A stretch of DNA of 63,693 nucleotides, counting the filler. It is 4 parts of 4 records of this genome, joined end to end, with 100 filler letters (N's around TTAATTAATTAA, not from the genome) between each part and the next. Parts side by side here need not be neighbours in the genome. Positions count along the whole stretch, not along the records: positions 14,051 to 27,652 come from DRR723986_12877; 3 more parts are not named here. One strand, 5' to 3'. The position numbers and the translations under genes are program-made. The notes beneath the pieces were generated by a model. That model worked only from the letters and a program-made list of their open reading frames with translations. It was not told the DNA's origin and did no database searches. Positions within the stretch are counted from its first letter, which is position 1. The number at the start of each line of letters is the position of its first letter. Shown here in pieces: positions 1 through 63,693 of the stretch.

Positions 1-28
1 GTTGCTCTACCAACTGAGCTATCGGGGA
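1..28 (-). tRNA. tRNA 5' fragment, probably tRNA-Asn (truncated by window edge)
   Basis: Reverse complement reads TCCCCGATAGCTCAGTTGGTAGAGCAAC, i.e. acceptor 5' strand plus D-arm. A TCC start is typical of tRNA-Asn. The anticodon is not visible. Confidence 0.75.
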
Positions 29-41
29 ACAGCATCAATGT

Positions 42-77
42 GGCGCGCATATTAAGTACTTTAATCAGGTTCGTCAA
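42..77 (-). promoter_or_regulatory. sigma70 stable-RNA promoter for the tRNA
   Basis: On the minus strand TTGACG-N17-TAATAT is followed by the GC-rich discriminator GCGCGCC, just upstream of the tRNA 5' end. Confidence 0.75.
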
Positions 78-86
78 CCCCCTGAA

Positions 87-1067
87 ATGAAAGGTCAAAA
101 TTTGCACAGAGCTAAGCTTGAACCCTATCGTCCGCCGGTGTGGTTGCGTAATGGCCACGTCCAGTCAGTATGGCCGACCCTGTTCCGGAAAGTGACCCTG
201 CCGGAACCGGAAACCGACATACTGGCCACCGACGATGACGACGAACTGCATCTGGACTGGTATCGCCAGGGCAGTGACCGGCTGGCGGTGATATCCCATG
301 GGCTGGAAGGCCACAGCCGTAGGCCCTACGTGCTGGGTCTGGCCAGAGCATTGATGGCCGACGGCTGGGATGTGCTGGCATGGAACTTTCGGTCCTGCGG
401 CGGGGTGATGAACCAACAGCCGCGCTTCTATCACAGTGGCGCCACTTCGGATCTGCATGCCGTCGTCAGTCATGCGCTGGGGCGGCGGTATCAGAACCTC
501 TTCCTGTCAGGTTTCAGTATGGGTGGGAATCTCACGCTGCTGTACCTGGGTGAGCAGGGGGAGCATGTGGACAGCCGTATCAGTGGTGCGGTGGCCTACT
601 CGGTGCCTCTGGACCTGGCGGGCAGCGCGGACGTGCTGGCGCGACCCAGCCGGCGTATTTACATGCAACGGTTTTTGACGGATCTGCACGTCAAGATGCG
701 GGAAAAAGCGGACAGATTCCCTGATCTGATCGATGTCATGGGTTTCGAGGAAATCCGAAGTTTTCACGAATTCGATAATCGCTATACGGCACCACTGCAT
801 GGATTCCAGGACGCGGCCGACTACTGGGCCCGGTGTTCTGCTCTGTTCAGGTTGAGTGATATCCGGGTGCCAGCTCTGGTAGTGAATGCAGCAGATGACC
901 CGTTCCTTTCGGCCCGCTGTTTTCCGGACAGTCGCCGGGTATTGGGACATCACGTCCAGATGGAAATCCCGAAGTGGGGTGGGCATGTGGGGTTTGTCCA
1001 ACATGCCCGGGACGGTTACTACTGGTCTGAACGCCGAGCTTTAGGGTTTGTCCGGCAGGTAATCTGA
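87..1067 (+). CDS. YheT-family alpha/beta hydrolase
   Basis: HGLEGHS, nucleophile elbow GFSMGG, ADDPF and GGHVGF motifs. Confidence 0.88.
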   Translation: MKGQNLHRAKLEPYRPPVWLRNGHVQSVWPTLFRKVTLPEPETDILATDDDDELHLDWYRQGSDRLAVISHGLEGHSRRPYVLGLARALMADGWDVLAWNFRSCGGVMNQQPRFYHSGATSDLHAVVSHALGRRYQNLFLSGFSMGGNLTLLYLGEQGEHVDSRISGAVAYSVPLDLAGSADVLARPSRRIYMQRFLTDLHVKMREKADRFPDLIDVMGFEEIRSFHEFDNRYTAPLHGFQDAADYWARCSALFRLSDIRVPALVVNAADDPFLSARCFPDSRRVLGHHVQMEIPKWGGHVGFVQHARDGYYWSERRALGFVRQVI

Positions 1068-1071
1068 GTAG

Positions 1072-1713
1072 TCAGCTGCTGGCCTGTTTGTTCAGCAGCG
1101 GTTCCAACTTTGGCCAGATGTTATCCAGCAGCCGGGGTTGTGCCTCTTCCGTCGGATGAATGCCGTCACCTTGCATCAAGCCGTCCTGATCGTAAATGCC
1201 GTCCAGAAAGAAAGGAACCAGGGGCGTATTGTATCGGTCTGAAAGAGTCGGAAAGATATCGGCGAACATGGTGGTGTAGCGCTGGCCGTAGTTTGGCGGG
1301 ATCTGCATACCCACCAGCAAAGGTGTGGCGCCGATGCCGCGTACCTGCTCGATCATATTGGCCAGATTGGATTCAATCACATTGGGTGGGAACCCCCGCA
1401 GGCCGTCATTGCCGCCGAGCTCAATGATTACAATCGTGGGATCGTGGGTTTCCAGCAGACCTGGCAGGCGCCGCAGGCCACCGTCGGTGGTTTCGCCGCC
1501 GATACTGGCATTCACCACGGTCCAGTTCAGTTCCCGGCTGTTGATACGGTCCCTCAGCAGCTCCACCCACGCGGTTTCCGAGGGTACGCCGTGGGCGGCG
1601 CTCAGGCTGTCACCCACCACCAGCACTGTGTTCTGGCTGGCCAGCGCGGGCAAGGTGAGCAAGAACAGAGCCGATAGTACGATTGATCTGACGTACAGCG
1701 ATATCGTATGCAT
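1072..1713 (-). CDS. tesA: Arylesterase / acyl-CoA thioesterase I (SGNH/GDSL family)
   Basis: Signal peptide, GDSLSA, ELGGNDGLRG and DGIHP motifs; divergent from a ybbA-ybbP pair as in the known arrangement. Confidence 0.9.
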   Translation of the reverse strand: MHTISLYVRSIVLSALFLLTLPALASQNTVLVVGDSLSAAHGVPSETAWVELLRDRINSRELNWTVVNASIGGETTDGGLRRLPGLLETHDPTIVIIELGGNDGLRGFPPNVIESNLANMIEQVRGIGATPLLVGMQIPPNYGQRYTTMFADIFPTLSDRYNTPLVPFFLDGIYDQDGLMQGDGIHPTEEAQPRLLDNIWPKLEPLLNKQASS

Positions 1714-1765
1714 AGTAAATTCATATACCCTTTACAGATTCAACGATACAGACAATGGAGTCACC

Positions 1766-2494
1766 GTGAACCAGATGACGGATCTCAGTAATACCGATAG
1801 CAACCCTATGTTGCGGGTGACTGATCTGACCCACCGGGTCAGCCTGGAAACCGATACGCTCACGATCTTGCAGGGGGTCAGTCTGGAAATCAATCGGGGA
1901 GAGTCCGTAGCCATCGTTGGTCGCTCCGGTTCCGGTAAAACGACTTTGCTTGGCTTGCTTGCGGGCCTGGATACACCCACGGAAGGCTCCGTTGAACTGG
2001 ATAGTGCGGTCATCAGCAAGCTGAGTGAAGATGAGCGTGCCAAACTGCGGGCCCGTCGGGTCGGATTTGTGTTCCAGTCGTTCCAGTTGCTGCCAGCGTT
2101 AACCGCGCTTGAAAATGTCATGCTACCGCTGGAACTGGGTGGCACGGAAGCACCGGAGCAGCGGGCCAGAGAATTGCTTGATCGTGTAGGTTTGGGGGAA
2201 CGGCTGAACCATACCCCTCGTCAGTTGTCCGGTGGCGAGCAGCAGCGCGTCGCGATTGCGCGGGCCTTTGCCTCCGACCCCGCCATTCTGTTTGCGGATG
2301 AGCCCACGGGCAATCTGGACAACCGAACCGGACAGGCGGTATCTGACCTTCTGATGGACCTGAACCGGGAGCAGGGCACCACACTGGTAATGGTTACCCA
2401 TGATGAACACCTTGCAGAACGTTGCGGCCGGCAGCTGCACATCGAGGCGGGAGTGCTGACTGAGCCGGATCTGGTCGGGGAGCCGGCACACTGA
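1766..2494 (+). CDS. ybbA: ABC transporter ATP-binding protein (YbbA-like)
   Basis: Walker A GRSGSGKTT, LSGGEQQR and DEPTGNLD. Start moved to GTG 1766 (GGAG at 1757-1760) because the longer ORF from 1325 overlaps tesA. Confidence 0.88.
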   Translation: MNQMTDLSNTDSNPMLRVTDLTHRVSLETDTLTILQGVSLEINRGESVAIVGRSGSGKTTLLGLLAGLDTPTEGSVELDSAVISKLSEDERAKLRARRVGFVFQSFQLLPALTALENVMLPLELGGTEAPEQRARELLDRVGLGERLNHTPRQLSGGEQQRVAIARAFASDPAILFADEPTGNLDNRTGQAVSDLLMDLNREQGTTLVMVTHDEHLAERCGRQLHIEAGVLTEPDLVGEPAH

Positions 2495-4980
2495 TGAGAG
2501 CCTCCAACAAACTTATGTCCGTGAGCCGAGACTGGCGAGAGCGCGATGTTCGTGTGGTGCTGGTTGCGCTGATTATTGCTGTTGCCACCGTAGCCACGAT
2601 TGCGCTGTTCGCCAGCCAGTTGCAGCGTACCCTGGTATCGTCTGCCAGCTCCTTTCTGGCGGCAGACCGGCAACTGGAAGCCGAGAACGGCCGTCCGATC
2701 CCGCCGGAATGGTTGGAGAATGCCCAGTCCCGAGGCCTCGAAACCGGGCGCATGGTGGAGTTCTCCACCATGGTCTTCGGCGAAAGCGGATTTCAGCTGG
2801 TCTCGGTCAAAGCCGTGAGCGACGAATATCCGTTGCGCGGCGAAATCGAGATCCAGTCCGGTGCTGCAGAGCCGAGACAGATTGTCAGTCAGGGCCCCGG
2901 CCCCGGCCAGGTGTGGGTGAATCTACGGTTGCTGCGTCTGCTCGAACTGGACATCGGCGATACTCTGGAAGTCGGCAATCTTAAACTGGAAATCACCCGC
3001 TTATTAATCCGCGAGCCGGACGGCGGCTTCCGGCTGTCATCACTGGCGCCACGGGTGATGATGCATGTGGACGATGTTGCCGGCACCGGTGTGGTCCAGG
3101 AAGGTAGCCGCGTGGAATATGTCTACCTGTTTGCCGGCGCCGAAGGTGTGCTTGAAGACTATTACCAGTGGCTGGAACCACAGCTGGAGCCCAGTCACGA
3201 GTGGGAAGGGGTCAGAGACGGTGAAACCTTCTCGCGCTCCCTGGAGCGGGCCGAACGCTTCCTGCTGCTGGGTGGCAGTCTTGCGGTGTTGCTGGCGGCG
3301 GTAGCCGTGGCGGTGGCCAGCCGGCAATACGCTCTGTCTCAGAGGGACACGGTGGCATTGCTGAAAACCCTTGGATTATCCAGCCGGGGCATTGGTGAGC
3401 TCTACCTGCGCCGCCTCACTCTGTGGGGTGTTGTTGGCGTGTTGGGTGGTCTGGCAGTGGCGTTACCATTGTTCTGGCTGTTGGTGCGTTTGCTGAGCGA
3501 CCTGCTGGAACGGCCCGTTGATTTCTACCTGGATCCTTCCGCGTTAACGCCCGCCCTGTTAACGGCACTGGTTTCTCTATTCGCGTTTGCCTATCCGCCC
3601 ATTCGCCGCCTGCGTAATGTTCCCGCCATGCGGGTATTACGCTCCCAGCCCGGCGAAACCGGCCGGGAAGCCATTCCGGATATCCTGCTGGCGGTGGTCG
3701 CCGTGTTTGGGTTGGTATGGATGTACGCCGGCGAGCTGATGCTGGTGGCCGCACTTTTGGGCGGGCTGGTACTGCTGCTGGGTGTGCTCGGTCTGCTGGG
3801 GTGGGGCATGGTCGCCCTGTTGCGCAGAGTGAAGGGTGGCGGCAACTCCTGGCGCCTGGCCCTGGTGGGCTTATATCGGCACCGACGTGCCAGCATGGCG
3901 CAGATGGCGGTTTTTGCCATGACGCTTATGCTGGCTGCTACGCTGGTGTTGGTGCGTTCCTCCCTGCTGGACGACTGGCAGGCCCAGCTGCCGGACGACG
4001 CGCCAAACCATTTCCTGATCAACATTGCCCCGGATGCGGTGGATGATGTTGAGGAATTCTGGGCCACTCGCGGCGCGCCCCTGGAGACGCTTTATCCGAT
4101 GGTTCGCGGTCGCCTGACCGAACTGAACGGCGAGCCGGTGAAAGAAGCGGTCAGCAAGGATGAGCGGGTTGGTGCGCTGAACCGGGAGCTGAATCTGACC
4201 TGGATGCCGGAGCTGCCGGAAGACAACCGGATTGTGGATGGCCAGTGGTTCGGGCCGGGCGAAACCGAGGGGGTTTCGGTAGAAGCTGAGCTGGCGGAGA
4301 AACTCGGTTTGCAGCTGGGTGATCGGCTGACCTTCACCATCGGCTCCAGCAAGGTGACCGAGCCGGTAACGAGTATTCGTACCGTGCAGTGGGACAGCAT
4401 GAAACCCAATTTCTACATGGCCTTCCCGCCCGATGGCGGTCTGACTGACATGCCCGCCACCTGGATTACCGCGTTCTATCTGAACCCGGACAATAAACTG
4501 GCTCTTAACGACTTCTCGCGCCAGTTCCCGACGGTCTCGGTGCTGGAGATAGACCATATCATTGATCGCATCCAGCAGATTGTGCAGCAGGTAACTCAGG
4601 CCATTGAGGCAATCCTGGCGCTGATTCTCGCGGCCGCCCTGGTGGTGATGGCAGCGGTTGTCAGTGCCAACCTGCGGGATCGTCAGAGGGAGGGGGCGTT
4701 GCTGCGAACCCTGGGCGGCCAGCAGTCGTTGTTGGCACGCAGTACCATGCTGGAATTCGCACTGTTGGGGTTCTTTGCCGGCACGCTCGGTGTGATTGCG
4801 GCGGAAGGGGCGGTATATGCGCTTCAGGCCGGAATGTTCGAGGGCACTTTCCGCTGGCACTGGCAGGTGATGCTGCCAGTACCGCTGATTGCAGCCATTC
4901 TGTTGGCGTTGTTTGGCCGCTGGCAATTACGACCAGTGCTTAGCGTATCGCCGATGCTACTGCTTCGTCGCCTCGAGTGA
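2494..4980 (+). CDS. ybbP: ABC transporter permease (YbbP/FtsX-like, two halves)
   Basis: 828 aa with two TM clusters and VKAVSDEYPLRG and PNHFLINI motifs; translationally coupled to ybbA (TGATG overlap). Confidence 0.88.
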   Translation: MRASNKLMSVSRDWRERDVRVVLVALIIAVATVATIALFASQLQRTLVSSASSFLAADRQLEAENGRPIPPEWLENAQSRGLETGRMVEFSTMVFGESGFQLVSVKAVSDEYPLRGEIEIQSGAAEPRQIVSQGPGPGQVWVNLRLLRLLELDIGDTLEVGNLKLEITRLLIREPDGGFRLSSLAPRVMMHVDDVAGTGVVQEGSRVEYVYLFAGAEGVLEDYYQWLEPQLEPSHEWEGVRDGETFSRSLERAERFLLLGGSLAVLLAAVAVAVASRQYALSQRDTVALLKTLGLSSRGIGELYLRRLTLWGVVGVLGGLAVALPLFWLLVRLLSDLLERPVDFYLDPSALTPALLTALVSLFAFAYPPIRRLRNVPAMRVLRSQPGETGREAIPDILLAVVAVFGLVWMYAGELMLVAALLGGLVLLLGVLGLLGWGMVALLRRVKGGGNSWRLALVGLYRHRRASMAQMAVFAMTLMLAATLVLVRSSLLDDWQAQLPDDAPNHFLINIAPDAVDDVEEFWATRGAPLETLYPMVRGRLTELNGEPVKEAVSKDERVGALNRELNLTWMPELPEDNRIVDGQWFGPGETEGVSVEAELAEKLGLQLGDRLTFTIGSSKVTEPVTSIRTVQWDSMKPNFYMAFPPDGGLTDMPATWITAFYLNPDNKLALNDFSRQFPTVSVLEIDHIIDRIQQIVQQVTQAIEAILALILAAALVVMAAVVSANLRDRQREGALLRTLGGQQSLLARSTMLEFALLGFFAGTLGVIAAEGAVYALQAGMFEGTFRWHWQVMLPVPLIAAILLALFGRWQLRPVLSVSPMLLLRRLE

Positions 4981-4987
4981 TCGGGTT

Positions 4988-5758
4988 TTAGCGATAGTTT
5001 GAGAGAATGGCGTCGAGTTCGCCATTCTCCTGGATATTTGCCAGCTCCTGGTTGAAGGCCTCGGCAAACGCTTTCCAGTCTTTACGCAGCATGATCCGGA
5101 AGCCGAACTGGCTGATTCCTTCCACAGAAGAGCGAAAGTGCTCGGTCAGTCCTTCGTTCCTGAGAATCCATTGCCCGACCAACCGATCCGCAAGCGCTGC
5201 GTGAAACTGCTCGCCATGCAGCACAAAGGTGAAAATCTCCCGATCTCTGGAGACGTCAAATCGCTTAATGCGATGATCTTTGAAATAGGGCTCGAGAAAG
5301 GGATAGTAGTATCCCAGTGGCGTGACAATCGTCTTGCCGTAGAGGTCTGCGGGGTGTTTGTATTCAAGCTCAGAGCTCTTCGGGAAGAAGAATACTTCCT
5401 CCACGTGAACGACCGGGTCGGTAAACAGGAACTTCTCCGGCTCTTCCGTCCACTCTATGGCCCTTGGCGTGCCGTCAATGTAGCCGTCGGCAAGCATAGG
5501 GTCTACCCGTTTTCTGGGGATTTTTACCGGTTCCACGTCGTAGCCCAGGCGGGGGACAGTCAGGTTTACCACGTCCCACATAATACCGGAGGGCTTGCTG
5601 CCATCAACGATCAGATAAGGTGGGTACCCGTTAGGAGAGATGTTGAAGCGGAACACCCGCTCCTGATTGTCCACTTCGGCAGCGGCATCGCCACTGAAAG
5701 TGGTTAGCAGGCTCGACAGGATCGCGGTAAAGGAGAGCTTGAAAAGGAGTTTCTTCAT
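4988..5758 (-). CDS. Periplasmic substrate-binding protein (family 3-like)
   Basis: Signal peptide, YPPY motif and C-terminal NGELDAILSNY typical of amino-acid-binding family 3. Confidence 0.75.
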   Translation of the reverse strand: MKKLLFKLSFTAILSSLLTTFSGDAAAEVDNQERVFRFNISPNGYPPYLIVDGSKPSGIMWDVVNLTVPRLGYDVEPVKIPRKRVDPMLADGYIDGTPRAIEWTEEPEKFLFTDPVVHVEEVFFFPKSSELEYKHPADLYGKTIVTPLGYYYPFLEPYFKDHRIKRFDVSRDREIFTFVLHGEQFHAALADRLVGQWILRNEGLTEHFRSSVEGISQFGFRIMLRKDWKAFAEAFNQELANIQENGELDAILSNYR

Positions 5759-5890
5759 GGCGGAACTCTGGATAGGACAGGCCCATACGCTGGTTAGATC
5801 GATACCCGGCCAACTCCCTGCCAGAATGCCCGCTAAATATTACCTTCTTACTATTTTATTTCAATCATTGTGAATCTGACTTTAGGCTAA

Positions 5891-5912
5891 CCCCGGCCAG
5901 AGAGGGCCGGGG
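5891..5912 (-). terminator. GC-rich hairpin downstream of Fe-ADH, possible terminator
   Basis: CCCCGGCC-AGAGAG-GGCCGGGG, about 20 nt after the ADH stop; the U-tract is weak. Confidence 0.45.
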
Positions 5913-5932
5913 CGAGATATGCCTCCGAGGTA

Positions 5933-7120
5933 TCAGGCCCAGGCGCGACGAAGCACCGCCATGGCATCTTCGTGGCTCACTTCCCGGGGGTTGAACATGA
6001 TCGAGCCGTCGTCCAGGGCCAGCTTGGCAATGCTTTCCAGCTGATTTTCCAGTACTTTGCCGGTTTCTTTCAACGTCCGGGGCAGTTCGCAGCGCTTGTA
6101 GAGGGCATCCCGCAGTTTTCGAATGGCTGAAATACTGGCCTCGGCACGTCGGCTCGCAGGGGTGGCGGAGTAGACGTCCGGACCTTCCAGGTACAGCAGC
6201 AACTCGCCCAAAGGCTCCCGAATGCTCTCAAGGTTGAACTCAAGCACATAGGGCAGGTACAGGCTCATGCACAGTCCGTGGGGCAGGTGGCAGATGGCTC
6301 CGGTAGCATGTCCCAGAGAGTGGACCAGGCCCACCATGGAGTTGGAAAAGGCAATGCCCGCCATGGTTGACGCCTGAGCTAGTTCCAGTCGGCCATCACT
6401 GTCTTTCGGATTATCCATGACTGAAAGCAGGGATTGGCTCACCTTCTTGACTGCTGCCGTGGCGTACGCGTCGCTCAGGGGGTTTTTGGCCATGCAGGTG
6501 AACGCTTCCGTAGCATGGGTGAGCGCGTCCATAGCGGTGGCCGCCGTAATGTGGGGCGGCAGGGTCAGGGTCATACGCGGGTCGATGATGGCGGCGTTAG
6601 GCAGCAGGAATGATGAGGTAAACGGAAGTTTTACGCCTTTTTTCTCATCGGTGATGACCGCCACCGAGGTTACCTCGGAACCGGTACCCGCCGTGGTGGG
6701 CACAACAAAGAACGGCTTGAGCGGGTGCTTGAGAACACCGGCGCCACTGTATTTGGCGATATTATCGCCGCCTTCGGATACCAGAATATTGACCGCCTTG
6801 CCGGTATCAATGGCGGAGCCGCCGCCCACCGCAATGATCGAGTCGCATTTTTCCTTGCGGTAAACGCTGGCAATGTCTTTCACCACCGACGTGGAGGAAT
6901 CCGGTGGCACATCATCGTAAATGGATACAATCTCCAGCCCGCTTTCTTCGCAGGCGGCAATCACCGGCTCGAGCAAGCCGGCCGCGCGCACCCCTTTATC
7001 CGTGACAATCATAGGCCGTTTGGCTGCCAGGCCAGTCAGTTCATAGGGAATGTGTTCCAGCGCGGCTTTACCGGCAATCACTTTTACCGGGCAGAAGAAC
7101 TCGTAGTATTTGTTGGTCAT
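5933..7120 (-). CDS. Iron-containing alcohol dehydrogenase
   Basis: GGGSAID, PTTAGTGSE, DALTHATE, HSLGH and HG metal ligands. Confidence 0.92.
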   Translation of the reverse strand: MTNKYYEFFCPVKVIAGKAALEHIPYELTGLAAKRPMIVTDKGVRAAGLLEPVIAACEESGLEIVSIYDDVPPDSSTSVVKDIASVYRKEKCDSIIAVGGGSAIDTGKAVNILVSEGGDNIAKYSGAGVLKHPLKPFFVVPTTAGTGSEVTSVAVITDEKKGVKLPFTSSFLLPNAAIIDPRMTLTLPPHITAATAMDALTHATEAFTCMAKNPLSDAYATAAVKKVSQSLLSVMDNPKDSDGRLELAQASTMAGIAFSNSMVGLVHSLGHATGAICHLPHGLCMSLYLPYVLEFNLESIREPLGELLLYLEGPDVYSATPASRRAEASISAIRKLRDALYKRCELPRTLKETGKVLENQLESIAKLALDDGSIMFNPREVSHEDAMAVLRRAWA

Positions 7121-7674
7121 TATGCTCTCACTGTCTCGACGAATTGGGTGGCGACTTTCAGATAAATGCGGGCGGCACTGATGAGTTTTTCAGGCAGTTT
7201 GATGCTTGCCGGATATTCTTTGACCGCCCTTTCGGCAATTAGTCGGGGCAGGATGAATGATTCCAGTCGGTTGAGAACCCGGGTCATCCGCACCGCGTAA
7301 CTCACATCCCCATCCACCAGCATGCGGTCGTTGGCAAAGGCAACGGAGGTCTTCTCCTGAAACGACAGTACCAGGAAGGCATGGGCGATATGCTTGAACT
7401 GGATCGAGAGGTCAACGGGGCGTGGAGCTTCATCCCCGTGGAAGAGCAATTTACCGTTGCCGGTGTGCTCAACGATGAGTTTTGGCCCGTTGGGCATAAC
7501 CTGCATCTCGAACAGGAAGCCCTCCGGCAGTTCGCAGGTTTCGTTGCGGGTGGCTTCATCCACCTCGCTGATTGCCTGCAGTGCGCGCCCCATCACCTGG
7601 AACATGAGCTCAACATAGCTGCGTCGTGCGTGGGACATCATTGGCTGAAGTCGTTTTACGATCATGGTCGCCAT
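7120..7674 (-). CDS. Hypothetical protein, possibly SCP2 (sterol carrier protein 2)-like
   Basis: Coupled to the ADH start (TAATG overlap). DLSIQFK...RMLVDGD resembles the SCP2 fold. Start uncertain. Confidence 0.6.
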   Translation of the reverse strand: MATMIVKRLQPMMSHARRSYVELMFQVMGRALQAISEVDEATRNETCELPEGFLFEMQVMPNGPKLIVEHTGNGKLLFHGDEAPRPVDLSIQFKHIAHAFLVLSFQEKTSVAFANDRMLVDGDVSYAVRMTRVLNRLESFILPRLIAERAVKEYPASIKLPEKLISAARIYLKVATQFVETVRA

Positions 7675-7775
7675 CCGATTGTTGTTGGTTAATCTGATTT
7701 TTAGAGTTATTGCTCTAGAAGTCAATGCAATCGTTGACGCGGTTTTTGTGTCAGGTCAGCAAATGTGACAACCAT

Positions 7776-7810
7776 AAAAAAACCGGGCGTATTGGCGCCC
7801 GGCTTTTTTT
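7776..7810. terminator. Intrinsic terminator (bidirectional)
   Basis: A7-CCGGGCG-TATTGG-CGCCCGG-C-T7 immediately downstream of the M48 gene. Confidence 0.8.
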
Positions 7811-7824
7811 GACACTGCAAAGAG

Positions 7825-9111
7825 CTATTCGTTGAGTTTGGCCAGCTTGCGCTGAGCTTCAGCCCCCACATCACCACCGGCCTCAGCGGCGGTGGAGTAA
7901 TAGGCTACTGCCTCCCTGCGTTGGCCCTGTTGCCGCGCGATATCACCTAGTCGGAGATAGGCAATGGAAGTGGGTACCACCTGATTGGCTTTCTCCAGAT
8001 GGCTTTTTGCCTTGCCAAGGTTGTTCAGCTCCAGTTCGTTCAAACCGCTGTACAGCTGATACTGGAACATCTCCGGATAGAGTGACACGGCCTTGTCGAA
8101 ATCGGCTTTGGCCTTCTCCGGTTGTTCCATGCCCCGATAGATTCGGCCGCGCAGCGCAAAGAACATGGCTTCTCGCGGTTCCAGCTTGATGGCCTTGTTT
8201 ACCTGATCGAGAGCCGCTTCATACTTGCCTTCTGAGGCCAGCTTCATGGCTTCATCGTGAGCATCGTAGGCTGGCTGAAGTTCCTTGAGCTTGGCGATAC
8301 GGCGCTGGTAAACGTCCCGGCCGCGATAACCGCCGGCACCGATCTTCTGAACCAGCTCCTGGTTTTCCTGAACCCGCTTGGCAGAGGGAGGGTGAGTGGC
8401 GAACAGGCCATCCAGCCATCCGCTCTGACGGCCTTCCGATAGCTTCAGAAACAGCTGTTGGAGCTCTACGGCGGCTTGTGGATCATAGCCGGCTTCTTTC
8501 ATGTATCGGATACCGTAGGCATCGGATTCCAGTTCGTCTCCCTGGCTGTACTGGGCCAGCGCCAGCTGTGCACCCAGAGCTGCACCACCCATGATCAACC
8601 CGGCCCATTCATTATCGGAAAGGGCGAAGCCCAGTCCGGCCACCCCGGCGCTGATCAACATGCCCTGCTGCATCCGCTGCACGCTGTGGCGGGCTGCTGC
8701 ATGAACAATCTCGTGGCCCAGCACCGATGCCAACTGGGCTTCATCCTCCAGCTCCGCCAGCAGGCCGCGGTTGATGGCGATCTTGCCGCCGGGCAGGGCC
8801 CAGGCATTGGGCACGCTGTTATTGAGCACGACAAATTCATAAGGAAGGTCTGGCCGGTCACTCACGCGCGCCAGCTTCTGGCCCACATCACGCACATAAA
8901 TGGAAAGTTCCGGGTCGATGTAGAAGCGGCCGCCCTGGGTCTGTTGTGTGGGTGTGTACTGTTCCGCCCCTAGTGCCAGCTCCTGGTTCTCTGAAATCAG
9001 AGACAGCTGCTTCTCTCCGGTTACCGGGTTCACAGAACACCCAGCCAGCCCTGTCAGTGTGAGGGCGATTGCCGCTATCGCGATATATCTGGTCAACATT
9101 CCGGGTCTCAC
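7825..9111 (-). CDS. M48 family metallopeptidase lipoprotein with TPR repeats (BepA/YfgC-like)
   Basis: Lipobox LAGC, PNAWALPGG, HEIVH zinc motif, ESD and THP motifs, C-terminal TPRs. Confidence 0.88.
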   Translation of the reverse strand: MRPGMLTRYIAIAAIALTLTGLAGCSVNPVTGEKQLSLISENQELALGAEQYTPTQQTQGGRFYIDPELSIYVRDVGQKLARVSDRPDLPYEFVVLNNSVPNAWALPGGKIAINRGLLAELEDEAQLASVLGHEIVHAAARHSVQRMQQGMLISAGVAGLGFALSDNEWAGLIMGGAALGAQLALAQYSQGDELESDAYGIRYMKEAGYDPQAAVELQQLFLKLSEGRQSGWLDGLFATHPPSAKRVQENQELVQKIGAGGYRGRDVYQRRIAKLKELQPAYDAHDEAMKLASEGKYEAALDQVNKAIKLEPREAMFFALRGRIYRGMEQPEKAKADFDKAVSLYPEMFQYQLYSGLNELELNNLGKAKSHLEKANQVVPTSIAYLRLGDIARQQGQRREAVAYYSTAAEAGGDVGAEAQRKLAKLNE

Positions 9112-9266
9112 TTATGTCTCCTTAACGTTGGGGTAAGTTTATAGCACAGACCGGTTTCCGACGTCGGCACCGCCCGACAGACAGTGGTCGGCGCGCTCCT
9201 CTTGGCGTATCATAACGGAAGTTTTCGCCCTATTTATCTCCCCAATCCAGGCTTTTTAACCACCCA

Positions 9267-10007
9267 ATGAGCTACTATCTGGAATTTCTGGCACTGATCT
9301 GGTTTTTTGTCTGCTGGGGAGGGTACACCTGGTATTCGCGCAATCGCGCCAACTCTCGCTCGTGTCTGTCGAACACCCTCGATCTATACCGGGAAGACTG
9401 GATGCGGGTCATGCTCAAGCGTGAAAACCGTATTTCAGACGCCTCGGTTGTCGGTAACCTGGAACGCAACGGAGCGTTTTTTGCGTCCAGCTGTCTGCTG
9501 ATTCTCGCCGGTATTATCACCGCCCTCGGCTACACCAGCGAGGCTATGGAAATTTTTGCCACCATGCCATTTTCCGCTGTGCCCAGTCGTGAAATCTGGG
9601 AATTGCGATTGGTGGTGTTGCTGGTGGTCTTTATTTACGCGTTTTTCAAGTTCACCTGGTCCATGAGAATGTACAATTTCGTGGCCGTCATGATTGGCAG
9701 CGCGCCGCTACCAGACGACAGCAAAACCAGTCCGGCAGCGAGAGAGGCCTTTGCCCGCAGCGCCGGCAACATCTGTAACCTGGCCGGCGACGCGTTTAAC
9801 CTTGGCTTGCGTTCTTACTACTATGCCCTGGCTGTGGTGGCCTGGTTCATTCATCCGGTGGCCTTTATGGCTGCCTCAACCCTGGTGGTGTACGTACTCT
9901 ACCGCCGAGAATTCCACTCAGATGCATTATCCGCCCTGCGCGACGGCAAGGTCTTCGAAGAAGCCATACCCGCCCGTGTCGATGCGGACGTAAAATCCAA
10001 GAACTGA
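9267..10007 (+). CDS. DUF599 family membrane protein
   Basis: Several TM helices with the FFASS, FFKFTWSMR and FNLGLRSYY pattern. Confidence 0.78.
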   Translation: MSYYLEFLALIWFFVCWGGYTWYSRNRANSRSCLSNTLDLYREDWMRVMLKRENRISDASVVGNLERNGAFFASSCLLILAGIITALGYTSEAMEIFATMPFSAVPSREIWELRLVVLLVVFIYAFFKFTWSMRMYNFVAVMIGSAPLPDDSKTSPAAREAFARSAGNICNLAGDAFNLGLRSYYYALAVVAWFIHPVAFMAASTLVVYVLYRREFHSDALSALRDGKVFEEAIPARVDADVKSKN

Positions 10008-10025
10008 TCTGCAGGACAGTCCTGA

Positions 10026-10496
10026 ATGAATGATGAAACCCGAATAAACCGGGTTAACCGGTTTATCAGTACGCTCAACCAGGCAAGGGAACTGGGTCTG
10101 AACGCAACGGAGGCGGGTGAAGGCTATCTGGTTATGGAGCTGCCTTACAGCGACAAGATTATTGGCAACCCGGACACTGGAGTTATCCATGGTGGCGCTA
10201 TCACGACCCTGATGGACACCGCCTCCGGTTCGGTAATGATCTGTGGTCTGGATGAATTTGAGCTGTGTCCGACCCTGGATCTCAGAGTGGATTACATGCG
10301 CCCGGCGGAGCCCCGGAAGCCGGTGTACGCGAGGGCAGAGACCTACAAGATTACCCGTAACATCATCTTTACGCGCTGCGAGGCCTATCAGGAGGGGGGT
10401 GAAACCATCGCCAATTGCGTGGGCACCTTCATGCGCATTGGCAAAGAAGCCACGCCGAAATCCTATCGCGACCTGATCACCGGAGGTGAGGAATGA
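10026..10496 (+). CDS. PaaI-family hotdog thioesterase
   Basis: GNPDTGVIHGG and TLDLRVDYMRPA. Confidence 0.87.
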   Translation: MNDETRINRVNRFISTLNQARELGLNATEAGEGYLVMELPYSDKIIGNPDTGVIHGGAITTLMDTASGSVMICGLDEFELCPTLDLRVDYMRPAEPRKPVYARAETYKITRNIIFTRCEAYQEGGETIANCVGTFMRIGKEATPKSYRDLITGGEE

Positions 10497-10927
10497 CCGA
10501 CCCGGAAATTCTGCGCTACACCCAGGAAACCGGCGACTTCTCGCGCATGATGGAGAGTATCCCGTACGCCAGCTGGATTGGCCTGCAGTGCGACCGATTT
10601 GGTGATGACCTGATCTTCCGCCTGCCCGCAAAGGAAGAGAACCTGGGCAATCCGATCCTGCCCGCCATTCATGGCGGTGTGATTGGTGGTTTTATGGAAA
10701 TGTCTGCGGCTATTTATCTGATTATGTCCCAGGACACCTTCCGCATGCCCCGAATTGTCGATTTCTCCCTCGACTATCTTCGGGCCGGCCTGAACCGGGA
10801 AACGTACGCCGAGTGCCGGCTTACCCGCCAGGGTAACCGCGTGGCCAATGTGATGATCTCCGCCTGGCAGAAGTCTCGCTCCCAGCCCATCGCTACCGCC
10901 CGCGCTCACTTCCTGCTCGAAGACTGA
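10493..10927 (+). CDS. PaaI-family hotdog thioesterase
   Basis: GNPILPAIHGG and DFSLDYLR; ATGA overlap with the previous gene. Confidence 0.87.
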   Translation: MTDPEILRYTQETGDFSRMMESIPYASWIGLQCDRFGDDLIFRLPAKEENLGNPILPAIHGGVIGGFMEMSAAIYLIMSQDTFRMPRIVDFSLDYLRAGLNRETYAECRLTRQGNRVANVMISAWQKSRSQPIATARAHFLLED

Positions 10928-10946
10928 TTTTGGGTGCTCGCCGGGG

Positions 10947-10972
10947 TTGAAATACTCCGGCCAACCCCCACT
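10947..10972 (+). promoter_or_regulatory. sigma32 (RpoH) heat-shock promoter of htpG
   Basis: TTGAAA-N13-CCCCAC directly upstream of htpG matches the RpoH consensus TTGAAA...CCCCAT. Confidence 0.7.
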
Positions 10973-11028
10973 CTCTTGCTCATAAAACTGTTTCTTTATT
11001 TGTGACACAGCAGGAGACCAAACCAGCC

Positions 11029-12921
11029 ATGACGGTAGAAGCCAACAAAGAGACCCTGGGATTCCAGACTGAAGTGAAGCAACTGCTTCACCTGATGATC
11101 CACTCTCTGTACTCGAACAAAGAGATCTTCCTTCGTGAGCTTATCTCTAACGCCTCAGACGCCGAAGACAAACTGCGCTTCGCTGCCCTGAAAGACGACA
11201 AGCTGTTTGAAGGCGATTCGGATCTCAAGATTCGCCTGGATTACGATAAAGATGCCGGCACCATCACCATCGCCGACAACGGCATCGGTATGACCCGTGA
11301 CGATGTGATCGCCAACCTGGGCACCATCGCCAAGTCCGGCACCGCCGAGTTCCTCAAGCAACTGTCTGGCGACGAGAAAAAAGACAGCAAGCTGATCGGT
11401 CAGTTCGGTGTTGGTTTCTACTCCGCGTTCATCGTGGCGGACAAAGTGGAAGTGTTCACCCGCAAGGCGGGTGAGTCGGCCGACAATGGCGTGCACTGGG
11501 AATCCAAGGGTGATGGCGAGTTCACCATCGAGCCGGCGACACGTGAGCAGCGTGGTACCGAAATCGTGCTGCACCTGAAAGCCGAGGATAAAGAGTTTGC
11601 CGATGGCTGGAAACTGCGCAGCCTGGTGAAAAAGTATTCTGATCACATTTCGTTCCCGGTGGTGATGAAGTCCGAATCCGAGGAGGAGGACAAAAAGGGC
11701 GAAGAAGATACGGTAAACGATGCCACCGCCCTGTGGACATTGCCTCGTACTGAGATCAAAGACGAAGAGTACAAGGAGTTCTACAAACACATCGCCCACG
11801 ATTTTGAAGACCCGCTGACCTGGTCCCACAACAAGGTAGAAGGCAAGCTGGACTACACCAGCCTGCTGTACATCCCCAAGCGCGCGCCGTTCGACCTGTA
11901 CAACCGGGAAGCGCCCCGTGGCCTGAAACTGTACGTGCAGCGCGTCTTCATCATGGATGACGCCGAGCAGTTCCTGCCGCTGTACCTGCGGTTCGCCAAG
12001 GGTGTGATCGATTCCAACGATCTGTCCCTGAACGTATCGCGGGAAATCCTGCAGAACGACAGCACCGTGGAGAGCATCCGCACCGCCATGACCAAGCGGG
12101 TGCTGGACATGCTGTCCAAGCTGGCCAAGAAAGACGGCGATGAGTACCAGGGCTTCTGGGATGAGTTTGGCACCGTGCTGAAAGAAGGTCCGGCAGAGGA
12201 CTTCAGCAACCGCGAAAAAATTGCGGGACTGTTGCGCTTTGCCACCACCCATACCGGCGAAGCCACTCAGAACGTGTCTCTGGATGATTACATCAGCCGG
12301 ATGAAGGAAGGCCAGAACAAGATCTACTACATCACCGGCGACAACTTTGCCGCCGCCAAGAGCAGCCCGCACCTTGAAGTGTTCCGCAAGAAAGGGATCG
12401 AGGTACTCATCCTCTCTGACCGCATCGACGAATGGATGATGGGCTATCTGAGCGAATACGACGGCAAGCAGTTCCAGGACGTGGCCCGTGGTGATCTCGA
12501 CCTGGGTGAAGTGGAAACCGAGGAAGACAAGAAGCACCAGGAAGAAGCCGCCAAAGAGCACAAGGATCTGCTGGAGCGCATCAAGACCGCTCTGGAAGAC
12601 CAGGTGCAGGAAGTGCGGGTAACCAACCGCCTGACCGATTCACCGGCGTGCCTGGTGGTGGGTCAGTTCGATATGGGCGCCCAGATGAAGAAGATCATGG
12701 AAGCTGCCGGTCAGAAAGTGCCGGAGAGCAAGCCGATCTTTGAAATCAACGTGGATCATCCGCTGGTGCAGCGACTGGAAACCGAGCAGGGCGAACAGCG
12801 CTTCAAGGAGCTGTCTGCCGTTCTGTTCGACCAGGCCACCCTGGCCAGCGGTGAACAGTTGAAAGACCCGGGCGCCTACGTAAGCCGCCTGAACCGTCTG
12901 CTGCTTGAACTGGCCAACTGA
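11029..12921 (+). CDS. htpG: Molecular chaperone HtpG (Hsp90)
   Basis: [18 protein letters not shown] and [13 protein letters not shown] 11029 is preceded by AGGAG. Confidence 0.98.
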
Positions 12922-12935
12922 GCCAGGCATCGCCA

Positions 12936-13154
12936 ATGCAGCAGATCATTGTGGACATCAGCATCAGCCCTGATGAGTGGATCAAGCTCTATCAGGGCGT
13001 GGCCACCGATGTTCACACCACGGCCCGGGACGGACGTTCTGTCCGCTTCCCGGCCCGTATCCTCTCCCGTTTTTTCCTCAACGACGGCGTACGTGGCAGC
13101 TTCCGCATCCTGTTTGACGACGCCGGCAAGTTCCTGTCCATCGAACGGTTATAG
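12936..13154 (+). CDS. DUF2835 family small protein
   Basis: 72 aa with YQG...DGRSVRFPA...F...GVRGSF; good start context after htpG. Confidence 0.75.
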   Translation: MQQIIVDISISPDEWIKLYQGVATDVHTTARDGRSVRFPARILSRFFLNDGVRGSFRILFDDAGKFLSIERL

Positions 13155-13205
13155 CCTTCTGACCTGACCGTTGCGGGTCAAACATAACCACCTGCCTGCC
13201 GGTCG

Positions 13206-13242
13206 ATAGTAAAAATCTTTCAAAAAAGTTTTTTTAATTAAT
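13206..13242 (+). promoter_or_regulatory. Possible OxyR site upstream of katG
   Basis: ATAG-N7-CTTT-N7-GTTT-N7-TAAT in an AT-rich patch partly matches ATAG-N7-CTAT-N7-ATAG-N7-CTAT. katG is a classical OxyR target. Confidence 0.4.
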
Positions 13243-13303
13243 TGTAGCTGGGCATGCTCCCCGGCGTATAGTGATCTTGTCGCTGATCACCCAGGAGTTG
13301 CCC

Positions 13304-13432
13304 ATGTCAGTGTTGTTCGATTACACGCAGTTAGCATGGAAAGAGACGTTTGCAATCCTTGCTGAGTACTACGGCGACTATGCCAGCGCCCAAAGCCTTG
13401 CTGATCATAATGACCAGCTATCCGGACGTTAG
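13304..13432 (+). CDS. Putative 42-aa small protein upstream of katG
   Basis: AGGAG 6 nt before the ATG; ORF MSVLFDYTQLAWKETFAILAEYYGDYASAQSLADHNDQLSGR; TATAGT -10-like element at 13267-13272. Confidence 0.45.
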   Translation: MSVLFDYTQLAWKETFAILAEYYGDYASAQSLADHNDQLSGR

Positions 13433-13524
13433 GGAAGTTTCAAGCAGGGGCGATCAGCTTGACCTATGTTAAATGATGCCCCTCAACAACATGTCCCCTG
13501 CCCAAGTGGTAAACACAGGAGTGA

Positions 13525-13950
<426 letters not shown>

Positions 13951-14050
13951 NNNNNNNNNNNNNNNNNNNNNNNNNNNNNNNNNNNNNNNNNNNNTTAATT
14001 AATTAANNNNNNNNNNNNNNNNNNNNNNNNNNNNNNNNNNNNNNNNNNNN
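13951..14050. other. Artificial contig spacer
   Basis: N44-TTAATTAATTAA-N44, with stops in all six frames. Confidence 0.97.
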
Positions 14051-14074
14051 GCTCTACCGCTGAGCTACGCCGGA
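14051..14074 (-). tRNA. tRNA 5' fragment, probably alphaproteobacterial tRNA-Asn
   Basis: Reverse complement is TCCGGCGTAGCTCAGCGGTAGAGC. The anticodon is lost in the gap. Confidence 0.72.
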
Positions 14075-14086
14075 ACGGTTCGCACG

Positions 14087-14115
14087 ATATAGCCCCATCA
14101 AATCCCTACGTCTAG
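14087..14115 (-). promoter_or_regulatory. Alphaproteobacterial RpoD-type promoter for the tRNA
   Basis: Minus strand CTAGAC-N17-CTATAT versus the consensus CTTGAC-N17-CTATAT. Confidence 0.55.
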
Positions 14116-14232
14116 AGCAAAAATGCAAAAAACGTAACTTATTGGAAGTAATCACTTTACCTGCATCTCGCTCCAAAAAGTGGCAGCTGCTATTGCCCAG
14201 CCTCCAGATCGAAAAAAAGATCAAGCTCATCG

Positions 14233-15909
14233 TTATTGCGAAGCGGAAATGCCTCTTTCGATGAGAGTGTCCAAATCAGGCGCTCCATAGAGGATACGGC
14301 GTGGTTTCAGTTGGTCATCCGTGGTTTGCGCGGTTGATCGCCCCAAAAACTGCGCAATTGTACCCGGCGCAAACACCATAACCCGCGGAGGTGGGATGTA
14401 GTCTTCTCGCCTGCTTTTGTAGGCAAGATTGGACCGCCCAAGGGCCGCATCCAGATCGTTCGCCAGCATATCTAGGTTTCCGAGGGACGTCTCGCCCTCT
14501 GGCTCCAACATCCACAGGTACCGTTCGGTCGTGCCCCCGTTTTCTAGGGTAACGCCTGCATCATTCAGCGTGACACCTCTCAACGCCATGACTTCGGACA
14601 GGGCCTGATCTATGTCAGCTTCGGTCGTCATTTCATGTACTGCTGACAGTTGCCCGCCGCGCCGACGTAGGAACGTTAGCCTAGGCGCGGAATTGTGCCA
14701 TCCCGTGATCCGAACAATGTCCCCGATATCATAGCGCATGAGCCCGTGATAATTGGTTGTGACAATTCGGTACTCTTTACCAACCTCTACCTCGTGTGAA
14801 AGAACCGTTTCCGGGTTTGCAGTTTGCCATTGCTCCTGCGGGACGAATTCAAAAAATCCGGTGTTTACAGCCAGCGTTGCTGACCCATCATTCAAAGCCG
14901 TGTGAACCCCAAAAATCGCTTCTGTAGACGAATACAACCCTCCAAAGATCGGCAGCGCACCAAACGCGTCGGCGATCCTGGGCAAATAGGGATCAGTGGC
15001 CGCCCCACTCGAGGTGAACAAAGCGGACAGCCCCGGCCAGATATCCAAGGGTTTCAGGTCCTGTTTGGCCACAAGGATGCGTTCCAAGGTATCGGCGCGG
15101 GTCGGATTAGGCGGCAACATGCGGCTCAGACGCGTACGGGTTTCGCCATCCAGATCGATGCAGTCAGGAATTCCACCTTTGCGTAGCATAGCGATCAACA
15201 AGGGCGCGTCTTGGGCCAATTGCCCGGCAATTTGCAGCAGGAACGGCGGGAAATTCCCCGAGATAAACCGCAAATCTGGGTCCCGCATTGCAAAAAGAAA
15301 GCTCATGATGTGGCGTTGGCGGACATTTGGAATTGTCATGACATCAAAAGGATAAGGCGTCACGATCCGCGCCGAGTATTTGCTGCGATTTAGGCTGTGT
15401 GAACAGGCGCTGGTGTATCCATATGGAACACCGCCTTCGGTATGCCCCATCATGGCAGCGCTGCTTGTGACCATCAGCCGCCCATTCGGAAGGCCCTCTT
15501 TCCGCAACGCCCGCACCAAGTGTCCCGCTGAAGCAAGTCGTGCCTTTTGTCGTATGGCGTGTGATTTTCGGGTGATCGGGATCAGTTTCCGTTTTCCAGT
15601 TGTTCCGCTGCTTGAGGCCAAACACAAAACGGGTTGGGGTGACGTGATCACCTTTTCTCCCCTGGCAATCCGCTCCGCAAATGGGGCAAAGCCGTCATAA
15701 ATCTGCAGCGGCACCTGTTTGCGAAAAGAAACTGCATCCATCTGTTCATTAAGACCTAGGGCGCGCCCCAAGGCCGAAGGTGCAGTATAGTCCAAAATTT
15801 CCTGCAAAGTTCTTGTCTGGGCCTGACGACAGTCATGAGTGCTCTTTTCAAACTGTGCTGCTTGATAGAGCGCCGCCTGTGTCAGTAGGAATCGAATGGG
15901 TATAGACAT
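14233..15909 (-). CDS. GH3 (auxin-responsive) family acyl-adenylate/amide ligase
   Basis: The three GH3/ANL motifs SSSGTTGKRKLIP, YSSTE and MRYDIGD; also FRKQVPLQIY and GFFEFVP. Confidence 0.88.
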   Translation of the reverse strand: MSIPIRFLLTQAALYQAAQFEKSTHDCRQAQTRTLQEILDYTAPSALGRALGLNEQMDAVSFRKQVPLQIYDGFAPFAERIARGEKVITSPQPVLCLASSSGTTGKRKLIPITRKSHAIRQKARLASAGHLVRALRKEGLPNGRLMVTSSAAMMGHTEGGVPYGYTSACSHSLNRSKYSARIVTPYPFDVMTIPNVRQRHIMSFLFAMRDPDLRFISGNFPPFLLQIAGQLAQDAPLLIAMLRKGGIPDCIDLDGETRTRLSRMLPPNPTRADTLERILVAKQDLKPLDIWPGLSALFTSSGAATDPYLPRIADAFGALPIFGGLYSSTEAIFGVHTALNDGSATLAVNTGFFEFVPQEQWQTANPETVLSHEVEVGKEYRIVTTNYHGLMRYDIGDIVRITGWHNSAPRLTFLRRRGGQLSAVHEMTTEADIDQALSEVMALRGVTLNDAGVTLENGGTTERYLWMLEPEGETSLGNLDMLANDLDAALGRSNLAYKSRREDYIPPPRVMVFAPGTIAQFLGRSTAQTTDDQLKPRRILYGAPDLDTLIERGISASQ

Positions 15910-15979
15910 ACTTGATTGTGCTCTTTTGACGTGGTGGCCCCTTGTGATTCAAGAGCCATCAGTTTGAAAAGAAATGAAC

Positions 15980-17059
15980 CTAAGGGGTAACTCTTCCCAT
16001 CCATCCCATAAAAATAGCCCATCCCAGAGCACCTGCAATCCGGATAAGGTGGTGCAGCGCGACCAATACCGGACTTAATCCAAGGCTCAGAGCGATCAGG
16101 CTCAGCTCTGCCACACCACCTGGCGCGAAACACAGAACCAATGCCTCAAAGCCTGCCGAGCTATAGGGGTTCACCCACCATGCCGCGAGGAAGGCCAGAG
16201 GTAAAGTCACTCCCAACACACACAACCCGCTTGTGAATCCCCTGAGCAATGCGCTGAGTGAGGTCCCCGCGTAACGCACGCCAAGACTGATGCCGACAAC
16301 AACCTGCGCCCCAGCAATCAACCACGCGGGTGGATCTATCTGAATAGGGCCGAAAAGGCTAAGCACCGCCCCAACAGCCACTGGCCCAAGAAGGTGCGCA
16401 GCTGGCAGACGCAAAAATCGCGCAGCGCTCATCCCCCCAGTTGCAATCCCGATCAACATCAGGACATCAAACACTTTAAACGTTTCAGGGGATTCATTCA
16501 TCGACCGGGAAACGCGGATGGTTTCCCCAGACATAAAAGACAAGATGAGCGGCACGGTTATGACAACCAATAGGATCCGAACGAGATGTTGCAGGCTTAT
16601 GCGCGCCGCATCTCCACCAGCTTGTTCCCCCAGAACCGAGGCTTCGATCAAACCGCCCGGTAAGCTGGCATAGAAAGCTGTGGGGCGATCATACCGCGCC
16701 AAAGTACGAAGGACTGCGTACCCTGCCCCATGCATGACCAACATAAGCGGAACCACCAACATTAAAGAGAACGAGAGACCATTCATGTCTATCGCTTCGG
16801 CTTGAGAAAACTGGGCACCAATCATGGCGCCCAATAGCGATACGCCGATCTTACGAAAAGCCACGGGAAAGGATGGCGTCACCCCCCAAGTCGCAGAAAC
16901 CACGATCGAATAGGTCGCGACAGCAAGCAAGCTCCCTAATAAATAGGGCAAGGGACCATCCAACCAGATCATGCTAACACTGCCCAAAGCCGCCACGGCA
17001 AGACACACCAGCATGCTGCCTGCATTGGGTAGGGTTTTCAAATCAAAGCGCAAATTCAA
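15980..17059 (-). CDS. AbrB-family (AidB regulator / putative ammonia monooxygenase) membrane protein
   Basis: Duplicated hydrophobic halves with PLPYLLG/PAAHLLG, PGGLIE/PGGVAE and HLVR/HLIR. Confidence 0.85.
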   Translation of the reverse strand: MNLRFDLKTLPNAGSMLVCLAVAALGSVSMIWLDGPLPYLLGSLLAVATYSIVVSATWGVTPSFPVAFRKIGVSLLGAMIGAQFSQAEAIDMNGLSFSLMLVVPLMLVMHGAGYAVLRTLARYDRPTAFYASLPGGLIEASVLGEQAGGDAARISLQHLVRILLVVITVPLILSFMSGETIRVSRSMNESPETFKVFDVLMLIGIATGGMSAARFLRLPAAHLLGPVAVGAVLSLFGPIQIDPPAWLIAGAQVVVGISLGVRYAGTSLSALLRGFTSGLCVLGVTLPLAFLAAWWVNPYSSAGFEALVLCFAPGGVAELSLIALSLGLSPVLVALHHLIRIAGALGWAIFMGWMGRVTP

Positions 17060-17288
17060 GACGGTCCATTTCTAAAGATCACTCGAAAAACGTGGTTGGC
17101 TTCGCTGTCTCCGACCCTGCCTATCTTATCCATTTTGGTCGATCACTGAAAACGCCACCAATCAGAAACGTGGTTCAGTTTGCATACAAATGCAAACACA
17201 TCTCTGGCTTCGGCGCTGGCGCTTGCAACAATTCCCACCAACATCGAAAAATGTGATATGGCTTCGAAAACAAAGGTAAAATGCGAAC

Positions 17289-18152
17289 GTGCCGCCCATT
17301 TTCATCTTATCCAGCCCCAGATCATATTCGTCCTTGTTTGGCACAATGCTGGGTGAACATCCTGATCTCTTCGGTTTTCCCGAAATGCGCCTTTTCGCGG
17401 CCGAAACGGTGGGTCAGCTTCAACGCAGGTCACGTTTGTACCGGATTTTTACGCTGGACGGGATACACCGCACCCTTGCGCTGTTGGAATTTGGCGGACA
17501 ATCAGCTGATCAGGTTCAAGAAGCCATCGCATGGCTAAACTGCCGGCGAGAATGGACAACGGCCTACCTTTGGGCACACCTTGGGGAACGGGTTGCGCCG
17601 CGGACCTTGCTGGCCAAAGAGCCCATTCTAACAGCACATCCAAATTTCCTGCGTCGCACCGACCGTATTTGCCCGAATGCCAAATATATTCACCTCATCC
17701 GGGACCCGCGCGATGTGCGCCTCTCTATTCAAGAATCGTTTCAAGGCATTCACCAAAGGTTCGGTATCCCTTTGCATTGGATCGTAAAAGACGAGGCCAT
17801 CTGGACCTATTGCAACAAGCGGATCGTAGACTTCTTGCACACGATCCCTCAGGATCGAAAAGTCACGGTCAGAGGCGAAGACCTGATGACCCGACCCGAA
17901 ACCTTATTTGGCGATCTAACAACGCAGCTTAACCTGCCCTTTGACGCTGACATTTTTGAGCAAATTCTGCACCCGGAAAACGGGCCGTTTGCCCATGTCG
18001 GCCCCGCTAACGCACCGTTGGGAAATGACGCGAAATTTTTACAAAACCCGATACTACGCCAACGTTCCGAGAGTTCTAGAGCACCCACAGACGGGTTTAG
18101 CCGCTCGTCTCAGGCCTTGGCAACAAAGCTGGGGTACCAAATAAACACGTAA
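17289..18152 (+). CDS. PAPS-dependent sulfotransferase
   Basis: 5'-PSB-like SPRSYSS...LGEHP, KEP, and 3'-PB HLIRDPRDVRLS; GTG start. Confidence 0.8.
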   Translation: MPPIFILSSPRSYSSLFGTMLGEHPDLFGFPEMRLFAAETVGQLQRRSRLYRIFTLDGIHRTLALLEFGGQSADQVQEAIAWLNCRREWTTAYLWAHLGERVAPRTLLAKEPILTAHPNFLRRTDRICPNAKYIHLIRDPRDVRLSIQESFQGIHQRFGIPLHWIVKDEAIWTYCNKRIVDFLHTIPQDRKVTVRGEDLMTRPETLFGDLTTQLNLPFDADIFEQILHPENGPFAHVGPANAPLGNDAKFLQNPILRQRSESSRAPTDGFSRSSQALATKLGYQINT

Positions 18153-18190
18153 GCGGGGTTTACAGAGGGTGCCCGATACCCCCCTAATAG

Positions 18191-19390
18191 ATGAAACTTC
18201 AACGCAAGACGGTATTGATGTTCAGAAAAACATGGATTTCTTGGCTTCAACTGCGCCACCAAAAGGCGCAAACTGTTTCCGCCGCTTTGGGCATCACTTT
18301 CATCACTGTTCTCTTGTTCATGCAGATTGGGTTTCGCTCCTCCTTCCTGAACACCTTGCTGGATCTTCCAGCCAGCTTTAACGCTGATGCCGTCATGTTG
18401 AACTCATCTGCTGTTACGGTACTCCGCACCCCCACATTTTCGGAACTGCGCCTCAATCAAACTCTGGCTTTTGAAGAGGTCACACGCGTCGCTCCAATTT
18501 ACTGGTCCAGCGTGTTGATGCGCGACCCTGAAGGGGGTGAAAAATATCTGCGAAAGGTACAAGCCATTGGTTTGCCGCTGACTTGGGATGTCATGTTGCT
18601 GGACAGCGTTTATGGGCAATACAACAAGCTCAAAATAAAGCGAAATGTGCTGATCGACCAACGATCCAAAAAGTCGTTTTCGCAGATCATCGACTCTGTA
18701 AAGTCTGGCGAAGATTATAGCATCGAAGTGCGCGGTGGTCGCCATCAAGCGCGCATTCGAGTGACTGGTCTGTTCGATGTTGGCGTTAACCAATCCGCGA
18801 ACTCACACATCATAACCAGCGACGAAACTTTTATGGAAGTGTTTAACCGACCGCGTTCTAAAATCAATCTGGGACTGATCCAACTGCACCCCGGATCAGA
18901 TGCAACGCTGGTTGCCGAGAAAATGAACGCATATCTCCCTGAAGATGTGAAAGTTGTAGCTCTGCCTGACTTGTTAAATCAGGAGCGAGATTTTTATGAG
19001 TTTCAAACGCCAATCGGGATCATTTTCCGATTTGGTCTAGGCGGGGCTGTCGCCGTTGGGATCGTCATTCTTTATCAGATCCTGTTTCAGCTGATCTCTA
19101 AATACATCCGTGACTTTGCAACGCTTAAGGCCATTGGGTTCAGCAACGGACAACTGCGCCGGATCGTTCTTGGGTCCGCATTGATGCTGGCTGTGCTTGG
19201 GTTTCTACCTGGCCTCGGGCTCAGTTTTCTCATGTATGATGTCATTGCCAAAGCTACCGCTCTGCGGTTCGAAATGACGTGGGAGGTCGCCGTTATCGTC
19301 TTTGGGGCCATCGCTTTTATTTGCGTAATCTCGGCTCTGTTGGCTATTCGCAAACTCAACGACGCCGATCCAGCGGATCTTTTTGGGTAG
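18191..19390 (+). CDS. devC: ABC transporter permease, DevC family
   Basis: SWLQL...ALGITFITVLLFMQIGF, VGIVILYQIL...FATLKAIG and C-terminal KLNDADPADLF. Confidence 0.85.
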   Translation: MKLQRKTVLMFRKTWISWLQLRHQKAQTVSAALGITFITVLLFMQIGFRSSFLNTLLDLPASFNADAVMLNSSAVTVLRTPTFSELRLNQTLAFEEVTRVAPIYWSSVLMRDPEGGEKYLRKVQAIGLPLTWDVMLLDSVYGQYNKLKIKRNVLIDQRSKKSFSQIIDSVKSGEDYSIEVRGGRHQARIRVTGLFDVGVNQSANSHIITSDETFMEVFNRPRSKINLGLIQLHPGSDATLVAEKMNAYLPEDVKVVALPDLLNQERDFYEFQTPIGIIFRFGLGGAVAVGIVILYQILFQLISKYIRDFATLKAIGFSNGQLRRIVLGSALMLAVLGFLPGLGLSFLMYDVIAKATALRFEMTWEVAVIVFGAIAFICVISALLAIRKLNDADPADLFG

Positions 19391-19397
19391 TCCAAAC

Positions 19398-20546
19398 ATG
19401 TCAAACACAGACGATGCAATCGTAAAAATCCGCGGATTAAAACACAGTTACAAAGACGCCTCTGTGATGAAGCAAGTATTGCACGGGATCGATATAGACG
19501 TGCGACCAGGCCAAAATGTGTTTCTTACCGGCTATTCAGGATCGGGAAAAACGACCCTGATTTCATTGGTTGGCTGCCTTCGTTCAGTCCAAGAAGGCAG
19601 CCTGAAACTGTTTGGTGACGAGCTCCACAAAGCCAACTCGCGCAAACTGTTGGAGATGCGCAAACGTGTTGGCTATGTGTTTCAACATTTCAATCTTCTC
19701 GACTTCATGTCGATCCGACAGAACGTTCAGCAAAGCCTTGAAATTCAATCGGATTACAATCCCAAAACAGCCCGCGCACAGTCAGAAGAAATGCTAGAGG
19801 CCGTGGGTCTGGGGGATCGCGTCAATGACTTTCCCGCGGATCTGTCAGGCGGGCAAAAGCAGCGTGTTGCCATTGCCCGCGCCTTGGTCCACCGCCCAAA
19901 ATTACTGATCGCAGATGAGCCTACGGCCGCTTTGGATACATCCACGGGCCGTGACATTATTGACCTCGTTCAACGTCTATCCAAAGCCCAGAACAGTGCG
20001 GCCATCATTGTGACGCACAACATGCGTATTCTCGATAGTGCAGACGAAATTTTGCATATGATTGATGGCCGCATTGGCACCGCGATCACCGAACAAATCT
20101 CTCTTGTGTTGCCAAATCTCGACGACCGCCACCTTGCCGAGATCGCATCCAAAGCGCTCTCACGCGAATTCCAGCCCGGTGAGCTGATCTTAAAACAAGG
20201 CGATCCCGCTGACGCGTTTTTTATTCTGGTCAAAGGGGCTGTGAACGTGTTTCGTCACGAACCCAATGGCACCCGGAGTGAACTGGCCCATTTCCACAAA
20301 CGCGGCACGTACTTTGGTGAAATGGGTTTGTTGACAGAGAATGGCCGTCGAAACGCATCAATCGAGGTGCGTGGGGATCAGCCGGCGCGCGTCTTAGAGA
20401 TCAAAGGCGCTGACTTCTCGGAAATGATTGGTCGGTCTCGTGCGACGCGGGCTGTGATCACCGATGAAATGTGGTCCCGATTCAATGTGGACACACAGGC
20501 CGAGCAACCACCCCTCTCACCGCAATCAGGGGTGAATGACGACTGA
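19398..20546 (+). CDS. devA: DevA-family ABC ATPase fused to a C-terminal cyclic-nucleotide-binding domain
   Basis: GYSGSGKTT, LRSVQEGSL, LSGGQKQRVAIARALV and DEPTAALD, followed by PGELILKQGDPADAFFILVKGAV...YFGEMGLL...RRNASI (cNMP fold). Confidence 0.87.
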   Translation: MSNTDDAIVKIRGLKHSYKDASVMKQVLHGIDIDVRPGQNVFLTGYSGSGKTTLISLVGCLRSVQEGSLKLFGDELHKANSRKLLEMRKRVGYVFQHFNLLDFMSIRQNVQQSLEIQSDYNPKTARAQSEEMLEAVGLGDRVNDFPADLSGGQKQRVAIARALVHRPKLLIADEPTAALDTSTGRDIIDLVQRLSKAQNSAAIIVTHNMRILDSADEILHMIDGRIGTAITEQISLVLPNLDDRHLAEIASKALSREFQPGELILKQGDPADAFFILVKGAVNVFRHEPNGTRSELAHFHKRGTYFGEMGLLTENGRRNASIEVRGDQPARVLEIKGADFSEMIGRSRATRAVITDEMWSRFNVDTQAEQPPLSPQSGVNDD

Positions 20547-21542
20547 GACCTGTAAATTAGTCAGACCAGCCACATGATGACTATCCTCATCATTCAAAAG
20601 TATTTTAACTTCTACGACGCGCGCATCTACGTCTGCGGTGGGGTTGTTTGACAACAGTTCATTGCGCGACACCGTCAGGCCAATTTTCTTCACAACACCC
20701 TGAATTTTTTGATCAATCCCGTCCGCAACCACAGAAACGCTTTGCCCGGGTTTAACCTTCAAAATATCACTTTCATAGATTTCGGCTGACACCCACATAC
20801 GGTCAACGAAGCCCATATCGACAAGTCCAGAAGGACCAATCCGTTCGCCCGCTGTAGCGTGTATTTTCAGAATAGTTCCATCAGTCGGGGCGCGTACGAA
20901 TGTGCCCTCCAAAGCAATCCGCGCATGCCCTACATTTGCACGTGCGCTGATCAGCTCCGCTTCGGCAATCAGAATATCTTCGGGGCGAATGGTTGCTACG
21001 GCGGCGAGCGTTGCTTCTGCCTCATTCAGGCGCCCTTCGGTCACGTCCACACGGTTGCAGTTCTGTAAAAACACGGCCTCCGAAATAATCTTTCGTTCAT
21101 ACAGATTCTGCTGACGGATGCACTCTTTGACAACGTTTCCCAGCTCTTTCTTCAGCCTATCCACAACCGCTTCTTTGGCGTCCAGCTCACTTTGCATCGC
21201 ACCAGCTTGCACACGCGCCAGCTGGGCCTCTTGGACCTTAACCCTTGTTTCCGCTTGAATAAGGGCTGCCTGCATCAACGCATTGTCCCCCAACACGGCA
21301 ATCAGATCCGCGCGTTTGACGGTATCCCCTTCGGTCACCTTCAAGTCGTACACGATGCTATTGCTGATGGATGGTCCCCCGGCAACAGTTGTCACGCCAC
21401 CTTCGGGTTCAACATACCCAAGACCCGCCACCAAGGACGGAGATGCGCTGTTTTGAGCAAAGCCACTACTTGCCATCCCCATTCCCAAGGCAGCACACAT
21501 CAACAAGGGTTTCATAGCCATCCGTTTACCTTCTTCCATCAC
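20526..21542 (-). CDS. devB: HlyD/DevB-family membrane fusion protein
   Basis: GLGYVEPEG, lipoyl-like VTEGDTVK, coiled coil, VRAPTDGTILKIH, AEIYESDI, DARVVEVKI and LTNLQV. Confidence 0.85.
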   Translation of the reverse strand: MMEEGKRMAMKPLLMCAALGMGMASSGFAQNSASPSLVAGLGYVEPEGGVTTVAGGPSISNSIVYDLKVTEGDTVKRADLIAVLGDNALMQAALIQAETRVKVQEAQLARVQAGAMQSELDAKEAVVDRLKKELGNVVKECIRQQNLYERKIISEAVFLQNCNRVDVTEGRLNEAEATLAAVATIRPEDILIAEAELISARANVGHARIALEGTFVRAPTDGTILKIHATAGERIGPSGLVDMGFVDRMWVSAEIYESDILKVKPGQSVSVVADGIDQKIQGVVKKIGLTVSRNELLSNNPTADVDARVVEVKILLNDEDSHHVAGLTNLQVSVVIHP

Positions 21543-21543
21543 T

Positions 21544-22683
21544 TTAGGTCTGAATATCTAAAGTCCGTTCGTACATACGATATGTCTTATAGTGACGCCC
21601 TGAGGCCCCACGGATCAATCCCAAAGATCGCGCATTGTCTTCCCAAACCCAAGACAGTTCAGCTCGTTGGTATGGGTGCCCCCCCGATGCCCCGCCATCC
21701 ATTCCAAGATAAACAAGAGCAGGACCCAAAGCGAAACGCGGTTTCTGGAACTCAGGCAGGATCGCAACCGCCAACACGCGCGCCGTATCCAGGCTGCGTC
21801 GTTTCCATAAGAGATGGGCAAACACAAGCGGCGCTGGCCATCCTCGCGAGGCCCGCAATGCTTGATTAATATCCGGCAAGCCAAGCCAAAACCCAACCAC
21901 AGTTCCGTTGAATTCAGCGACGGGAAACAGCTTGGGATCAATTATGTGCCGCATTTGCGCTGCTTCATCCACGAATTCGGCGACATCGCGTTCGGTGGCG
22001 CTCCAATTGTCTTCAAAACTGGTCGCAAATATACCATGTATCGCGCGCAGATCGCTGCGCATCGCCTCACCTTTGGTGTGCACGGGTCGAAAGGTAATTC
22101 CTGCCCGTTGCGCCAACCGATACGCCCGTTCAAAGGCGGGTGCCAAAGGCTCCATTGTAAAGTCGAAAGCAAAGGCATCTCGAACCCCGTGCCAACCGGC
22201 GCGCTCAATCAAAGAGGGGTAATAGCGGGGATTATAGGGCATACGAATATAGGCAGGGTCATCAAAACCATCCACCAACGTAAGCCCACCGATGTGCGTA
22301 GACAGATCAATCGGGCCACGCCCCAACACACACCCCTGTTCTTTTAACCAGCGCGTTGCCGCTCTGAACAAAGCATCCGATACATCGTTGTCGTTAATGG
22401 TCTCGAAATATCCAAAGCTACCAACTTGCTTGCCTTCTTTGGCACAGAGGCGTGAATTGACCGAGGCGACGATCCGCCCCAATAGTTCCCCCGTGTCAGT
22501 CTCAGCAATGAACGCCTGAAACCGGCCATATTGCAGAAACTTTGACTGCGGTCCCAACTGGCCTTTGATGGCACGTGGCATGTCCGGAACCCAATTCGGG
22601 TCATCGCGATAAATAACATCAGGAACACGTTCGAACCGCCTCAAATCGCTTGAATTTTCAACTTTTCGAACGTGAATGTTCAT
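21544..22683 (-). CDS. GNAT-fold acyltransferase, YghO / bacterial ceramide synthase (bCerS)-like
   Basis: IYRDDPNWVP, GRIVA, GSFGYFE, GPIDLS, MPYNPRYY, LPDINQ, AELSWVWEDN and KTYRMYE. ATG 22683 overlaps the stop of the upstream PLP enzyme. Confidence 0.75.
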   Translation of the reverse strand: MNIHVRKVENSSDLRRFERVPDVIYRDDPNWVPDMPRAIKGQLGPQSKFLQYGRFQAFIAETDTGELLGRIVASVNSRLCAKEGKQVGSFGYFETINDNDVSDALFRAATRWLKEQGCVLGRGPIDLSTHIGGLTLVDGFDDPAYIRMPYNPRYYPSLIERAGWHGVRDAFAFDFTMEPLAPAFERAYRLAQRAGITFRPVHTKGEAMRSDLRAIHGIFATSFEDNWSATERDVAEFVDEAAQMRHIIDPKLFPVAEFNGTVVGFWLGLPDINQALRASRGWPAPLVFAHLLWKRRSLDTARVLAVAILPEFQKPRFALGPALVYLGMDGGASGGHPYQRAELSWVWEDNARSLGLIRGASGRHYKTYRMYERTLDIQT

Positions 22684-23969
22684 CCGGCGTTTGCCGCTGC
22701 TGATTGCGGATATAGATCTGAACGCATCTGATCTAAGGAACCAACAAGTTTGTTGATTTCGGCCTGAGTATGTTGAGCTGTGATAACAGCGCGCAATCTT
22801 GGTCGGGCAATGTACCAAACCGGCGACACCCAAACGCCATGCTCTTCGATCAAATATCGCGACACATGTTTGGGCGACACATCAGTCGGCAAAATCATCG
22901 GCAGGACATTGGTAGTGCCCAGAACCTCAAACCCGGCTTGCATCAAGCATTCGCGCGCATACGACGCATTCTGTTGCAGCCGTGTGACCAATTCAGGACG
23001 CGCACGAAGCTGTCGAATAGCTTCGGCAGCCGAGGCCGCAGCAGAAGGCGGCAACGAAATTGTCCCAATCGAAGTTGGACACGCATTCAACAATCGCTCT
23101 AAGCCTTTGGAATACGAACTGATCGCCGCCCCAGCAGAGCCTGCGAATTTTGAAAACGTCGTCAGGACCACGGGATTGACCCCTTTGTCCATAATCATCT
23201 CTGGCTTCATTCCATGATAGTCGAATATCCCGCCCCCATGGGCCCCAATGGCACCCGAAGCGTGCGCCTCGTCCAACACCAGGGTCGAACCCGGATAGTC
23301 CGCCAAGACATCAACGAGTTCAGGCAGCGGAACAATGGTCCCATCCATAGAAAAGACAGAGTCGGTGAGTAACAAAACCCTATCTCCTGGGCGGGCCAAG
23401 CGTTTCAATTTCTTTCTCAGATGAACCGTGTCGCAATGCTTGTAGCTTTGCACACGAACCTCAGGGCTATTGGTGAGCATCTTCCCCGACCGAGACCCTG
23501 CATTCACCACCGCAGTGGTAATACAACCGTGGTTCAAAAGATCACTCATCACCAGAACAGATCGCGTGTTGCTAAATCCCGGCACCGGGATCGCGAGATG
23601 GCAGAACCCATCCATAAAAGCCTGCAATGCCATCCAAGCATTCAAAAATAGATGGGTATGAGGAACCCCTTTGAGAATTTCAATCTCGCGCTCTAGGTCC
23701 TCATGTGGCGTACTGCGTCCACACAACGCCATGCACCCACTGTTAGAGGTTCCAAAATCCTCGATCGCTTGTATCGCGGCGTCTTTTACGGACCTGTCTT
23801 GGGAAAACCCCAAAATATCATTGTGGCAGAAATTCAGGACCTGATGCACCCTGCCCGTTCTCTTGCACTCCATGACAACCGTGTTGCCTTGTTTTTCTCG
23901 TACAACAAATTCGTCCGGATCAAGGTCGGCAGCGACAACGCTGCGGAGATAATCATCAACTACTTGCAT
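22680..23969 (-). CDS. PLP-dependent alpha-oxoamine synthase (serine palmitoyltransferase/BioF/CqsA family)
   Basis: NFCHNDILG, NHGCI, YKHCD, DSVFSMDG, DEAHASG and TFSK (PLP lysine). Confidence 0.88.
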   Translation of the reverse strand: MQVVDDYLRSVVAADLDPDEFVVREKQGNTVVMECKRTGRVHQVLNFCHNDILGFSQDRSVKDAAIQAIEDFGTSNSGCMALCGRSTPHEDLEREIEILKGVPHTHLFLNAWMALQAFMDGFCHLAIPVPGFSNTRSVLVMSDLLNHGCITTAVVNAGSRSGKMLTNSPEVRVQSYKHCDTVHLRKKLKRLARPGDRVLLLTDSVFSMDGTIVPLPELVDVLADYPGSTLVLDEAHASGAIGAHGGGIFDYHGMKPEMIMDKGVNPVVLTTFSKFAGSAGAAISSYSKGLERLLNACPTSIGTISLPPSAAASAAEAIRQLRARPELVTRLQQNASYARECLMQAGFEVLGTTNVLPMILPTDVSPKHVSRYLIEEHGVWVSPVWYIARPRLRAVITAQHTQAEINKLVGSLDQMRSDLYPQSAAANAG

Positions 23970-24047
23970 AGAAAACTCAAATTATTCAGGGACAAGCCAA
24001 TCCTTTAAAGCCTACAATCGAACTTAGATTTAAACAAGGATGTGCAC

Positions 24048-25034
24048 ATGCCCGAGCAAAAGACGGCTTTTGTGACAGGTGCAAACGGCTATGTTGGGTC
24101 GCACGTCGTCCGCCACCTCCTTGCGCAGGGCTATACCGTGACTGCCATGGTCAGAGCGAATTCTAACCTGGATCTGCTCGCGGACTCAGATGTGACACGC
24201 GTTGAATTTGATCTGGCTTTACCAAATCAAGCCAAACGCCTAACCGATGTATTATCCGGGATCGATCTAATCATACATACAGCGGCCTATGTGGATCTTG
24301 GCACAGTTGACCGCGCTTTGATGAAACGTGTCAATCTGGACGGGACCCACACCCTGTTAGAGGCGGCTCGCTCGGCGGGCGTTCCTCAATTTATCTATTG
24401 CTCCACAGTGCGCACGTTAGGCGACACAGCTGGGGCGCAGGTCGATGGGGACCACGTGCGCACCGACATGGGCTATGCCTCTTGCTATGATGAAACCAAG
24501 ACCCAGGCCGAGGCATTGGTCTTGGGCAGCAACCAACCTGGGTTTGCCACCTATTCGGTTCTGCCCCCTGGGATTTTTGGGCGCAACGAGCCCCATTTCG
24601 GCAAAGCTTTGCGCGCCTACTTAAACGGACATCTCCCGTTCTGGCCTGCACAGGATCGCCCCTTGGGTATGGTCCACGTCGAGGATTTGGCCGAACTGTT
24701 CCTTTTGGTGGCACAAAATGGCACCCCCGGAACGCGTTACATTGCATCTGCTGGCGAAGTCACCATGGGTGAGATATTTACAATGCTCGGGGAAATGACC
24801 CGGCGACGCCCCCCACCCGATATGCCTGAAAGTTTGGTGCGGGCTGCTGCTGTGGTCATGGATTGGATTGGATCATGGACTGGGCGAAATATGGTTCTGA
24901 ATAAAGAACGCATTGTGTTTCTATATGACAAGGTCGTTAGGACCGACCCATCCCGAAGCTATTCAGAGCTGGGTTGGGCCCCGCGTAAACCGCGTGAAAT
25001 TCTGGCCTCGATCCTTCCGGAAACGGAATATTAG
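24048..25034 (+). CDS. NAD-dependent epimerase/dehydratase (extended SDR; HpnA/DFR/CerR-like)
   Basis: TGANGYVG Rossmann motif, HTAA, VNLDGT, CST and YDETK (YxxxK). Confidence 0.88.
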   Translation: MPEQKTAFVTGANGYVGSHVVRHLLAQGYTVTAMVRANSNLDLLADSDVTRVEFDLALPNQAKRLTDVLSGIDLIIHTAAYVDLGTVDRALMKRVNLDGTHTLLEAARSAGVPQFIYCSTVRTLGDTAGAQVDGDHVRTDMGYASCYDETKTQAEALVLGSNQPGFATYSVLPPGIFGRNEPHFGKALRAYLNGHLPFWPAQDRPLGMVHVEDLAELFLLVAQNGTPGTRYIASAGEVTMGEIFTMLGEMTRRRPPPDMPESLVRAAAVVMDWIGSWTGRNMVLNKERIVFLYDKVVRTDPSRSYSELGWAPRKPREILASILPETEY

Positions 25035-25108
25035 GCACAATAGCACTTTTCTGTTACGTATTTTCTACGAGGCCCAGTGATCCGCAAAGATTTTCAAGGT
25101 GGCACGAT

Positions 25109-26713
25109 ATGAATGTACTATTGATCAATCCAAATTTTCCCACGTCTTTTTGGTCTTTCGAAGGGGCATTGAAGCTATTGGGTCGACAAGCGCTGTTGCC
25201 GCCATTGGGGTTGCTGACAGTTGCAGCACTCCTGCCGCAGGACTGGGAGTTTCGACTGGTTGATCGAGATTTTCAAACCTTGGAAGACACCGATTGGGAC
25301 TGGGCTGACCTTGTAATCATCTCAGGCATGATCGTGCAACGTGCTGACATGCTTGGCTTAATTCGCGAGTCAAAGCGGCGTGGCAAACCTGTTGCGGTGG
25401 GTGGGCCCTACGCCATGTCTCTACCCGATGAGGTGTTGGACGCAGGCGCTGATTTCGCCGTCTTGGACGAAGGGGAACTCACCATACCGATGTTCGTCGA
25501 AGCACTGCAAAATGGAGCAACGTCCGGAACCTTTACCGCCAAAGGGGAAAAGGCGGACATGCACACCAGTCCCAAGCCGCGCTTTGATCTGATCAACATC
25601 CACGACTACAATTCCCTTTCAATTCAATTCTCGCGCGGGTGCCCATTCTTATGTGAGTTTTGCGATATCATCACCTTGTTTGGGCGGCGACCGCGCACCA
25701 AAACCCCGGCCCAAATTCGCGAAGAGCTGGATCAGCTCTATGACATGGGGTGGCGTGGCGGCATCTTTATGGTGGATGACAATTTCATCGGCAATCGTCT
25801 AACTGTTAAACCTATGTTGGACGAAGTGATCGCTTGGCAAATTGAACATGAATTCCCGTTTACATTCACGACAGAGGCATCTGTGGACCTTGCCGAAGAT
25901 CCCGGTCTCATGTCGATGATGCGCAAAGCAAATTTCACCACCGTATTTGTTGGCATTGAAACGCCTGATGCGGACAGTCTTATCCATATTAAGAAAAAGC
26001 AAAATGTGCGTGGATCGCTGGTTGATCGGGTGAAAGCGATAAATCAATCCGGCCTGAAAATCATCGGCGGGTTCATTATTGGGTTTGACGGCGAGAAACC
26101 CGGCGCGGACAAGCGCATTCTCGAATTTGTCGAAGATGCTCAGATCCCTATGGTGATCGTCAGCTTGCTACAGGCTCTGCCCAAAACAGCCCTAACAGAT
26201 CGCTTACGTGCCGAAGGGCGATTGCTGGAAACAGAACGCGACGCGGATTTGAACTCCAATCGTTTGACGAATTTCGTCCCAACCCGCCCCCTTACCGAAT
26301 TGGCGCAAGAACATACTGCTATCTATGAAACCCTTTATGAACCAAGGAACTACATGGAGCGTGCCTATCGTCACGCCATGGCAACAAAGGATGGTGTCTG
26401 GCCAACAAAAGGTATCCCACCAAGTTCGTTCCCGTTGAATTTCAAGCAAGTGATGACGATGCTCAAAGTGCTCTCGCTACATGGCTTGATACGTTCGTCT
26501 CGTGGCTTGTTCTGGCGCGCCACGATTGATCTTTATCGAAACAACAAATCTGGGCTCAAGGGGTTTTTCTCGATGCTGGCGATGTTCGAACATTTCTATG
26601 TGTTCCGAGACGACGTGCAGAAAGAAATCGAGGGTCAACTGGCACTGCTATCCGAAGAAGACCAGAACCGCATCTGGAGCCCCCCTGAAGCTAGTGAGGT
26701 CAAGGCAGGATAA
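25109..26713 (+). CDS. B12-binding radical SAM enzyme (class B methyltransferase, HpnP/DUF4070-like)
   Basis: FWSF, PPLGLLTVAA, SGMIVQ, GGPY, RGCPFLCEFCDI (CxxxCxxC), VDDNFIGN and GIETP. Confidence 0.9.
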   Translation: MNVLLINPNFPTSFWSFEGALKLLGRQALLPPLGLLTVAALLPQDWEFRLVDRDFQTLEDTDWDWADLVIISGMIVQRADMLGLIRESKRRGKPVAVGGPYAMSLPDEVLDAGADFAVLDEGELTIPMFVEALQNGATSGTFTAKGEKADMHTSPKPRFDLINIHDYNSLSIQFSRGCPFLCEFCDIITLFGRRPRTKTPAQIREELDQLYDMGWRGGIFMVDDNFIGNRLTVKPMLDEVIAWQIEHEFPFTFTTEASVDLAEDPGLMSMMRKANFTTVFVGIETPDADSLIHIKKKQNVRGSLVDRVKAINQSGLKIIGGFIIGFDGEKPGADKRILEFVEDAQIPMVIVSLLQALPKTALTDRLRAEGRLLETERDADLNSNRLTNFVPTRPLTELAQEHTAIYETLYEPRNYMERAYRHAMATKDGVWPTKGIPPSSFPLNFKQVMTMLKVLSLHGLIRSSRGLFWRATIDLYRNNKSGLKGFFSMLAMFEHFYVFRDDVQKEIEGQLALLSEEDQNRIWSPPEASEVKAG

Positions 26714-26771
26714 CGGCTGGTAAAGTAATGAAAGCGAATGCCGCGTTGAAAGCCAAAGACCCAAGCGCACG

Positions 26772-27503
26772 ATGGATCCAGATCAGTTGATTGTGCGTCG
26801 CTCGCGCATGCTTCTGGCGCTCCTAACGATCGCGATGCTTACCCATAGCCTACCTGTTCTAGCAGAAACGCGCCTGTTCGATGTTCAGATGCTGGGCCGA
26901 ACATTGGGACAGATCACCTATAGGCAAACGAACAGAAATAACGGCACCCACAGCGCCTTAGCCGCGCATCTTAACAATACGCCTCTCGGGGTTTTTGATG
27001 GTGTTTTCAAAGGTGTACGACACCCTTCTATCGGCCCTGACGGCGGACCGGCCAACGAATACCGTGTCAAAAACGTTTCTCCCAAACGAACACGCGTGGT
27101 GTCGGTCCTTTTTCAAAATAAGCGTGTCGTGCAATCCAGCGTCACGCCCCCATACCAAAACGCGATGGTGCTCGACTTGGTAAACGCGCCCCTGTTTGCC
27201 ACCGATATGATTGATGCATTTGGCACCGTCTCCGTCCAGACGCGCTGTCCAAGTACATTGAGCATTTATGACGGCAGACGCCTCATCCGTGTTTCACCTA
27301 AGAACTCACAGCTGCAAGACAATAAACTGACCTGTGTGATGACCTATAAGGTCATCAAGGGGCCCGGCCACTTGCACCCCTTTGATTTTCGATCGGTTGG
27401 GGTTTCATTGACTTATGAGACAGATTTGACCGGTCAAATCGCGCTGAAGCAGATCAACTTAAAAGCTGGTGTTTTCAAGATTTCACTCATCCAAAAGAAC
27501 TAA
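26772..27503 (+). CDS. Exported beta-rich protein, DUF3108-like
   Basis: Signal peptide (…LPVLA|ET) and C...IYDGRR...C motif. Confidence 0.6.
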   Translation: MDPDQLIVRRSRMLLALLTIAMLTHSLPVLAETRLFDVQMLGRTLGQITYRQTNRNNGTHSALAAHLNNTPLGVFDGVFKGVRHPSIGPDGGPANEYRVKNVSPKRTRVVSVLFQNKRVVQSSVTPPYQNAMVLDLVNAPLFATDMIDAFGTVSVQTRCPSTLSIYDGRRLIRVSPKNSQLQDNKLTCVMTYKVIKGPGHLHPFDFRSVGVSLTYETDLTGQIALKQINLKAGVFKISLIQKN

Positions 27504-27545
27504 AGTAAGCGCCAGATAGCTAAGTTAAATAAATCGAGTAAAATG

Positions 27546-27584
27546 AAACAAGGCTCGATGCGTTTCCACATCGAACCTTGTTTT
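27546..27584. terminator. Bidirectional terminator hairpin between the DUF3108 gene and the tRNA
   Basis: AAACAAGGCTCGATG-N8-CATCGAACCTTGTTTT with one mismatch (a G-U pair on the minus strand). Confidence 0.7.
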
Positions 27585-27622
27585 CGAAGCCTAACTATCT
27601 GACGTTAAACGCCAAAATAGAT

Positions 27623-27652
27623 TGGTACCCAAGGCCGGACTCGAACCGGCAC
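27623..27652 (-). tRNA. tRNA 3' fragment with CCA, probably tRNA-Leu
   Basis: Reverse complement GTGCCGGTTCGAGTCCGGCCTTGGGTACCA is a T-arm plus acceptor and CCA. The anticodon is not visible. Confidence 0.72.
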
Positions 27653-27752
27653 NNNNNNNNNNNNNNNNNNNNNNNNNNNNNNNNNNNNNNNNNNNNTTAA
27701 TTAATTAANNNNNNNNNNNNNNNNNNNNNNNNNNNNNNNNNNNNNNNNNNNN
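27653..27752. other. Artificial contig spacer
   Basis: N44-TTAATTAATTAA-N44. Confidence 0.97.
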
Positions 27753-28615
27753 CCGGCGCGCTGGTCGCCCGCCACGACGCGGGCCTTGACCATGGCATAA
27801 CGCTCCCAGTCGCGCCCCTGATCCTGGTAATAGGTTTCCAGGGCGGCGAAGCTCAGGGCGAGCGCACCACTCTGGCCATATGGCCTCAAGCGCATATCCA
27901 CCCGAAACACGAAACCATCGGCGGTAATCTGGTCCAGCGCCTGAATCAGCCTTTGGCCAAGCCGGATAAAGAACTGCTGATTATCCAGAGCACGTCGGCC
28001 GCCATGGGTTTCGCCTTTTGAGGGAAACGCAAAAATCAGGTCGATATCGGAGGAAACGTTCAGCTCCCGGCCGCCTAGCTTGCCCATGCCAAGCACCACC
28101 ATTCTCTGGGGTGCCTCTTGCCCAGTTACCGGATCATCGCCCATGGGGGTACCGAACTCTTCACAGGCTCGCTCGTAAAGCCAATTCAAGGCACCATCAA
28201 TGGCGGTATCCGCAAAGGCACTGGTGGCCGTCATGGTTTCATGCAGATCAGCCCACTTCATGAGATCGCGCCAGATAATCCGGAACTGCACTTCCCGACG
28301 GTACTGGCGAAGTGCCGCATGCAACGCCGGTTCAGAGTCAACGTTCTGCAGGTAATCCCGCCAGCGATCAGCGAGCCAGGCCTCGGTGGTTGGTTCGGTT
28401 AAAGGCCGGGCAACAACGGCCGGCTGAATCTGCTCCGGATGTCTTTCAAGGGTTTGCCGGAGAAACAGGCTACGGGAAATAGCCTCTGCCACATCGGCCT
28501 CGGAGACATGGTCACCGGCCAGCCAGCCCGGCAGCCCCTCCGGGAATACCGATGGCCAGCATCCGGAAATCTCCTCCTTGAGCACTCCCGGCAGTGAAGC
28601 CCATGGCTCAGACAT
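27753..28615 (-). CDS. glnE: Glutamine synthetase adenylyltransferase, N-terminal part (truncated)
   Basis: [30 protein letters not shown] and GRDWERYA. Confidence 0.95.
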
Positions 28616-28695
28616 AACGCAACCCTCTGTCTCTCTGATATATTCCAGGTACTGTATAACGAACTCGCCAAGGACTGAACAGGCACCCGCTCTCC

Positions 28696-29889
28696 ATGAT
28701 GCGAAATAAACGCCCTCTGAATCCGGAACATACCCAATCCCACCTCCCTATGGGCGGACTTATAAGAAGTCGGATCAACCGGCTCTTTGCCATCCTCGGG
28801 GGACTGGTATCGGCGCAGATTCTTATCCTGTGGGCAGCAGAGCCACTCTCGTTCTTTGAAGCCGTATGGCTCACCATGACGACGCTGGTTACCGTGGGCT
28901 ATGGCGACTACTCCCCGGTCACGCCCGTCGGCCGGATCAGCACCATTGTACTGATGTTCGTCTCCGCCATTACCCTGTTAACCCTGATCGTAAGTGATTA
29001 CATCGAATACCGTTTCTACCGCAGAGAACGCATACTGACCGGACGCTGGATTTACAAAATGAAAGACCACATTGTCATCATCAACACCCCTCGAAGCGGC
29101 GGCGAACAGTACTTCATGCGATTCGCCTCGCAGATTCGCTCTGTTCCTGAGTACCACACGGTGCCGATAATGCTGCTTACGCGGCAATTTCCGGGAGGGC
29201 TGCCTGCGGAACTGTCCGACTGCGGCGTCGTTCACTTTCACGGCGCAGGAAATGACCCGGAAGCCCTGAAATCCGTGCACGCTGGCAGCGCCAAGCACAT
29301 CATCGTGCTGGCAGCCGACGAATCAGACCCGATGTCAGACAGCCTGACCTTCGATATCGCTCATCGACTGGCCGAATCCAATCTGGGCGGCAGAACCACG
29401 GTGGAATGTGTCGGCGACCATAACCGCGCAAGATTCAAAGCACTGGGCGTTCGCACCACCATTCGCCCCGTGCGTACCTACCCTGAAATCATGGTTCGCT
29501 CCGTGGTCGCCCCAGGTTCCGAAAAAGTTCTGGAAGACATGTTCAACTACGAGCGAGATCATCCGCATCGTTATGATCTCAAGCTCGACGACCTTACCTG
29601 GGCGGATATTGTCAGTGCTCTGATCCGCCACGGCATTGGAACCGCTCTGGCCTACATCGATCACGACAATGAAGTCATCTGCCACCCGGATACCAACGCC
29701 GAGGTTGAGGGCAAGGGGCTGATTGTTCTGGTGCGCTCCAGCGAGACGCCAGAAGTTTCCGTGGTAGAGGAAGCCCTGGACCGGTACCGGGAGTTTCTCA
29801 AGCAGTGGCGCACCATGCATGAGCAAAACCAGAAAGCCTCCACCGAGAGTTCTGAAGAGCCCCCTTCAGCCGGCGGCAGCGAGCGCTAG
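28696..29889 (+). CDS. Potassium channel with C-terminal RCK/TrkA-like domain
   Basis: Selectivity filter TVGYGD between two TM helices, then a cytoplasmic domain. The start may be 28750. Confidence 0.87.
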
Positions 29890-30726
29890 TTGCAACTGAC
29901 CGAACTCAGGACATTGCTCAACCAGGGTCGGCACCGTAATTCCGGCTTGCAGCGCCTTGGCTACCGGCCTCCAAACGGGCAATAGTCCGGCCGCCTCCAC
30001 CTGCGGCTCAATCTTCGCAAGCGCGCTTGCGGGCAGACACATCGTGTCACCGGTTAACCAGGCCTGACTCAGATAATGCAGAAAAGATACCGAGCTGAAT
30101 CCGGAAGCAGGCAGCACCAGCGACGGGCGGTAGATTCCGGCAAGGTAGTAACCTTGCTCGGCTTTGCTTACCAGGTTAAGAAAAACCGGGACCGTTTGGG
30201 CAAGAGCACGGGCGTTTTCAAGCAGCGCTGCGGGCTCTCCCGCTTTCAGTTCAAATTCCACCTCATGAAGAGGCCTTGCCCGCTTTCCACCAACCACTTC
30301 GCCTGAGTCCAGAGCGACCTCAATTACAGACTCCGCTTGTTCCAGCATGATAATGCGCCGCTGGAAGTTGGTTTCAAATGCCAACGCCAATTCGTCAAGG
30401 TCGACCTGAGATCTCAACGGAGTCTGCTCCAAAAGCCCAAGATCCAGATCCGGCCCCGGCAGGTCCCACTCCCACTCCTGGCGGCGATGGGCTCCGTTTA
30501 CGAACTCGCCCTGGGTTTTCAAGGTCTGGATGTAACGATCGCCAGCTTGACGGACTCGCAACGCAGCACGGGCCTGGTTTAACCCGGCATTCGGGGTGTC
30601 GTAGTAGCGATTGACCAGTGTTTTGACCGGACCCTCGCTTGCACCCGGTCGACCTTTGAGCCACTCGAAGGCCCGGGACTGCGCGGATTCTGCCAGGGTC
30701 AGCTTTACTTCAAGTTCCGTGGCCAC
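29866..30726 (-). CDS. CYTH-domain inorganic triphosphatase (YgiF-like)
   Basis: ELEVKL, YYDT, LRVR, QTLK and EVEFELK. Start set to GTG 30726 (AGGAG upstream) because the longer ORF runs into the porin terminator. Confidence 0.87.
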   Translation of the reverse strand: MATELEVKLTLAESAQSRAFEWLKGRPGASEGPVKTLVNRYYDTPNAGLNQARAALRVRQAGDRYIQTLKTQGEFVNGAHRRQEWEWDLPGPDLDLGLLEQTPLRSQVDLDELALAFETNFQRRIIMLEQAESVIEVALDSGEVVGGKRARPLHEVEFELKAGEPAALLENARALAQTVPVFLNLVSKAEQGYYLAGIYRPSLVLPASGFSSVSFLHYLSQAWLTGDTMCLPASALAKIEPQVEAAGLLPVWRPVAKALQAGITVPTLVEQCPEFGQLQLALAAAG

Positions 30727-30764
30727 TGAAACGCTCCTGATGATTTCTCTTCCTGTAAAAACAG

Positions 30765-30792
30765 AAAAGCCGGTGACAGAGTCACCGGCTTT
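30765..30792 (-). terminator. Intrinsic terminator of the porin gene
   Basis: AAAGCCGGTGAC-AGA-GTCACCGGCTTT perfect stem, about 30 nt after the porin stop. Confidence 0.85.
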
Positions 30793-30821
30793 CAATACTA
30801 CTTGACTAGCTTATTAGCTGA

Positions 30822-31832
30822 TCAGAAGTAGTAAACAGCGCCAACGGCTGCGATAGCGCGCTCGTCACCAGCAGGTGAGGTATTTCCTGAAGCAAAGAAC
30901 TCATTGATTGAGTCTTCATCATTGGACTGCAGGTAACCCTCTACGTAAACGTACATGTGGTCAGACACGTTATGCAGCGCCTGCAGTGTGATGATGTCGT
31001 AATCGTCTTCTGCGGCTGTGTCGTCTGAAACCATCTCATAAGAAAGCGCGAACTGGTTAGCGCCCAGGGTGTAAACACCCATAACACCAAACACATCGCT
31101 CACGTCTTTACGAGTCTGGTACTCTGCAGAAATAGACAGGCTATCCAGGTTGTAACCGGCGCGCAGACCATAGGTGTTCTCGTTGTTGCCGTCGCCATTG
31201 TCGTTGGAATCAATGGCGAAGGCCAGCTCGAGAGCATCAACTTCATACATTGCAGCCAGCTGGTACGGATAGGACTTATCAGCACCCTGAGACTCGCCGT
31301 CACCATTGATCTGAATAGCAGCGCCCAGAGTCAGACCACCGAAGGACGGAGACAGGTACTGAACCAGGTCGCCTTCACCAGTGCTGTAAGAACCGCCAGC
31401 GCTTGCACCGATTTCGTAAAAGTTTGCGATTTGATCAATCGCAGACTCGTACATGGAGTCGTCAGAGCCGACCCATACCTGGCCAAAGCTGTCACCCTTA
31501 ACACCGATGTAAGCTTCGTCGATGTTCGCGCCATCGGAGTCTTTTTCATCAGCGCCAAAGCCGTCGAGCTCCAGCTTGAAGAAACCGGTAACGCCCGGGG
31601 CGATTTCGTGGTCGTGCTTAACGCCCAGAGTGGTGCCGTTGTCAAAGTGGCTCAGCTCAGAGTCGCCGCCGTCAATGTTTTCGTGCGCGATAGCGTACTG
31701 AATGTTACCGTAAACACTCGGCATGGAGTCCATCTTGGCCGCCAGCTCAGCAGCAGACAGATTAGACTGTGCCATTGCAGCGCCAGAGAAGGTTGCAGCT
31801 GCGATAGCAGAAGCAAGAATCGTTTTTTTCAT
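30822..31832 (-). CDS. Gram-negative porin
   Basis: Signal peptide MKKTILASAIAAA, amphipathic beta strands, AYIG motif and C-terminal YYF. Confidence 0.88.
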   Translation of the reverse strand: MKKTILASAIAAATFSGAAMAQSNLSAAELAAKMDSMPSVYGNIQYAIAHENIDGGDSELSHFDNGTTLGVKHDHEIAPGVTGFFKLELDGFGADEKDSDGANIDEAYIGVKGDSFGQVWVGSDDSMYESAIDQIANFYEIGASAGGSYSTGEGDLVQYLSPSFGGLTLGAAIQINGDGESQGADKSYPYQLAAMYEVDALELAFAIDSNDNGDGNNENTYGLRAGYNLDSLSISAEYQTRKDVSDVFGVMGVYTLGANQFALSYEMVSDDTAAEDDYDIITLQALHNVSDHMYVYVEGYLQSNDEDSINEFFASGNTSPAGDERAIAAVGAVYYF

Positions 31833-32313
31833 GTTGCGTCTTCCTTTTTGAGTTAACTCAGGTTTTCGACGGGTCTAAATCCCGATTTTTATTAGCCGGC
31901 ACAACCCAAGGCCATGCCTGCCGGATATCTGGCTGCCCTCTGGCATTCCGGCGAGAACAGCATTTTTTCTTTTTATCGGACAAGCGCGCTTGCCTTAGAT
32001 CTCAACCACTTACATAGCTTTGTTAAAGCTCTGCGTGATGAACCTTTTTTAATACAATGTTTAGCTTTTTGCAAACTTTTAATGGCTATTTTTTAGCCCC
32101 ATTTGCATTTTTCACCTTCATCGTTAGATCAACCTGGACTAACAACCTCTTCGGTTTTCACAACAAATTCAGGGCCAGATAACCAAAAAAATCAGTAAAA
32201 CAACCAGTTACCCACTACCCGAAAATGCCGGGCCCGAAGGCCACAAAACAATAGCCCAAATCATGCACTTTCGTGAAGCACTACTGGCAGCTGCGTCACG
32301 TTTTCGTGCACTA

Positions 32314-32766
32314 CTATCTCTTGCCAGACTCCAACATGAACGTAACCGGACCATCATTAACCAAAGTCACCTTCATATCCGCACCAAACTCTCCCTCTCC
32401 TACTCGCTCGAAACCCAACTGTCCGCGTGCCTCAGCCACAAAGTCATCGTAAAGCTGGTTCGCCAGCTCTGGTTCGGCTGCCAGAGAAAAACCCGGGCGC
32501 GTGCCAGAAGACGTGTCGGCAGCGAGCGTAAACTGGGGGACAACGAGCAGAGAACCACCGGAATCATGAACATTCACGTTCATCCGGCCGTGCTCATCGG
32601 GGAAAACCCGATAGGAGAGAATTGTTCGGCACAGATCTTGTACCGTTTGTACTGTGTCATTTCGCTCTACACCAAGAAGCAAGAGCAACCCGGAGCCAAT
32701 ACGGGCAATCGTTTCACCTTCTACGGCCACACTGGCTTCCGAAACGCGCTGGATTAGTCCTTTCAT
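32314..32766 (-). CDS. dtd: D-aminoacyl-tRNA deacylase
   Basis: IQRVSEASV, QFTLAAD, RPGF and NDGPVT. Confidence 0.95.
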   Translation of the reverse strand: MKGLIQRVSEASVAVEGETIARIGSGLLLLLGVERNDTVQTVQDLCRTILSYRVFPDEHGRMNVNVHDSGGSLLVVPQFTLAADTSSGTRPGFSLAAEPELANQLYDDFVAEARGQLGFERVGEGEFGADMKVTLVNDGPVTFMLESGKR

Positions 32767-32873
32767 TCAGTCCCTTGAGCATTGACACCGAGGATTAAAT
32801 TCATGACATGTAAAAAGTGTATAGAGCCCAAGTAACCACCGCAACCCTGCCAAATCAATAAAAGGTCGCATTC

Positions 32874-33836
32874 TCAGCCAACAGAAGGAAGACTTCTGGC
32901 AACCACACTCTCAACGCCCCGCATCAGGGCATCCACAATCGCTGGCTCGGATGCCGAATGGCCGGCATCACGAATGATCTGAAGCTCAGCTTCCGGCCAG
33001 GCCTTGCTCAGAGCCAGGGCATTATCCAGCGGGCAAACCATGTCATACCGGCCGTGAACAATCACGCCCGGAATGTCCTTTAGCCGCGAGGCATCACGCA
33101 CGATCTGGTCGGGCTCAAGGAACGAATTATTCATGAAATAGTGGCATTCAATCCGGGCCAGCGCGATAGCTACATGAGGATGCCCAAAATGCTCCACCAC
33201 CCTGGGATTGGGGTGCAGAGTGGCGCACCGCCCTTCCCAGATGGACCAGGCTTTGGCGGCCTGAATCTGTTCCAGCTCATTGGCACAGGTCAGGCGCCGG
33301 TAGTAGGCCGCCACCATATCGTCGCGCTCCACCTCCGGAATCTGGGCAAGGTAATCCTGCCAGTAATCCGGGAATACCCGGCTGGCGCCGTCCTGATAAA
33401 ACCAGTGAATATCCCGGGGCCGACACAGAAAGATACCCCGCAACACCAACCCCAAAATCCGGTCAGGGTGGGTCTCGGCATAAACCAGACTTAGCGTGGA
33501 GCCCCAGCTTCCCCCGAACAGCAACCAGCGATCGATGCCGAGAAAATGCCGAACCGCTTCAAGATCCTCAACCAGTTTGTCTGTGCTGTTACCCTCCAGC
33601 TCGGCCAACGGGGTCGATCTTCCGGCACCTCTCTGATCCAGCAAAATAATCCGGAAACGTTCGGCGTCGAAAAAGCGCCGGTGGTAATCCTCACAACCGC
33701 CACCCGGCCCGCCATGAACGACAATCACCGGAATTCCGTCCGGATTGCCGGATTCCTCGAGGTACAGCTCATGGGGATGATCCACCGCCAGTCGGTGGCG
33801 GGCGTAAGGCTCGATTTCAGGATAGAGGGTCAGCAT
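32874..33836 (-). CDS. pip: Proline iminopeptidase
   Basis: HGGPGGG, DQRGAGRS, GGSWGS, GRYD and AGHS. Confidence 0.94.
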   Translation of the reverse strand: MLTLYPEIEPYARHRLAVDHPHELYLEESGNPDGIPVIVVHGGPGGGCEDYHRRFFDAERFRIILLDQRGAGRSTPLAELEGNSTDKLVEDLEAVRHFLGIDRWLLFGGSWGSTLSLVYAETHPDRILGLVLRGIFLCRPRDIHWFYQDGASRVFPDYWQDYLAQIPEVERDDMVAAYYRRLTCANELEQIQAAKAWSIWEGRCATLHPNPRVVEHFGHPHVAIALARIECHYFMNNSFLEPDQIVRDASRLKDIPGVIVHGRYDMVCPLDNALALSKAWPEAELQIIRDAGHSASEPAIVDALMRGVESVVARSLPSVG

Positions 33837-33955
33837 GAAAAACTCCGTTTCGGGGATAACGGCAGTCTAGCTGAGACAGGCGAGAAAAATACAGGGGCCA
33901 CGAAAACAGGCGGAAGCGTTTACCGCCTCACAACGATTTCCTGGCCCCTGAGGGA

Positions 33956-35767
33956 TTACTTCTTGTTAGCGCGCTTACGCTCGTTTTCGGTCAGGAGCTT
34001 CTTGCGAAGACGAATCGACTTGGGCGTTACCTCAACCAGTTCATCGTCGTCGATAAACTCCAGCGCCTGCTCCAGAGTGAACTTGATGGGCGGCACCAGG
34101 CCGATCACTTCGTCCTTTCCAGAGGCACGCATGTTGTCCAGCTTCTTGCCCTTGGTGGGGTTCACCACCAGGTCGTTGTCACGGCTATGGATACCGCAGA
34201 GCTGGCCTTCATAGATTTCCTGGCCAGGGTCCAGGAACAGCTTGCCTCGGCTCTGCAGAGTTTCGAGGGAGTAGGTCAGCGCAGTACCGGTGGCCATGGA
34301 AACGATGACACCGTTCTGACGGCTGGTTACGTCACCCATCTTCACCGGGCCATAGTGGCTGAAGGTGGAGGTCAGGATGCCGGTACCGGAAGTCATGGTC
34401 AGGAAGGTGTTCCGGAAACCGATCAGGCCACGAGCCGGAATGGTGTATTCCAGGCGGATACGGCCCTTGCCGTCCGGGATCATGTTAGTCATGTCACCTT
34501 TGCGCAGACCCATCTGCTCCATAATCGGGCCCTGGTGCTGTTCTTCGATGTCGATGATCACGTTTTCGTACGGCTCTTGCTTCTGGCCGTCGACTTCCTT
34601 GATGACCACCACCGGCCGCCCCACGGCCAGCTCGAAGTTTTCGCGACGCATGTTCTCGATCAGAACCGACAGGTGCAGTTCACCACGGCCGGACACCTTG
34701 AACTTGTCGGCCGAGTCACCTTCTTCAACCCGCAGCGCTACGTTGTGCAGCAACTCTTTTTCCAGGCGCTCCTTGATGTTCCGACTGGTCACATATTTGC
34801 CTTCTTTACCGGCAAACGGTGAATCATTTACCTGGAAGGTCATGGATACAGTGGGCTCGTCAACGGTCAGCGCCGGAAGGGCTTCTACGTTAGAGGGATC
34901 ACACAGGGTGTCGGAAATGAACAGCTGGTCCAGACCACTCACGCACACAATGTCGCCAGCCTGGGCTTCCTCAACTTCCACACGCTGCAGGCCAGAGTGG
35001 CCCATGATTTTCAGGATACGACCGTTACGCTTCTTGCCGTCGGCACCGATCGCCACCACCGGGGTGTTGGTCTTCACTTTACCGCGCATAATACGACCGA
35101 TACCGATAACCCCCAGGAAGCTGTTGTAGTCCAGCTGGGAGATCTGCATCTGGAACGGGCCGTCCAGATCAACCGAAGGCGCTGGCACATGATCAACAAT
35201 GGCCTGGAACACAGCGTCCATGTTGTCGTCCAGATTCTCATGATCCATGCCGGCGATGCCGTTCAGCGCACTGGCATAGACTATCGGGAAGTCGAGCTGT
35301 TCATCGGTGGCACCAAGATTGTCGAACAGGTCAAACACCTGATCCACCACCCAATCCGGGCGGGCACCCGGACGGTCAATTTTGTTCACGACCACAATCG
35401 GGTTCAGGCCCGCTGCGAAAGCTTTCTGAGTCACGAAACGGGTTTGCGGCATGGGGCCGTCGATGGAATCCACCACCAGCAGCACACTGTCCACCATACT
35501 CATTACACGCTCTACTTCACCACCAAAGTCAGCGTGGCCCGGGGTGTCTACGATATTGATGTCGTAGTCTTTCCATTTTAGAGCAGTGTTTTTTGCCAGA
35601 ATGGTAATGCCACGTTCTTTTTCCTGGTCGTTGGAGTCCATTACACGCTCGTTTTCGAGCTCTTTCCGGTCCAGCGTGCCAGACTGGCGCAGCAGCTGGT
35701 CAACCAGGGTAGTCTTGCCATGGTCAACGTGGGCAATAATGGCAACGTTTCTAAGCTTATCAATCAC
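33956..35767 (-). CDS. typA: Translational GTPase TypA/BipA
   Basis: [32 protein letters not shown] and GRGELHL. Confidence 0.98.
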
Positions 35768-35863
35768 AACGGGTATCCTGAAGAAATTAGCGGCGCGCAG
35801 TATATCGAAAAGTCCATGGCGATAATATGAAGATTAGTGCCTAATATGTAACCAATCGGGGCT

Positions 35864-35923
35864 TGCACCATAATTATGCGTTATCAGAGAACTTGCACCA
35901 CCATGGTGCATCGCAGTGGTGCA
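35864..35923. promoter_or_regulatory. NtrC enhancer sites upstream of glnA
   Basis: Perfect TGCACCA-CCA-TGGTGCA (35894-35910), overlapping TGCATCG-CAG-TGGTGCA (35907-35923) and partial TGCACCA-TAA-TTATGCG (35864-35880). Confidence 0.85.
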
Positions 35924-36008
35924 ATAAGCATGGTCTTCGGCCAGGAAGCTGCGCCACATTAGCTCGAAAGCCTTGTCGCTGCGCTGTTCTGGCGCAGCCG
36001 ACAAAAAC

Positions 36009-36024
36009 TGGCAAGCCGATTGCT
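36009..36024 (+). promoter_or_regulatory. sigma54 (RpoN) promoter of glnA
   Basis: TGGCAAGCCGATTGCT has the GG-N10-GC -24/-12 spacing, about 100 nt downstream of the NtrC sites. Confidence 0.85.
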
Positions 36025-36160
36025 TATGCCAAAGCAGCCGCATAGTGAAGGTAAGGACCACAAGCTTCTGGTAAGCTTCCCTGACCTGAAAAAAGATCGG
36101 GCCTCAGAACACTGAACGATCCGGCACAACGAACATGTAAAACCTTACGGAGCATGCACA

Positions 36161-36987
36161 ATGTCCAAGACGATTGATTTGATCAAAGAACACGAAGTCA
36201 AGTGGATTGACCTGCGTTTCACCGACAGCCGTGGTAAAGAGCAGCACGTGACCCTGCCCGCCACCGAGGCGGACGAAGACTTTTTCGCTGACGGCAAGAT
36301 GTTCGACGGCTCCTCCATTGCCGGCTGGAAAGGCATCAACGAATCCGACATGATCCTGATGCCGGACGACGAAACCGCCGTTCTGGACCCGTTTACCGAA
36401 GAAACCACCGTCAACATCACCTGCAACATTGTAGAGCCTTCTACCATGCAGGGTTATGAGCGCGACCCCCGCTCTGTTGCCCGTCGCGCCGAAGAATACC
36501 TGAAGTCCACCGGCATCGCTGATGGCGCTCTGTTCGGCCCGGAGCCTGAGTTCTTCGTGTTCGATTCCGTCAAATGGAACGTGGACATGCAAGGCGCTTC
36601 TTACCACATCCATTCTGAAGAAGCCGCGTGGGTTTCCGGTGAAGACTTTGACCGCAACAACATTGGCCACCGCCCGGGCGTAAAAGGCGGCTACTTCCCG
36701 GTTCCGCCGGTCGACAGCCTGCACGACCTGCGTGGTGCCATGTGTGCCGCCATGGAATCCATGGGCCTGGAAATTGAAGTTCACCACCACGAAGTGGGCA
36801 CCGCTGGCCAGTGTGAAATCGGTGTTGGCGCCAACACCCTGACCCGCAAGGCAGACGAAGTTCAGATCCTGAAGTACTGCGTGCACAACGTAGCTCACGC
36901 CTATGGCAAGACCGCCACCTTCATGCCCAAGCCGGTTGTGGGTGACAACGGTTCCGGTATGCACGTGCATATGTCCTTGAGCAAAGA
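36161..36987 (+). CDS. glnA: Glutamine synthetase type I, N-terminal part (truncated)
   Basis: [28 protein letters not shown] and ATFMPKP...NGSGMH. Confidence 0.97.
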
Positions 36988-37087
36988 NNNNNNNNNNNNN
37001 NNNNNNNNNNNNNNNNNNNNNNNNNNNNNNNTTAATTAATTAANNNNNNNNNNNNNNNNNNNNNNNNNNNNNNNNNNNNNNNNNNNN
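36988..37087. other. Artificial contig spacer
   Basis: N44-TTAATTAATTAA-N44. Confidence 0.97.
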
Positions 37088-37112
37088 GCAACTGGCATCA
37101 TTGCGGATAATC
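37088..37112 (-). repeat. Fragment of dispersed intergenic repeat at contig start
   Basis: GCAACTGGCATCATTGCGGATAATC matches the last 25 nt of the window (GTGACTGGCATCTTTGCGGATAATC) at 22/25 positions. Confidence 0.7.
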
Positions 37113-37396
37113 ACATTGTTTTTATTCAATTGCATATAAGCTGCCAAAAGGTTTAAGACTCAAAAATATTAGCTCTTTTTGGAGACTTTTGACCTTGTCC
37201 AATCCATGTTTTCTGCAAAGCCAGCGTTGAGTGCCTATTTCGGTTTTTACAAGGAGCTGACTAAGAACACTTCTAAGCTAATGACTTGGGAAAATGCAGA
37301 TGGAACTGTGGAGGATGATTAATTGCCATGGAACACTATTTTTTTAGAAGGATAGGAAGGAAATGTAGAAATGAAGGAAGTTTTTATTATAAAATT

Positions 37397-38875
37397 TTAG
37401 TTTGAATTTTCTAAGACAGCATGTGAAGGTTCAAATTCCTCAAAGGGATATGTTCTCGGCAAAACTTCTACGCCACTTGTTACCTTCATAGGCGCCTGAC
37501 CAGCAAAAGTTACTTCCATAAAATATCCCTGATACCCTATTTCTGGTTGAGTCATTTTAAATTCATAGTGACCATCTGCCGTTGATACTAACTCAGTTGC
37601 TTTCCAATTTGGTCCAAACACATCCACTCTAAAATCCCTAGCCTTATCATTATATGCGCTCCAGATTTTTACTGAAATTGGTTTGTCGGCAGGATCCGTA
37701 TGAAATGAAATGAGGTCTCCTTCAATTTTCCATTCGTATTTAGGTCTAGGTTTTTGGTTTAGCACCGAGGAATAAAAGGAGATCATGTTTGGTAATGCAT
37801 CAGAATCTCCTAAGTCGTGTCCAAAATTCGGGACGTATTGAATATGCTTTTCACCGGGCAGATCATTCCAATAAAATTCCCAGCTATCCGGTTGAAAAAA
37901 CTGGTCTCCTGCTGCATTGATCAAGAGCTTAGGTAATTCCATCTCAGAAGCAAAAGTATAAGGTTCTGTAATCGCTAATAACCTATCAAATTCAGGAGTT
38001 CCCATCCAGTCCATTACACCTTCATTCACATAATTATCTACGGCTGGAGCCCAGAATCCATAATTTTTCCAGTGATGCTTAAATGAAGATTCTAAGTTTA
38101 GCATGTCTATGACGATTGGAATAATCGCAACGACCCTATCATCCACAGCTGCAGTTGTCCAAGTGGTCCACCCACGTTTCGATGCTCCAGCGACGACGTA
38201 GTTGTTTAGGTTTTTGTCATAAAGGGTTTTTACTACCTCTGAAGTAGCATCCATTGCGAGTTTTACCGCTTTGGTCATCGGTAGGCGAGCCAACCAAATC
38301 GCATCTTCGTCTTTAGCGCCTCCTTCCAGAAACTTTCTCCAGCCATAAGCAATAATGGCATCCTCATACCTTTCTCCTTCTGGATCGTTCGCGAAGGTTA
38401 AGGGCTGGAAAGGAATATTATGAACTTGTGCCACAATTGAATTTGTCTGCATCGCTGCGGCTAAAATCAGTTCATCAGGGTTCTCCGGCATTTTTGTGTT
38501 TGTACTTCCCCCGCCAATCCACATCAACCCTGTTTCAAAGGGAGTATCTCTAGGCACCACCATAGAAATCCAGTGCCACCACTCGGTCTTATCTACTAAT
38601 TCTGGAGTGAGCCAGTGCTGTGAAGTCATTTTGATGACGTGATAATCATACTCTGCCCCCGTGACCGTATGAACTACTTCAAATTTGAATGCAGAGTCTG
38701 GAGCCATTACATAATCCTTCAACAGGTTGTCTGAGGCAATTTCTTGGGTTATTGTTTTTTCTTCTGGCTTTTGGCAGGAGAAAAAAACAAGGGAAATGAA
38801 AACATAAGCACAGGAAAAAACCAGTGTGGGACGTAGAAAAAGTGATTTCATCAGGAATTGGGTTTTGTTAATCAT
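37397..38875 (-). CDS. PqaA-like (PhoPQ-activated pathogenicity-related) alpha/beta hydrolase lipoprotein
   Basis: Lipobox FFSC, MTSQHW, EDAIIAY, RLPMTKA, GASKRGWT and GDQFF. Start may be 38851. Confidence 0.8.
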   Translation of the reverse strand: MINKTQFLMKSLFLRPTLVFSCAYVFISLVFFSCQKPEEKTITQEIASDNLLKDYVMAPDSAFKFEVVHTVTGAEYDYHVIKMTSQHWLTPELVDKTEWWHWISMVVPRDTPFETGLMWIGGGSTNTKMPENPDELILAAAMQTNSIVAQVHNIPFQPLTFANDPEGERYEDAIIAYGWRKFLEGGAKDEDAIWLARLPMTKAVKLAMDATSEVVKTLYDKNLNNYVVAGASKRGWTTWTTAAVDDRVVAIIPIVIDMLNLESSFKHHWKNYGFWAPAVDNYVNEGVMDWMGTPEFDRLLAITEPYTFASEMELPKLLINAAGDQFFQPDSWEFYWNDLPGEKHIQYVPNFGHDLGDSDALPNMISFYSSVLNQKPRPKYEWKIEGDLISFHTDPADKPISVKIWSAYNDKARDFRVDVFGPNWKATELVSTADGHYEFKMTQPEIGYQGYFMEVTFAGQAPMKVTSGVEVLPRTYPFEEFEPSHAVLENSN

Positions 38876-39061
38876 TAAAAGCTAATAATCATATAATTTA
38901 TAAACTATTCGTCAACATGATTATGATAGCGAAGGAATTCTATGAATAATTACTTTTTCCTTTCACTGTTGAAAAGTTGGTTTTCTGACCAATTAAGTTG
39001 AGAGATAGGTTGCTTAGCTTTCTTAAAGCAACCCTTTATTCTTGTGAGTTTTTTAAAATAA

Positions 39062-39245
39062 GATGATCTGCAATGAAGTAAGTCGCCTTAGCTTTTTTGC
39101 CTGTCAGGGTATAAGACCGATACTTCAGCTACGCTCACTACAAGTAACCGAGACTCTCACAATGGCGTGACAGGCTGAAGTAGCCTCAATTCTTAAGTTT
39201 AACATATCCTACCTTGCCTTTGCTACCTTACTGGCAGAAAAGCGG
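39062..39245 (+). repeat. Dispersed intergenic repeat, copy with a ~31-nt insertion
   Basis: Aligns with the reverse complement of 63539-63693; the core 39169-39207 matches 63578-63616 at 36/39. Confidence 0.8.
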
Positions 39246-39603
39246 GTGAACATATTTAAAATTATTATGTGATAATAAAATACTAGGGAGTGTAGCTAGT
39301 GTATATATAATGTTAAGTTAATTTAATTATAGGTATGTCTACAAAAGATATTAATTAATTAACAAAATAATAATTTAAGCTGGTTTGTTTCTTTTTTTTG
39401 GACTCTTTGTTGGGATTGTTATTCCGCCATTAAAACCTGTGAAAGGCCTTATTTTACATTTTTAAAGGCTTTTTAGGTGTTTGTCGTTTTTTTTAAGTTA
39501 CTGAGATGAAATCATTACCGAGCAAATAATAGATCTTTAAATTGGTTCAGTTTACTTAATATAAGCCTAAAATAGCCTTAACAGGACTGTGTTAGGTAAG
39601 CGG

Positions 39604-39611
39604 TACTTTTG
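39604..39611 (+). promoter_or_regulatory. Bacteroidota -7 promoter element upstream of susC1
   Basis: TACTTTTG matches the TAnnTTTG consensus. Confidence 0.45.
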
Positions 39612-39689
39612 CGTTTGAATTTTGGCTAAGCTAACAGGGTTGGTTTAGTTTTTTATATGAATTGTTCTCTTTTATATACAATAAATTTT

Positions 39690-42600
39690 ATGAATACAAA
39701 ATTACAATTATCTAAAATTATTTATGCGTCCACCTGTATGTTGATTTGGACATCAGTCTCCAGTTCCTCGCAACTACTCGCGAAAGAACTAGAGACTAGA
39801 ACTAGTCTGTCGACATCTACCTTGATTTCGGGTGAACAGTCAGTGACTGGAACGATCACCGATGAAACGGGTCAGCCACTTCCAGGAGCCACAGTTCAGA
39901 TAAAAGGTACTGTAAATGGAACGGTTACTGATCTGGATGGCAAATTTTCAATTGAGGTGGGTGAAGACGCTATTCTTCAGATTTCTTATGTGGGGTATAT
40001 ACTCCAAGAAATCTCCGTGAATGAAAAATCCATCATTGATGTGCAGTTGCAGCCTGATGCTACCCAACTAGACGAACTAGTAGTGATAGGCTATGGTACC
40101 CAAAAAAGATCAGATGTTACTGGGGCTATTGGCTCTGTTAAAAGTGAGGATTTTAATAGGGGAGTGATCACAAATCCAGTTGATCTGTTGCAAGGAAAAA
40201 TGGCAGGCGTAAACATTACTTCTACCAGTGGTGAGCCTGGTGCAAATCAAAATGTGATCATCCGTGGAATCGGAAGTTTACGCTCAGGTACCCAGCCGCT
40301 TTACGTATTGGATGGGTTTTTATTGGATAACTCTGGAACTGGAGTAGCATCAAATCCGCTCAACTTCCTAAATCCCAATGATATTGAAAGTATCGATGTG
40401 CTTAAAGACGCTAGTGCAACTGCGCTTTATGGTTCTCGCGCTTCAAATGGGGTTGTGGTTATTACCACCAAAAAGGGCAAAAAGGGAAGCTCTCAGGTGA
40501 ACCTCTCCGTTGGAACGTCTTGGTCTTCCATGGCAAAGCAGATTGATGTCTTTGGTGCGGATGAGTTTAGAGAGCAAGTAGTGGCAGTAGGAGGGAATCT
40601 GGAGGATTTTGGAGGAAATACCAATTGGCAAGACGAGTTGACTCAAGTAGGCTTTTCTCAGGATTATAGTTTATCCATGAGTGGCGCCAATACGGAGAGA
40701 TTCTCCTATTTCGCTTCATTGGGCTTTCAGGAGCAAGAAGGTATTTTGAAAAACAGTGACTTGAAGCGCTATTCAGGTAAACTAAACGTAAATCAAAAGG
40801 CTTTTGAAGGCAGATTGAATATTGATTACAATCTTACAGCTGCTTACACAGAGAACCTTAGACCTGTAATTACTGGAACGATTAGCGATATGTTGGGGCT
40901 CAACCCCACAATTCCAGCTTTTACTAATGGCGAACCTACGCTGTTGAATACAAATGCATTGAATCCAATCAAGCGATATGATTTGTACAGCGATGATGCG
41001 GCAAACAACCGGATTTTAGGGACCATTTCCCCATCTTTTGAGATTTTTGATGGTTTGACGTATAAGTTGAATTTAGGTGTGGATTATTCCACCACCAACA
41101 GATATGTGCAATACAAGCCATATACAGAGGTGATCAACGAATCTAATGTCTCTGACGGCACCTTGGACGAACTTATTTCTTCCAATACCAATAGCTTGGT
41201 AGAAAACACCCTGACCTATAATTGGAACAATTACAAACACAATTTTACTGTGCTAGCAGGACATTCTTACCAGACTTTTCTGGACGAATTTAGAGGAACT
41301 TATTACCGAGGATTTGCTGCAAACAATATAGAACCAAGATACCAGGACCATAACAGTACTAGCGAGTTTCCAACAACGGTAAATGCTTCTGCGACGCGAA
41401 ATGAATTACAATCTTTCTTTGGCAGATTGAACTACGTATATGCTGATAAATATTTATTTACAGCTACTTTCCGGGCAGATGGTTCTTCCAAATTTGGACA
41501 AAACAATAAGTATGGATACTTCCCTTCATTTGCATTGGGTTGGAATTTGAGTAAAGAAGCTTTTATGGCCAACTCCATTTTCAATAACCTTAAAGTACGT
41601 GCGAGCTGGGGTCAAACAGGAAATCAGGAGATCCCGTCTAAGATCACCAAGGCCAGTTATTCCGAAGATCGATTGGCAACTGGTTCAGGTAGTTTGAATA
41701 CTTACCCAATAGACACTGACGGAACTACGTTAGATAGCTACCCTTACGGTATTGTCTTCACGCGATTAGCAAATCCAAATTTGCAATGGGAAGTTTCTAC
41801 CCAAATCGATTTCGGAATTGATTTTGCCTTGATGGATTACAGGTTGAGCGGTACGTTGGATTACTTCAACAAGGTATCCTCAAATATCCTCCTTGAGGTA
41901 GTTCCTGCAGATCCAGTTCAGCCTACCTCCACTTTTTGGGATAATATCGACAATATGGAAATCCACAATAGTGGTGTGGAGCTTACTTTGAATTATGCTA
42001 GTAAGGAATCAACCAACTTCTCTTATGAAATTGGTGGTAACGTCACATTTATTAAAAATGAGGTGAGAGATTCTCCGTACGCAGTCTTGACTACTGGGGC
42101 AGCGCAGGGCGCAGGCCAAACTGGTGCCACTATTAATGGCTACATTAATAATCAACCGATCGGCGCTTTTTACATGCTTGAGTTTGATGGAATCGGAGAA
42201 GATGGACTCAATAAATTCGTGGATATCAATAATGATGGACAAATTCTGGATAATGACAGAAGTGTAGTAGGAAGCGCTATACCAAAGGTCATTTACGGAT
42301 TCAATACCAATTTTCGATTTAATAGTTTCGACTTGGGTCTAAACTTTAATGGAGCTGCTGGCAACAAGATATACAATCACACGACCATGTCTTTGTTTAC
42401 CAAAGCCCAACTTTCCAGATCAAATAATACCACAGATTTTGCCATACAGTATCCAGAGGAATCTTTCAATAACTCCAATACGGTGTCAACACGATTTTTG
42501 GAGAGTGGGTCATTCTTTAGACTTAACAACGCAACATTGGGCTATAATGTGAATCCAACAAGCTTTGGAATGGGCAATACATTCCAAAATATCCGGCTCT

Positions 42601-42761
42601 CAGTTACCGGTCAGAATCTCTTCGTGATAACTGACTACTCCGGATTTGACCCTGAAGTCAATACAGGTTCTACTTCTTCTGGAATTCAGACTTTCGGTAT
42701 TGACAGATTCACCTACCCAAGAGCGAGGACATTCACAATCAACTTGAATGTCACCTTTTAA
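39690..42761 (+). CDS. SusC/RagA TonB-dependent transporter (1)
   Basis: Carboxypeptidase-reg-like N domain, VVIGYGTQ, plug DIESIDVLKDASATALYGSRASNGVVVITTK, RADGSSKF and C-terminal F. An alternative start is 39657. Confidence 0.93.
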   Translation: MNTKLQLSKIIYASTCMLIWTSVSSSSQLLAKELETRTSLSTSTLISGEQSVTGTITDETGQPLPGATVQIKGTVNGTVTDLDGKFSIEVGEDAILQISYVGYILQEISVNEKSIIDVQLQPDATQLDELVVIGYGTQKRSDVTGAIGSVKSEDFNRGVITNPVDLLQGKMAGVNITSTSGEPGANQNVIIRGIGSLRSGTQPLYVLDGFLLDNSGTGVASNPLNFLNPNDIESIDVLKDASATALYGSRASNGVVVITTKKGKKGSSQVNLSVGTSWSSMAKQIDVFGADEFREQVVAVGGNLEDFGGNTNWQDELTQVGFSQDYSLSMSGANTERFSYFASLGFQEQEGILKNSDLKRYSGKLNVNQKAFEGRLNIDYNLTAAYTENLRPVITGTISDMLGLNPTIPAFTNGEPTLLNTNALNPIKRYDLYSDDAANNRILGTISPSFEIFDGLTYKLNLGVDYSTTNRYVQYKPYTEVINESNVSDGTLDELISSNTNSLVENTLTYNWNNYKHNFTVLAGHSYQTFLDEFRGTYYRGFAANNIEPRYQDHNSTSEFPTTVNASATRNELQSFFGRLNYVYADKYLFTATFRADGSSKFGQNNKYGYFPSFALGWNLSKEAFMANSIFNNLKVRASWGQTGNQEIPSKITKASYSEDRLATGSGSLNTYPIDTDGTTLDSYPYGIVFTRLANPNLQWEVSTQIDFGIDFALMDYRLSGTLDYFNKVSSNILLEVVPADPVQPTSTFWDNIDNMEIHNSGVELTLNYASKESTNFSYEIGGNVTFIKNEVRDSPYAVLTTGAAQGAGQTGATINGYINNQPIGAFYMLEFDGIGEDGLNKFVDINNDGQILDNDRSVVGSAIPKVIYGFNTNFRFNSFDLGLNFNGAAGNKIYNHTTMSLFTKAQLSRSNNTTDFAIQYPEESFNNSNTVSTRFLESGSFFRLNNATLGYNVNPTSFGMGNTFQNIRLSVTGQNLFVITDYSGFDPEVNTGSTSSGIQTFGIDRFTYPRARTFTINLNVTF

Positions 42762-42805
42762 TCACTCAAAGATCACCAGATAATCTTCTAGAAAATTTTA
42801 ATAAA

Positions 42806-44551
42806 ATGAAAAATATCAAGTTTAATAGAATACTTCCCGTAGCTGCATTGTTGCTTGCATTTCTAAGCTGCACTACACTAGATGAAGACATCCTCGATGA
42901 GTCACTTACAGGTACTGGCGAAGCAGAAATCGTCAGCGGGTCTATTGCGCCAGTATATGGGATGCTTCGGCAGGTATGGATGCATACCGTTAATTTTGGT
43001 CTTCAAGAAGTAGCTTCAGACGAAGGGATTCTTCCCTACCGTGGGGGTACAGATTGGTTTGATGGAGGTAAGTTTATCGCTATACACCAGCATTTGATGA
43101 CTCCTGGAAACAGCTTAGTTGGTGATTCTTGGACTTACATCACCTTGACACTTTCCAGAGCAGTAGCGGCAGAGGAGCAATTGACTCTAGAGGTGGAAAA
43201 CGGGAACACGAATGCTCAAAACCCACTGTATGAGATGATAGCAATGAAGGCATATTTGAATATGCTTGCTTTGGACAACTGGGGGTTGGTTTTCAGAAAA
43301 GATGCTTCTGACGAACAGTCTGTCATTTTGCGTGGCCAAGAAGCACTCGATTACATTGAGAATGAGCTGCTTTCGGTTGTCAATGTGATCAGTAGCACTA
43401 ATGGTCCAGGCCGAATAAATAAATATGCTGTTGAGGGAATGTTAGCTCGCTTGTATTTGAATGCCGCTGTATATCGTGATCCTTATGGTACACCTGACTT
43501 CAGAACTGAGGACATGGATAAAGTCATAGAATACACGACTGATATAATCAATGGACCTTACACCTTGTCTGCTGAATACTTCGCTTTATTTAATGATGAT
43601 AATAACACCAATAAGGAGATTATCTTCTCTCTCGACCAGCGTGGTGTCTTGCAGACTGAGCATAGCAGATGGCAATACTGGTCAATTTCGGGTGATCAGG
43701 TTCCAAGACCTGAGTACCCTAGCACTAGAGGAACTGATGCGGTCGCTGCTACACCGGATTTCGTGCAAACCTGGTATGACGCATATGGAAATGTGGATCC
43801 TGCGGATGCAGATGCACGTTTCTTCATGCGCAATACGATGGTTCCTGAGAATCTTCAAGACTTAACAGGGGTTAATCCTACAAATGATGAAGATCACTAT
43901 TACACAGTAGAAGATACCGAGTTTGAAATGGATCGAGGGATTCTTCGAAATATTATCTGGGGACCGCGAAAAGATGAAACCGGAGCAATTATTCGGGATA
44001 CTGATGGGAAAGTGAAAATATATCCAGTGATTAACAGAAGAAGTAGTGGAGCAAATATCCGTTACGTGGATCACACCTTCCAGGTGGATTTTACCAGCGA
44101 GGGTAGCTTGCACAATACTGGAAATCGATTCTCTAAATATCAGTTTAGCCGAACCGCGCCGAATTGCTGTTCAAATAGCAGTGTAGATATCGTTTTGCTG
44201 AGATTAGGTGAGGTTTATTTGATGCGTGCTGAGGCCAAGTTGAGAAAAGGTGATAATGCAGGGGCACTTGCAGATGTCAATACCCTCAGAACTTCGAGAA
44301 CAGCTCGTCCTGCGCAAACACCTGCTCCTTTGGCTTCGATTGATTTGGATATACTATTCCGTGAATCTGGCTTTGAGCTTTATTGGGAAGGTTTGAGAAG
44401 AACCAATCAAATCAGATTTGGTAAATATGAAGATAGCTGGACTGAGAAAACCGATAGCGATCCGAACAAAAGATTGTTCCCAATTCCACAAAGGGCAATT
44501 GATGGAGCCTCAAATGTTTCTGGTTTCTTGGTGCAAAATCAAGGGTATTAA
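42806..44551 (+). CDS. SusD/RagB lipoprotein (1)
   Basis: Lipobox FLSC, LARLYLN, RLGEVYLMRAEA, ELYWEGLRR and QNQGY. Confidence 0.92.
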   Translation: MKNIKFNRILPVAALLLAFLSCTTLDEDILDESLTGTGEAEIVSGSIAPVYGMLRQVWMHTVNFGLQEVASDEGILPYRGGTDWFDGGKFIAIHQHLMTPGNSLVGDSWTYITLTLSRAVAAEEQLTLEVENGNTNAQNPLYEMIAMKAYLNMLALDNWGLVFRKDASDEQSVILRGQEALDYIENELLSVVNVISSTNGPGRINKYAVEGMLARLYLNAAVYRDPYGTPDFRTEDMDKVIEYTTDIINGPYTLSAEYFALFNDDNNTNKEIIFSLDQRGVLQTEHSRWQYWSISGDQVPRPEYPSTRGTDAVAATPDFVQTWYDAYGNVDPADADARFFMRNTMVPENLQDLTGVNPTNDEDHYYTVEDTEFEMDRGILRNIIWGPRKDETGAIIRDTDGKVKIYPVINRRSSGANIRYVDHTFQVDFTSEGSLHNTGNRFSKYQFSRTAPNCCSNSSVDIVLLRLGEVYLMRAEAKLRKGDNAGALADVNTLRTSRTARPAQTPAPLASIDLDILFRESGFELYWEGLRRTNQIRFGKYEDSWTEKTDSDPNKRLFPIPQRAIDGASNVSGFLVQNQGY

Positions 44552-44573
44552 TAGTTGAAAACCTCTTATTAAA

Positions 44574-44611
44574 AGCAAAGCCGATGAGATTACTCATCGG
44601 CTTTGCTATTT
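44574..44611 (+). terminator. Intrinsic terminator after susD1
   Basis: 15-bp perfect stem AGCAAAGCCGATGAG-ATTA-CTCATCGGCTTTGCT followed by ATTT. Confidence 0.85.
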
Positions 44612-44908
44612 GTACGCTTTTAGGGCAAAATAGGACTAGGTAAAGCTACTCATCGTGCCTTTGGCATTCATAGATTTGGGATTGTTTAGGATAGTAGTAG
44701 CCTTAATGAAGGTTGGAAGAAAAAAGCATTTAGGTTGAGCAAGCAAGAGAAAGTTAGAAGGTTGAAAACATCTTACCTAAGGCTAGACCAATACTAGCCC
44801 AGAAACAACATTCTGGGTTCCCTAGGTCGTGTATTTTGAAGAGTGCCTGCGGTACGATCAGTATTGTGTTTCTGATGCTATTCCTTTATCAAGTAAAACT
44901 CCAGAAAA

Positions 44909-46756
44909 TCAATCTTCAATCATTTTGATGGTATTCTTCTTTAGATCAATCGAAAAATGATCTGCAGGCTGGGAATGGAAAAGCAGATCAAAAATCCTAA
45001 AAAACTGAATCAATTCCTTACTATGAATTTGTTCCTGAGAATATGTTTTTTGAATAATCACGGGGATGATTTCCGTGTAAAAACCTAGTCTATTGTCTGG
45101 AATGAGGCGTTTACCAAGGTCATCTCCATTTTTCAAAAGGTAGAAATCATCGATTATACTTAGGTTAGAGCCGCTTTGTGTAGAGCTGGATTTTAACCTA
45201 TTTACTATTTTAGAAAGATAAATTTCCCCTTCTTTTTCATTGATTTGACTCCAATTCCTTAATTCAGATTCCGTCATATTTTGCAACAGCAGGGCGAGGT
45301 TTTCTGGCCAATCTGAAGGAATAAATCTGGACTTGGTCAATTCAAGTAAGTGATTCCGGGTGTATTCCAGGTAATTTTTTGATGCTAGAATGGTGGTGTC
45401 CCAAATTCCAGGATCTTGATTTTCCAGCAGCCATCTATGTTCCATTCTATAGAGATCAAAGAATTCATTCATATGATCTACTTCCGTCAGTGGGATAGTC
45501 TCAATCTCAAAATTGTCTTTCTTCGAGATTTTTGCAGTCTTATAAGCAGGTGGGAAAGCAGCCAAAGAAGGTACTTGAATATTATACATGGTATGGGTGG
45601 TTGATTGGTCTTGATAAACTCCGGTGTCATTGATATGCATGTGTCCGGCAAAATGAATGTTGATGCCTGCAGTGGCGTAGAGTTCGCTGGTTTCGTTGGT
45701 AGGCACGCGCTCCAGTTGAAATTTTCTAGGTCCAAAGAGTGATTTCATTTCTTCGGAAGCTCCATCATGAAACTCCACTAGGGGATAATGGCTGAAAGAA
45801 ATCAGTGTTTTTCCTCTCTTTTCTGCCTCTGCAGCTACTTTTTTAATCCAGTCTAGCTGATGCTTTTTGGAAATAGAAGCTTGGTTGAATCCAACAGAGG
45901 AGCCTTTCCAGCCTTCTTTCAAATCAGTTCCTGAATGGGTGAATACATTGCCATCCAAAGCCAGCAGCCAGATGCCCTCGATAGGCTCAACTACATAACT
46001 GGCATCCGGTAGAAATAACCCTGAATCCGAAAGAGGGTACTTTCTCTGGTCGAGGTTAGCAGAGCCCATAGCCTGATCGAAAGTATAGTTTTCATAGTCA
46101 AGCTCCTGGAAAGGATGTGCCCAAAATAGGTCCTTTTGGCTAGGGAAAAAGCCAAAATTCCCTAAGGCAGCAGTAACCTCAGGATAGCCCCAGTAATTGA
46201 TTTGATCTGATTGCGCCACCTCAAGAGCTGGGAATACCTTTGCATCTCCAGCAATAGCCTGCTCCTTTCCATCGGTGCCAAGAAAATCACGCTTGCCGGC
46301 AAGACCTCCGTAAGGCTTCACTGTGTCATGATTCCCAGTGGTCAGAAAAAAGCGCATTCCAAACTTGCTGGAATAGTGCTCAAGAATTTTCTGTAGAGCT
46401 AGGACATTCATCGGTTGGCCATCATCGGTAAAGTCGCCTGGAAGCACTACGAGCTGAATTCCTTTTTCCCGCAAATCTTCCAATGCGCTGATGAAAGCAA
46501 AATAGTTTTCATTAAAAAGCCGGGTGGAATTCAACTGACTTTTCATGGTACGAATAGTCGCGTATTTGCCGGTTTTTGGATTCAGAATTCCATTAAAATC
46601 AGGTGACTGCAGGTCTGCATAAATGTCCTGAAGATGGATGTCTGAGAGAAAAGCGATTTCAATCTCAGCTGATCCTTGCGCAACGAGCGGTGTATTGGCG
46701 CCGATTAATTGAATTGCAGCGCCAAGTATGCTTGGAAGAAGGTATTTTTTGTTCAA
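44909..46756 (-). CDS. Secreted calcineurin-like metallophosphoesterase
   Basis: Signal peptide; DIH, GDFTDDG, GNHD, SHYP and GHMH metal motifs; TTG start. Confidence 0.87.
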   Translation of the reverse strand: MNKKYLLPSILGAAIQLIGANTPLVAQGSAEIEIAFLSDIHLQDIYADLQSPDFNGILNPKTGKYATIRTMKSQLNSTRLFNENYFAFISALEDLREKGIQLVVLPGDFTDDGQPMNVLALQKILEHYSSKFGMRFFLTTGNHDTVKPYGGLAGKRDFLGTDGKEQAIAGDAKVFPALEVAQSDQINYWGYPEVTAALGNFGFFPSQKDLFWAHPFQELDYENYTFDQAMGSANLDQRKYPLSDSGLFLPDASYVVEPIEGIWLLALDGNVFTHSGTDLKEGWKGSSVGFNQASISKKHQLDWIKKVAAEAEKRGKTLISFSHYPLVEFHDGASEEMKSLFGPRKFQLERVPTNETSELYATAGINIHFAGHMHINDTGVYQDQSTTHTMYNIQVPSLAAFPPAYKTAKISKKDNFEIETIPLTEVDHMNEFFDLYRMEHRWLLENQDPGIWDTTILASKNYLEYTRNHLLELTKSRFIPSDWPENLALLLQNMTESELRNWSQINEKEGEIYLSKIVNRLKSSSTQSGSNLSIIDDFYLLKNGDDLGKRLIPDNRLGFYTEIIPVIIQKTYSQEQIHSKELIQFFRIFDLLFHSQPADHFSIDLKKNTIKMIED

Positions 46757-46771
46757 AATAATGCAGTAAAG

Positions 46772-47851
46772 CTATTTGTTGACCAATACTGGATTAGGTC
46801 TTTCGTAGGTGTTTCCTTCGAAATTAACTTTGTATTCTGATTTAAAGAAAGTAGAAGGGTAATAATAGTCCGTAGAGATTACTTGTGCGCCAGAAGCTTT
46901 TGCCTTTTCAAATGTGGTGTAATCATTTGCTCTGGCCTGTTTCGTGTCAGAATCCGCACGCGTTCTGATCATGTATCCCTTCTGGACTAGGTCTCTGATG
47001 TAGGCTGCATCTTTCACTGCATTATTAATAATCCTGAATCCAGCGGTAGAATTACCTTCTTTTTTATTCACGAAAAGCACAGCATTCTTTAGCTCAGGCT
47101 TAGCCTCGAGATATCGATCGATTTTCTCCTCACTTTCATCCAAAACAAAAAGGAATTTTCCTTTTGCATCATCCAATTTAGGCCAGTTTCCAGCCAACAC
47201 GCCAGCTTCCAAATCAGCATACTTTCCTTTTATCCTATCTGGTGTGATTAGTTTATCTACACCCAAATGCGTTTTGATTTCCAGGTCAATACTATCCAGC
47301 GCGGCAGCAGTGAAAGGTAAAGTAGGGCGAGTGCCAGGTATGTTTCCATCTTTTGCATTGATCAAAATAAAAATAGGATAGTGCTCAGGATTGTTGTCGC
47401 TCCATTTTTTGAGTGCTGTCAAAGCATCCGCAAAAAGTAAGTAGTGAGACTGAAAATCCAGATCCTGCACATGGAACAGTTTCATGCCAGGCTTGGAAAG
47501 TGCATCGCTAGGATCATAATCAGGAATATTTCCTCCGCTGGCTTTGATGATTTCCAATCCTTTTGGGTTTGAATATCTTCCTCCTTCGGGATCATGGTAT
47601 ACATCAAGTTCCAAATTTCTAAGTCCCAGATCAAGTTGAGCTTCTAAAGGAATATGTGCGTATTCCAAACTCTGAGATGCTGATGGGTTCACTTTGGCCA
47701 AATATGCCAGTAATTCCGGTGCCATTTGACTTTTGTAACTGTTGTGACTGCCGATTACCTGAATTTGGTTGATTTTGAGGTCTTGAGCAGAAATAGCAGA
47801 GTAAAAAAACAGGCAAAAAGCTAGTAACAGTACGTTGGTGGAGGTTTTCAT
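46772..47851 (-). CDS. Secreted Ca2+-dependent PI-PLC-like phosphodiesterase
   Basis: Signal peptide; GSHNSYK, QLDLGLRNLELDV, HVQDLDF, RTRAD and GAQVISTDY. Confidence 0.8.
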   Translation of the reverse strand: MKTSTNVLLLAFCLFFYSAISAQDLKINQIQVIGSHNSYKSQMAPELLAYLAKVNPSASQSLEYAHIPLEAQLDLGLRNLELDVYHDPEGGRYSNPKGLEIIKASGGNIPDYDPSDALSKPGMKLFHVQDLDFQSHYLLFADALTALKKWSDNNPEHYPIFILINAKDGNIPGTRPTLPFTAAALDSIDLEIKTHLGVDKLITPDRIKGKYADLEAGVLAGNWPKLDDAKGKFLFVLDESEEKIDRYLEAKPELKNAVLFVNKKEGNSTAGFRIINNAVKDAAYIRDLVQKGYMIRTRADSDTKQARANDYTTFEKAKASGAQVISTDYYYPSTFFKSEYKVNFEGNTYERPNPVLVNK

Positions 47852-48102
47852 AAGATGTATTTTGAATAGCAAGTTCCTACTAATTTGAGGATGATTTTTA
47901 TTTTTTGCTTCATGTTTATGTTATGATTTAAAAGAATCTGAAATCGAAGTCAGCCATACAATAGCTTTATTAGTAGGGTATTAATTTTTTAAACTGGTTT
48001 CTATGTTTTACTCTAATGCTTTATAGTTTATGAATATGTTAAGGCTTTGTTTTTTGAACATAATGAAGGCATTTAATCCTATTGAATACCCTAATTTTAG
48101 GC

Positions 48103-49920
48103 ATGAATAAATTCTTTTCAACTCAGTTATTACTGCTACTACTGATTTCTTTTGGCCTTTCTGCTCAGAATCAGGCAGCATTTCAAATCCATTCCCACAA
48201 CGACTATTTGCAGACTGTGCCTTTTTGGACGGCCTATGGTGCAGGAGCTACTTCCATTGAAGTCGATTTAATCCTGCAAGATGGTATTCTGATGGCTGCT
48301 CATGAAGTGGAGAGTATTGACTCTCGACGTACCATAGAAAGTTTGTATTTAGACCCCATTAAAGAAGGCTTAAAAAATGATATTATTCCTTCCATCAATT
48401 TTCATTTGCTGGTGGACCTAAAGACGGAAGCCTATTCTACTTTGGAAGTATTAGAGCAAAGCATGTTGAACTATCAGGATGTACTTTTTTCTGAAAGTAA
48501 TCCGGGTGGATTGAAATTGATTATTTCCGGAAATAGACCAAAACCTGACGATTATAAAAATTATCCGGATTGGATGCTTTTTGATTATCAAAGTAAGGAC
48601 TTAAGCAAGGATTTGCCTTGGGATAAAATCGGAATGGTAAGCTTAAGTTTTAGGCAGTTTTCTATTTGGAATGGAAAAGGGAGAATGGTGGAAGAACAAC
48701 GTGCGAAGCTCCAAAATTTCATTGATTTGGTTCATAGTTTTGGTAAGCCTGTGCGCTTTTGGGGATCACCGGATAGCAAGTCTGCATGGAAGGCTTTCTA
48801 TGAAATGGGTGAAGATTACATCAACACAGATCATCCAAATGAGGCTGCTGGTTACCTCAGTAAGCTGACTAAAAATGTCTATCATAATACCACAAAACAT
48901 GAAGTGTATCAGCCTACATTCGAACTGGATGGAGCCAATGTGTCTGTGCGAAATGTGATTCTGATGATAGGGGATGGTAATGGCTTGGCTCAGATTTCTG
49001 CAGCTTTATTTTCCAATGGTAATCAATTGAACCTGACTCAGCTGAAGAATCTCGGTTTGGTGAAAACTCAAGCGGCAGACGATTTTACAACTGACTCAGC
49101 GGCTGGAGCCACAGCCTATGCCACAGGCAAAAAAACAAACAATCGAGCCTTGGGAGTGGATTCAGAAGGAAAGGCTTTGGCAAATCTGCCAGACATCTTG
49201 GATCAGTATGGTTTTGCGAGCGGCATCATCACCACTGATCAATTGACAGGGGCAACGCCAGCCTCTTTCTATGCGCATCATCCTGAGCGTGACGATGCAG
49301 ATCAGATTGCATCGTATTTGTCTAAAAGTAAATTGGACATGTTTATCGCTGGTGGAGGAGCAAAATTTTCCTCAGAGTCGAAAAATCTCCAAGATGCTGG
49401 TTTCACCATGGTGGAGAATCTGGGCGAAACATCGGCGGAGAGAATAGGTTATTTTGTTGCAAATGATGCTTTGCCTAAAAAGCTGGAAGGAAGAGGAGAA
49501 TATTTGGTAGAAAGCACCGCCTTTGGTCTTAACTTTTTAGCGAAAAAAAACACACCTTTTTTCCTAATGGTGGAGGCAGCCAATATCGATTCGGGAGGGC
49601 ATGAGAATAACAGCTCCATGATAGTTTCCGAAATGCTGGATTTTGATCAGGCAATAGCTGAAGTGATACAGTTTGCAGATCAAAATCCCGGAACTTTGGT
49701 CATCATTACTGCCGATCATGAGACAGGCGGTGTTTCTATTCCGCAGGGGGATATTGCAACTGGAACTGTAGAGCTAGCTTACCATTCTGATGATCATACC
49801 GGGATTATGGTTCCGATTTTTGCTTACGGTGCACATTCGGGTGATTTCAGAGGGGTTTATGAAAATACTGAAGTATTCCATAAAATCATGAAATTGGTAA
49901 AGCACTATCACTCCAAATAA
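48103..49920 (+). CDS. PLC-like/GDPD domain fused to PhoA-type alkaline phosphatase
   Basis: Signal peptide; N-terminal HSHNDY and SIEVD; C-terminal IGDGNG, TDSAAGATA (catalytic Ser), ATPA, IDSGGH, ADHETGG and HTG. Confidence 0.88.
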   Translation: MNKFFSTQLLLLLLISFGLSAQNQAAFQIHSHNDYLQTVPFWTAYGAGATSIEVDLILQDGILMAAHEVESIDSRRTIESLYLDPIKEGLKNDIIPSINFHLLVDLKTEAYSTLEVLEQSMLNYQDVLFSESNPGGLKLIISGNRPKPDDYKNYPDWMLFDYQSKDLSKDLPWDKIGMVSLSFRQFSIWNGKGRMVEEQRAKLQNFIDLVHSFGKPVRFWGSPDSKSAWKAFYEMGEDYINTDHPNEAAGYLSKLTKNVYHNTTKHEVYQPTFELDGANVSVRNVILMIGDGNGLAQISAALFSNGNQLNLTQLKNLGLVKTQAADDFTTDSAAGATAYATGKKTNNRALGVDSEGKALANLPDILDQYGFASGIITTDQLTGATPASFYAHHPERDDADQIASYLSKSKLDMFIAGGGAKFSSESKNLQDAGFTMVENLGETSAERIGYFVANDALPKKLEGRGEYLVESTAFGLNFLAKKNTPFFLMVEAANIDSGGHENNSSMIVSEMLDFDQAIAEVIQFADQNPGTLVIITADHETGGVSIPQGDIATGTVELAYHSDDHTGIMVPIFAYGAHSGDFRGVYENTEVFHKIMKLVKHYHSK

Positions 49921-49928
49921 GTTGCTTT

Positions 49929-50120
49929 CTATCGCTTGCCTACCAAAGTAAAGGGCAGCATAAAGATGTTTCTGATCAGGTCAAAGGAAAGGTCAACAGC
50001 AAATCCCAATAGCCTAAAAGGAAGTAAAAGAAGCCATACTATGGGGTAGAGGAGAAGAGCGATAATTGCCAATGGCCAGCAAAGGATAAAGAGGATGCAC
50101 CAAAGAAGGAAGCTTAGCAT
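49929..50120 (-). CDS. Small hydrophobic membrane protein
   Basis: 63 aa, almost entirely hydrophobic, with a WP...YP...LP periodicity and ATG in an AT-rich Bacteroidota-style context. Confidence 0.65.
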   Translation of the reverse strand: MLSFLLWCILFILCWPLAIIALLLYPIVWLLLLPFRLLGFAVDLSFDLIRNIFMLPFTLVGKR

Positions 50121-51072
50121 AGTTTGTTTTTAGGATTGAGAGATTCAATACTTATTCCAATCTCAATTAAATCGATTTTTAGCTAATACACGCAGGTTGA
50201 AGGTAATTTCTGTCACGAAACCGAACACGAAAATTGGGATTTTCGGACATTTTATTGGGAAAAGTTAATTTTTTCCGGACTCATGAATTAGTCTATGAGG
50301 TGCTTTCAATTCATTTGATAAAAAACATGATTACTAAAATTGTTCAATTTGGAGTTTTAAGGTATCAGAATCCATCATGGATAGATTTTTCTTTGCTAAA
50401 AAGGAAATGGTGGTTTATTTATATTTAATATTTTTTATTAGAAATGTAAAATTTAGCTAAGTAGGGTAATAGCTTGTATTTTTGATTGTTAATATTTTTT
50501 TATTACTCAGGTCAAATGATAAATTTTTTTGTTTAAATTAGGAAGAGGTCTTTTTCACAGGGCTGGTATGTTTAAATTGATTTATTAATACTCTAAATGA
50601 GTTTAGTTCAATTAATATTGGATATGTTTAATAATTTTGTTAAATCTTAACTTTCGGTATTACTAATTTTAAAAATTTGAATCTCTAATTGTGATTCTAT
50701 GCTGCTTTTGCATAAGATTCATTTTTTATATTACGAATTACTTTATATAGGTGTTTTGGGATACCTGACATTTATATATAGAGTGTAATTCTTTGTTTAT
50801 CAGTGTTTTAATTCTTTTTAGGTTGATTTGGTCTTGGTTATGAATATTTAGATTAGATCTCTATGGTTTTATATTATTTATTGTTTGACGTTTCAACTAG
50901 TTTTTAAATAATTTTTACATAAAAAAGTGCCAATGAATTAAACTAAAGGAACCTTTGAAAGGAGCAGTTGATATTTTAGAAAATTCCTCGCTGCACAATA
51001 CTCGGTAATCTGTTTTTTGAAAAATAATTACAGAATATTTTTAGTCAATTTTAATAATAAACCTCACATAAT

Positions 51073-54000
51073 ATGAAATCAACATTACATAGACGACTCT
51101 TGCGGGTGTCTAAAAGAGTCCTGTATGGGTTCTTAATTCAACTTATGTTTAGTGCTATAGTAATTACAAGTGCTAATGCAGATCCCCTGATAAATTTAAT
51201 AATAGCGGATGTAACTGTAACCGGGAAAGTCTTGGATGAAACAGGATTACCACTTCCTGGTGCTACAGTATCAGTAGCTGGTACTACTTCTGGTACCATT
51301 ACAGACATAGATGGCAAGTATACAATTACTGTGGCTGACAATGCTGAGCTGATATTTTCCTACATAGGATATGAGCCACAGCGAGTAACAGTTGGTTCTC
51401 AATCTGTCATCAACATTACTCTTAGACCTGATGCAACAGCATTAGATGAGGTGGTCGTAATTGGATACGGAACTACCAAAAGAAGTGATTTGACGGGCTC
51501 GGTAGGTTCTGTAGGTGCAGAAGCACTGAGAGAGCGTCCAGCTGCATCTCTAAATCAAGCGTTGGCGGGAAGAATTTCCGGTGTTCAAGTAAACAATAAC
51601 TCAGGAAGACCAGGGGGAAGAACTACTGTGAGAATCAGGGGTTTCAGTTCAATCAACTCATCCAACAATCCTCTATATGTGATAGATGGTGTCCAGATGC
51701 CGATGAGTACTTTGGATCAGCAAAGTAGTGCAGTTGATTACATCAACCCTAACGATATCGTATCAGTAGAAGTATTAAAGGATGCTTCATCTACTGCTAT
51801 TTATGGTTCCAGAGGAGCAAATGGTGTCATTCTCATAACTACCAAAAAAGGTAAATCAGGCGAAGGAAGTGTGACCTATAATGTGGACTTAAGTGTTCCT
51901 ATCATCGGTCCCAATAGGCCGGAAGTATTGAATGCCGAGCAATACCTAGCTGTGGAAGATCTGGCTTGGGCAAATATGGCCAAATATGATCCAGAAGGAT
52001 GGAATGCTGGCAAATGGGCATATCTGAACCCAGCTCTTCGTAGAACTGACCCGCGCATTTTTGATAGCCAAGGAAATCCACTTTACGATACCGATTGGCT
52101 AAAAGAAACTACTCAAAATAAACTTTCTCAAAACCATCAATTAGGCTTTACAGGAGGTAACGAACGTACTTCATATTCTCTTTCTTTAGGATACAGAGAT
52201 GATGAAGGCTTAGTGAAAACATCCTATTTAAAAAGATATTCTACGCGTTTTACCATAGAAGATAAAGTGAAAACTTGGTTGACAGTAGGTGGTAGTCTTA
52301 GCTATAATAATCAGTCAGAAAATCTAGTCGATGTATCTGATGCGGTAGCTAGACAAATGGTAGAGGATTTTCCTTTCCTTCCTGTGAAATACGAAGATGG
52401 TACGTTTGCAAATAACAGAGATTATCCATTTGCTGAGGGCACCATGAGTTCCATGCACAGATTGTCTGGAAGGAGATATATTCTCAATACGCAAACAACT
52501 TTGGGAAGTGCGTATACCAATATCAAGTTTTCTGATGCACTTCAAATGAGAACTGCCTTGGGGGTAAATATCCTAACCCAAGAAAATGATAGATCTGAGA
52601 CAAGGACCTTGGCCATAGGTCAAAGTGGTACCGCATCCAAAAGTTTAAGTAAAAACACCTTCTGGTCTCTGGAAAATTACTTGACTTATAATAAGGTATT
52701 TGCTGAAAGACATGCTGTTGAAGGATTACTGGGTATTTCCTGGCAAGAGAGCAATTTCTCTTCCATGAGTGCTAGTATCCAGAATTTTTCAACAGATTAC
52801 TTCCTGTATAATAACCTTGGAGCTGGAAGTCAATTACCTAGGGTAGGTTCTGGTGCAGCGCGCGAAGCATTGAATTCCTATTTTGCTAGAATTAATTATA
52901 TTCTGGATGATAAGTATTTGTTTACTGCGACTGGTCGTGCCGATGGTTCATCCAAATTCGGTGACAATAACAAGTATGCCTTTTTCCCTTCTGCCGCATT
53001 AGCTTGGAGAGTTTCTGAGGAAGGATTTTTAAAGGGTAATTCAACTATCTCAAACCTGAAGATTAGAACGAGTTATGGGTTGACAGGTAACTCTGAAATT
53101 CCGCCTTACTCCTCACTTTCTTTATTAAGCTCTAATTATTCAGCTATTTACAACGAGAATCAAGTGGGTGGAACTGGTATCAATAGACTAGCAAATCCGG
53201 ATTTGAAATGGGAGAAAACAGCTCAGACGGATTTTGGGGTTGAGCTAGGGATGTTCAATAATAGATTGAATTTGGAAGTGGATCTGTATTACAGAAAAAC
53301 TACTGACATGCTATTGGATTCCCCAGTACCAAGAACAAGTGGCTATGCGACCATTCGAAGCAATGTAGGTTCCATGGAGAACAAAGGGATAGAATTCACT
53401 CTAAATTCCGTGAATTATGAATCAGAAAATTTCAGCTGGAATACTTCTTTTAACCTTTCGCTAAATAGAAACAAGGTTTTATCATTAGCTACGCCAGCAG
53501 ATATTTTCGGTGTAGGTGGTCCTAATTTTACTAATCAAACCAACATAATCAGAGTAGGTGAGCCAGTAGGTTCATTCTGGGGACTTGTAAGATTGGGTAC
53601 TTGGAGTGAGGCAGAAAGAGCAGAAGCTGCGGAATTTGTGAGTTATAGAAATGGACTCACTATTCTTCCAGGAGATATCAAATATTTAGACGTAAACGGT
53701 GATAAAGCAATCAACGATTCGGACAGAATGATCATAGGTAACGGTAGTCCTGATTTCTGGGGAGCAATCTCCAATAGCTTCAGATTTTACAATTTTGACC
53801 TTACTGTTGAGCTGCAATACAGTGTGGGTAATGATGTACTAGATATGACACTTCACCCAAGTGAAGATCGTCAGGCTTTAGCAAATAGCTACACTTCAGT
53901 ATTGAATGCATGGACACCTCAGAATCAAAATACGATGATTGCTGAGATACGTGATACTCGTGCTGGATATGTAACAAATGTGGATTCACACTGGGTGAAA

Positions 54001-54264
54001 GATGGTTCCTTCCTTAGAGGTAGAAACCTGTTACTGGGATATAATTTTCCTTCAAATGTTACCAGCGCTATCAAGCTAAGTAGATTGAGAGCCTATGCCT
54101 CAGCTCAGAATTTCTTCCTTTTGACAGGAAAAGATATCAATGGAGATCCTGAAACAACACCTATACGAGGTGGTGACGGTAGTAATGTGTTCTCACAGGG
54201 TATGAACTGGCACAGTTATCCAAGACCTACAATTTTTATGTTCGGTCTACAGGTGACTCTTTAA
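51073..54264 (+). CDS. SusC/RagA TonB-dependent transporter (2)
   Basis: VVVIGYGT, DIVSVEVLKDASSTAIYGSRGANGVILITTK, RADGSSKF and NPDLKWE. Confidence 0.94.
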   Translation: MKSTLHRRLLRVSKRVLYGFLIQLMFSAIVITSANADPLINLIIADVTVTGKVLDETGLPLPGATVSVAGTTSGTITDIDGKYTITVADNAELIFSYIGYEPQRVTVGSQSVINITLRPDATALDEVVVIGYGTTKRSDLTGSVGSVGAEALRERPAASLNQALAGRISGVQVNNNSGRPGGRTTVRIRGFSSINSSNNPLYVIDGVQMPMSTLDQQSSAVDYINPNDIVSVEVLKDASSTAIYGSRGANGVILITTKKGKSGEGSVTYNVDLSVPIIGPNRPEVLNAEQYLAVEDLAWANMAKYDPEGWNAGKWAYLNPALRRTDPRIFDSQGNPLYDTDWLKETTQNKLSQNHQLGFTGGNERTSYSLSLGYRDDEGLVKTSYLKRYSTRFTIEDKVKTWLTVGGSLSYNNQSENLVDVSDAVARQMVEDFPFLPVKYEDGTFANNRDYPFAEGTMSSMHRLSGRRYILNTQTTLGSAYTNIKFSDALQMRTALGVNILTQENDRSETRTLAIGQSGTASKSLSKNTFWSLENYLTYNKVFAERHAVEGLLGISWQESNFSSMSASIQNFSTDYFLYNNLGAGSQLPRVGSGAAREALNSYFARINYILDDKYLFTATGRADGSSKFGDNNKYAFFPSAALAWRVSEEGFLKGNSTISNLKIRTSYGLTGNSEIPPYSSLSLLSSNYSAIYNENQVGGTGINRLANPDLKWEKTAQTDFGVELGMFNNRLNLEVDLYYRKTTDMLLDSPVPRTSGYATIRSNVGSMENKGIEFTLNSVNYESENFSWNTSFNLSLNRNKVLSLATPADIFGVGGPNFTNQTNIIRVGEPVGSFWGLVRLGTWSEAERAEAAEFVSYRNGLTILPGDIKYLDVNGDKAINDSDRMIIGNGSPDFWGAISNSFRFYNFDLTVELQYSVGNDVLDMTLHPSEDRQALANSYTSVLNAWTPQNQNTMIAEIRDTRAGYVTNVDSHWVKDGSFLRGRNLLLGYNFPSNVTSAIKLSRLRAYASAQNFFLLTGKDINGDPETTPIRGGDGSNVFSQGMNWHSYPRPTIFMFGLQVTL

Positions 54265-54292
54265 TCCTTGTTTTACTTAAAGCGATATAACA

Positions 54293-55849
54293 ATGAAAAA
54301 TAACATATATAACAAAGCAGGCAGATTGTTCTTATTTGGAGCATTAGTGGCAGGATTTGTAGGTTGTTCGAGTTTTCTGGAGGAAGAGGATCCTTCTAAT
54401 TTGACACCGGAAAGTTTCTATACTATTCCAGACCACGCCGAAGCAGCACTTGCATCAGTTTATGCTGATACTCGATTTATAGGAGGAGATGGAGGAATCT
54501 TTTCTTCTACCTGGCAATTATTGGAAGCTCCAACAGGTACATCTACCACTGAAACAGCACAAAATTCCGATTTGAATAACCTATATGGTCTAATCTATGA
54601 TGGAAGAACTCAGCATGTGATCAACTGGTGGAATGGCTTGTATAAAGTGATTGCGCAAGCCAATTTGGTGTTGGAGAAAGTGCCGGCAATTACGCCAATG
54701 GATGCTGCACAGAAAACGAAAATCCTTGGTGAAGCAAGATTCTTGAGAGCCTGGGCTTATTTCTATGCAGTTAGACTTTGGGGTGATGTGCCATTGATTA
54801 CGTTGCCACAAACAGCCAGTTCTGAAGATTTTAGACCGGCACCTGCTTCGCAAGAGGACGTTTACGCCTTGATCGTTGAGGATTTGAAAGCGGCGGAATC
54901 AGCAGGCTTACCGTGGATGGACAATAGTGGTAGGGCTTCTTTAGCTGCTGCCAAATCATTGTTGGCGAAGGTCTATTTAACTATGGCAGGATTTCCATTG
55001 AGTTTGGGAGCATCTCATTACCAAATGGCTGCTGATAAGTCAAAAGAGGTGATCGATTACGCTAACAGTAATCCTTTATCTATTAATTTGTTTCCTACCT
55101 ATAAGGCAATCCACGATGAGAATAACGACAACATTCTAGAGCATATTTTCATGCTTCAGTACAACGTAATCGTTGCTGGTAATCCAATGAATAATATGTT
55201 TCCAAACTTTAAGCCGGTAACATTCGCAGGACCTTCAGGTACGGGGAGTACTGTGCCGACTGAGGATTTCTACAATTCATATGAGCCTGGAGATAAGAGG
55301 GCGGTGAATCAGGAAGGGTTCTTTTATACTACTTACTATACGAATGGTAGCGGTGCTGAATTTGACCTAGGTGCCCCGTATATTTTCAAGCATTTTAATC
55401 AGATGGCATTGGGCACTAAAGACCAGCCTGGCACTAGAGCTAATAATCTCAATGTCCCATTGATCAGATTTGCGGAAGTATTGTTGATCTACGCAGAGGC
55501 ACAGAACGAAGTTGGGGGTCCAAATGCTTTGGCGGTTGAAAGCTTGAAGAGAATTCGAGACAGAGCGGGACTAAGTACTCCATCTGTGGGCGGATTTACT
55601 GCAGATACATTCAGAGAAGCGGTGTTAAGAGAGAGATGGCATGAGCTCTGCTACGAGCAGATTACTTGGTTCGATATGCTTCGCTTGCGCAAAGTGTACA
55701 ATGAAGCTACCAATGGATTTGACAATTTTGAAGGACATACCAATCCAAGCTCTAATCAAACGCTCCAGGCAAAGCATTACTTAATGCCTTATCCACTTCC
55801 AGAAATGCAGAATAACCCAAATCTGACTCCTCAGAATCCTGGGTATTAA
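54293..55849 (+). CDS. SusD/RagB lipoprotein (2)
   Basis: Lipobox FVGC, GEARFLRAWAYF, WGDVP, RFAEVLLIYAEA, ERWHELCYE and QNPGY. Confidence 0.93.
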   Translation: MKNNIYNKAGRLFLFGALVAGFVGCSSFLEEEDPSNLTPESFYTIPDHAEAALASVYADTRFIGGDGGIFSSTWQLLEAPTGTSTTETAQNSDLNNLYGLIYDGRTQHVINWWNGLYKVIAQANLVLEKVPAITPMDAAQKTKILGEARFLRAWAYFYAVRLWGDVPLITLPQTASSEDFRPAPASQEDVYALIVEDLKAAESAGLPWMDNSGRASLAAAKSLLAKVYLTMAGFPLSLGASHYQMAADKSKEVIDYANSNPLSINLFPTYKAIHDENNDNILEHIFMLQYNVIVAGNPMNNMFPNFKPVTFAGPSGTGSTVPTEDFYNSYEPGDKRAVNQEGFFYTTYYTNGSGAEFDLGAPYIFKHFNQMALGTKDQPGTRANNLNVPLIRFAEVLLIYAEAQNEVGGPNALAVESLKRIRDRAGLSTPSVGGFTADTFREAVLRERWHELCYEQITWFDMLRLRKVYNEATNGFDNFEGHTNPSSNQTLQAKHYLMPYPLPEMQNNPNLTPQNPGY

Positions 55850-55877
55850 AGAATAGTTTTAGAATTAATAGTGAATT

Positions 55878-55908
55878 AAAAGGGCTCCTACATAGGAGCC
55901 CTTTTTTT
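55878..55908. terminator. Bidirectional terminator between susD2 and the sulfatase
   Basis: AAAAGGGCTCCTA-CA-TAGGAGCCC-T7. Confidence 0.85.
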
Positions 55909-55949
55909 GATTTTTTTGAAGACAATTGAACTTGACCTTCAGACATACC

Positions 55950-57434
55950 TTACTTTTCCAGATTTCCAAAATACCTATTCAGCGTATATTCTGGCTGCCA
56001 TCGGTCTGGTTGACGGGTAAGTGTGGCTGGATCATATTCCAATGGCTTGATTACTTTAGTAGTAAATGCTGCGGTATCATCCGCGTTTTTTTGCCAGTCT
56101 TTGAGCAAAGTGATTAACTCTTCCTTAGTTCCGGAATACTCCTTGTTTTCTGCCAGATTATTCAATTCTAAGGGATCATTTTTCAAGTTGAAAAGCTGGA
56201 AATAATCACGCTCAGGATAGCGAATTAACTTCCATTCTGCTGTTCTGACTGCACGCACTGTATATCGGTAAGCAGTAAATAAGCTATTTCTAACTTCCTT
56301 TTCTTTTCCTTTTAAGATGGGAGTCAAGCTTTTTCCATCCACTTGATTTGGTTTAGGTAAGCCAGCCAATTCTGAAAGGGTAGGGTACAAGTCGTAGAGA
56401 TAAACCATCGCGTCGAAAGTCTCATTTTTCGGAACGCCAGGGCCTTTGATGATCATAGGGACATTGGTGCTATGCTCGTAAAGGCTTTGCTTTCCTAGCA
56501 ATCCATGACTTCCCGCTGCTAGCCCATTATCTGCTGCGTAAACGATGATGGTGTTATCGTAAAGGTTATTATCCTTTAAGGTTTGGATGATTTTGCCAAT
56601 CTGGCTATCCAAGTGAGTCACCAAAGCATAATAGTCTGAAAGTATCATCTGGATCACTTCCGGCTTTCTTGGCCAGTCCGTTAGCAATTCATCACGGACC
56701 ATTAAATTATCAAACTCGAAGGGATGATATGGTTTGTAATTTCCTGGAAGGGGCAAAGAACCATCTGGATAGTGAGAAATGTAGCCTGCTTCCGGAGAGT
56801 AAGGGTCATGTGGTGCTGTGAATGCTACGTAAGCAAAGAATGGTTTGTCAGAACCTGCCTTCGCATGAGAATTAATGAAATCAATAGCACCTTGAGCAAA
56901 TACTTCGGTGGAATATCCTTTTTGGGTTGGCTCACCTAGTTTTCCGTTTTCGTCGTAATCACGCAGCGCTACACTGTAGTGATCAGCCATTCCACCTAGG
57001 TAGACATTTTTTGCCTGCTGAAAACTAGCTTCGAATGCGGTCTTCTCATTATGCCATTTGCCAGTGCCGAATGTAGAATATCCTGCCTGTGCAAAGTCCA
57101 TAGGCATGGTTCGTTCACCTTGGAGCTTGTCATAGACATGAAACAAGCTTTTTCCACTTAAAAGCATAGCTCGGCTTGCTGCGCAAACAGCTCCATGATT
57201 TCCGCCCATTACATAGGCATTGGCAAATCGGCTACCTTCACTAGCCAACTGATCCAGATTTGGTGTTTGGATGTAAGGATTTCCAGATACCCCTAATGCA
57301 TCGGCTCGCTGATCATCAGCAAAAAGAAAGAGGACGTTGGGTTTACTTTGTGATGTCTGGGCTAGGTTTTCTTGTGTTGAAATAAGAGATAAAAGCGCTA
57401 TTCCTAGACAGAAAACTGTGGTTTTACTATTCAT
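55950..57434 (-). CDS. Formylglycine-type (S1) sulfatase, choline-sulfatase-like
   Basis: Signal peptide, PNVLFLFADDQR, CAASRAMLLSG, GKWH, APHDP, ADNG and GKQSLYE. Confidence 0.9.
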   Translation of the reverse strand: MNSKTTVFCLGIALLSLISTQENLAQTSQSKPNVLFLFADDQRADALGVSGNPYIQTPNLDQLASEGSRFANAYVMGGNHGAVCAASRAMLLSGKSLFHVYDKLQGERTMPMDFAQAGYSTFGTGKWHNEKTAFEASFQQAKNVYLGGMADHYSVALRDYDENGKLGEPTQKGYSTEVFAQGAIDFINSHAKAGSDKPFFAYVAFTAPHDPYSPEAGYISHYPDGSLPLPGNYKPYHPFEFDNLMVRDELLTDWPRKPEVIQMILSDYYALVTHLDSQIGKIIQTLKDNNLYDNTIIVYAADNGLAAGSHGLLGKQSLYEHSTNVPMIIKGPGVPKNETFDAMVYLYDLYPTLSELAGLPKPNQVDGKSLTPILKGKEKEVRNSLFTAYRYTVRAVRTAEWKLIRYPERDYFQLFNLKNDPLELNNLAENKEYSGTKEELITLLKDWQKNADDTAAFTTKVIKPLEYDPATLTRQPDRWQPEYTLNRYFGNLEK

Positions 57435-58089
57435 TATTTGATTCTATCTGTGTATAACCGTATTTGGCTATGACTTTTTCTTTTTCTTCTTTGCCTTTTT
57501 CAGTCAGGTAGGGATTGATTATTGCCCAGATACTTTTGACCATTTCTCCCTTTTCAGTAAAGTTGTAGGTAATTAATACCTCACGTTGTGATAGCCAAAA
57601 GGAAATAACCATACGGATAATATGTTGTATTCTTTCAGCTTCCTCAGCGTAATTACTTGCGATAAAGTTCTCTTCAATTAGCCTTTCGAAAAGAAGTTCA
57701 GTTTGTGATTTTCTGAGTTCTAAGGTACTTTGTATCAATTTGCTTACCTCTGGGAATGAGCGGGTGATTTCCAGGACGTCTAGGTTGAAAAATCTATATC
57801 TGTACTGGAACTCTTCAAACTGGATCAATAGCAAATGGAAGTTTTCTATTGAGGAAATGATAGTGTTTTGATTTTCATAAATCCCACTCATTTCTTCCCT
57901 CATTTTCTCATGGATTGCCAATATCAAATCCTCTTTGGTTTTATAGTGGTAATCTAAATTGCCATGGCTAATGCCTATTTCTCCAGCAATATGCCGACTA
58001 GTCACGCCTTGGACGCCTACTTCGTTGTATTGCTTGATGGCAGTTAGTAAGATTTTATCCTTTGTTTTGATCTTTTTAGATTTTTCCAT
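57427..58089 (-). CDS. TetR/AcrR family transcriptional regulator
   Basis: N-terminal HTH TSRHIAGEIGISHGNLDYHYKTKEDL. Confidence 0.9.
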   Translation of the reverse strand: MEKSKKIKTKDKILLTAIKQYNEVGVQGVTSRHIAGEIGISHGNLDYHYKTKEDLILAIHEKMREEMSGIYENQNTIISSIENFHLLLIQFEEFQYRYRFFNLDVLEITRSFPEVSKLIQSTLELRKSQTELLFERLIEENFIASNYAEEAERIQHIIRMVISFWLSQREVLITYNFTEKGEMVKSIWAIINPYLTEKGKEEKEKVIAKYGYTQIESNNE

Positions 58090-58142
58090 TTCGATTTATT
58101 GATACTTAAAAAAAGATGGGCATTCAAGATAATCTGAAATAA

Positions 58143-58173
58143 TAAAAAAGGAGATTATAAATCCCCTTTTTTA
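58143..58173 (-). terminator. Terminator after susD3
   Basis: Inverted repeat TAAAAAAGGAGATT...AATCCCCTTTTTTA downstream of the susD3 stop. Confidence 0.6.
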
Positions 58174-58208
58174 CTTTTATAAACCCAAATTAAACCTATG
58201 AAGTTTTT

Positions 58209-59939
58209 TTATTCCCAGCCTGGATTCTGTACGAGGTTAGGATTCAACACTAATTCATCAGAAGGAATTGAGGTGAGGTAATCCTGATCAGGTCTGAATC
58301 CATATCCATTTGGCAACTGGTTCTTGAAATAGTCTGTCTGACCATTTGCATCGATCAGAGGAGTGAAACCAGGGAATTCTGCAGGATCAAAAGGGTAACC
58401 CTTTGGTCTTTTTCCAATTACCAGATTATGAGCAGCCCATCTTCTAAAGTCATCAGGTCTCTGACCTTCCAGTGCTAGCTCCACTCTTCTTTCGTTTCTA
58501 ATCGCATAAAGTGCATCGTCAATTGAATAGCCATAGTCGAGCAAATTGGCTCCATACTCAGACTGAGGAATTACTTCAAACGCTGGCATGCCTACTCGAT
58601 CACGCAGTAAATTGAGAGCTTCGAATGCGATGGTACCATCTAATTCGTATTTAGCTTCTGCATAATTTAGTAGCACTTCTCCGTATCGGAAGTATATTCT
58701 TCCTGTTTGACTTAATCCTCCAAAATCTGCACCTGCTGCCGAAGAATAAGGGTTTGAGAATTTTTTCACTTGAAATCCGGTTGAACAAAGTTCCTCGGAT
58801 CCGCCAGTCAAGAAAGGTTTATCAAATACCTGTCCTGAGCTAGCTACTCTTAAATCCCCTGGGATCCAGATTGTGGATTGTAATCTCGGATCAGTTTCTT
58901 CTGCAATTTTCTTAAGAAATTCATTTCCCTTTGCAGTTTGAGTGAGAGCCTCATAGTTATAAGGTTTGCCATCCTTGCCGAGGTAAGAACTGATCAAAGA
59001 CCATGTCAAAGACATATCCCTTGTGCGTCTGGTCGTATAAAACTGCAGTTCATGACCTAGTTGCTCTGATGTGCTGGCAATTCGGTAAAAAAGAACTTCG
59101 TTTATATCAGACATGTTGTCCTTTCCGAATAAATCGTAATAATCTGACTCTGGATTTCCTGTGGAATATACGCCTACAGTATAGCTACCATTCATAAGTT
59201 TTTCTGCTGCAATGACAGCCTCCTGAAAGTACTTGTTAGGATCGGCGCCGCTAGTACCGAATTCAGTACCTGCATGGTATTTTTGCCAAGAGCCTTCATA
59301 AAGAGCCACCTGCGTTTTAAATGCAAGAGCAGTTTCTTTATTCAGTCTGGCATTACCTACGCTGGCTCTGGTTCCAAGATGTTGGAATGCAAAATCCAGC
59401 TCAGATAATATAAAATCAGCAACCTCAGTTCTTGGGTCTTGTGATTTAAAAAGCCCTTCATCACCTGGGAGTAACTGACTCGTATAAATCGGCACATCTC
59501 CATATACCTGTAGCTTCTCGTAGTAGAACCAAGCTCTGAAGAAATGAGCTTCTCCTAGAAATTGCGCATATGAACTCAGATCGTCCTGCACATTTTCTAG
59601 ATTGTCAAATAAAATATTAATACTTCTAATGTCATCCCATTCTCCTGTCCATTGTCCATTTCTAGGAGCGCGTGAACCTTGAATCACTGCATTAGGGACT
59701 GCTACGATCAGATTGTCTGAGCTAGTTTCTGATAAAGGGAGATTTGCTGAACCATGGGTAGGAAGTCCTGCATAGTACTTCTTTACATAGTTTTCTATGT
59801 CATTTGCAGTTTTGAAATAGTCTTCAACTGCAATTTGATCTTCAGGCGCATTGTCTATAAAGGATTCGCATCCAAAAGTTCCGGCCAGAAGAATCAAGAG
59901 CCCAAATATTGATATTGATTTTTTCATTGTCATCGTCAT
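58209..59939 (-). CDS. SusD/RagB lipoprotein (3)
   Basis: Lipobox TFGC, GEAHFFRAWFY, YGDVP, RYGEVLLNYAEA, ERRVELALEG and QNPGWE. Start is between 59927 and 59960. Confidence 0.92.
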   Translation of the reverse strand: MTMTMKKSISIFGLLILLAGTFGCESFIDNAPEDQIAVEDYFKTANDIENYVKKYYAGLPTHGSANLPLSETSSDNLIVAVPNAVIQGSRAPRNGQWTGEWDDIRSINILFDNLENVQDDLSSYAQFLGEAHFFRAWFYYEKLQVYGDVPIYTSQLLPGDEGLFKSQDPRTEVADFILSELDFAFQHLGTRASVGNARLNKETALAFKTQVALYEGSWQKYHAGTEFGTSGADPNKYFQEAVIAAEKLMNGSYTVGVYSTGNPESDYYDLFGKDNMSDINEVLFYRIASTSEQLGHELQFYTTRRTRDMSLTWSLISSYLGKDGKPYNYEALTQTAKGNEFLKKIAEETDPRLQSTIWIPGDLRVASSGQVFDKPFLTGGSEELCSTGFQVKKFSNPYSSAAGADFGGLSQTGRIYFRYGEVLLNYAEAKYELDGTIAFEALNLLRDRVGMPAFEVIPQSEYGANLLDYGYSIDDALYAIRNERRVELALEGQRPDDFRRWAAHNLVIGKRPKGYPFDPAEFPGFTPLIDANGQTDYFKNQLPNGYGFRPDQDYLTSIPSDELVLNPNLVQNPGWE

Positions 59940-59940
59940 T

Positions 59941-62900
59941 TTAATAGGATACTTGTACACCTACAGATATCATTCTATCCGCTCCATAGGTTTTTCCAGC
60001 TCCCCATGAACTTCCGGTAGCTACTGGATCTATACCTACTGGTATTTTGGAGAAAGTCAATAGATTCTCTCCTGTTACATACATTCTGAAATTGCTCAGG
60101 CGCATTTTGTTCAACACCGGGTCTGGAAGTGTATATCCTACCTGCAAGTTTTGCAATCTCAAGTAGGCTCCACTTTGAAGGTATCTTGTACTGGTCAATC
60201 TGTTTTTATTGTTTTGACCATCATTAATATAAGGTCTTGGGAAATAGGCGTCTAAATTGATATTAGCATCGCCTTCATATAGTCCTGTATACATATCCCC
60301 GGGAGTGTCTCTGAAATAATCCAAATGTTCTGGAAATAAGGAGGACTGATTACCTGATCTGAAGCCCCAGAAAATATTGTCTCCAGAGCCAAATGCAATG
60401 TCTCTCTTTCCTACACCTCTCCAGATCATAGAAAGGTCAAATCCTTTGAAGGAAGCATTGAGATTTAGACCATACTGCCATCTTGGAGTACTGTTTCCAA
60501 TTATGCTTAAATCACCAGGGTTTTCCAGGGTATTAGTTCCATTGTCAACTTTTCCATCTCCATTAATATCTAAATACTTTACGTCACCTGGATTCCAGCT
60601 AAGGCCTGTCAAATCAGATAAGTCTACTTGTGAAGTGTAAGAATCTACATCTTCTTGGCTTGCATATAATTCATTGGCAGTGTAACCCCAGATTTCACCC
60701 TGCTCTCTACCTTCATACCAGGTAGAAAGTACGCCGTTAGGATTAAGATACTCTGTTACAAATGTGCGGCTGTCAAAAATGTTGAAGCCTACATTGAAAG
60801 TAAATCCATTAGAAAGCGTTTGACCATAGTTAATGGTTGTTTCCCATCCTCTTGTTCTTAGCGTGGCATTGTTAGACTGCGGTACTGTAGCACCCAATAC
60901 TCCTGGCGCAGGATCCACGGGGCCGATCATATCAAAAGTTGTTCTTTCAAACCAGTCGAATACAAACTTCAAACGATTATCCAAGAAGCTCATATCAGCA
61001 CCGATGTCTATAGATCTTGCAGTTTCCCAAGTGAGGTCTGGACTAATCAATGAAGGTGTGCCAGCAAATCCGATTGGTCTAGTTCCGCCCTGAGAGAAGA
61101 TCCAGTTTACTGCATTGCCAGATAGCGGAATTAGTTGCAAATCCTGATAAGGATCTACATTTTGATTCCCCAATTCACCCCACGAACCACGGATTTTAAA
61201 CGTGTTTACCGTCTGGCTGATTGGCTGCCAGAAAGATTCCTTATCGATATTCCACCCTGCTGAGAAGGATGGGAAAAAGCCCCATCTGTTTCCTTCTCTG
61301 AATCTTGAGCTACCGTCATATCGTGCATTTACTTCAATCAGGTATTTCTCATCAAAGTTGTAATTGAATCTTCCAAAATAACCCTGAGTACTTACTGTTA
61401 AAAGGTTTTCATTCATTTGAATTTCCCCATCAGCGGTGTTCAAAGAAGGGACGTTAGGTACCAATAGGTTGGTTCTATATCCAGATAAATTCCTGTTTTG
61501 AGTCTTTTCAAATTGTGTTCCAACCATAGCTTTGAAATTATGGACTTCATTCAGCTGGAATTCGTAAGAAGTGTAAATGTTACTAGTCCAATACAAATTA
61601 CTATAATGAGTTCTTCTAGTATTGCTTGGTACTGTGTTTCCACTTGGTGTGACTGTTCCGTCCACTAAATGGTCATATACGGTAAGTTCATTACTTCTAT
61701 AAAAAATATCAGTGTTTTTCATGGCAAAATCTCCATGAATAGTCCATCCTTCTGTAGGTCTCAGGTCGGTAGCAAAGGTGTGCCAGTTTTCGGTGGTCTC
61801 AGTGATATCTGTTCCAGCATCGTTTACCCAAGGGATTTTGGATTGGATCATGATATTTCCAAAGCCATCGTACATAGCATTAGTAGGCATGGTTCTGGCG
61901 ATTTGATGGAAAATCAGATCATAGCTACCCTGTCTGTCCATATTAGGGATTTCCCTGATCTGCTTGGAAAAACGTGGCTGGTAGGTAAAATCCCATTTAT
62001 CTGTAATGGAAGTTGTAATCTTACCCATGATATTATAGCGATCAAAAGTATCTGTGCCATAGTTTAAGACACCTGATTGACCATATAAACCTGCAGAGAA
62101 GTAATATGAAGTTTTTTCAGACCCACCTGAAAGGCTGAGGTCATGCTTTTGAATCATTCCCTTACCGAAATATTCATCAAACCAATCCCTGTTTGCGTTA
62201 CCAAATTGGTTGAAACCCCATTGATTTACGTTGTTGGGGTTAGGCGTTGTTTCAAAGAAAGTAGCATCGGCAGGAAAGTTGGCATTTGATCTTAGGAAGT
62301 CAAAGTCACCGTTCTGGAAAGCAAGAATATTGTCAATTGTTCTGTTTGGGAAAAATCTTCCGCCAGCTCCAAATACACCCGCCTCATTAATTACCTTGGC
62401 GTGATCATAAGAGTTTAGCATGGATGGAAGATTTTGAGGAGAAGCTACCCCTACACTTCCCGAATAGCTTGCTTTCAGTTTACCTCTTCCTGATTTTGTA
62501 GTAATTACGATAACACCATATGGTGCTCGTGCTCCGAAGATTGCAGATGCTGCAGCGTCTTTCAATACTGAAATAGATTCTATGTCATTTGGGTTCAAGC
62601 GATCCATATCTCCAGGAATCCCATCAATAACTACATAGGGAGAACCACCATTAAGGGATCCCATACCTCGGATCTGAATATTCATTTCAGCCCCTGGCTG
62701 AAACCCATTGTTCCCAACACTAAAAGTTAGACCAGGTGAGGTTCCTTGAAGCAATTGTGATACTGAAGGAGAAGGACGGTCTGCTAACACTTTTCCTTCA
62801 ACTACATCTACAGCTCCAGTGAGGTTGGTGACTTTCTGTGTGCCATAGCCAACTACCACCACCTCATTTAAAGATGAAATATCCTCCTCCATGACCAAAT

Positions 62901-63246
62901 CAATTATGGTCCTGCTACCTACAGTGATTTCTTGGGATTGATAACCAATGTAGCTGAAAGCTAAAACTGTGCTTTCTCCAGGGACAGTGATGGAATATCT
63001 GCCTTCCGAATCCGTTACAGTACCAGCTGTGGTACCTTTTACTAGAATTGTCAATCCTGGCAATGGAAGGCCTTCTGAATCGACTACAGTGCCTTTTACG
63101 GCAATAGGAGACGTTTGGGCCATACTTGATCCTGAACTTGACAGGAAAAAGAGTAGAAGGCAGATGCAACCAAGAATACCAAAATTTACTTTGGTTTCAG
63201 GCCACATTCTGATACTACTCAGATTTTTTGTAGTAGAATTTTTCAT
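59941..63246 (-). CDS. SusC/RagA TonB-dependent transporter (3)
   Basis: VVVVGYGTQK, DIESISVLKDAAASAIFGARAPYGVIVITTK, RYDGSSRF and LTWE. Confidence 0.94.
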   Translation of the reverse strand: MKNSTTKNLSSIRMWPETKVNFGILGCICLLLFFLSSSGSSMAQTSPIAVKGTVVDSEGLPLPGLTILVKGTTAGTVTDSEGRYSITVPGESTVLAFSYIGYQSQEITVGSRTIIDLVMEEDISSLNEVVVVGYGTQKVTNLTGAVDVVEGKVLADRPSPSVSQLLQGTSPGLTFSVGNNGFQPGAEMNIQIRGMGSLNGGSPYVVIDGIPGDMDRLNPNDIESISVLKDAAASAIFGARAPYGVIVITTKSGRGKLKASYSGSVGVASPQNLPSMLNSYDHAKVINEAGVFGAGGRFFPNRTIDNILAFQNGDFDFLRSNANFPADATFFETTPNPNNVNQWGFNQFGNANRDWFDEYFGKGMIQKHDLSLSGGSEKTSYYFSAGLYGQSGVLNYGTDTFDRYNIMGKITTSITDKWDFTYQPRFSKQIREIPNMDRQGSYDLIFHQIARTMPTNAMYDGFGNIMIQSKIPWVNDAGTDITETTENWHTFATDLRPTEGWTIHGDFAMKNTDIFYRSNELTVYDHLVDGTVTPSGNTVPSNTRRTHYSNLYWTSNIYTSYEFQLNEVHNFKAMVGTQFEKTQNRNLSGYRTNLLVPNVPSLNTADGEIQMNENLLTVSTQGYFGRFNYNFDEKYLIEVNARYDGSSRFREGNRWGFFPSFSAGWNIDKESFWQPISQTVNTFKIRGSWGELGNQNVDPYQDLQLIPLSGNAVNWIFSQGGTRPIGFAGTPSLISPDLTWETARSIDIGADMSFLDNRLKFVFDWFERTTFDMIGPVDPAPGVLGATVPQSNNATLRTRGWETTINYGQTLSNGFTFNVGFNIFDSRTFVTEYLNPNGVLSTWYEGREQGEIWGYTANELYASQEDVDSYTSQVDLSDLTGLSWNPGDVKYLDINGDGKVDNGTNTLENPGDLSIIGNSTPRWQYGLNLNASFKGFDLSMIWRGVGKRDIAFGSGDNIFWGFRSGNQSSLFPEHLDYFRDTPGDMYTGLYEGDANINLDAYFPRPYINDGQNNKNRLTSTRYLQSGAYLRLQNLQVGYTLPDPVLNKMRLSNFRMYVTGENLLTFSKIPVGIDPVATGSSWGAGKTYGADRMISVGVQVSY

Positions 63247-63538
63247 ACGCACAAAGTGGTTTGTATTGGATAGAAATGTTGTAAACAGCTATCTAGGAAG
63301 GGAATTGAATAAAGCTATTTCTAGATAGCTGCGGGTAAGTTAAGTAAAAATAGTGCAGATGTCCTAGTAGTTTTTGAAAAAAATAGGGCTTTAGGTCTAA
63401 AAACGTGTAAAATATTGATTTACTGCTCAAACAGTGGGGATTATTCTGGGGAATTGGTAGGACGAAAAATAGAATATGGGCATGGACTCCTTACTTTTCA
63501 ATAGTATAGGAGTTTTCCCTTTTAAGGGAATATGTATA

Positions 63539-63693
63539 TCTGCTTTTGGTTGAGTATGGTGTCAAAAGCAAAAAAGCATAGGTTAGACTTAAGAATCGAG
63601 GCTACTTCAGCCTGTCCCGCCAGTGCGGTAGTCACCGATCTTCCGACTAGATAAGCAAAGAAGCTAAGGTGACTGGCATCTTTGCGGATAATC
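63539..63693 (-). repeat. Dispersed intergenic repeat at contig end
   Basis: Inverted copy of 39062-39245; shares the exact 19-mer GAGGCTACTTCAGCCTGTC. Confidence 0.8.

Follow-up and report, generated by a model that had tools for sequence, protein, structure and literature searches.

Which product is made by 11 tightly packed genes that place an alpha-oxoamine synthase (AOS) and a GNAT-type acyltransferase beside an extended SDR, tailoring enzymes and an export pump? The window, that is, the whole 63,693-nucleotide stretch of DNA that was analysed, consists of four contigs joined by N spacers and holds DNA of three or more organisms (Marinobacter-like, Algoriphagus-like and Roseobacteraceae). 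The genes lie on a single 13.6 kb contig (window positions 14051-27652), which is assigned to the Rhodobacteraceae and is 95.1% identical at the nucleotide level to the G223 region, with the alignment covering the contig from end to end; the alphaproteobacterial origin given in the first-pass annotation thus stands. We lean, with somewhat better than even confidence, towards a chromosomal cluster that makes, tailors and exports an AOS-derived, N-acylated, keto-reduced (ceramide-like) amino lipid. All 11 previously annotated reading frames are present and closely spaced, and the contig contains the following features:

14051-14074, minus strand: 24-nt piece of a tRNA-Asn(gtt)
14233-15909, minus strand: GH3-family acyl-acid amido synthetase, 558 aa
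15980-17059, minus strand: AbrB-family polytopic membrane protein, 359 aa
17289-18152, plus strand: sulfotransferase, 287 aa
18191-19390, plus strand: DevC-type ABC permease, 399 aa
19383-20546, plus strand: DevA-type ABC ATPase with a C-terminal cNMP-binding domain, 387 aa
20526-21542, minus strand: DevB-type membrane-fusion protein, 338 aa
21544-22683, minus strand: predicted CerS-like tandem-GNAT N-acyltransferase, 379 aa
22680-23969, minus strand: AOS of a distinct clade, 429 aa
24042-25034, plus strand: extended SDR, HpnA/3beta-HSD-like, 330 aa
25109-26713, plus strand: B12-binding radical-SAM enzyme with DUF4070, 534 aa
26772-27503, plus strand: ORF11, exported protein, possibly DUF3108-like, 243 aa
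27546-27583, no strand assigned: terminator-like hairpin with a 17-bp stem and T-runs
27623-27652, minus strand: 30-nt piece of a tRNA-Leu(caa)

Three runs of genes can be distinguished. In the first, the AOS, GNAT and DevB genes are translationally coupled: the AOS gene shares a 4-nt ATGA overlap with the GNAT start, as had been annotated, and the DevB gene begins 1 nt past the GNAT stop. The second is headed by the sulfotransferase gene, which leads straight into DevC (38 nt) and DevA (overlapping by 8 nt); DevA and DevB are convergent and overlap by 21 nt. The third comprises the SDR, radical-SAM and ORF11 genes, with gaps of 74 and 58 nt, and diverges from the AOS gene across 72 nt (78 nt if the ATG at 24048 of the earlier annotation is used), in keeping with the spacing below 80 nt reported there. 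The remaining gaps are 70 nt between the GH3 and AbrB genes and 229 nt between the divergent AbrB and sulfotransferase genes. The genes had been described as filling the space between two tRNAs; these are pieces cut by the contig ends rather than intact genes. Contig base 1 corresponds to position 17400 of locus L130, within a tRNA-Asn at 17377-17451, and contig base 13602 to position 3798, within a tRNA-Leu at 3742-3827. ARAGORN reported zero tRNAs on the window because the remnants at the contig ends are just 24 and 30 nt long; their identities were read from the complete G223 region and from the related locus L003. The hairpin lies 3' of the last gene; over the whole contig, the total of terminator-like elements does not exceed the shuffled expectation.

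The AOS is matched by PF00155 (Aminotran_1_2) with 109.5 bits, and every score against the NCBIfam equivalogs lies below its cut-off. It had been placed in the Spt class, an assignment that is not borne out. The Spt models NF047600, NF047599 and NF047603 give 149, 148.5 and 106 bits against cut-offs of 640, 500 and 670, while the Spt of locus L089, used as a control, reaches 602 bits against 500. In a tree with BioF, Kbl, ALAS and six Spt rows from outside the Bacteroidota as references, and no CqsA/LqsA or cysteate acyltransferases, the 21 AOS from the clusters come together in a single clade (SH-aLRT 100), and the Spt rows lie on the opposite side, together with BioF, Kbl and ALAS. The catalytic set is kept, with NHG at 146, DEAH at 233, FSK and RLR; residues H146, D233/H236, K274 (the PLP lysine) and R393 (carboxylate-binding) share alignment columns with ALAS, BioF, Kbl and Spt. 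Around the active site, the clade carries three indels of its own. A PPATP-type loop is a hallmark of Spt. Before the carboxylate-binding arginine, all 21 cluster AOS have W(F/Y)(I/V)A(K/R)P and a gap of four residues, whereas the six Spt rows have PPAxP-type loops (SHATP in one). The low model scores, the position outside the Spt clade and the different loop rule out Spt; therefore, a serine-derived sphingoid base is not implied.

Could the AOS instead be a housekeeping BioF/Kbl-type enzyme, brought next to the other genes by chance on a tRNA-flanked island? The bioF model (TIGR00858) is indeed the top NCBIfam match and tRNA genes flank the region, but the score of 208 bits falls short of the 426-bit cut-off and the clade is separate in the tree, a check that the first-pass annotation had proposed. 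A true BioF (457-466 bits) is also encoded by all five cyanobacterial AOS carriers examined, and G022 encodes a separate ALAS and Kbl. The start/stop overlap with the GNAT gene speaks against chance, as does the distribution of the pair: at thresholds of E <= 1e-60 for the GNAT and E <= 1e-90 for the AOS, the identical 28 of 401 Cyanobacteriota species hold both (co-presence 28/28, co-absence 373/373), adjacent in 22 and unlinked in six. We consider the housekeeping explanation extremely improbable, and BioF identity is ruled out by the score, the clade and the true BioF of the carriers. Judged by its sequence, the AOS is a member of the alpha-oxoamine synthase superfamily that is neither BioF nor Spt.

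The AOS and GNAT trees are similar in shape, each with a proteobacterial group next to a cyanobacterial one. The genes also recur together beyond this pair, as had been proposed for checking: neighbours in 80 related loci include the SDR (55), the AOS (42) and an MFS protein (21), together with DevA-like (23-24) and DevC-like (21) genes, GH3 homologues (10) and radical-SAM homologues with 52-61% identity (8-9). The trio turns up in further lineages and the GNAT-AOS pair co-occurs perfectly among the 401 cyanobacterial species, so the gene grouping is beyond chance. In the Rhodobacteraceae, the cluster is accessory, with two carriers among 401 species.

The acyltransferase had been labelled a GNAT protein of the bacterial ceramide synthase (bCerS) class. 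Its Pfam matches stay below threshold (PF00583, E 0.013); the GNAT label is instead carried by a structure model, which is a tandem GNAT (pLDDT 78) with MshD-like Foldseek matches (TMq 0.57-0.60). Residues 3-375 align with residues 8-383 of the protein encoded at L098:674-1825, which occupies the CerS position, with 32% identity over 381 aa (E 3e-52). The gene order of L098 (aasR-cerR-acpR-spt plus an LptF/G pair) is the layout described for Caulobacter in PMC11324152, and from this layout, rather than from a named sequence, we infer that the L098 protein is CerS (CC_1154). Full-length homologues (E 1e-52 to 1e-35) are found at the CerS position in four of six alphaproteobacterial spt loci, the other two of which are shortened by contig ends; tblastn matches include L100, L101 and L103. 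In the tree, the canonical CerS clade consists of the four spt-locus proteins and five Rhodobacteraceae homologues (SH-aLRT 98), and the 32 rows of the cluster clade stand apart from it (SH-aLRT 93). By sequence, the cluster GNAT thus belongs to a sister clade of canonical CerS and does not fall inside it: the full-length homology implied by the bCerS label holds, while membership does not. As a sister clade with 32% identity, its acceptor could differ from that of CerS.

These observations bear on whether the product is a long-chain membrane lipid at all. It might alternatively be a small soluble secreted compound, for example an amino-ketone or amino-alcohol with an N-acyl or N-acetyl group that serves as a signal or secondary metabolite; the AOS would then use acyl-CoAs of short or medium length, and secretion by the pump would follow a cyclic-nucleotide cue. 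With PDB chains of ALAS, BioF/Kbl and Spt, the AOS scores about 110 bits each and is thus no closer to one than to another; as it also has its own active-site indels, homology gives no guide to chain length. The sparse distribution in Rhodobacteraceae and Cyanobacteriota (2/401 and 28/401 species) would also suit such a compound. Against it, the nearest placed relatives of the GNAT sit in ceramide loci, and in one protein a member of the GNAT family is joined to an AOS that is Spt-like (473 bits with the CFB Spt model), in another to a CDP-alcohol phosphatidyltransferase, which is an enzyme of lipid head groups. Cyanobacterial versions of the locus further contain FA_hydroxylase (15 of the 80 related loci) and Mpo1-like (eight) genes. 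A soluble product therefore strikes us as unlikely, though not negligibly so.

The pump gives evidence on both sides of this question. The DevBCA exporter of the first-pass annotation is secure for DevB, which scores 220 bits with TIGR02971 (cut-off 129); DevA (TIGR02982, 293.4 against 295.8) and DevC (TIGR01185, 271 against 290; FtsX domain, four hydrophobic segments) fall just under theirs. This closeness to the glycolipid exporter of heterocyst-forming cyanobacteria, DevA and DevC being within 3 and 19 bits of the cut-offs, argues against a soluble product. MacB/DevCA-type pumps are not restricted to lipids. Unlike in the heterocyst system, the ATPase has an additional cNMP-binding domain (PF00027, 73 bits, residues 261-351), devB belongs to a different operon, where it is coupled to biosynthetic genes, and an outer-membrane partner gene is absent from the cluster. 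The same fusion is present in all four long forms checked (L007, L008, L071 and L076), which suggests regulated secretion and fits a soluble compound released on cue.

For the amino-lipid reading, the reductase is the third core enzyme. The SDR (PF01370, 104 bits; PF01073, 101.5 bits) has GANGYVG at residue 13 and YDETK at 149. It had been equated with CerR, which does not hold: the alignment with CerR of L098 is confined to 121 aa of the Rossmann fold (36% identity, E 6e-14), tblastn to five spt loci gives E values of 9e-9 to 2e-14, and the GxxGxxG motif starts at residue 13 instead of near residue 70. Being HpnA/3beta-HSD-like and without the roughly 60-aa N-terminal extension of CerR, the cluster SDR is not of the CerR type. 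CerR is reported to be periplasmic (PMC11087976).

The best NCBIfam matches of the SDR, HpnA (151 bits) and SdmB (113 bits), raise another option, in which the SDR, the B12 radical-SAM enzyme and a cyanobacterial Rieske oxygenase modify a triterpenoid of the hopanoid or sterol-like kind, in parallel to HpnA, HpnP/HpnR and SdmA/SdmB, and the AOS and GNAT add an amino-acyl side group. The radical-SAM enzyme weakly matches HpnJ (60 bits) and HpnR (58 bits), and the cyanobacterial Rieske neighbour scores 234 bits with SdmA. These values are far under their cut-offs (368, 600, 578, 650 and 600), the Rieske gene is absent from the roseobacter cluster, and hopene cyclase is unmatched in both roseobacter carriers (G223 and G022) and in one of three cyanobacterial carriers tested, making a triterpenoid product highly improbable.

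Compared with the Caulobacter-type pathway (Spt, AcpR, AasR, CerS/bCerS CC_1154 and CerR CC_1164), the cluster shares three enzyme classes: a PLP alpha-oxoamine synthase, an acyltransferase of about 380 aa and an extended SDR. Of these, the acyltransferase is a true full-length homologue, albeit from the sister clade, and differs in the translational coupling of its gene to the AOS gene; the AOS itself falls outside the Spt clade and has indels of its own. In the canonical pathway, an ACP and an acyl-ACP synthetase accompany spt (PMC11324152, PMC11789144); the cluster has neither. A roseobacter ceramide cluster, rcc of Roseovarius tolerans, is described in PMC11789144 as highly homologous to that of Caulobacter, with five biosynthetic genes, the phosphodiesterase RccE and a dedicated transporter, the MsbA-like RccF, and with a short-chain dihydroceramide as product. 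By comparison with that description, the 11 reading frames, searched with Pfam and NCBIfam, are without an ACP, an AasR-type AMP-ligase/acyl-ACP synthetase, a phosphodiesterase and an MsbA-like ABC protein, which sets the cluster apart from the rcc type. Literature searches for a characterisation of the present gene combination found none, in agreement with the first-pass annotation.

The accessory genes include enzymes that may decorate the product. Like those of the AOS and extended SDR, the labels of the GH3, AbrB, sulfotransferase and B12 radical-SAM proteins are backed by Pfam. The GH3 protein (GH3 N, M and C domains with 192, 92 and 31 bits) has SSGTTG at residue 100, YSSTE at 326 and YDIGD at 393. 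It shares its fold and nucleotide-binding motifs with the planctomycete OlsH, a lyso-ornithine lipid synthetase of the GH3 type, which makes an ATP-dependent amide bond in a lipid context (PMC12493201). Its score with the OlsH equivalog NF052613 is 86.6 bits against a cut-off of 620, which rules out OlsH itself, and an OlsI-type alpha/beta-hydrolase is absent from the cluster. The radical-SAM enzyme matches PF02310, PF04055 and PF13282 and has CPFLCEFC at residue 178. The AbrB-family protein (PF05145, 197.5 bits; TIGR03082, 158.6 bits against 94.7) has eight hydrophobic segments. In the sulfotransferase (PF13469, Sulfotransfer_3, 79.6 bits), PRSYSS at residue 10 and RDPRD at 138 are presumably PAPS-binding motifs. 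ORF11 had been called an exported DUF3108-like protein; a hydrophobic N-terminal segment at residue 12 agrees with export, while the DUF3108 part comes from language-model features alone (0.97 to DUF3108 clusters, 26 of 30 hits, a recognition value under the tool's benchmark), Pfam giving no match at E <= 10. Among the 80 related loci, AbrB and the sulfotransferase occur in L003 alone. The sulfotransferase, AbrB and ORF11 are found only in two closely related species of this roseobacter genus; therefore, what links them to the pathway is operon position alone.

From gene content, homologies, the modelled fold, clade structure, co-occurrence and fusions, we infer the chemistry and the product as follows. 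The clade-specific AOS would join an amino acid to a fatty acyl thioester in a decarboxylating condensation, and the coupled CerS-like tandem GNAT would N-acylate the resulting 3-keto amine. The HpnA-like SDR, probably cytoplasmic, would reduce the 3-keto group, either before or after N-acylation. The B12 radical-SAM enzyme may then tailor the lipid by C-methylation or another radical step, the sulfotransferase may O-sulfate it in a genus-specific manner, and the GH3 amido synthetase may form an ATP-dependent amide bond. Finally, the DevBCA-type tripartite pump, with its cNMP-binding ATPase, would carry the product out of the inner membrane. The GNAT-AOS-SDR trio is also present, and likewise uncharacterised, in many cyanobacteria, a group without identified sphingolipid genes so far.

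The four contigs of the 63,693-base window are joined by N44-TTAATTAATTAA-N44 spacers, and the second of them (14051–27652) coincides exactly with the gene cluster under study. Its GC content is about 0.52, that of the neighbouring contigs 0.55–0.57 and that of the last contig 0.40. A contig-1 protein is a member of a 90% cluster named Marinobacter, contig 3 shares 97% identity with genome G001, a SusD-like protein of contig 4 groups with Algoriphagus yeomjeoni (90% cluster named Algoriphagus), and the radical-SAM protein of the cluster contig is a member of a 90% cluster named Phaeobacter/Roseobacteraceae. The window looks like a mix of organisms, from a metagenome bin or a mixed-culture assembly, and the neighbouring contigs are therefore uninformative on the host of the cluster. 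G001 shares two short matching stretches with the cluster contig and has no match to contig 4; because it matches the Marinobacter-like contig 3 and not contig 4, its lack of the cluster is uninformative. The terminal ORFs of the neighbouring contigs (13528–13950 and 27753–28615), which we take to resemble catalase-peroxidase and glutamine-synthetase adenylyltransferase, run into the N spacers and would for that reason be truncated genes.

A 337-kb contig of genome G223 aligns end to end with the whole cluster contig at 95.1% nucleotide identity, and Rhodobacteraceae bacterium EL53 (genome G022, locus L003) aligns with it at 82%. Together with the Roseobacteraceae membership of the radical-SAM protein, these alignments bear out the first-pass assignment to an alphaproteobacterium, as regards this one contig of a mixed-organism window. 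In both G223 and EL53 the region is flanked by tRNA-Leu(caa) and tRNA-Asn(gtt), so the earlier description of a cluster between two tRNAs is correct for the relatives; the contig itself carries just 30- and 24-nt pieces of these genes at its ends, which is why ARAGORN reported zero tRNAs in the window. Near-identical DNA for 17100–27000 (at least half of the sampled words) occurs in nine public runs from five studies, labelled as coral, marine sediment, seawater, microbial mat and marine metagenomes; no run among the nine is recorded as RNA.

The contig is packed with eleven ORFs, annotated with Pfam and NCBIfam as follows:

GH3 amido synthetase (GH3)
AbrB-family membrane protein (AbrB)
Sulfotransfer_3 enzyme (sulfotransferase)
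DevC
DevA, with a C-terminal cNMP-binding domain
DevB
21544–22683, minus strand, 379-aa GNAT protein (GNAT), no Pfam match above threshold
22680–23969, minus strand, alpha-oxoamine synthase (AOS), class I/II aminotransferase fold
24042–25034, plus strand, extended SDR (SDR); top models HpnA (151 bits) and SdmB (113 bits), neither anywhere near its cut-off
B12-binding radical-SAM enzyme with DUF4070 (rSAM)
26772–27503, plus strand, 243-aa protein (ORF11) with an N-terminal hydrophobic segment, no Pfam match above threshold

The GH3, sulfotransferase, radical-SAM, SDR, ABC and AOS proteins all carry the expected motifs. For ORF11, called DUF3108-like in the first-pass annotation, a language-model look-up provides a lead by placing it near DUF3108 clusters, but Pfam does not bear this out. 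Gene spacing suggests four putative transcription units: AOS, GNAT and DevB (a −4 nt overlap, then a +1 nt gap); SDR, rSAM and ORF11, divergent from AOS over 72 nt; sulfotransferase, DevC and DevA; and AbrB and GH3. Promoter and terminator scans gave 12 and 17 sites where 11.4 and 17.1 are expected, not above chance; a hairpin at 27546–27583 and promoter-like sites within the 72-nt divergent gap are weak leads.

The AOS reached none of the NCBIfam equivalog cut-offs, scoring 208 bits for bioF (cut-off 426), 163 for ALAS, 158 for Kbl, 106–149 for Spt (500–670) and 75 for the CqsA-type model. Among PDB chains it is equally distant from ALAS, BioF/Kbl and Spt (107–110 bits) and further from the cysteate acyltransferase (79 bits); pairwise, it is 29% identical to the Spt of L098, the canonical spt locus used as reference (E 4e-34), and 27% to beta-type Spt. 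A tree of 40 rows was calculated from 68 collected sequences, with five duplicate loci removed (four Spt duplicates among them), cyanobacterial cluster AOS thinned to every third, and CqsA/LqsA, cysteate acyltransferase and Bacteroidota Spt left out. Its reference paralogues, five cyanobacterial and two gammaproteobacterial BioF, two Kbl and one ALAS, were labelled by NCBIfam, all above cut-offs; three further BioF rows take their label from similarity alone. In this 40-row tree the 21 cluster AOS form a single clade (SH-aLRT 100), set off by a branch 3.36 changes per column long, with Spt (six rows), BioF (10), Kbl (two) and ALAS (one) on the other side. The grouping with BioF that the first-pass annotation had held against its own proposal is not what we observe.

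The cluster AOS clade retains H146, D233/H236, K274 and R393. Three features are common to all 21 members: 12 residues inserted after the PLP-stacking histidine, 7 residues inserted ahead of the catalytic lysine, and a 4-residue deletion that leaves W(F/Y)(I/V)A(K/R)P in place of a PPTVP/PPATP-type loop. With this loop replaced, its Spt scores far under the cut-offs and its position outside the Spt rows, the AOS does not fit the earlier reading as Spt.

The structure model of the GNAT, built from 17 homologues (pLDDT 78, pTM 0.76), resembles the tandem-GNAT structures MshD (mycothiol synthase), MAB_4324 and a glucosamine N-acetyltransferase (TMq 0.57–0.60, identity at most 15%). For comparison with ceramide loci, an alpha-type Spt model gave strong matches in 19 of 151 Alphaproteobacteria, with no strong match in EL53, and the 15–20 kb around six of these matches served as reference. 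L098 has the order aasR-cerR-acpR-spt (AMP-ligase, SDR, ACP, Spt), an LptF/LptG pair and, further along, a 383-aa ORF devoid of Pfam matches. Judged by gene content and order, this layout appears to be that described for Caulobacter in the portion of PMC11324152 consulted (CC_1165–1162, LptF2/G2 and cerS, CC_1154). The GNAT aligns over its whole length with the 383-aa ORF (32% identity, E 3e-52) and matches the equivalent ORF in three other spt loci, L100 (E 1e-52), L101 (2e-49) and L103 (1e-35); the remaining two of the six are truncated at contig ends.

A quick tree of 43 proteins, with the cyanobacterial rows of loci L009–L082 thinned to every third, contains two relevant clades. The first (SH-aLRT 98) joins the four spt-locus proteins to five distant Rhodobacteraceae homologues, and the second (SH-aLRT 93) holds the window GNAT with three other proteobacterial and 28 cyanobacterial proteins. 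The GNAT is most probably a CerS homologue and sister, outside the canonical clade; of the earlier bCerS label, the full-length homology stands but the canonical identity does not.

A search for longer relatives of the GNAT gave seven matches, two of them informative fusions: in an 810-aa protein a GNAT homologue is fused to an Spt-like AOS that scores 473 bits on the CFB Spt model, and in a 780-aa protein a GNAT homologue is fused to a CDP-alcohol phosphatidyltransferase. These fusions tie the GNAT family to AOS products and lipid head-group chemistry. Five proteins of about 790 aa, roughly twice the GNAT length (P0146–P0150, one named Thermoguttaceae), cover 98% of the GNAT at 31–35% identity and contain Pfam GNAT domains; they may represent duplicated or fused versions of the family protein. 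The beta-type Spt locus L089 (G019:C147, 1–6953; 602 bits, cut-off 500) was rejected as a CerS/CerR reference, its neighbours being unrelated to the window GNAT or SDR (E 0.19 and 9.8). These neighbours are an ACP, a fatty acyl-AMP ligase, metallophosphoesterase-like and NTP-transferase-like proteins and a 382-aa protein that belongs to no family and is not related to the CerS-like GNAT; the phosphoesterase is reminiscent of RccE in the roseoceramide cluster.

The third core enzyme also departs from its canonical counterpart. Only 121 Rossmann-fold residues of the SDR align with the L098 CerR (E 6e-14), and its GxxGxxG begins at residue 13, whereas the L098 CerR carries an N-terminal extension of about 60 residues, which agrees with the periplasmic location reported for CerR in the part of PMC11087976 consulted. 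On the HpnA model the SDR scores 151 bits against 59 for CerR, placing it, by these scores, closer than CerR to the HpnA/SdmB/3beta-HSD group; the earlier equation with CerR is not sustained. A hopanoid role was rejected, a hopene cyclase match being absent from genomes G223, G022 and G177; such a match is present in G173 and G174.

Searching the protein collection at E ≤ 0.001 gave 1216 matches to the GNAT family, most of the named ones cyanobacterial, with a homologue of 69% identity in Shimia abyssi; genome contigs gave at least 598 loci. Neighbourhoods were counted at 80 of these at least 598 loci (tblastn, E ≤ 1e-10, at least half the query length), many of them cut by contig ends: SDR was found at 55, AOS at 42, DevA at 23, GH3 at 10, rSAM at nine and DevC and DevB at six each, while AbrB, sulfotransferase and ORF11 occurred only at the EL53 locus. 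ORF clustering of the same 80 loci added a Rieske oxygenase (32), MFS (21), DevC-like (21), DevA-like (24), FA_hydroxylase (15) and Mpo1-like (8) proteins. A typical full cyanobacterial cluster runs amidohydrolase, Mpo1-like, FA_hydroxylase, GH3, MFS, Rieske, AOS, GNAT, SDR, DevA, DevC (L014, L061 and L079). These three loci, L012 and L057 share a conserved gene cluster some 14 kb long with an amidohydrolase of the amidohydrolase_2 type, and L012 has two tandem GH3 copies. The cyanobacterial Rieske/SDR pair weakly resembles the sterol C-4 demethylation pair SdmA/SdmB (234 and 156 bits, cut-offs 600).

A gammaproteobacterial MAG (L007) and an Azospirillaceae MAG (L008) carry SDR-AOS-GNAT with a cNMP-fused DevA and DevC, and L008 has DevB in addition; in L008 a class-I SAM methyltransferase (9324–10217) adjoins DevC, a position taken by other tailoring genes in the roseobacter version. 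Across 401 Cyanobacteriota species, the GNAT (E ≤ 1e-60) and the cluster-type AOS (E ≤ 1e-90) are present in the same 28 genomes; in 22 of these the two genes are neighbours, and in six they lie on separate contigs or a long way from each other. Although related genomes are not independent, finding both genes together even where they are unlinked speaks for a shared function. A separate check of whole cyanobacterial genomes found the AOS in five of five, in two of them outside the GNAT locus. The genes therefore do co-occur in other genomes, as the first-pass proposal required.

A close GNAT orthologue is found in two of 401 Rhodobacteraceae species (G223, 97%; EL53, 88%), the sole species of their genus in the sample; seven other species have homologues of 24–32%, five of them in the canonical CerS clade. 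With most GNAT homologues cyanobacterial, recent transfer from cyanobacteria was considered, and rejected: in both the AOS and GNAT trees (quick trees, midpoint root, SH-aLRT 83–91) the four proteobacterial versions lie beside, not inside, the cyanobacterial group. One in-frame stop codon occurs in L107 (G176:C5:441542-442822) and in GNAT matches of G824, G659, G970, G790, G796 and G870; such cyanobacterial AOS/GNAT matches could be pseudogenes or MAG sequencing errors.

Bacterial ceramide synthesis is now recognised through a signature of Spt, CerS and CerR, the primary bCerS/CerR paper being Stankeviciute et al. 2022 (Nat Chem Biol). These three proteins were the queries of a bacterial ceramide survey (PMC11334938); as the trio of AOS, GNAT and SDR has only the CerS-like enzyme of that signature, neither its AOS nor its SDR would pass the survey's stated E-value thresholds. 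Ceramides are already known from roseobacters. In the sections consulted of PMC11789144, Roseovarius tolerans produces roseoceramides from an rcc cluster of five biosynthetic genes, a phosphodiesterase and an MsbA-like transporter, called highly homologous to the Caulobacter cluster; compared with rcc as described there, the window cluster lacks four gene types and has a different AOS and SDR. A literature search gave no paper on an AOS/CerS-like/HpnA-like-SDR cluster in cyanobacteria or roseobacters, in agreement with the first-pass view that the combination had not been characterised; its scope lay outside the primary bCerS paper and supplementary homologue lists (including that of PMC11334938), which may list such homologues. 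The trio variant is widespread (28 of 401 cyanobacterial species, at least 598 GNAT-family loci) yet uncharacterised in the literature searched. In its predicted enzyme logic it follows the bacterial ceramide pathway, with two of the three core enzymes apparently drawn from other lineages and an accessory set that appears new.

Family membership and gene context suggest the following chemistry. The AOS would condense an amino acid with an acyl thioester to a 3-keto amine, the CerS-like GNAT would N-acylate this product, and the SDR, presumably cytoplasmic, would reduce the ketone. Tailoring of the lipid in this roseobacter genus would fall to the radical-SAM enzyme, the sulfotransferase and the GH3 ligase, and its export to DevBCA, possibly under cyclic-nucleotide control. 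GH3 and rSAM belong to the pathway family because their homologues recur beside the trio in cyanobacteria; sulfotransferase, AbrB and ORF11 would be tied to it by position alone, in two related species. Of the proposed steps, that of GH3 is the least clear. OlsH, which N-acylates ornithine with ATP according to the part of PMC12493201 consulted, was the one characterised bacterial lipid GH3 found in the literature searched, and the window GH3 reaches just 86.6 of 620 bits on the OlsH model. The combination of sulfotransferase, B12 radical-SAM enzyme, GH3 and a cNMP-domain pump points to a putative regulated lipid, secreted or at the surface, in bacteria whose chemical exchange with algae is known.

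We put forward, tentatively and as something we would not bet on, that the trio is a second, Spt-independent route to sphingolipid-like lipids and the missing genetic basis of the reported cyanobacterial sphingolipids, and that the product of the roseobacter genus is a new lipid class whose long-chain base is non-serine or unusual in some other way, and which is then O-sulfated and C-methylated and leaves the cell by a cyclic-nucleotide-gated DevBCA pump. In the text consulted of PMC8895605, the sole AOS of Nostoc punctiforme is BioF-like and yields no sphingolipid, the genetic basis of the Scytonema julianum and Moorea producens sphingolipids "has yet to be reported", and no cyanobacterial sphingolipid enzyme is characterised. 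The cluster family offers a concrete, clonable candidate for that genetic basis.
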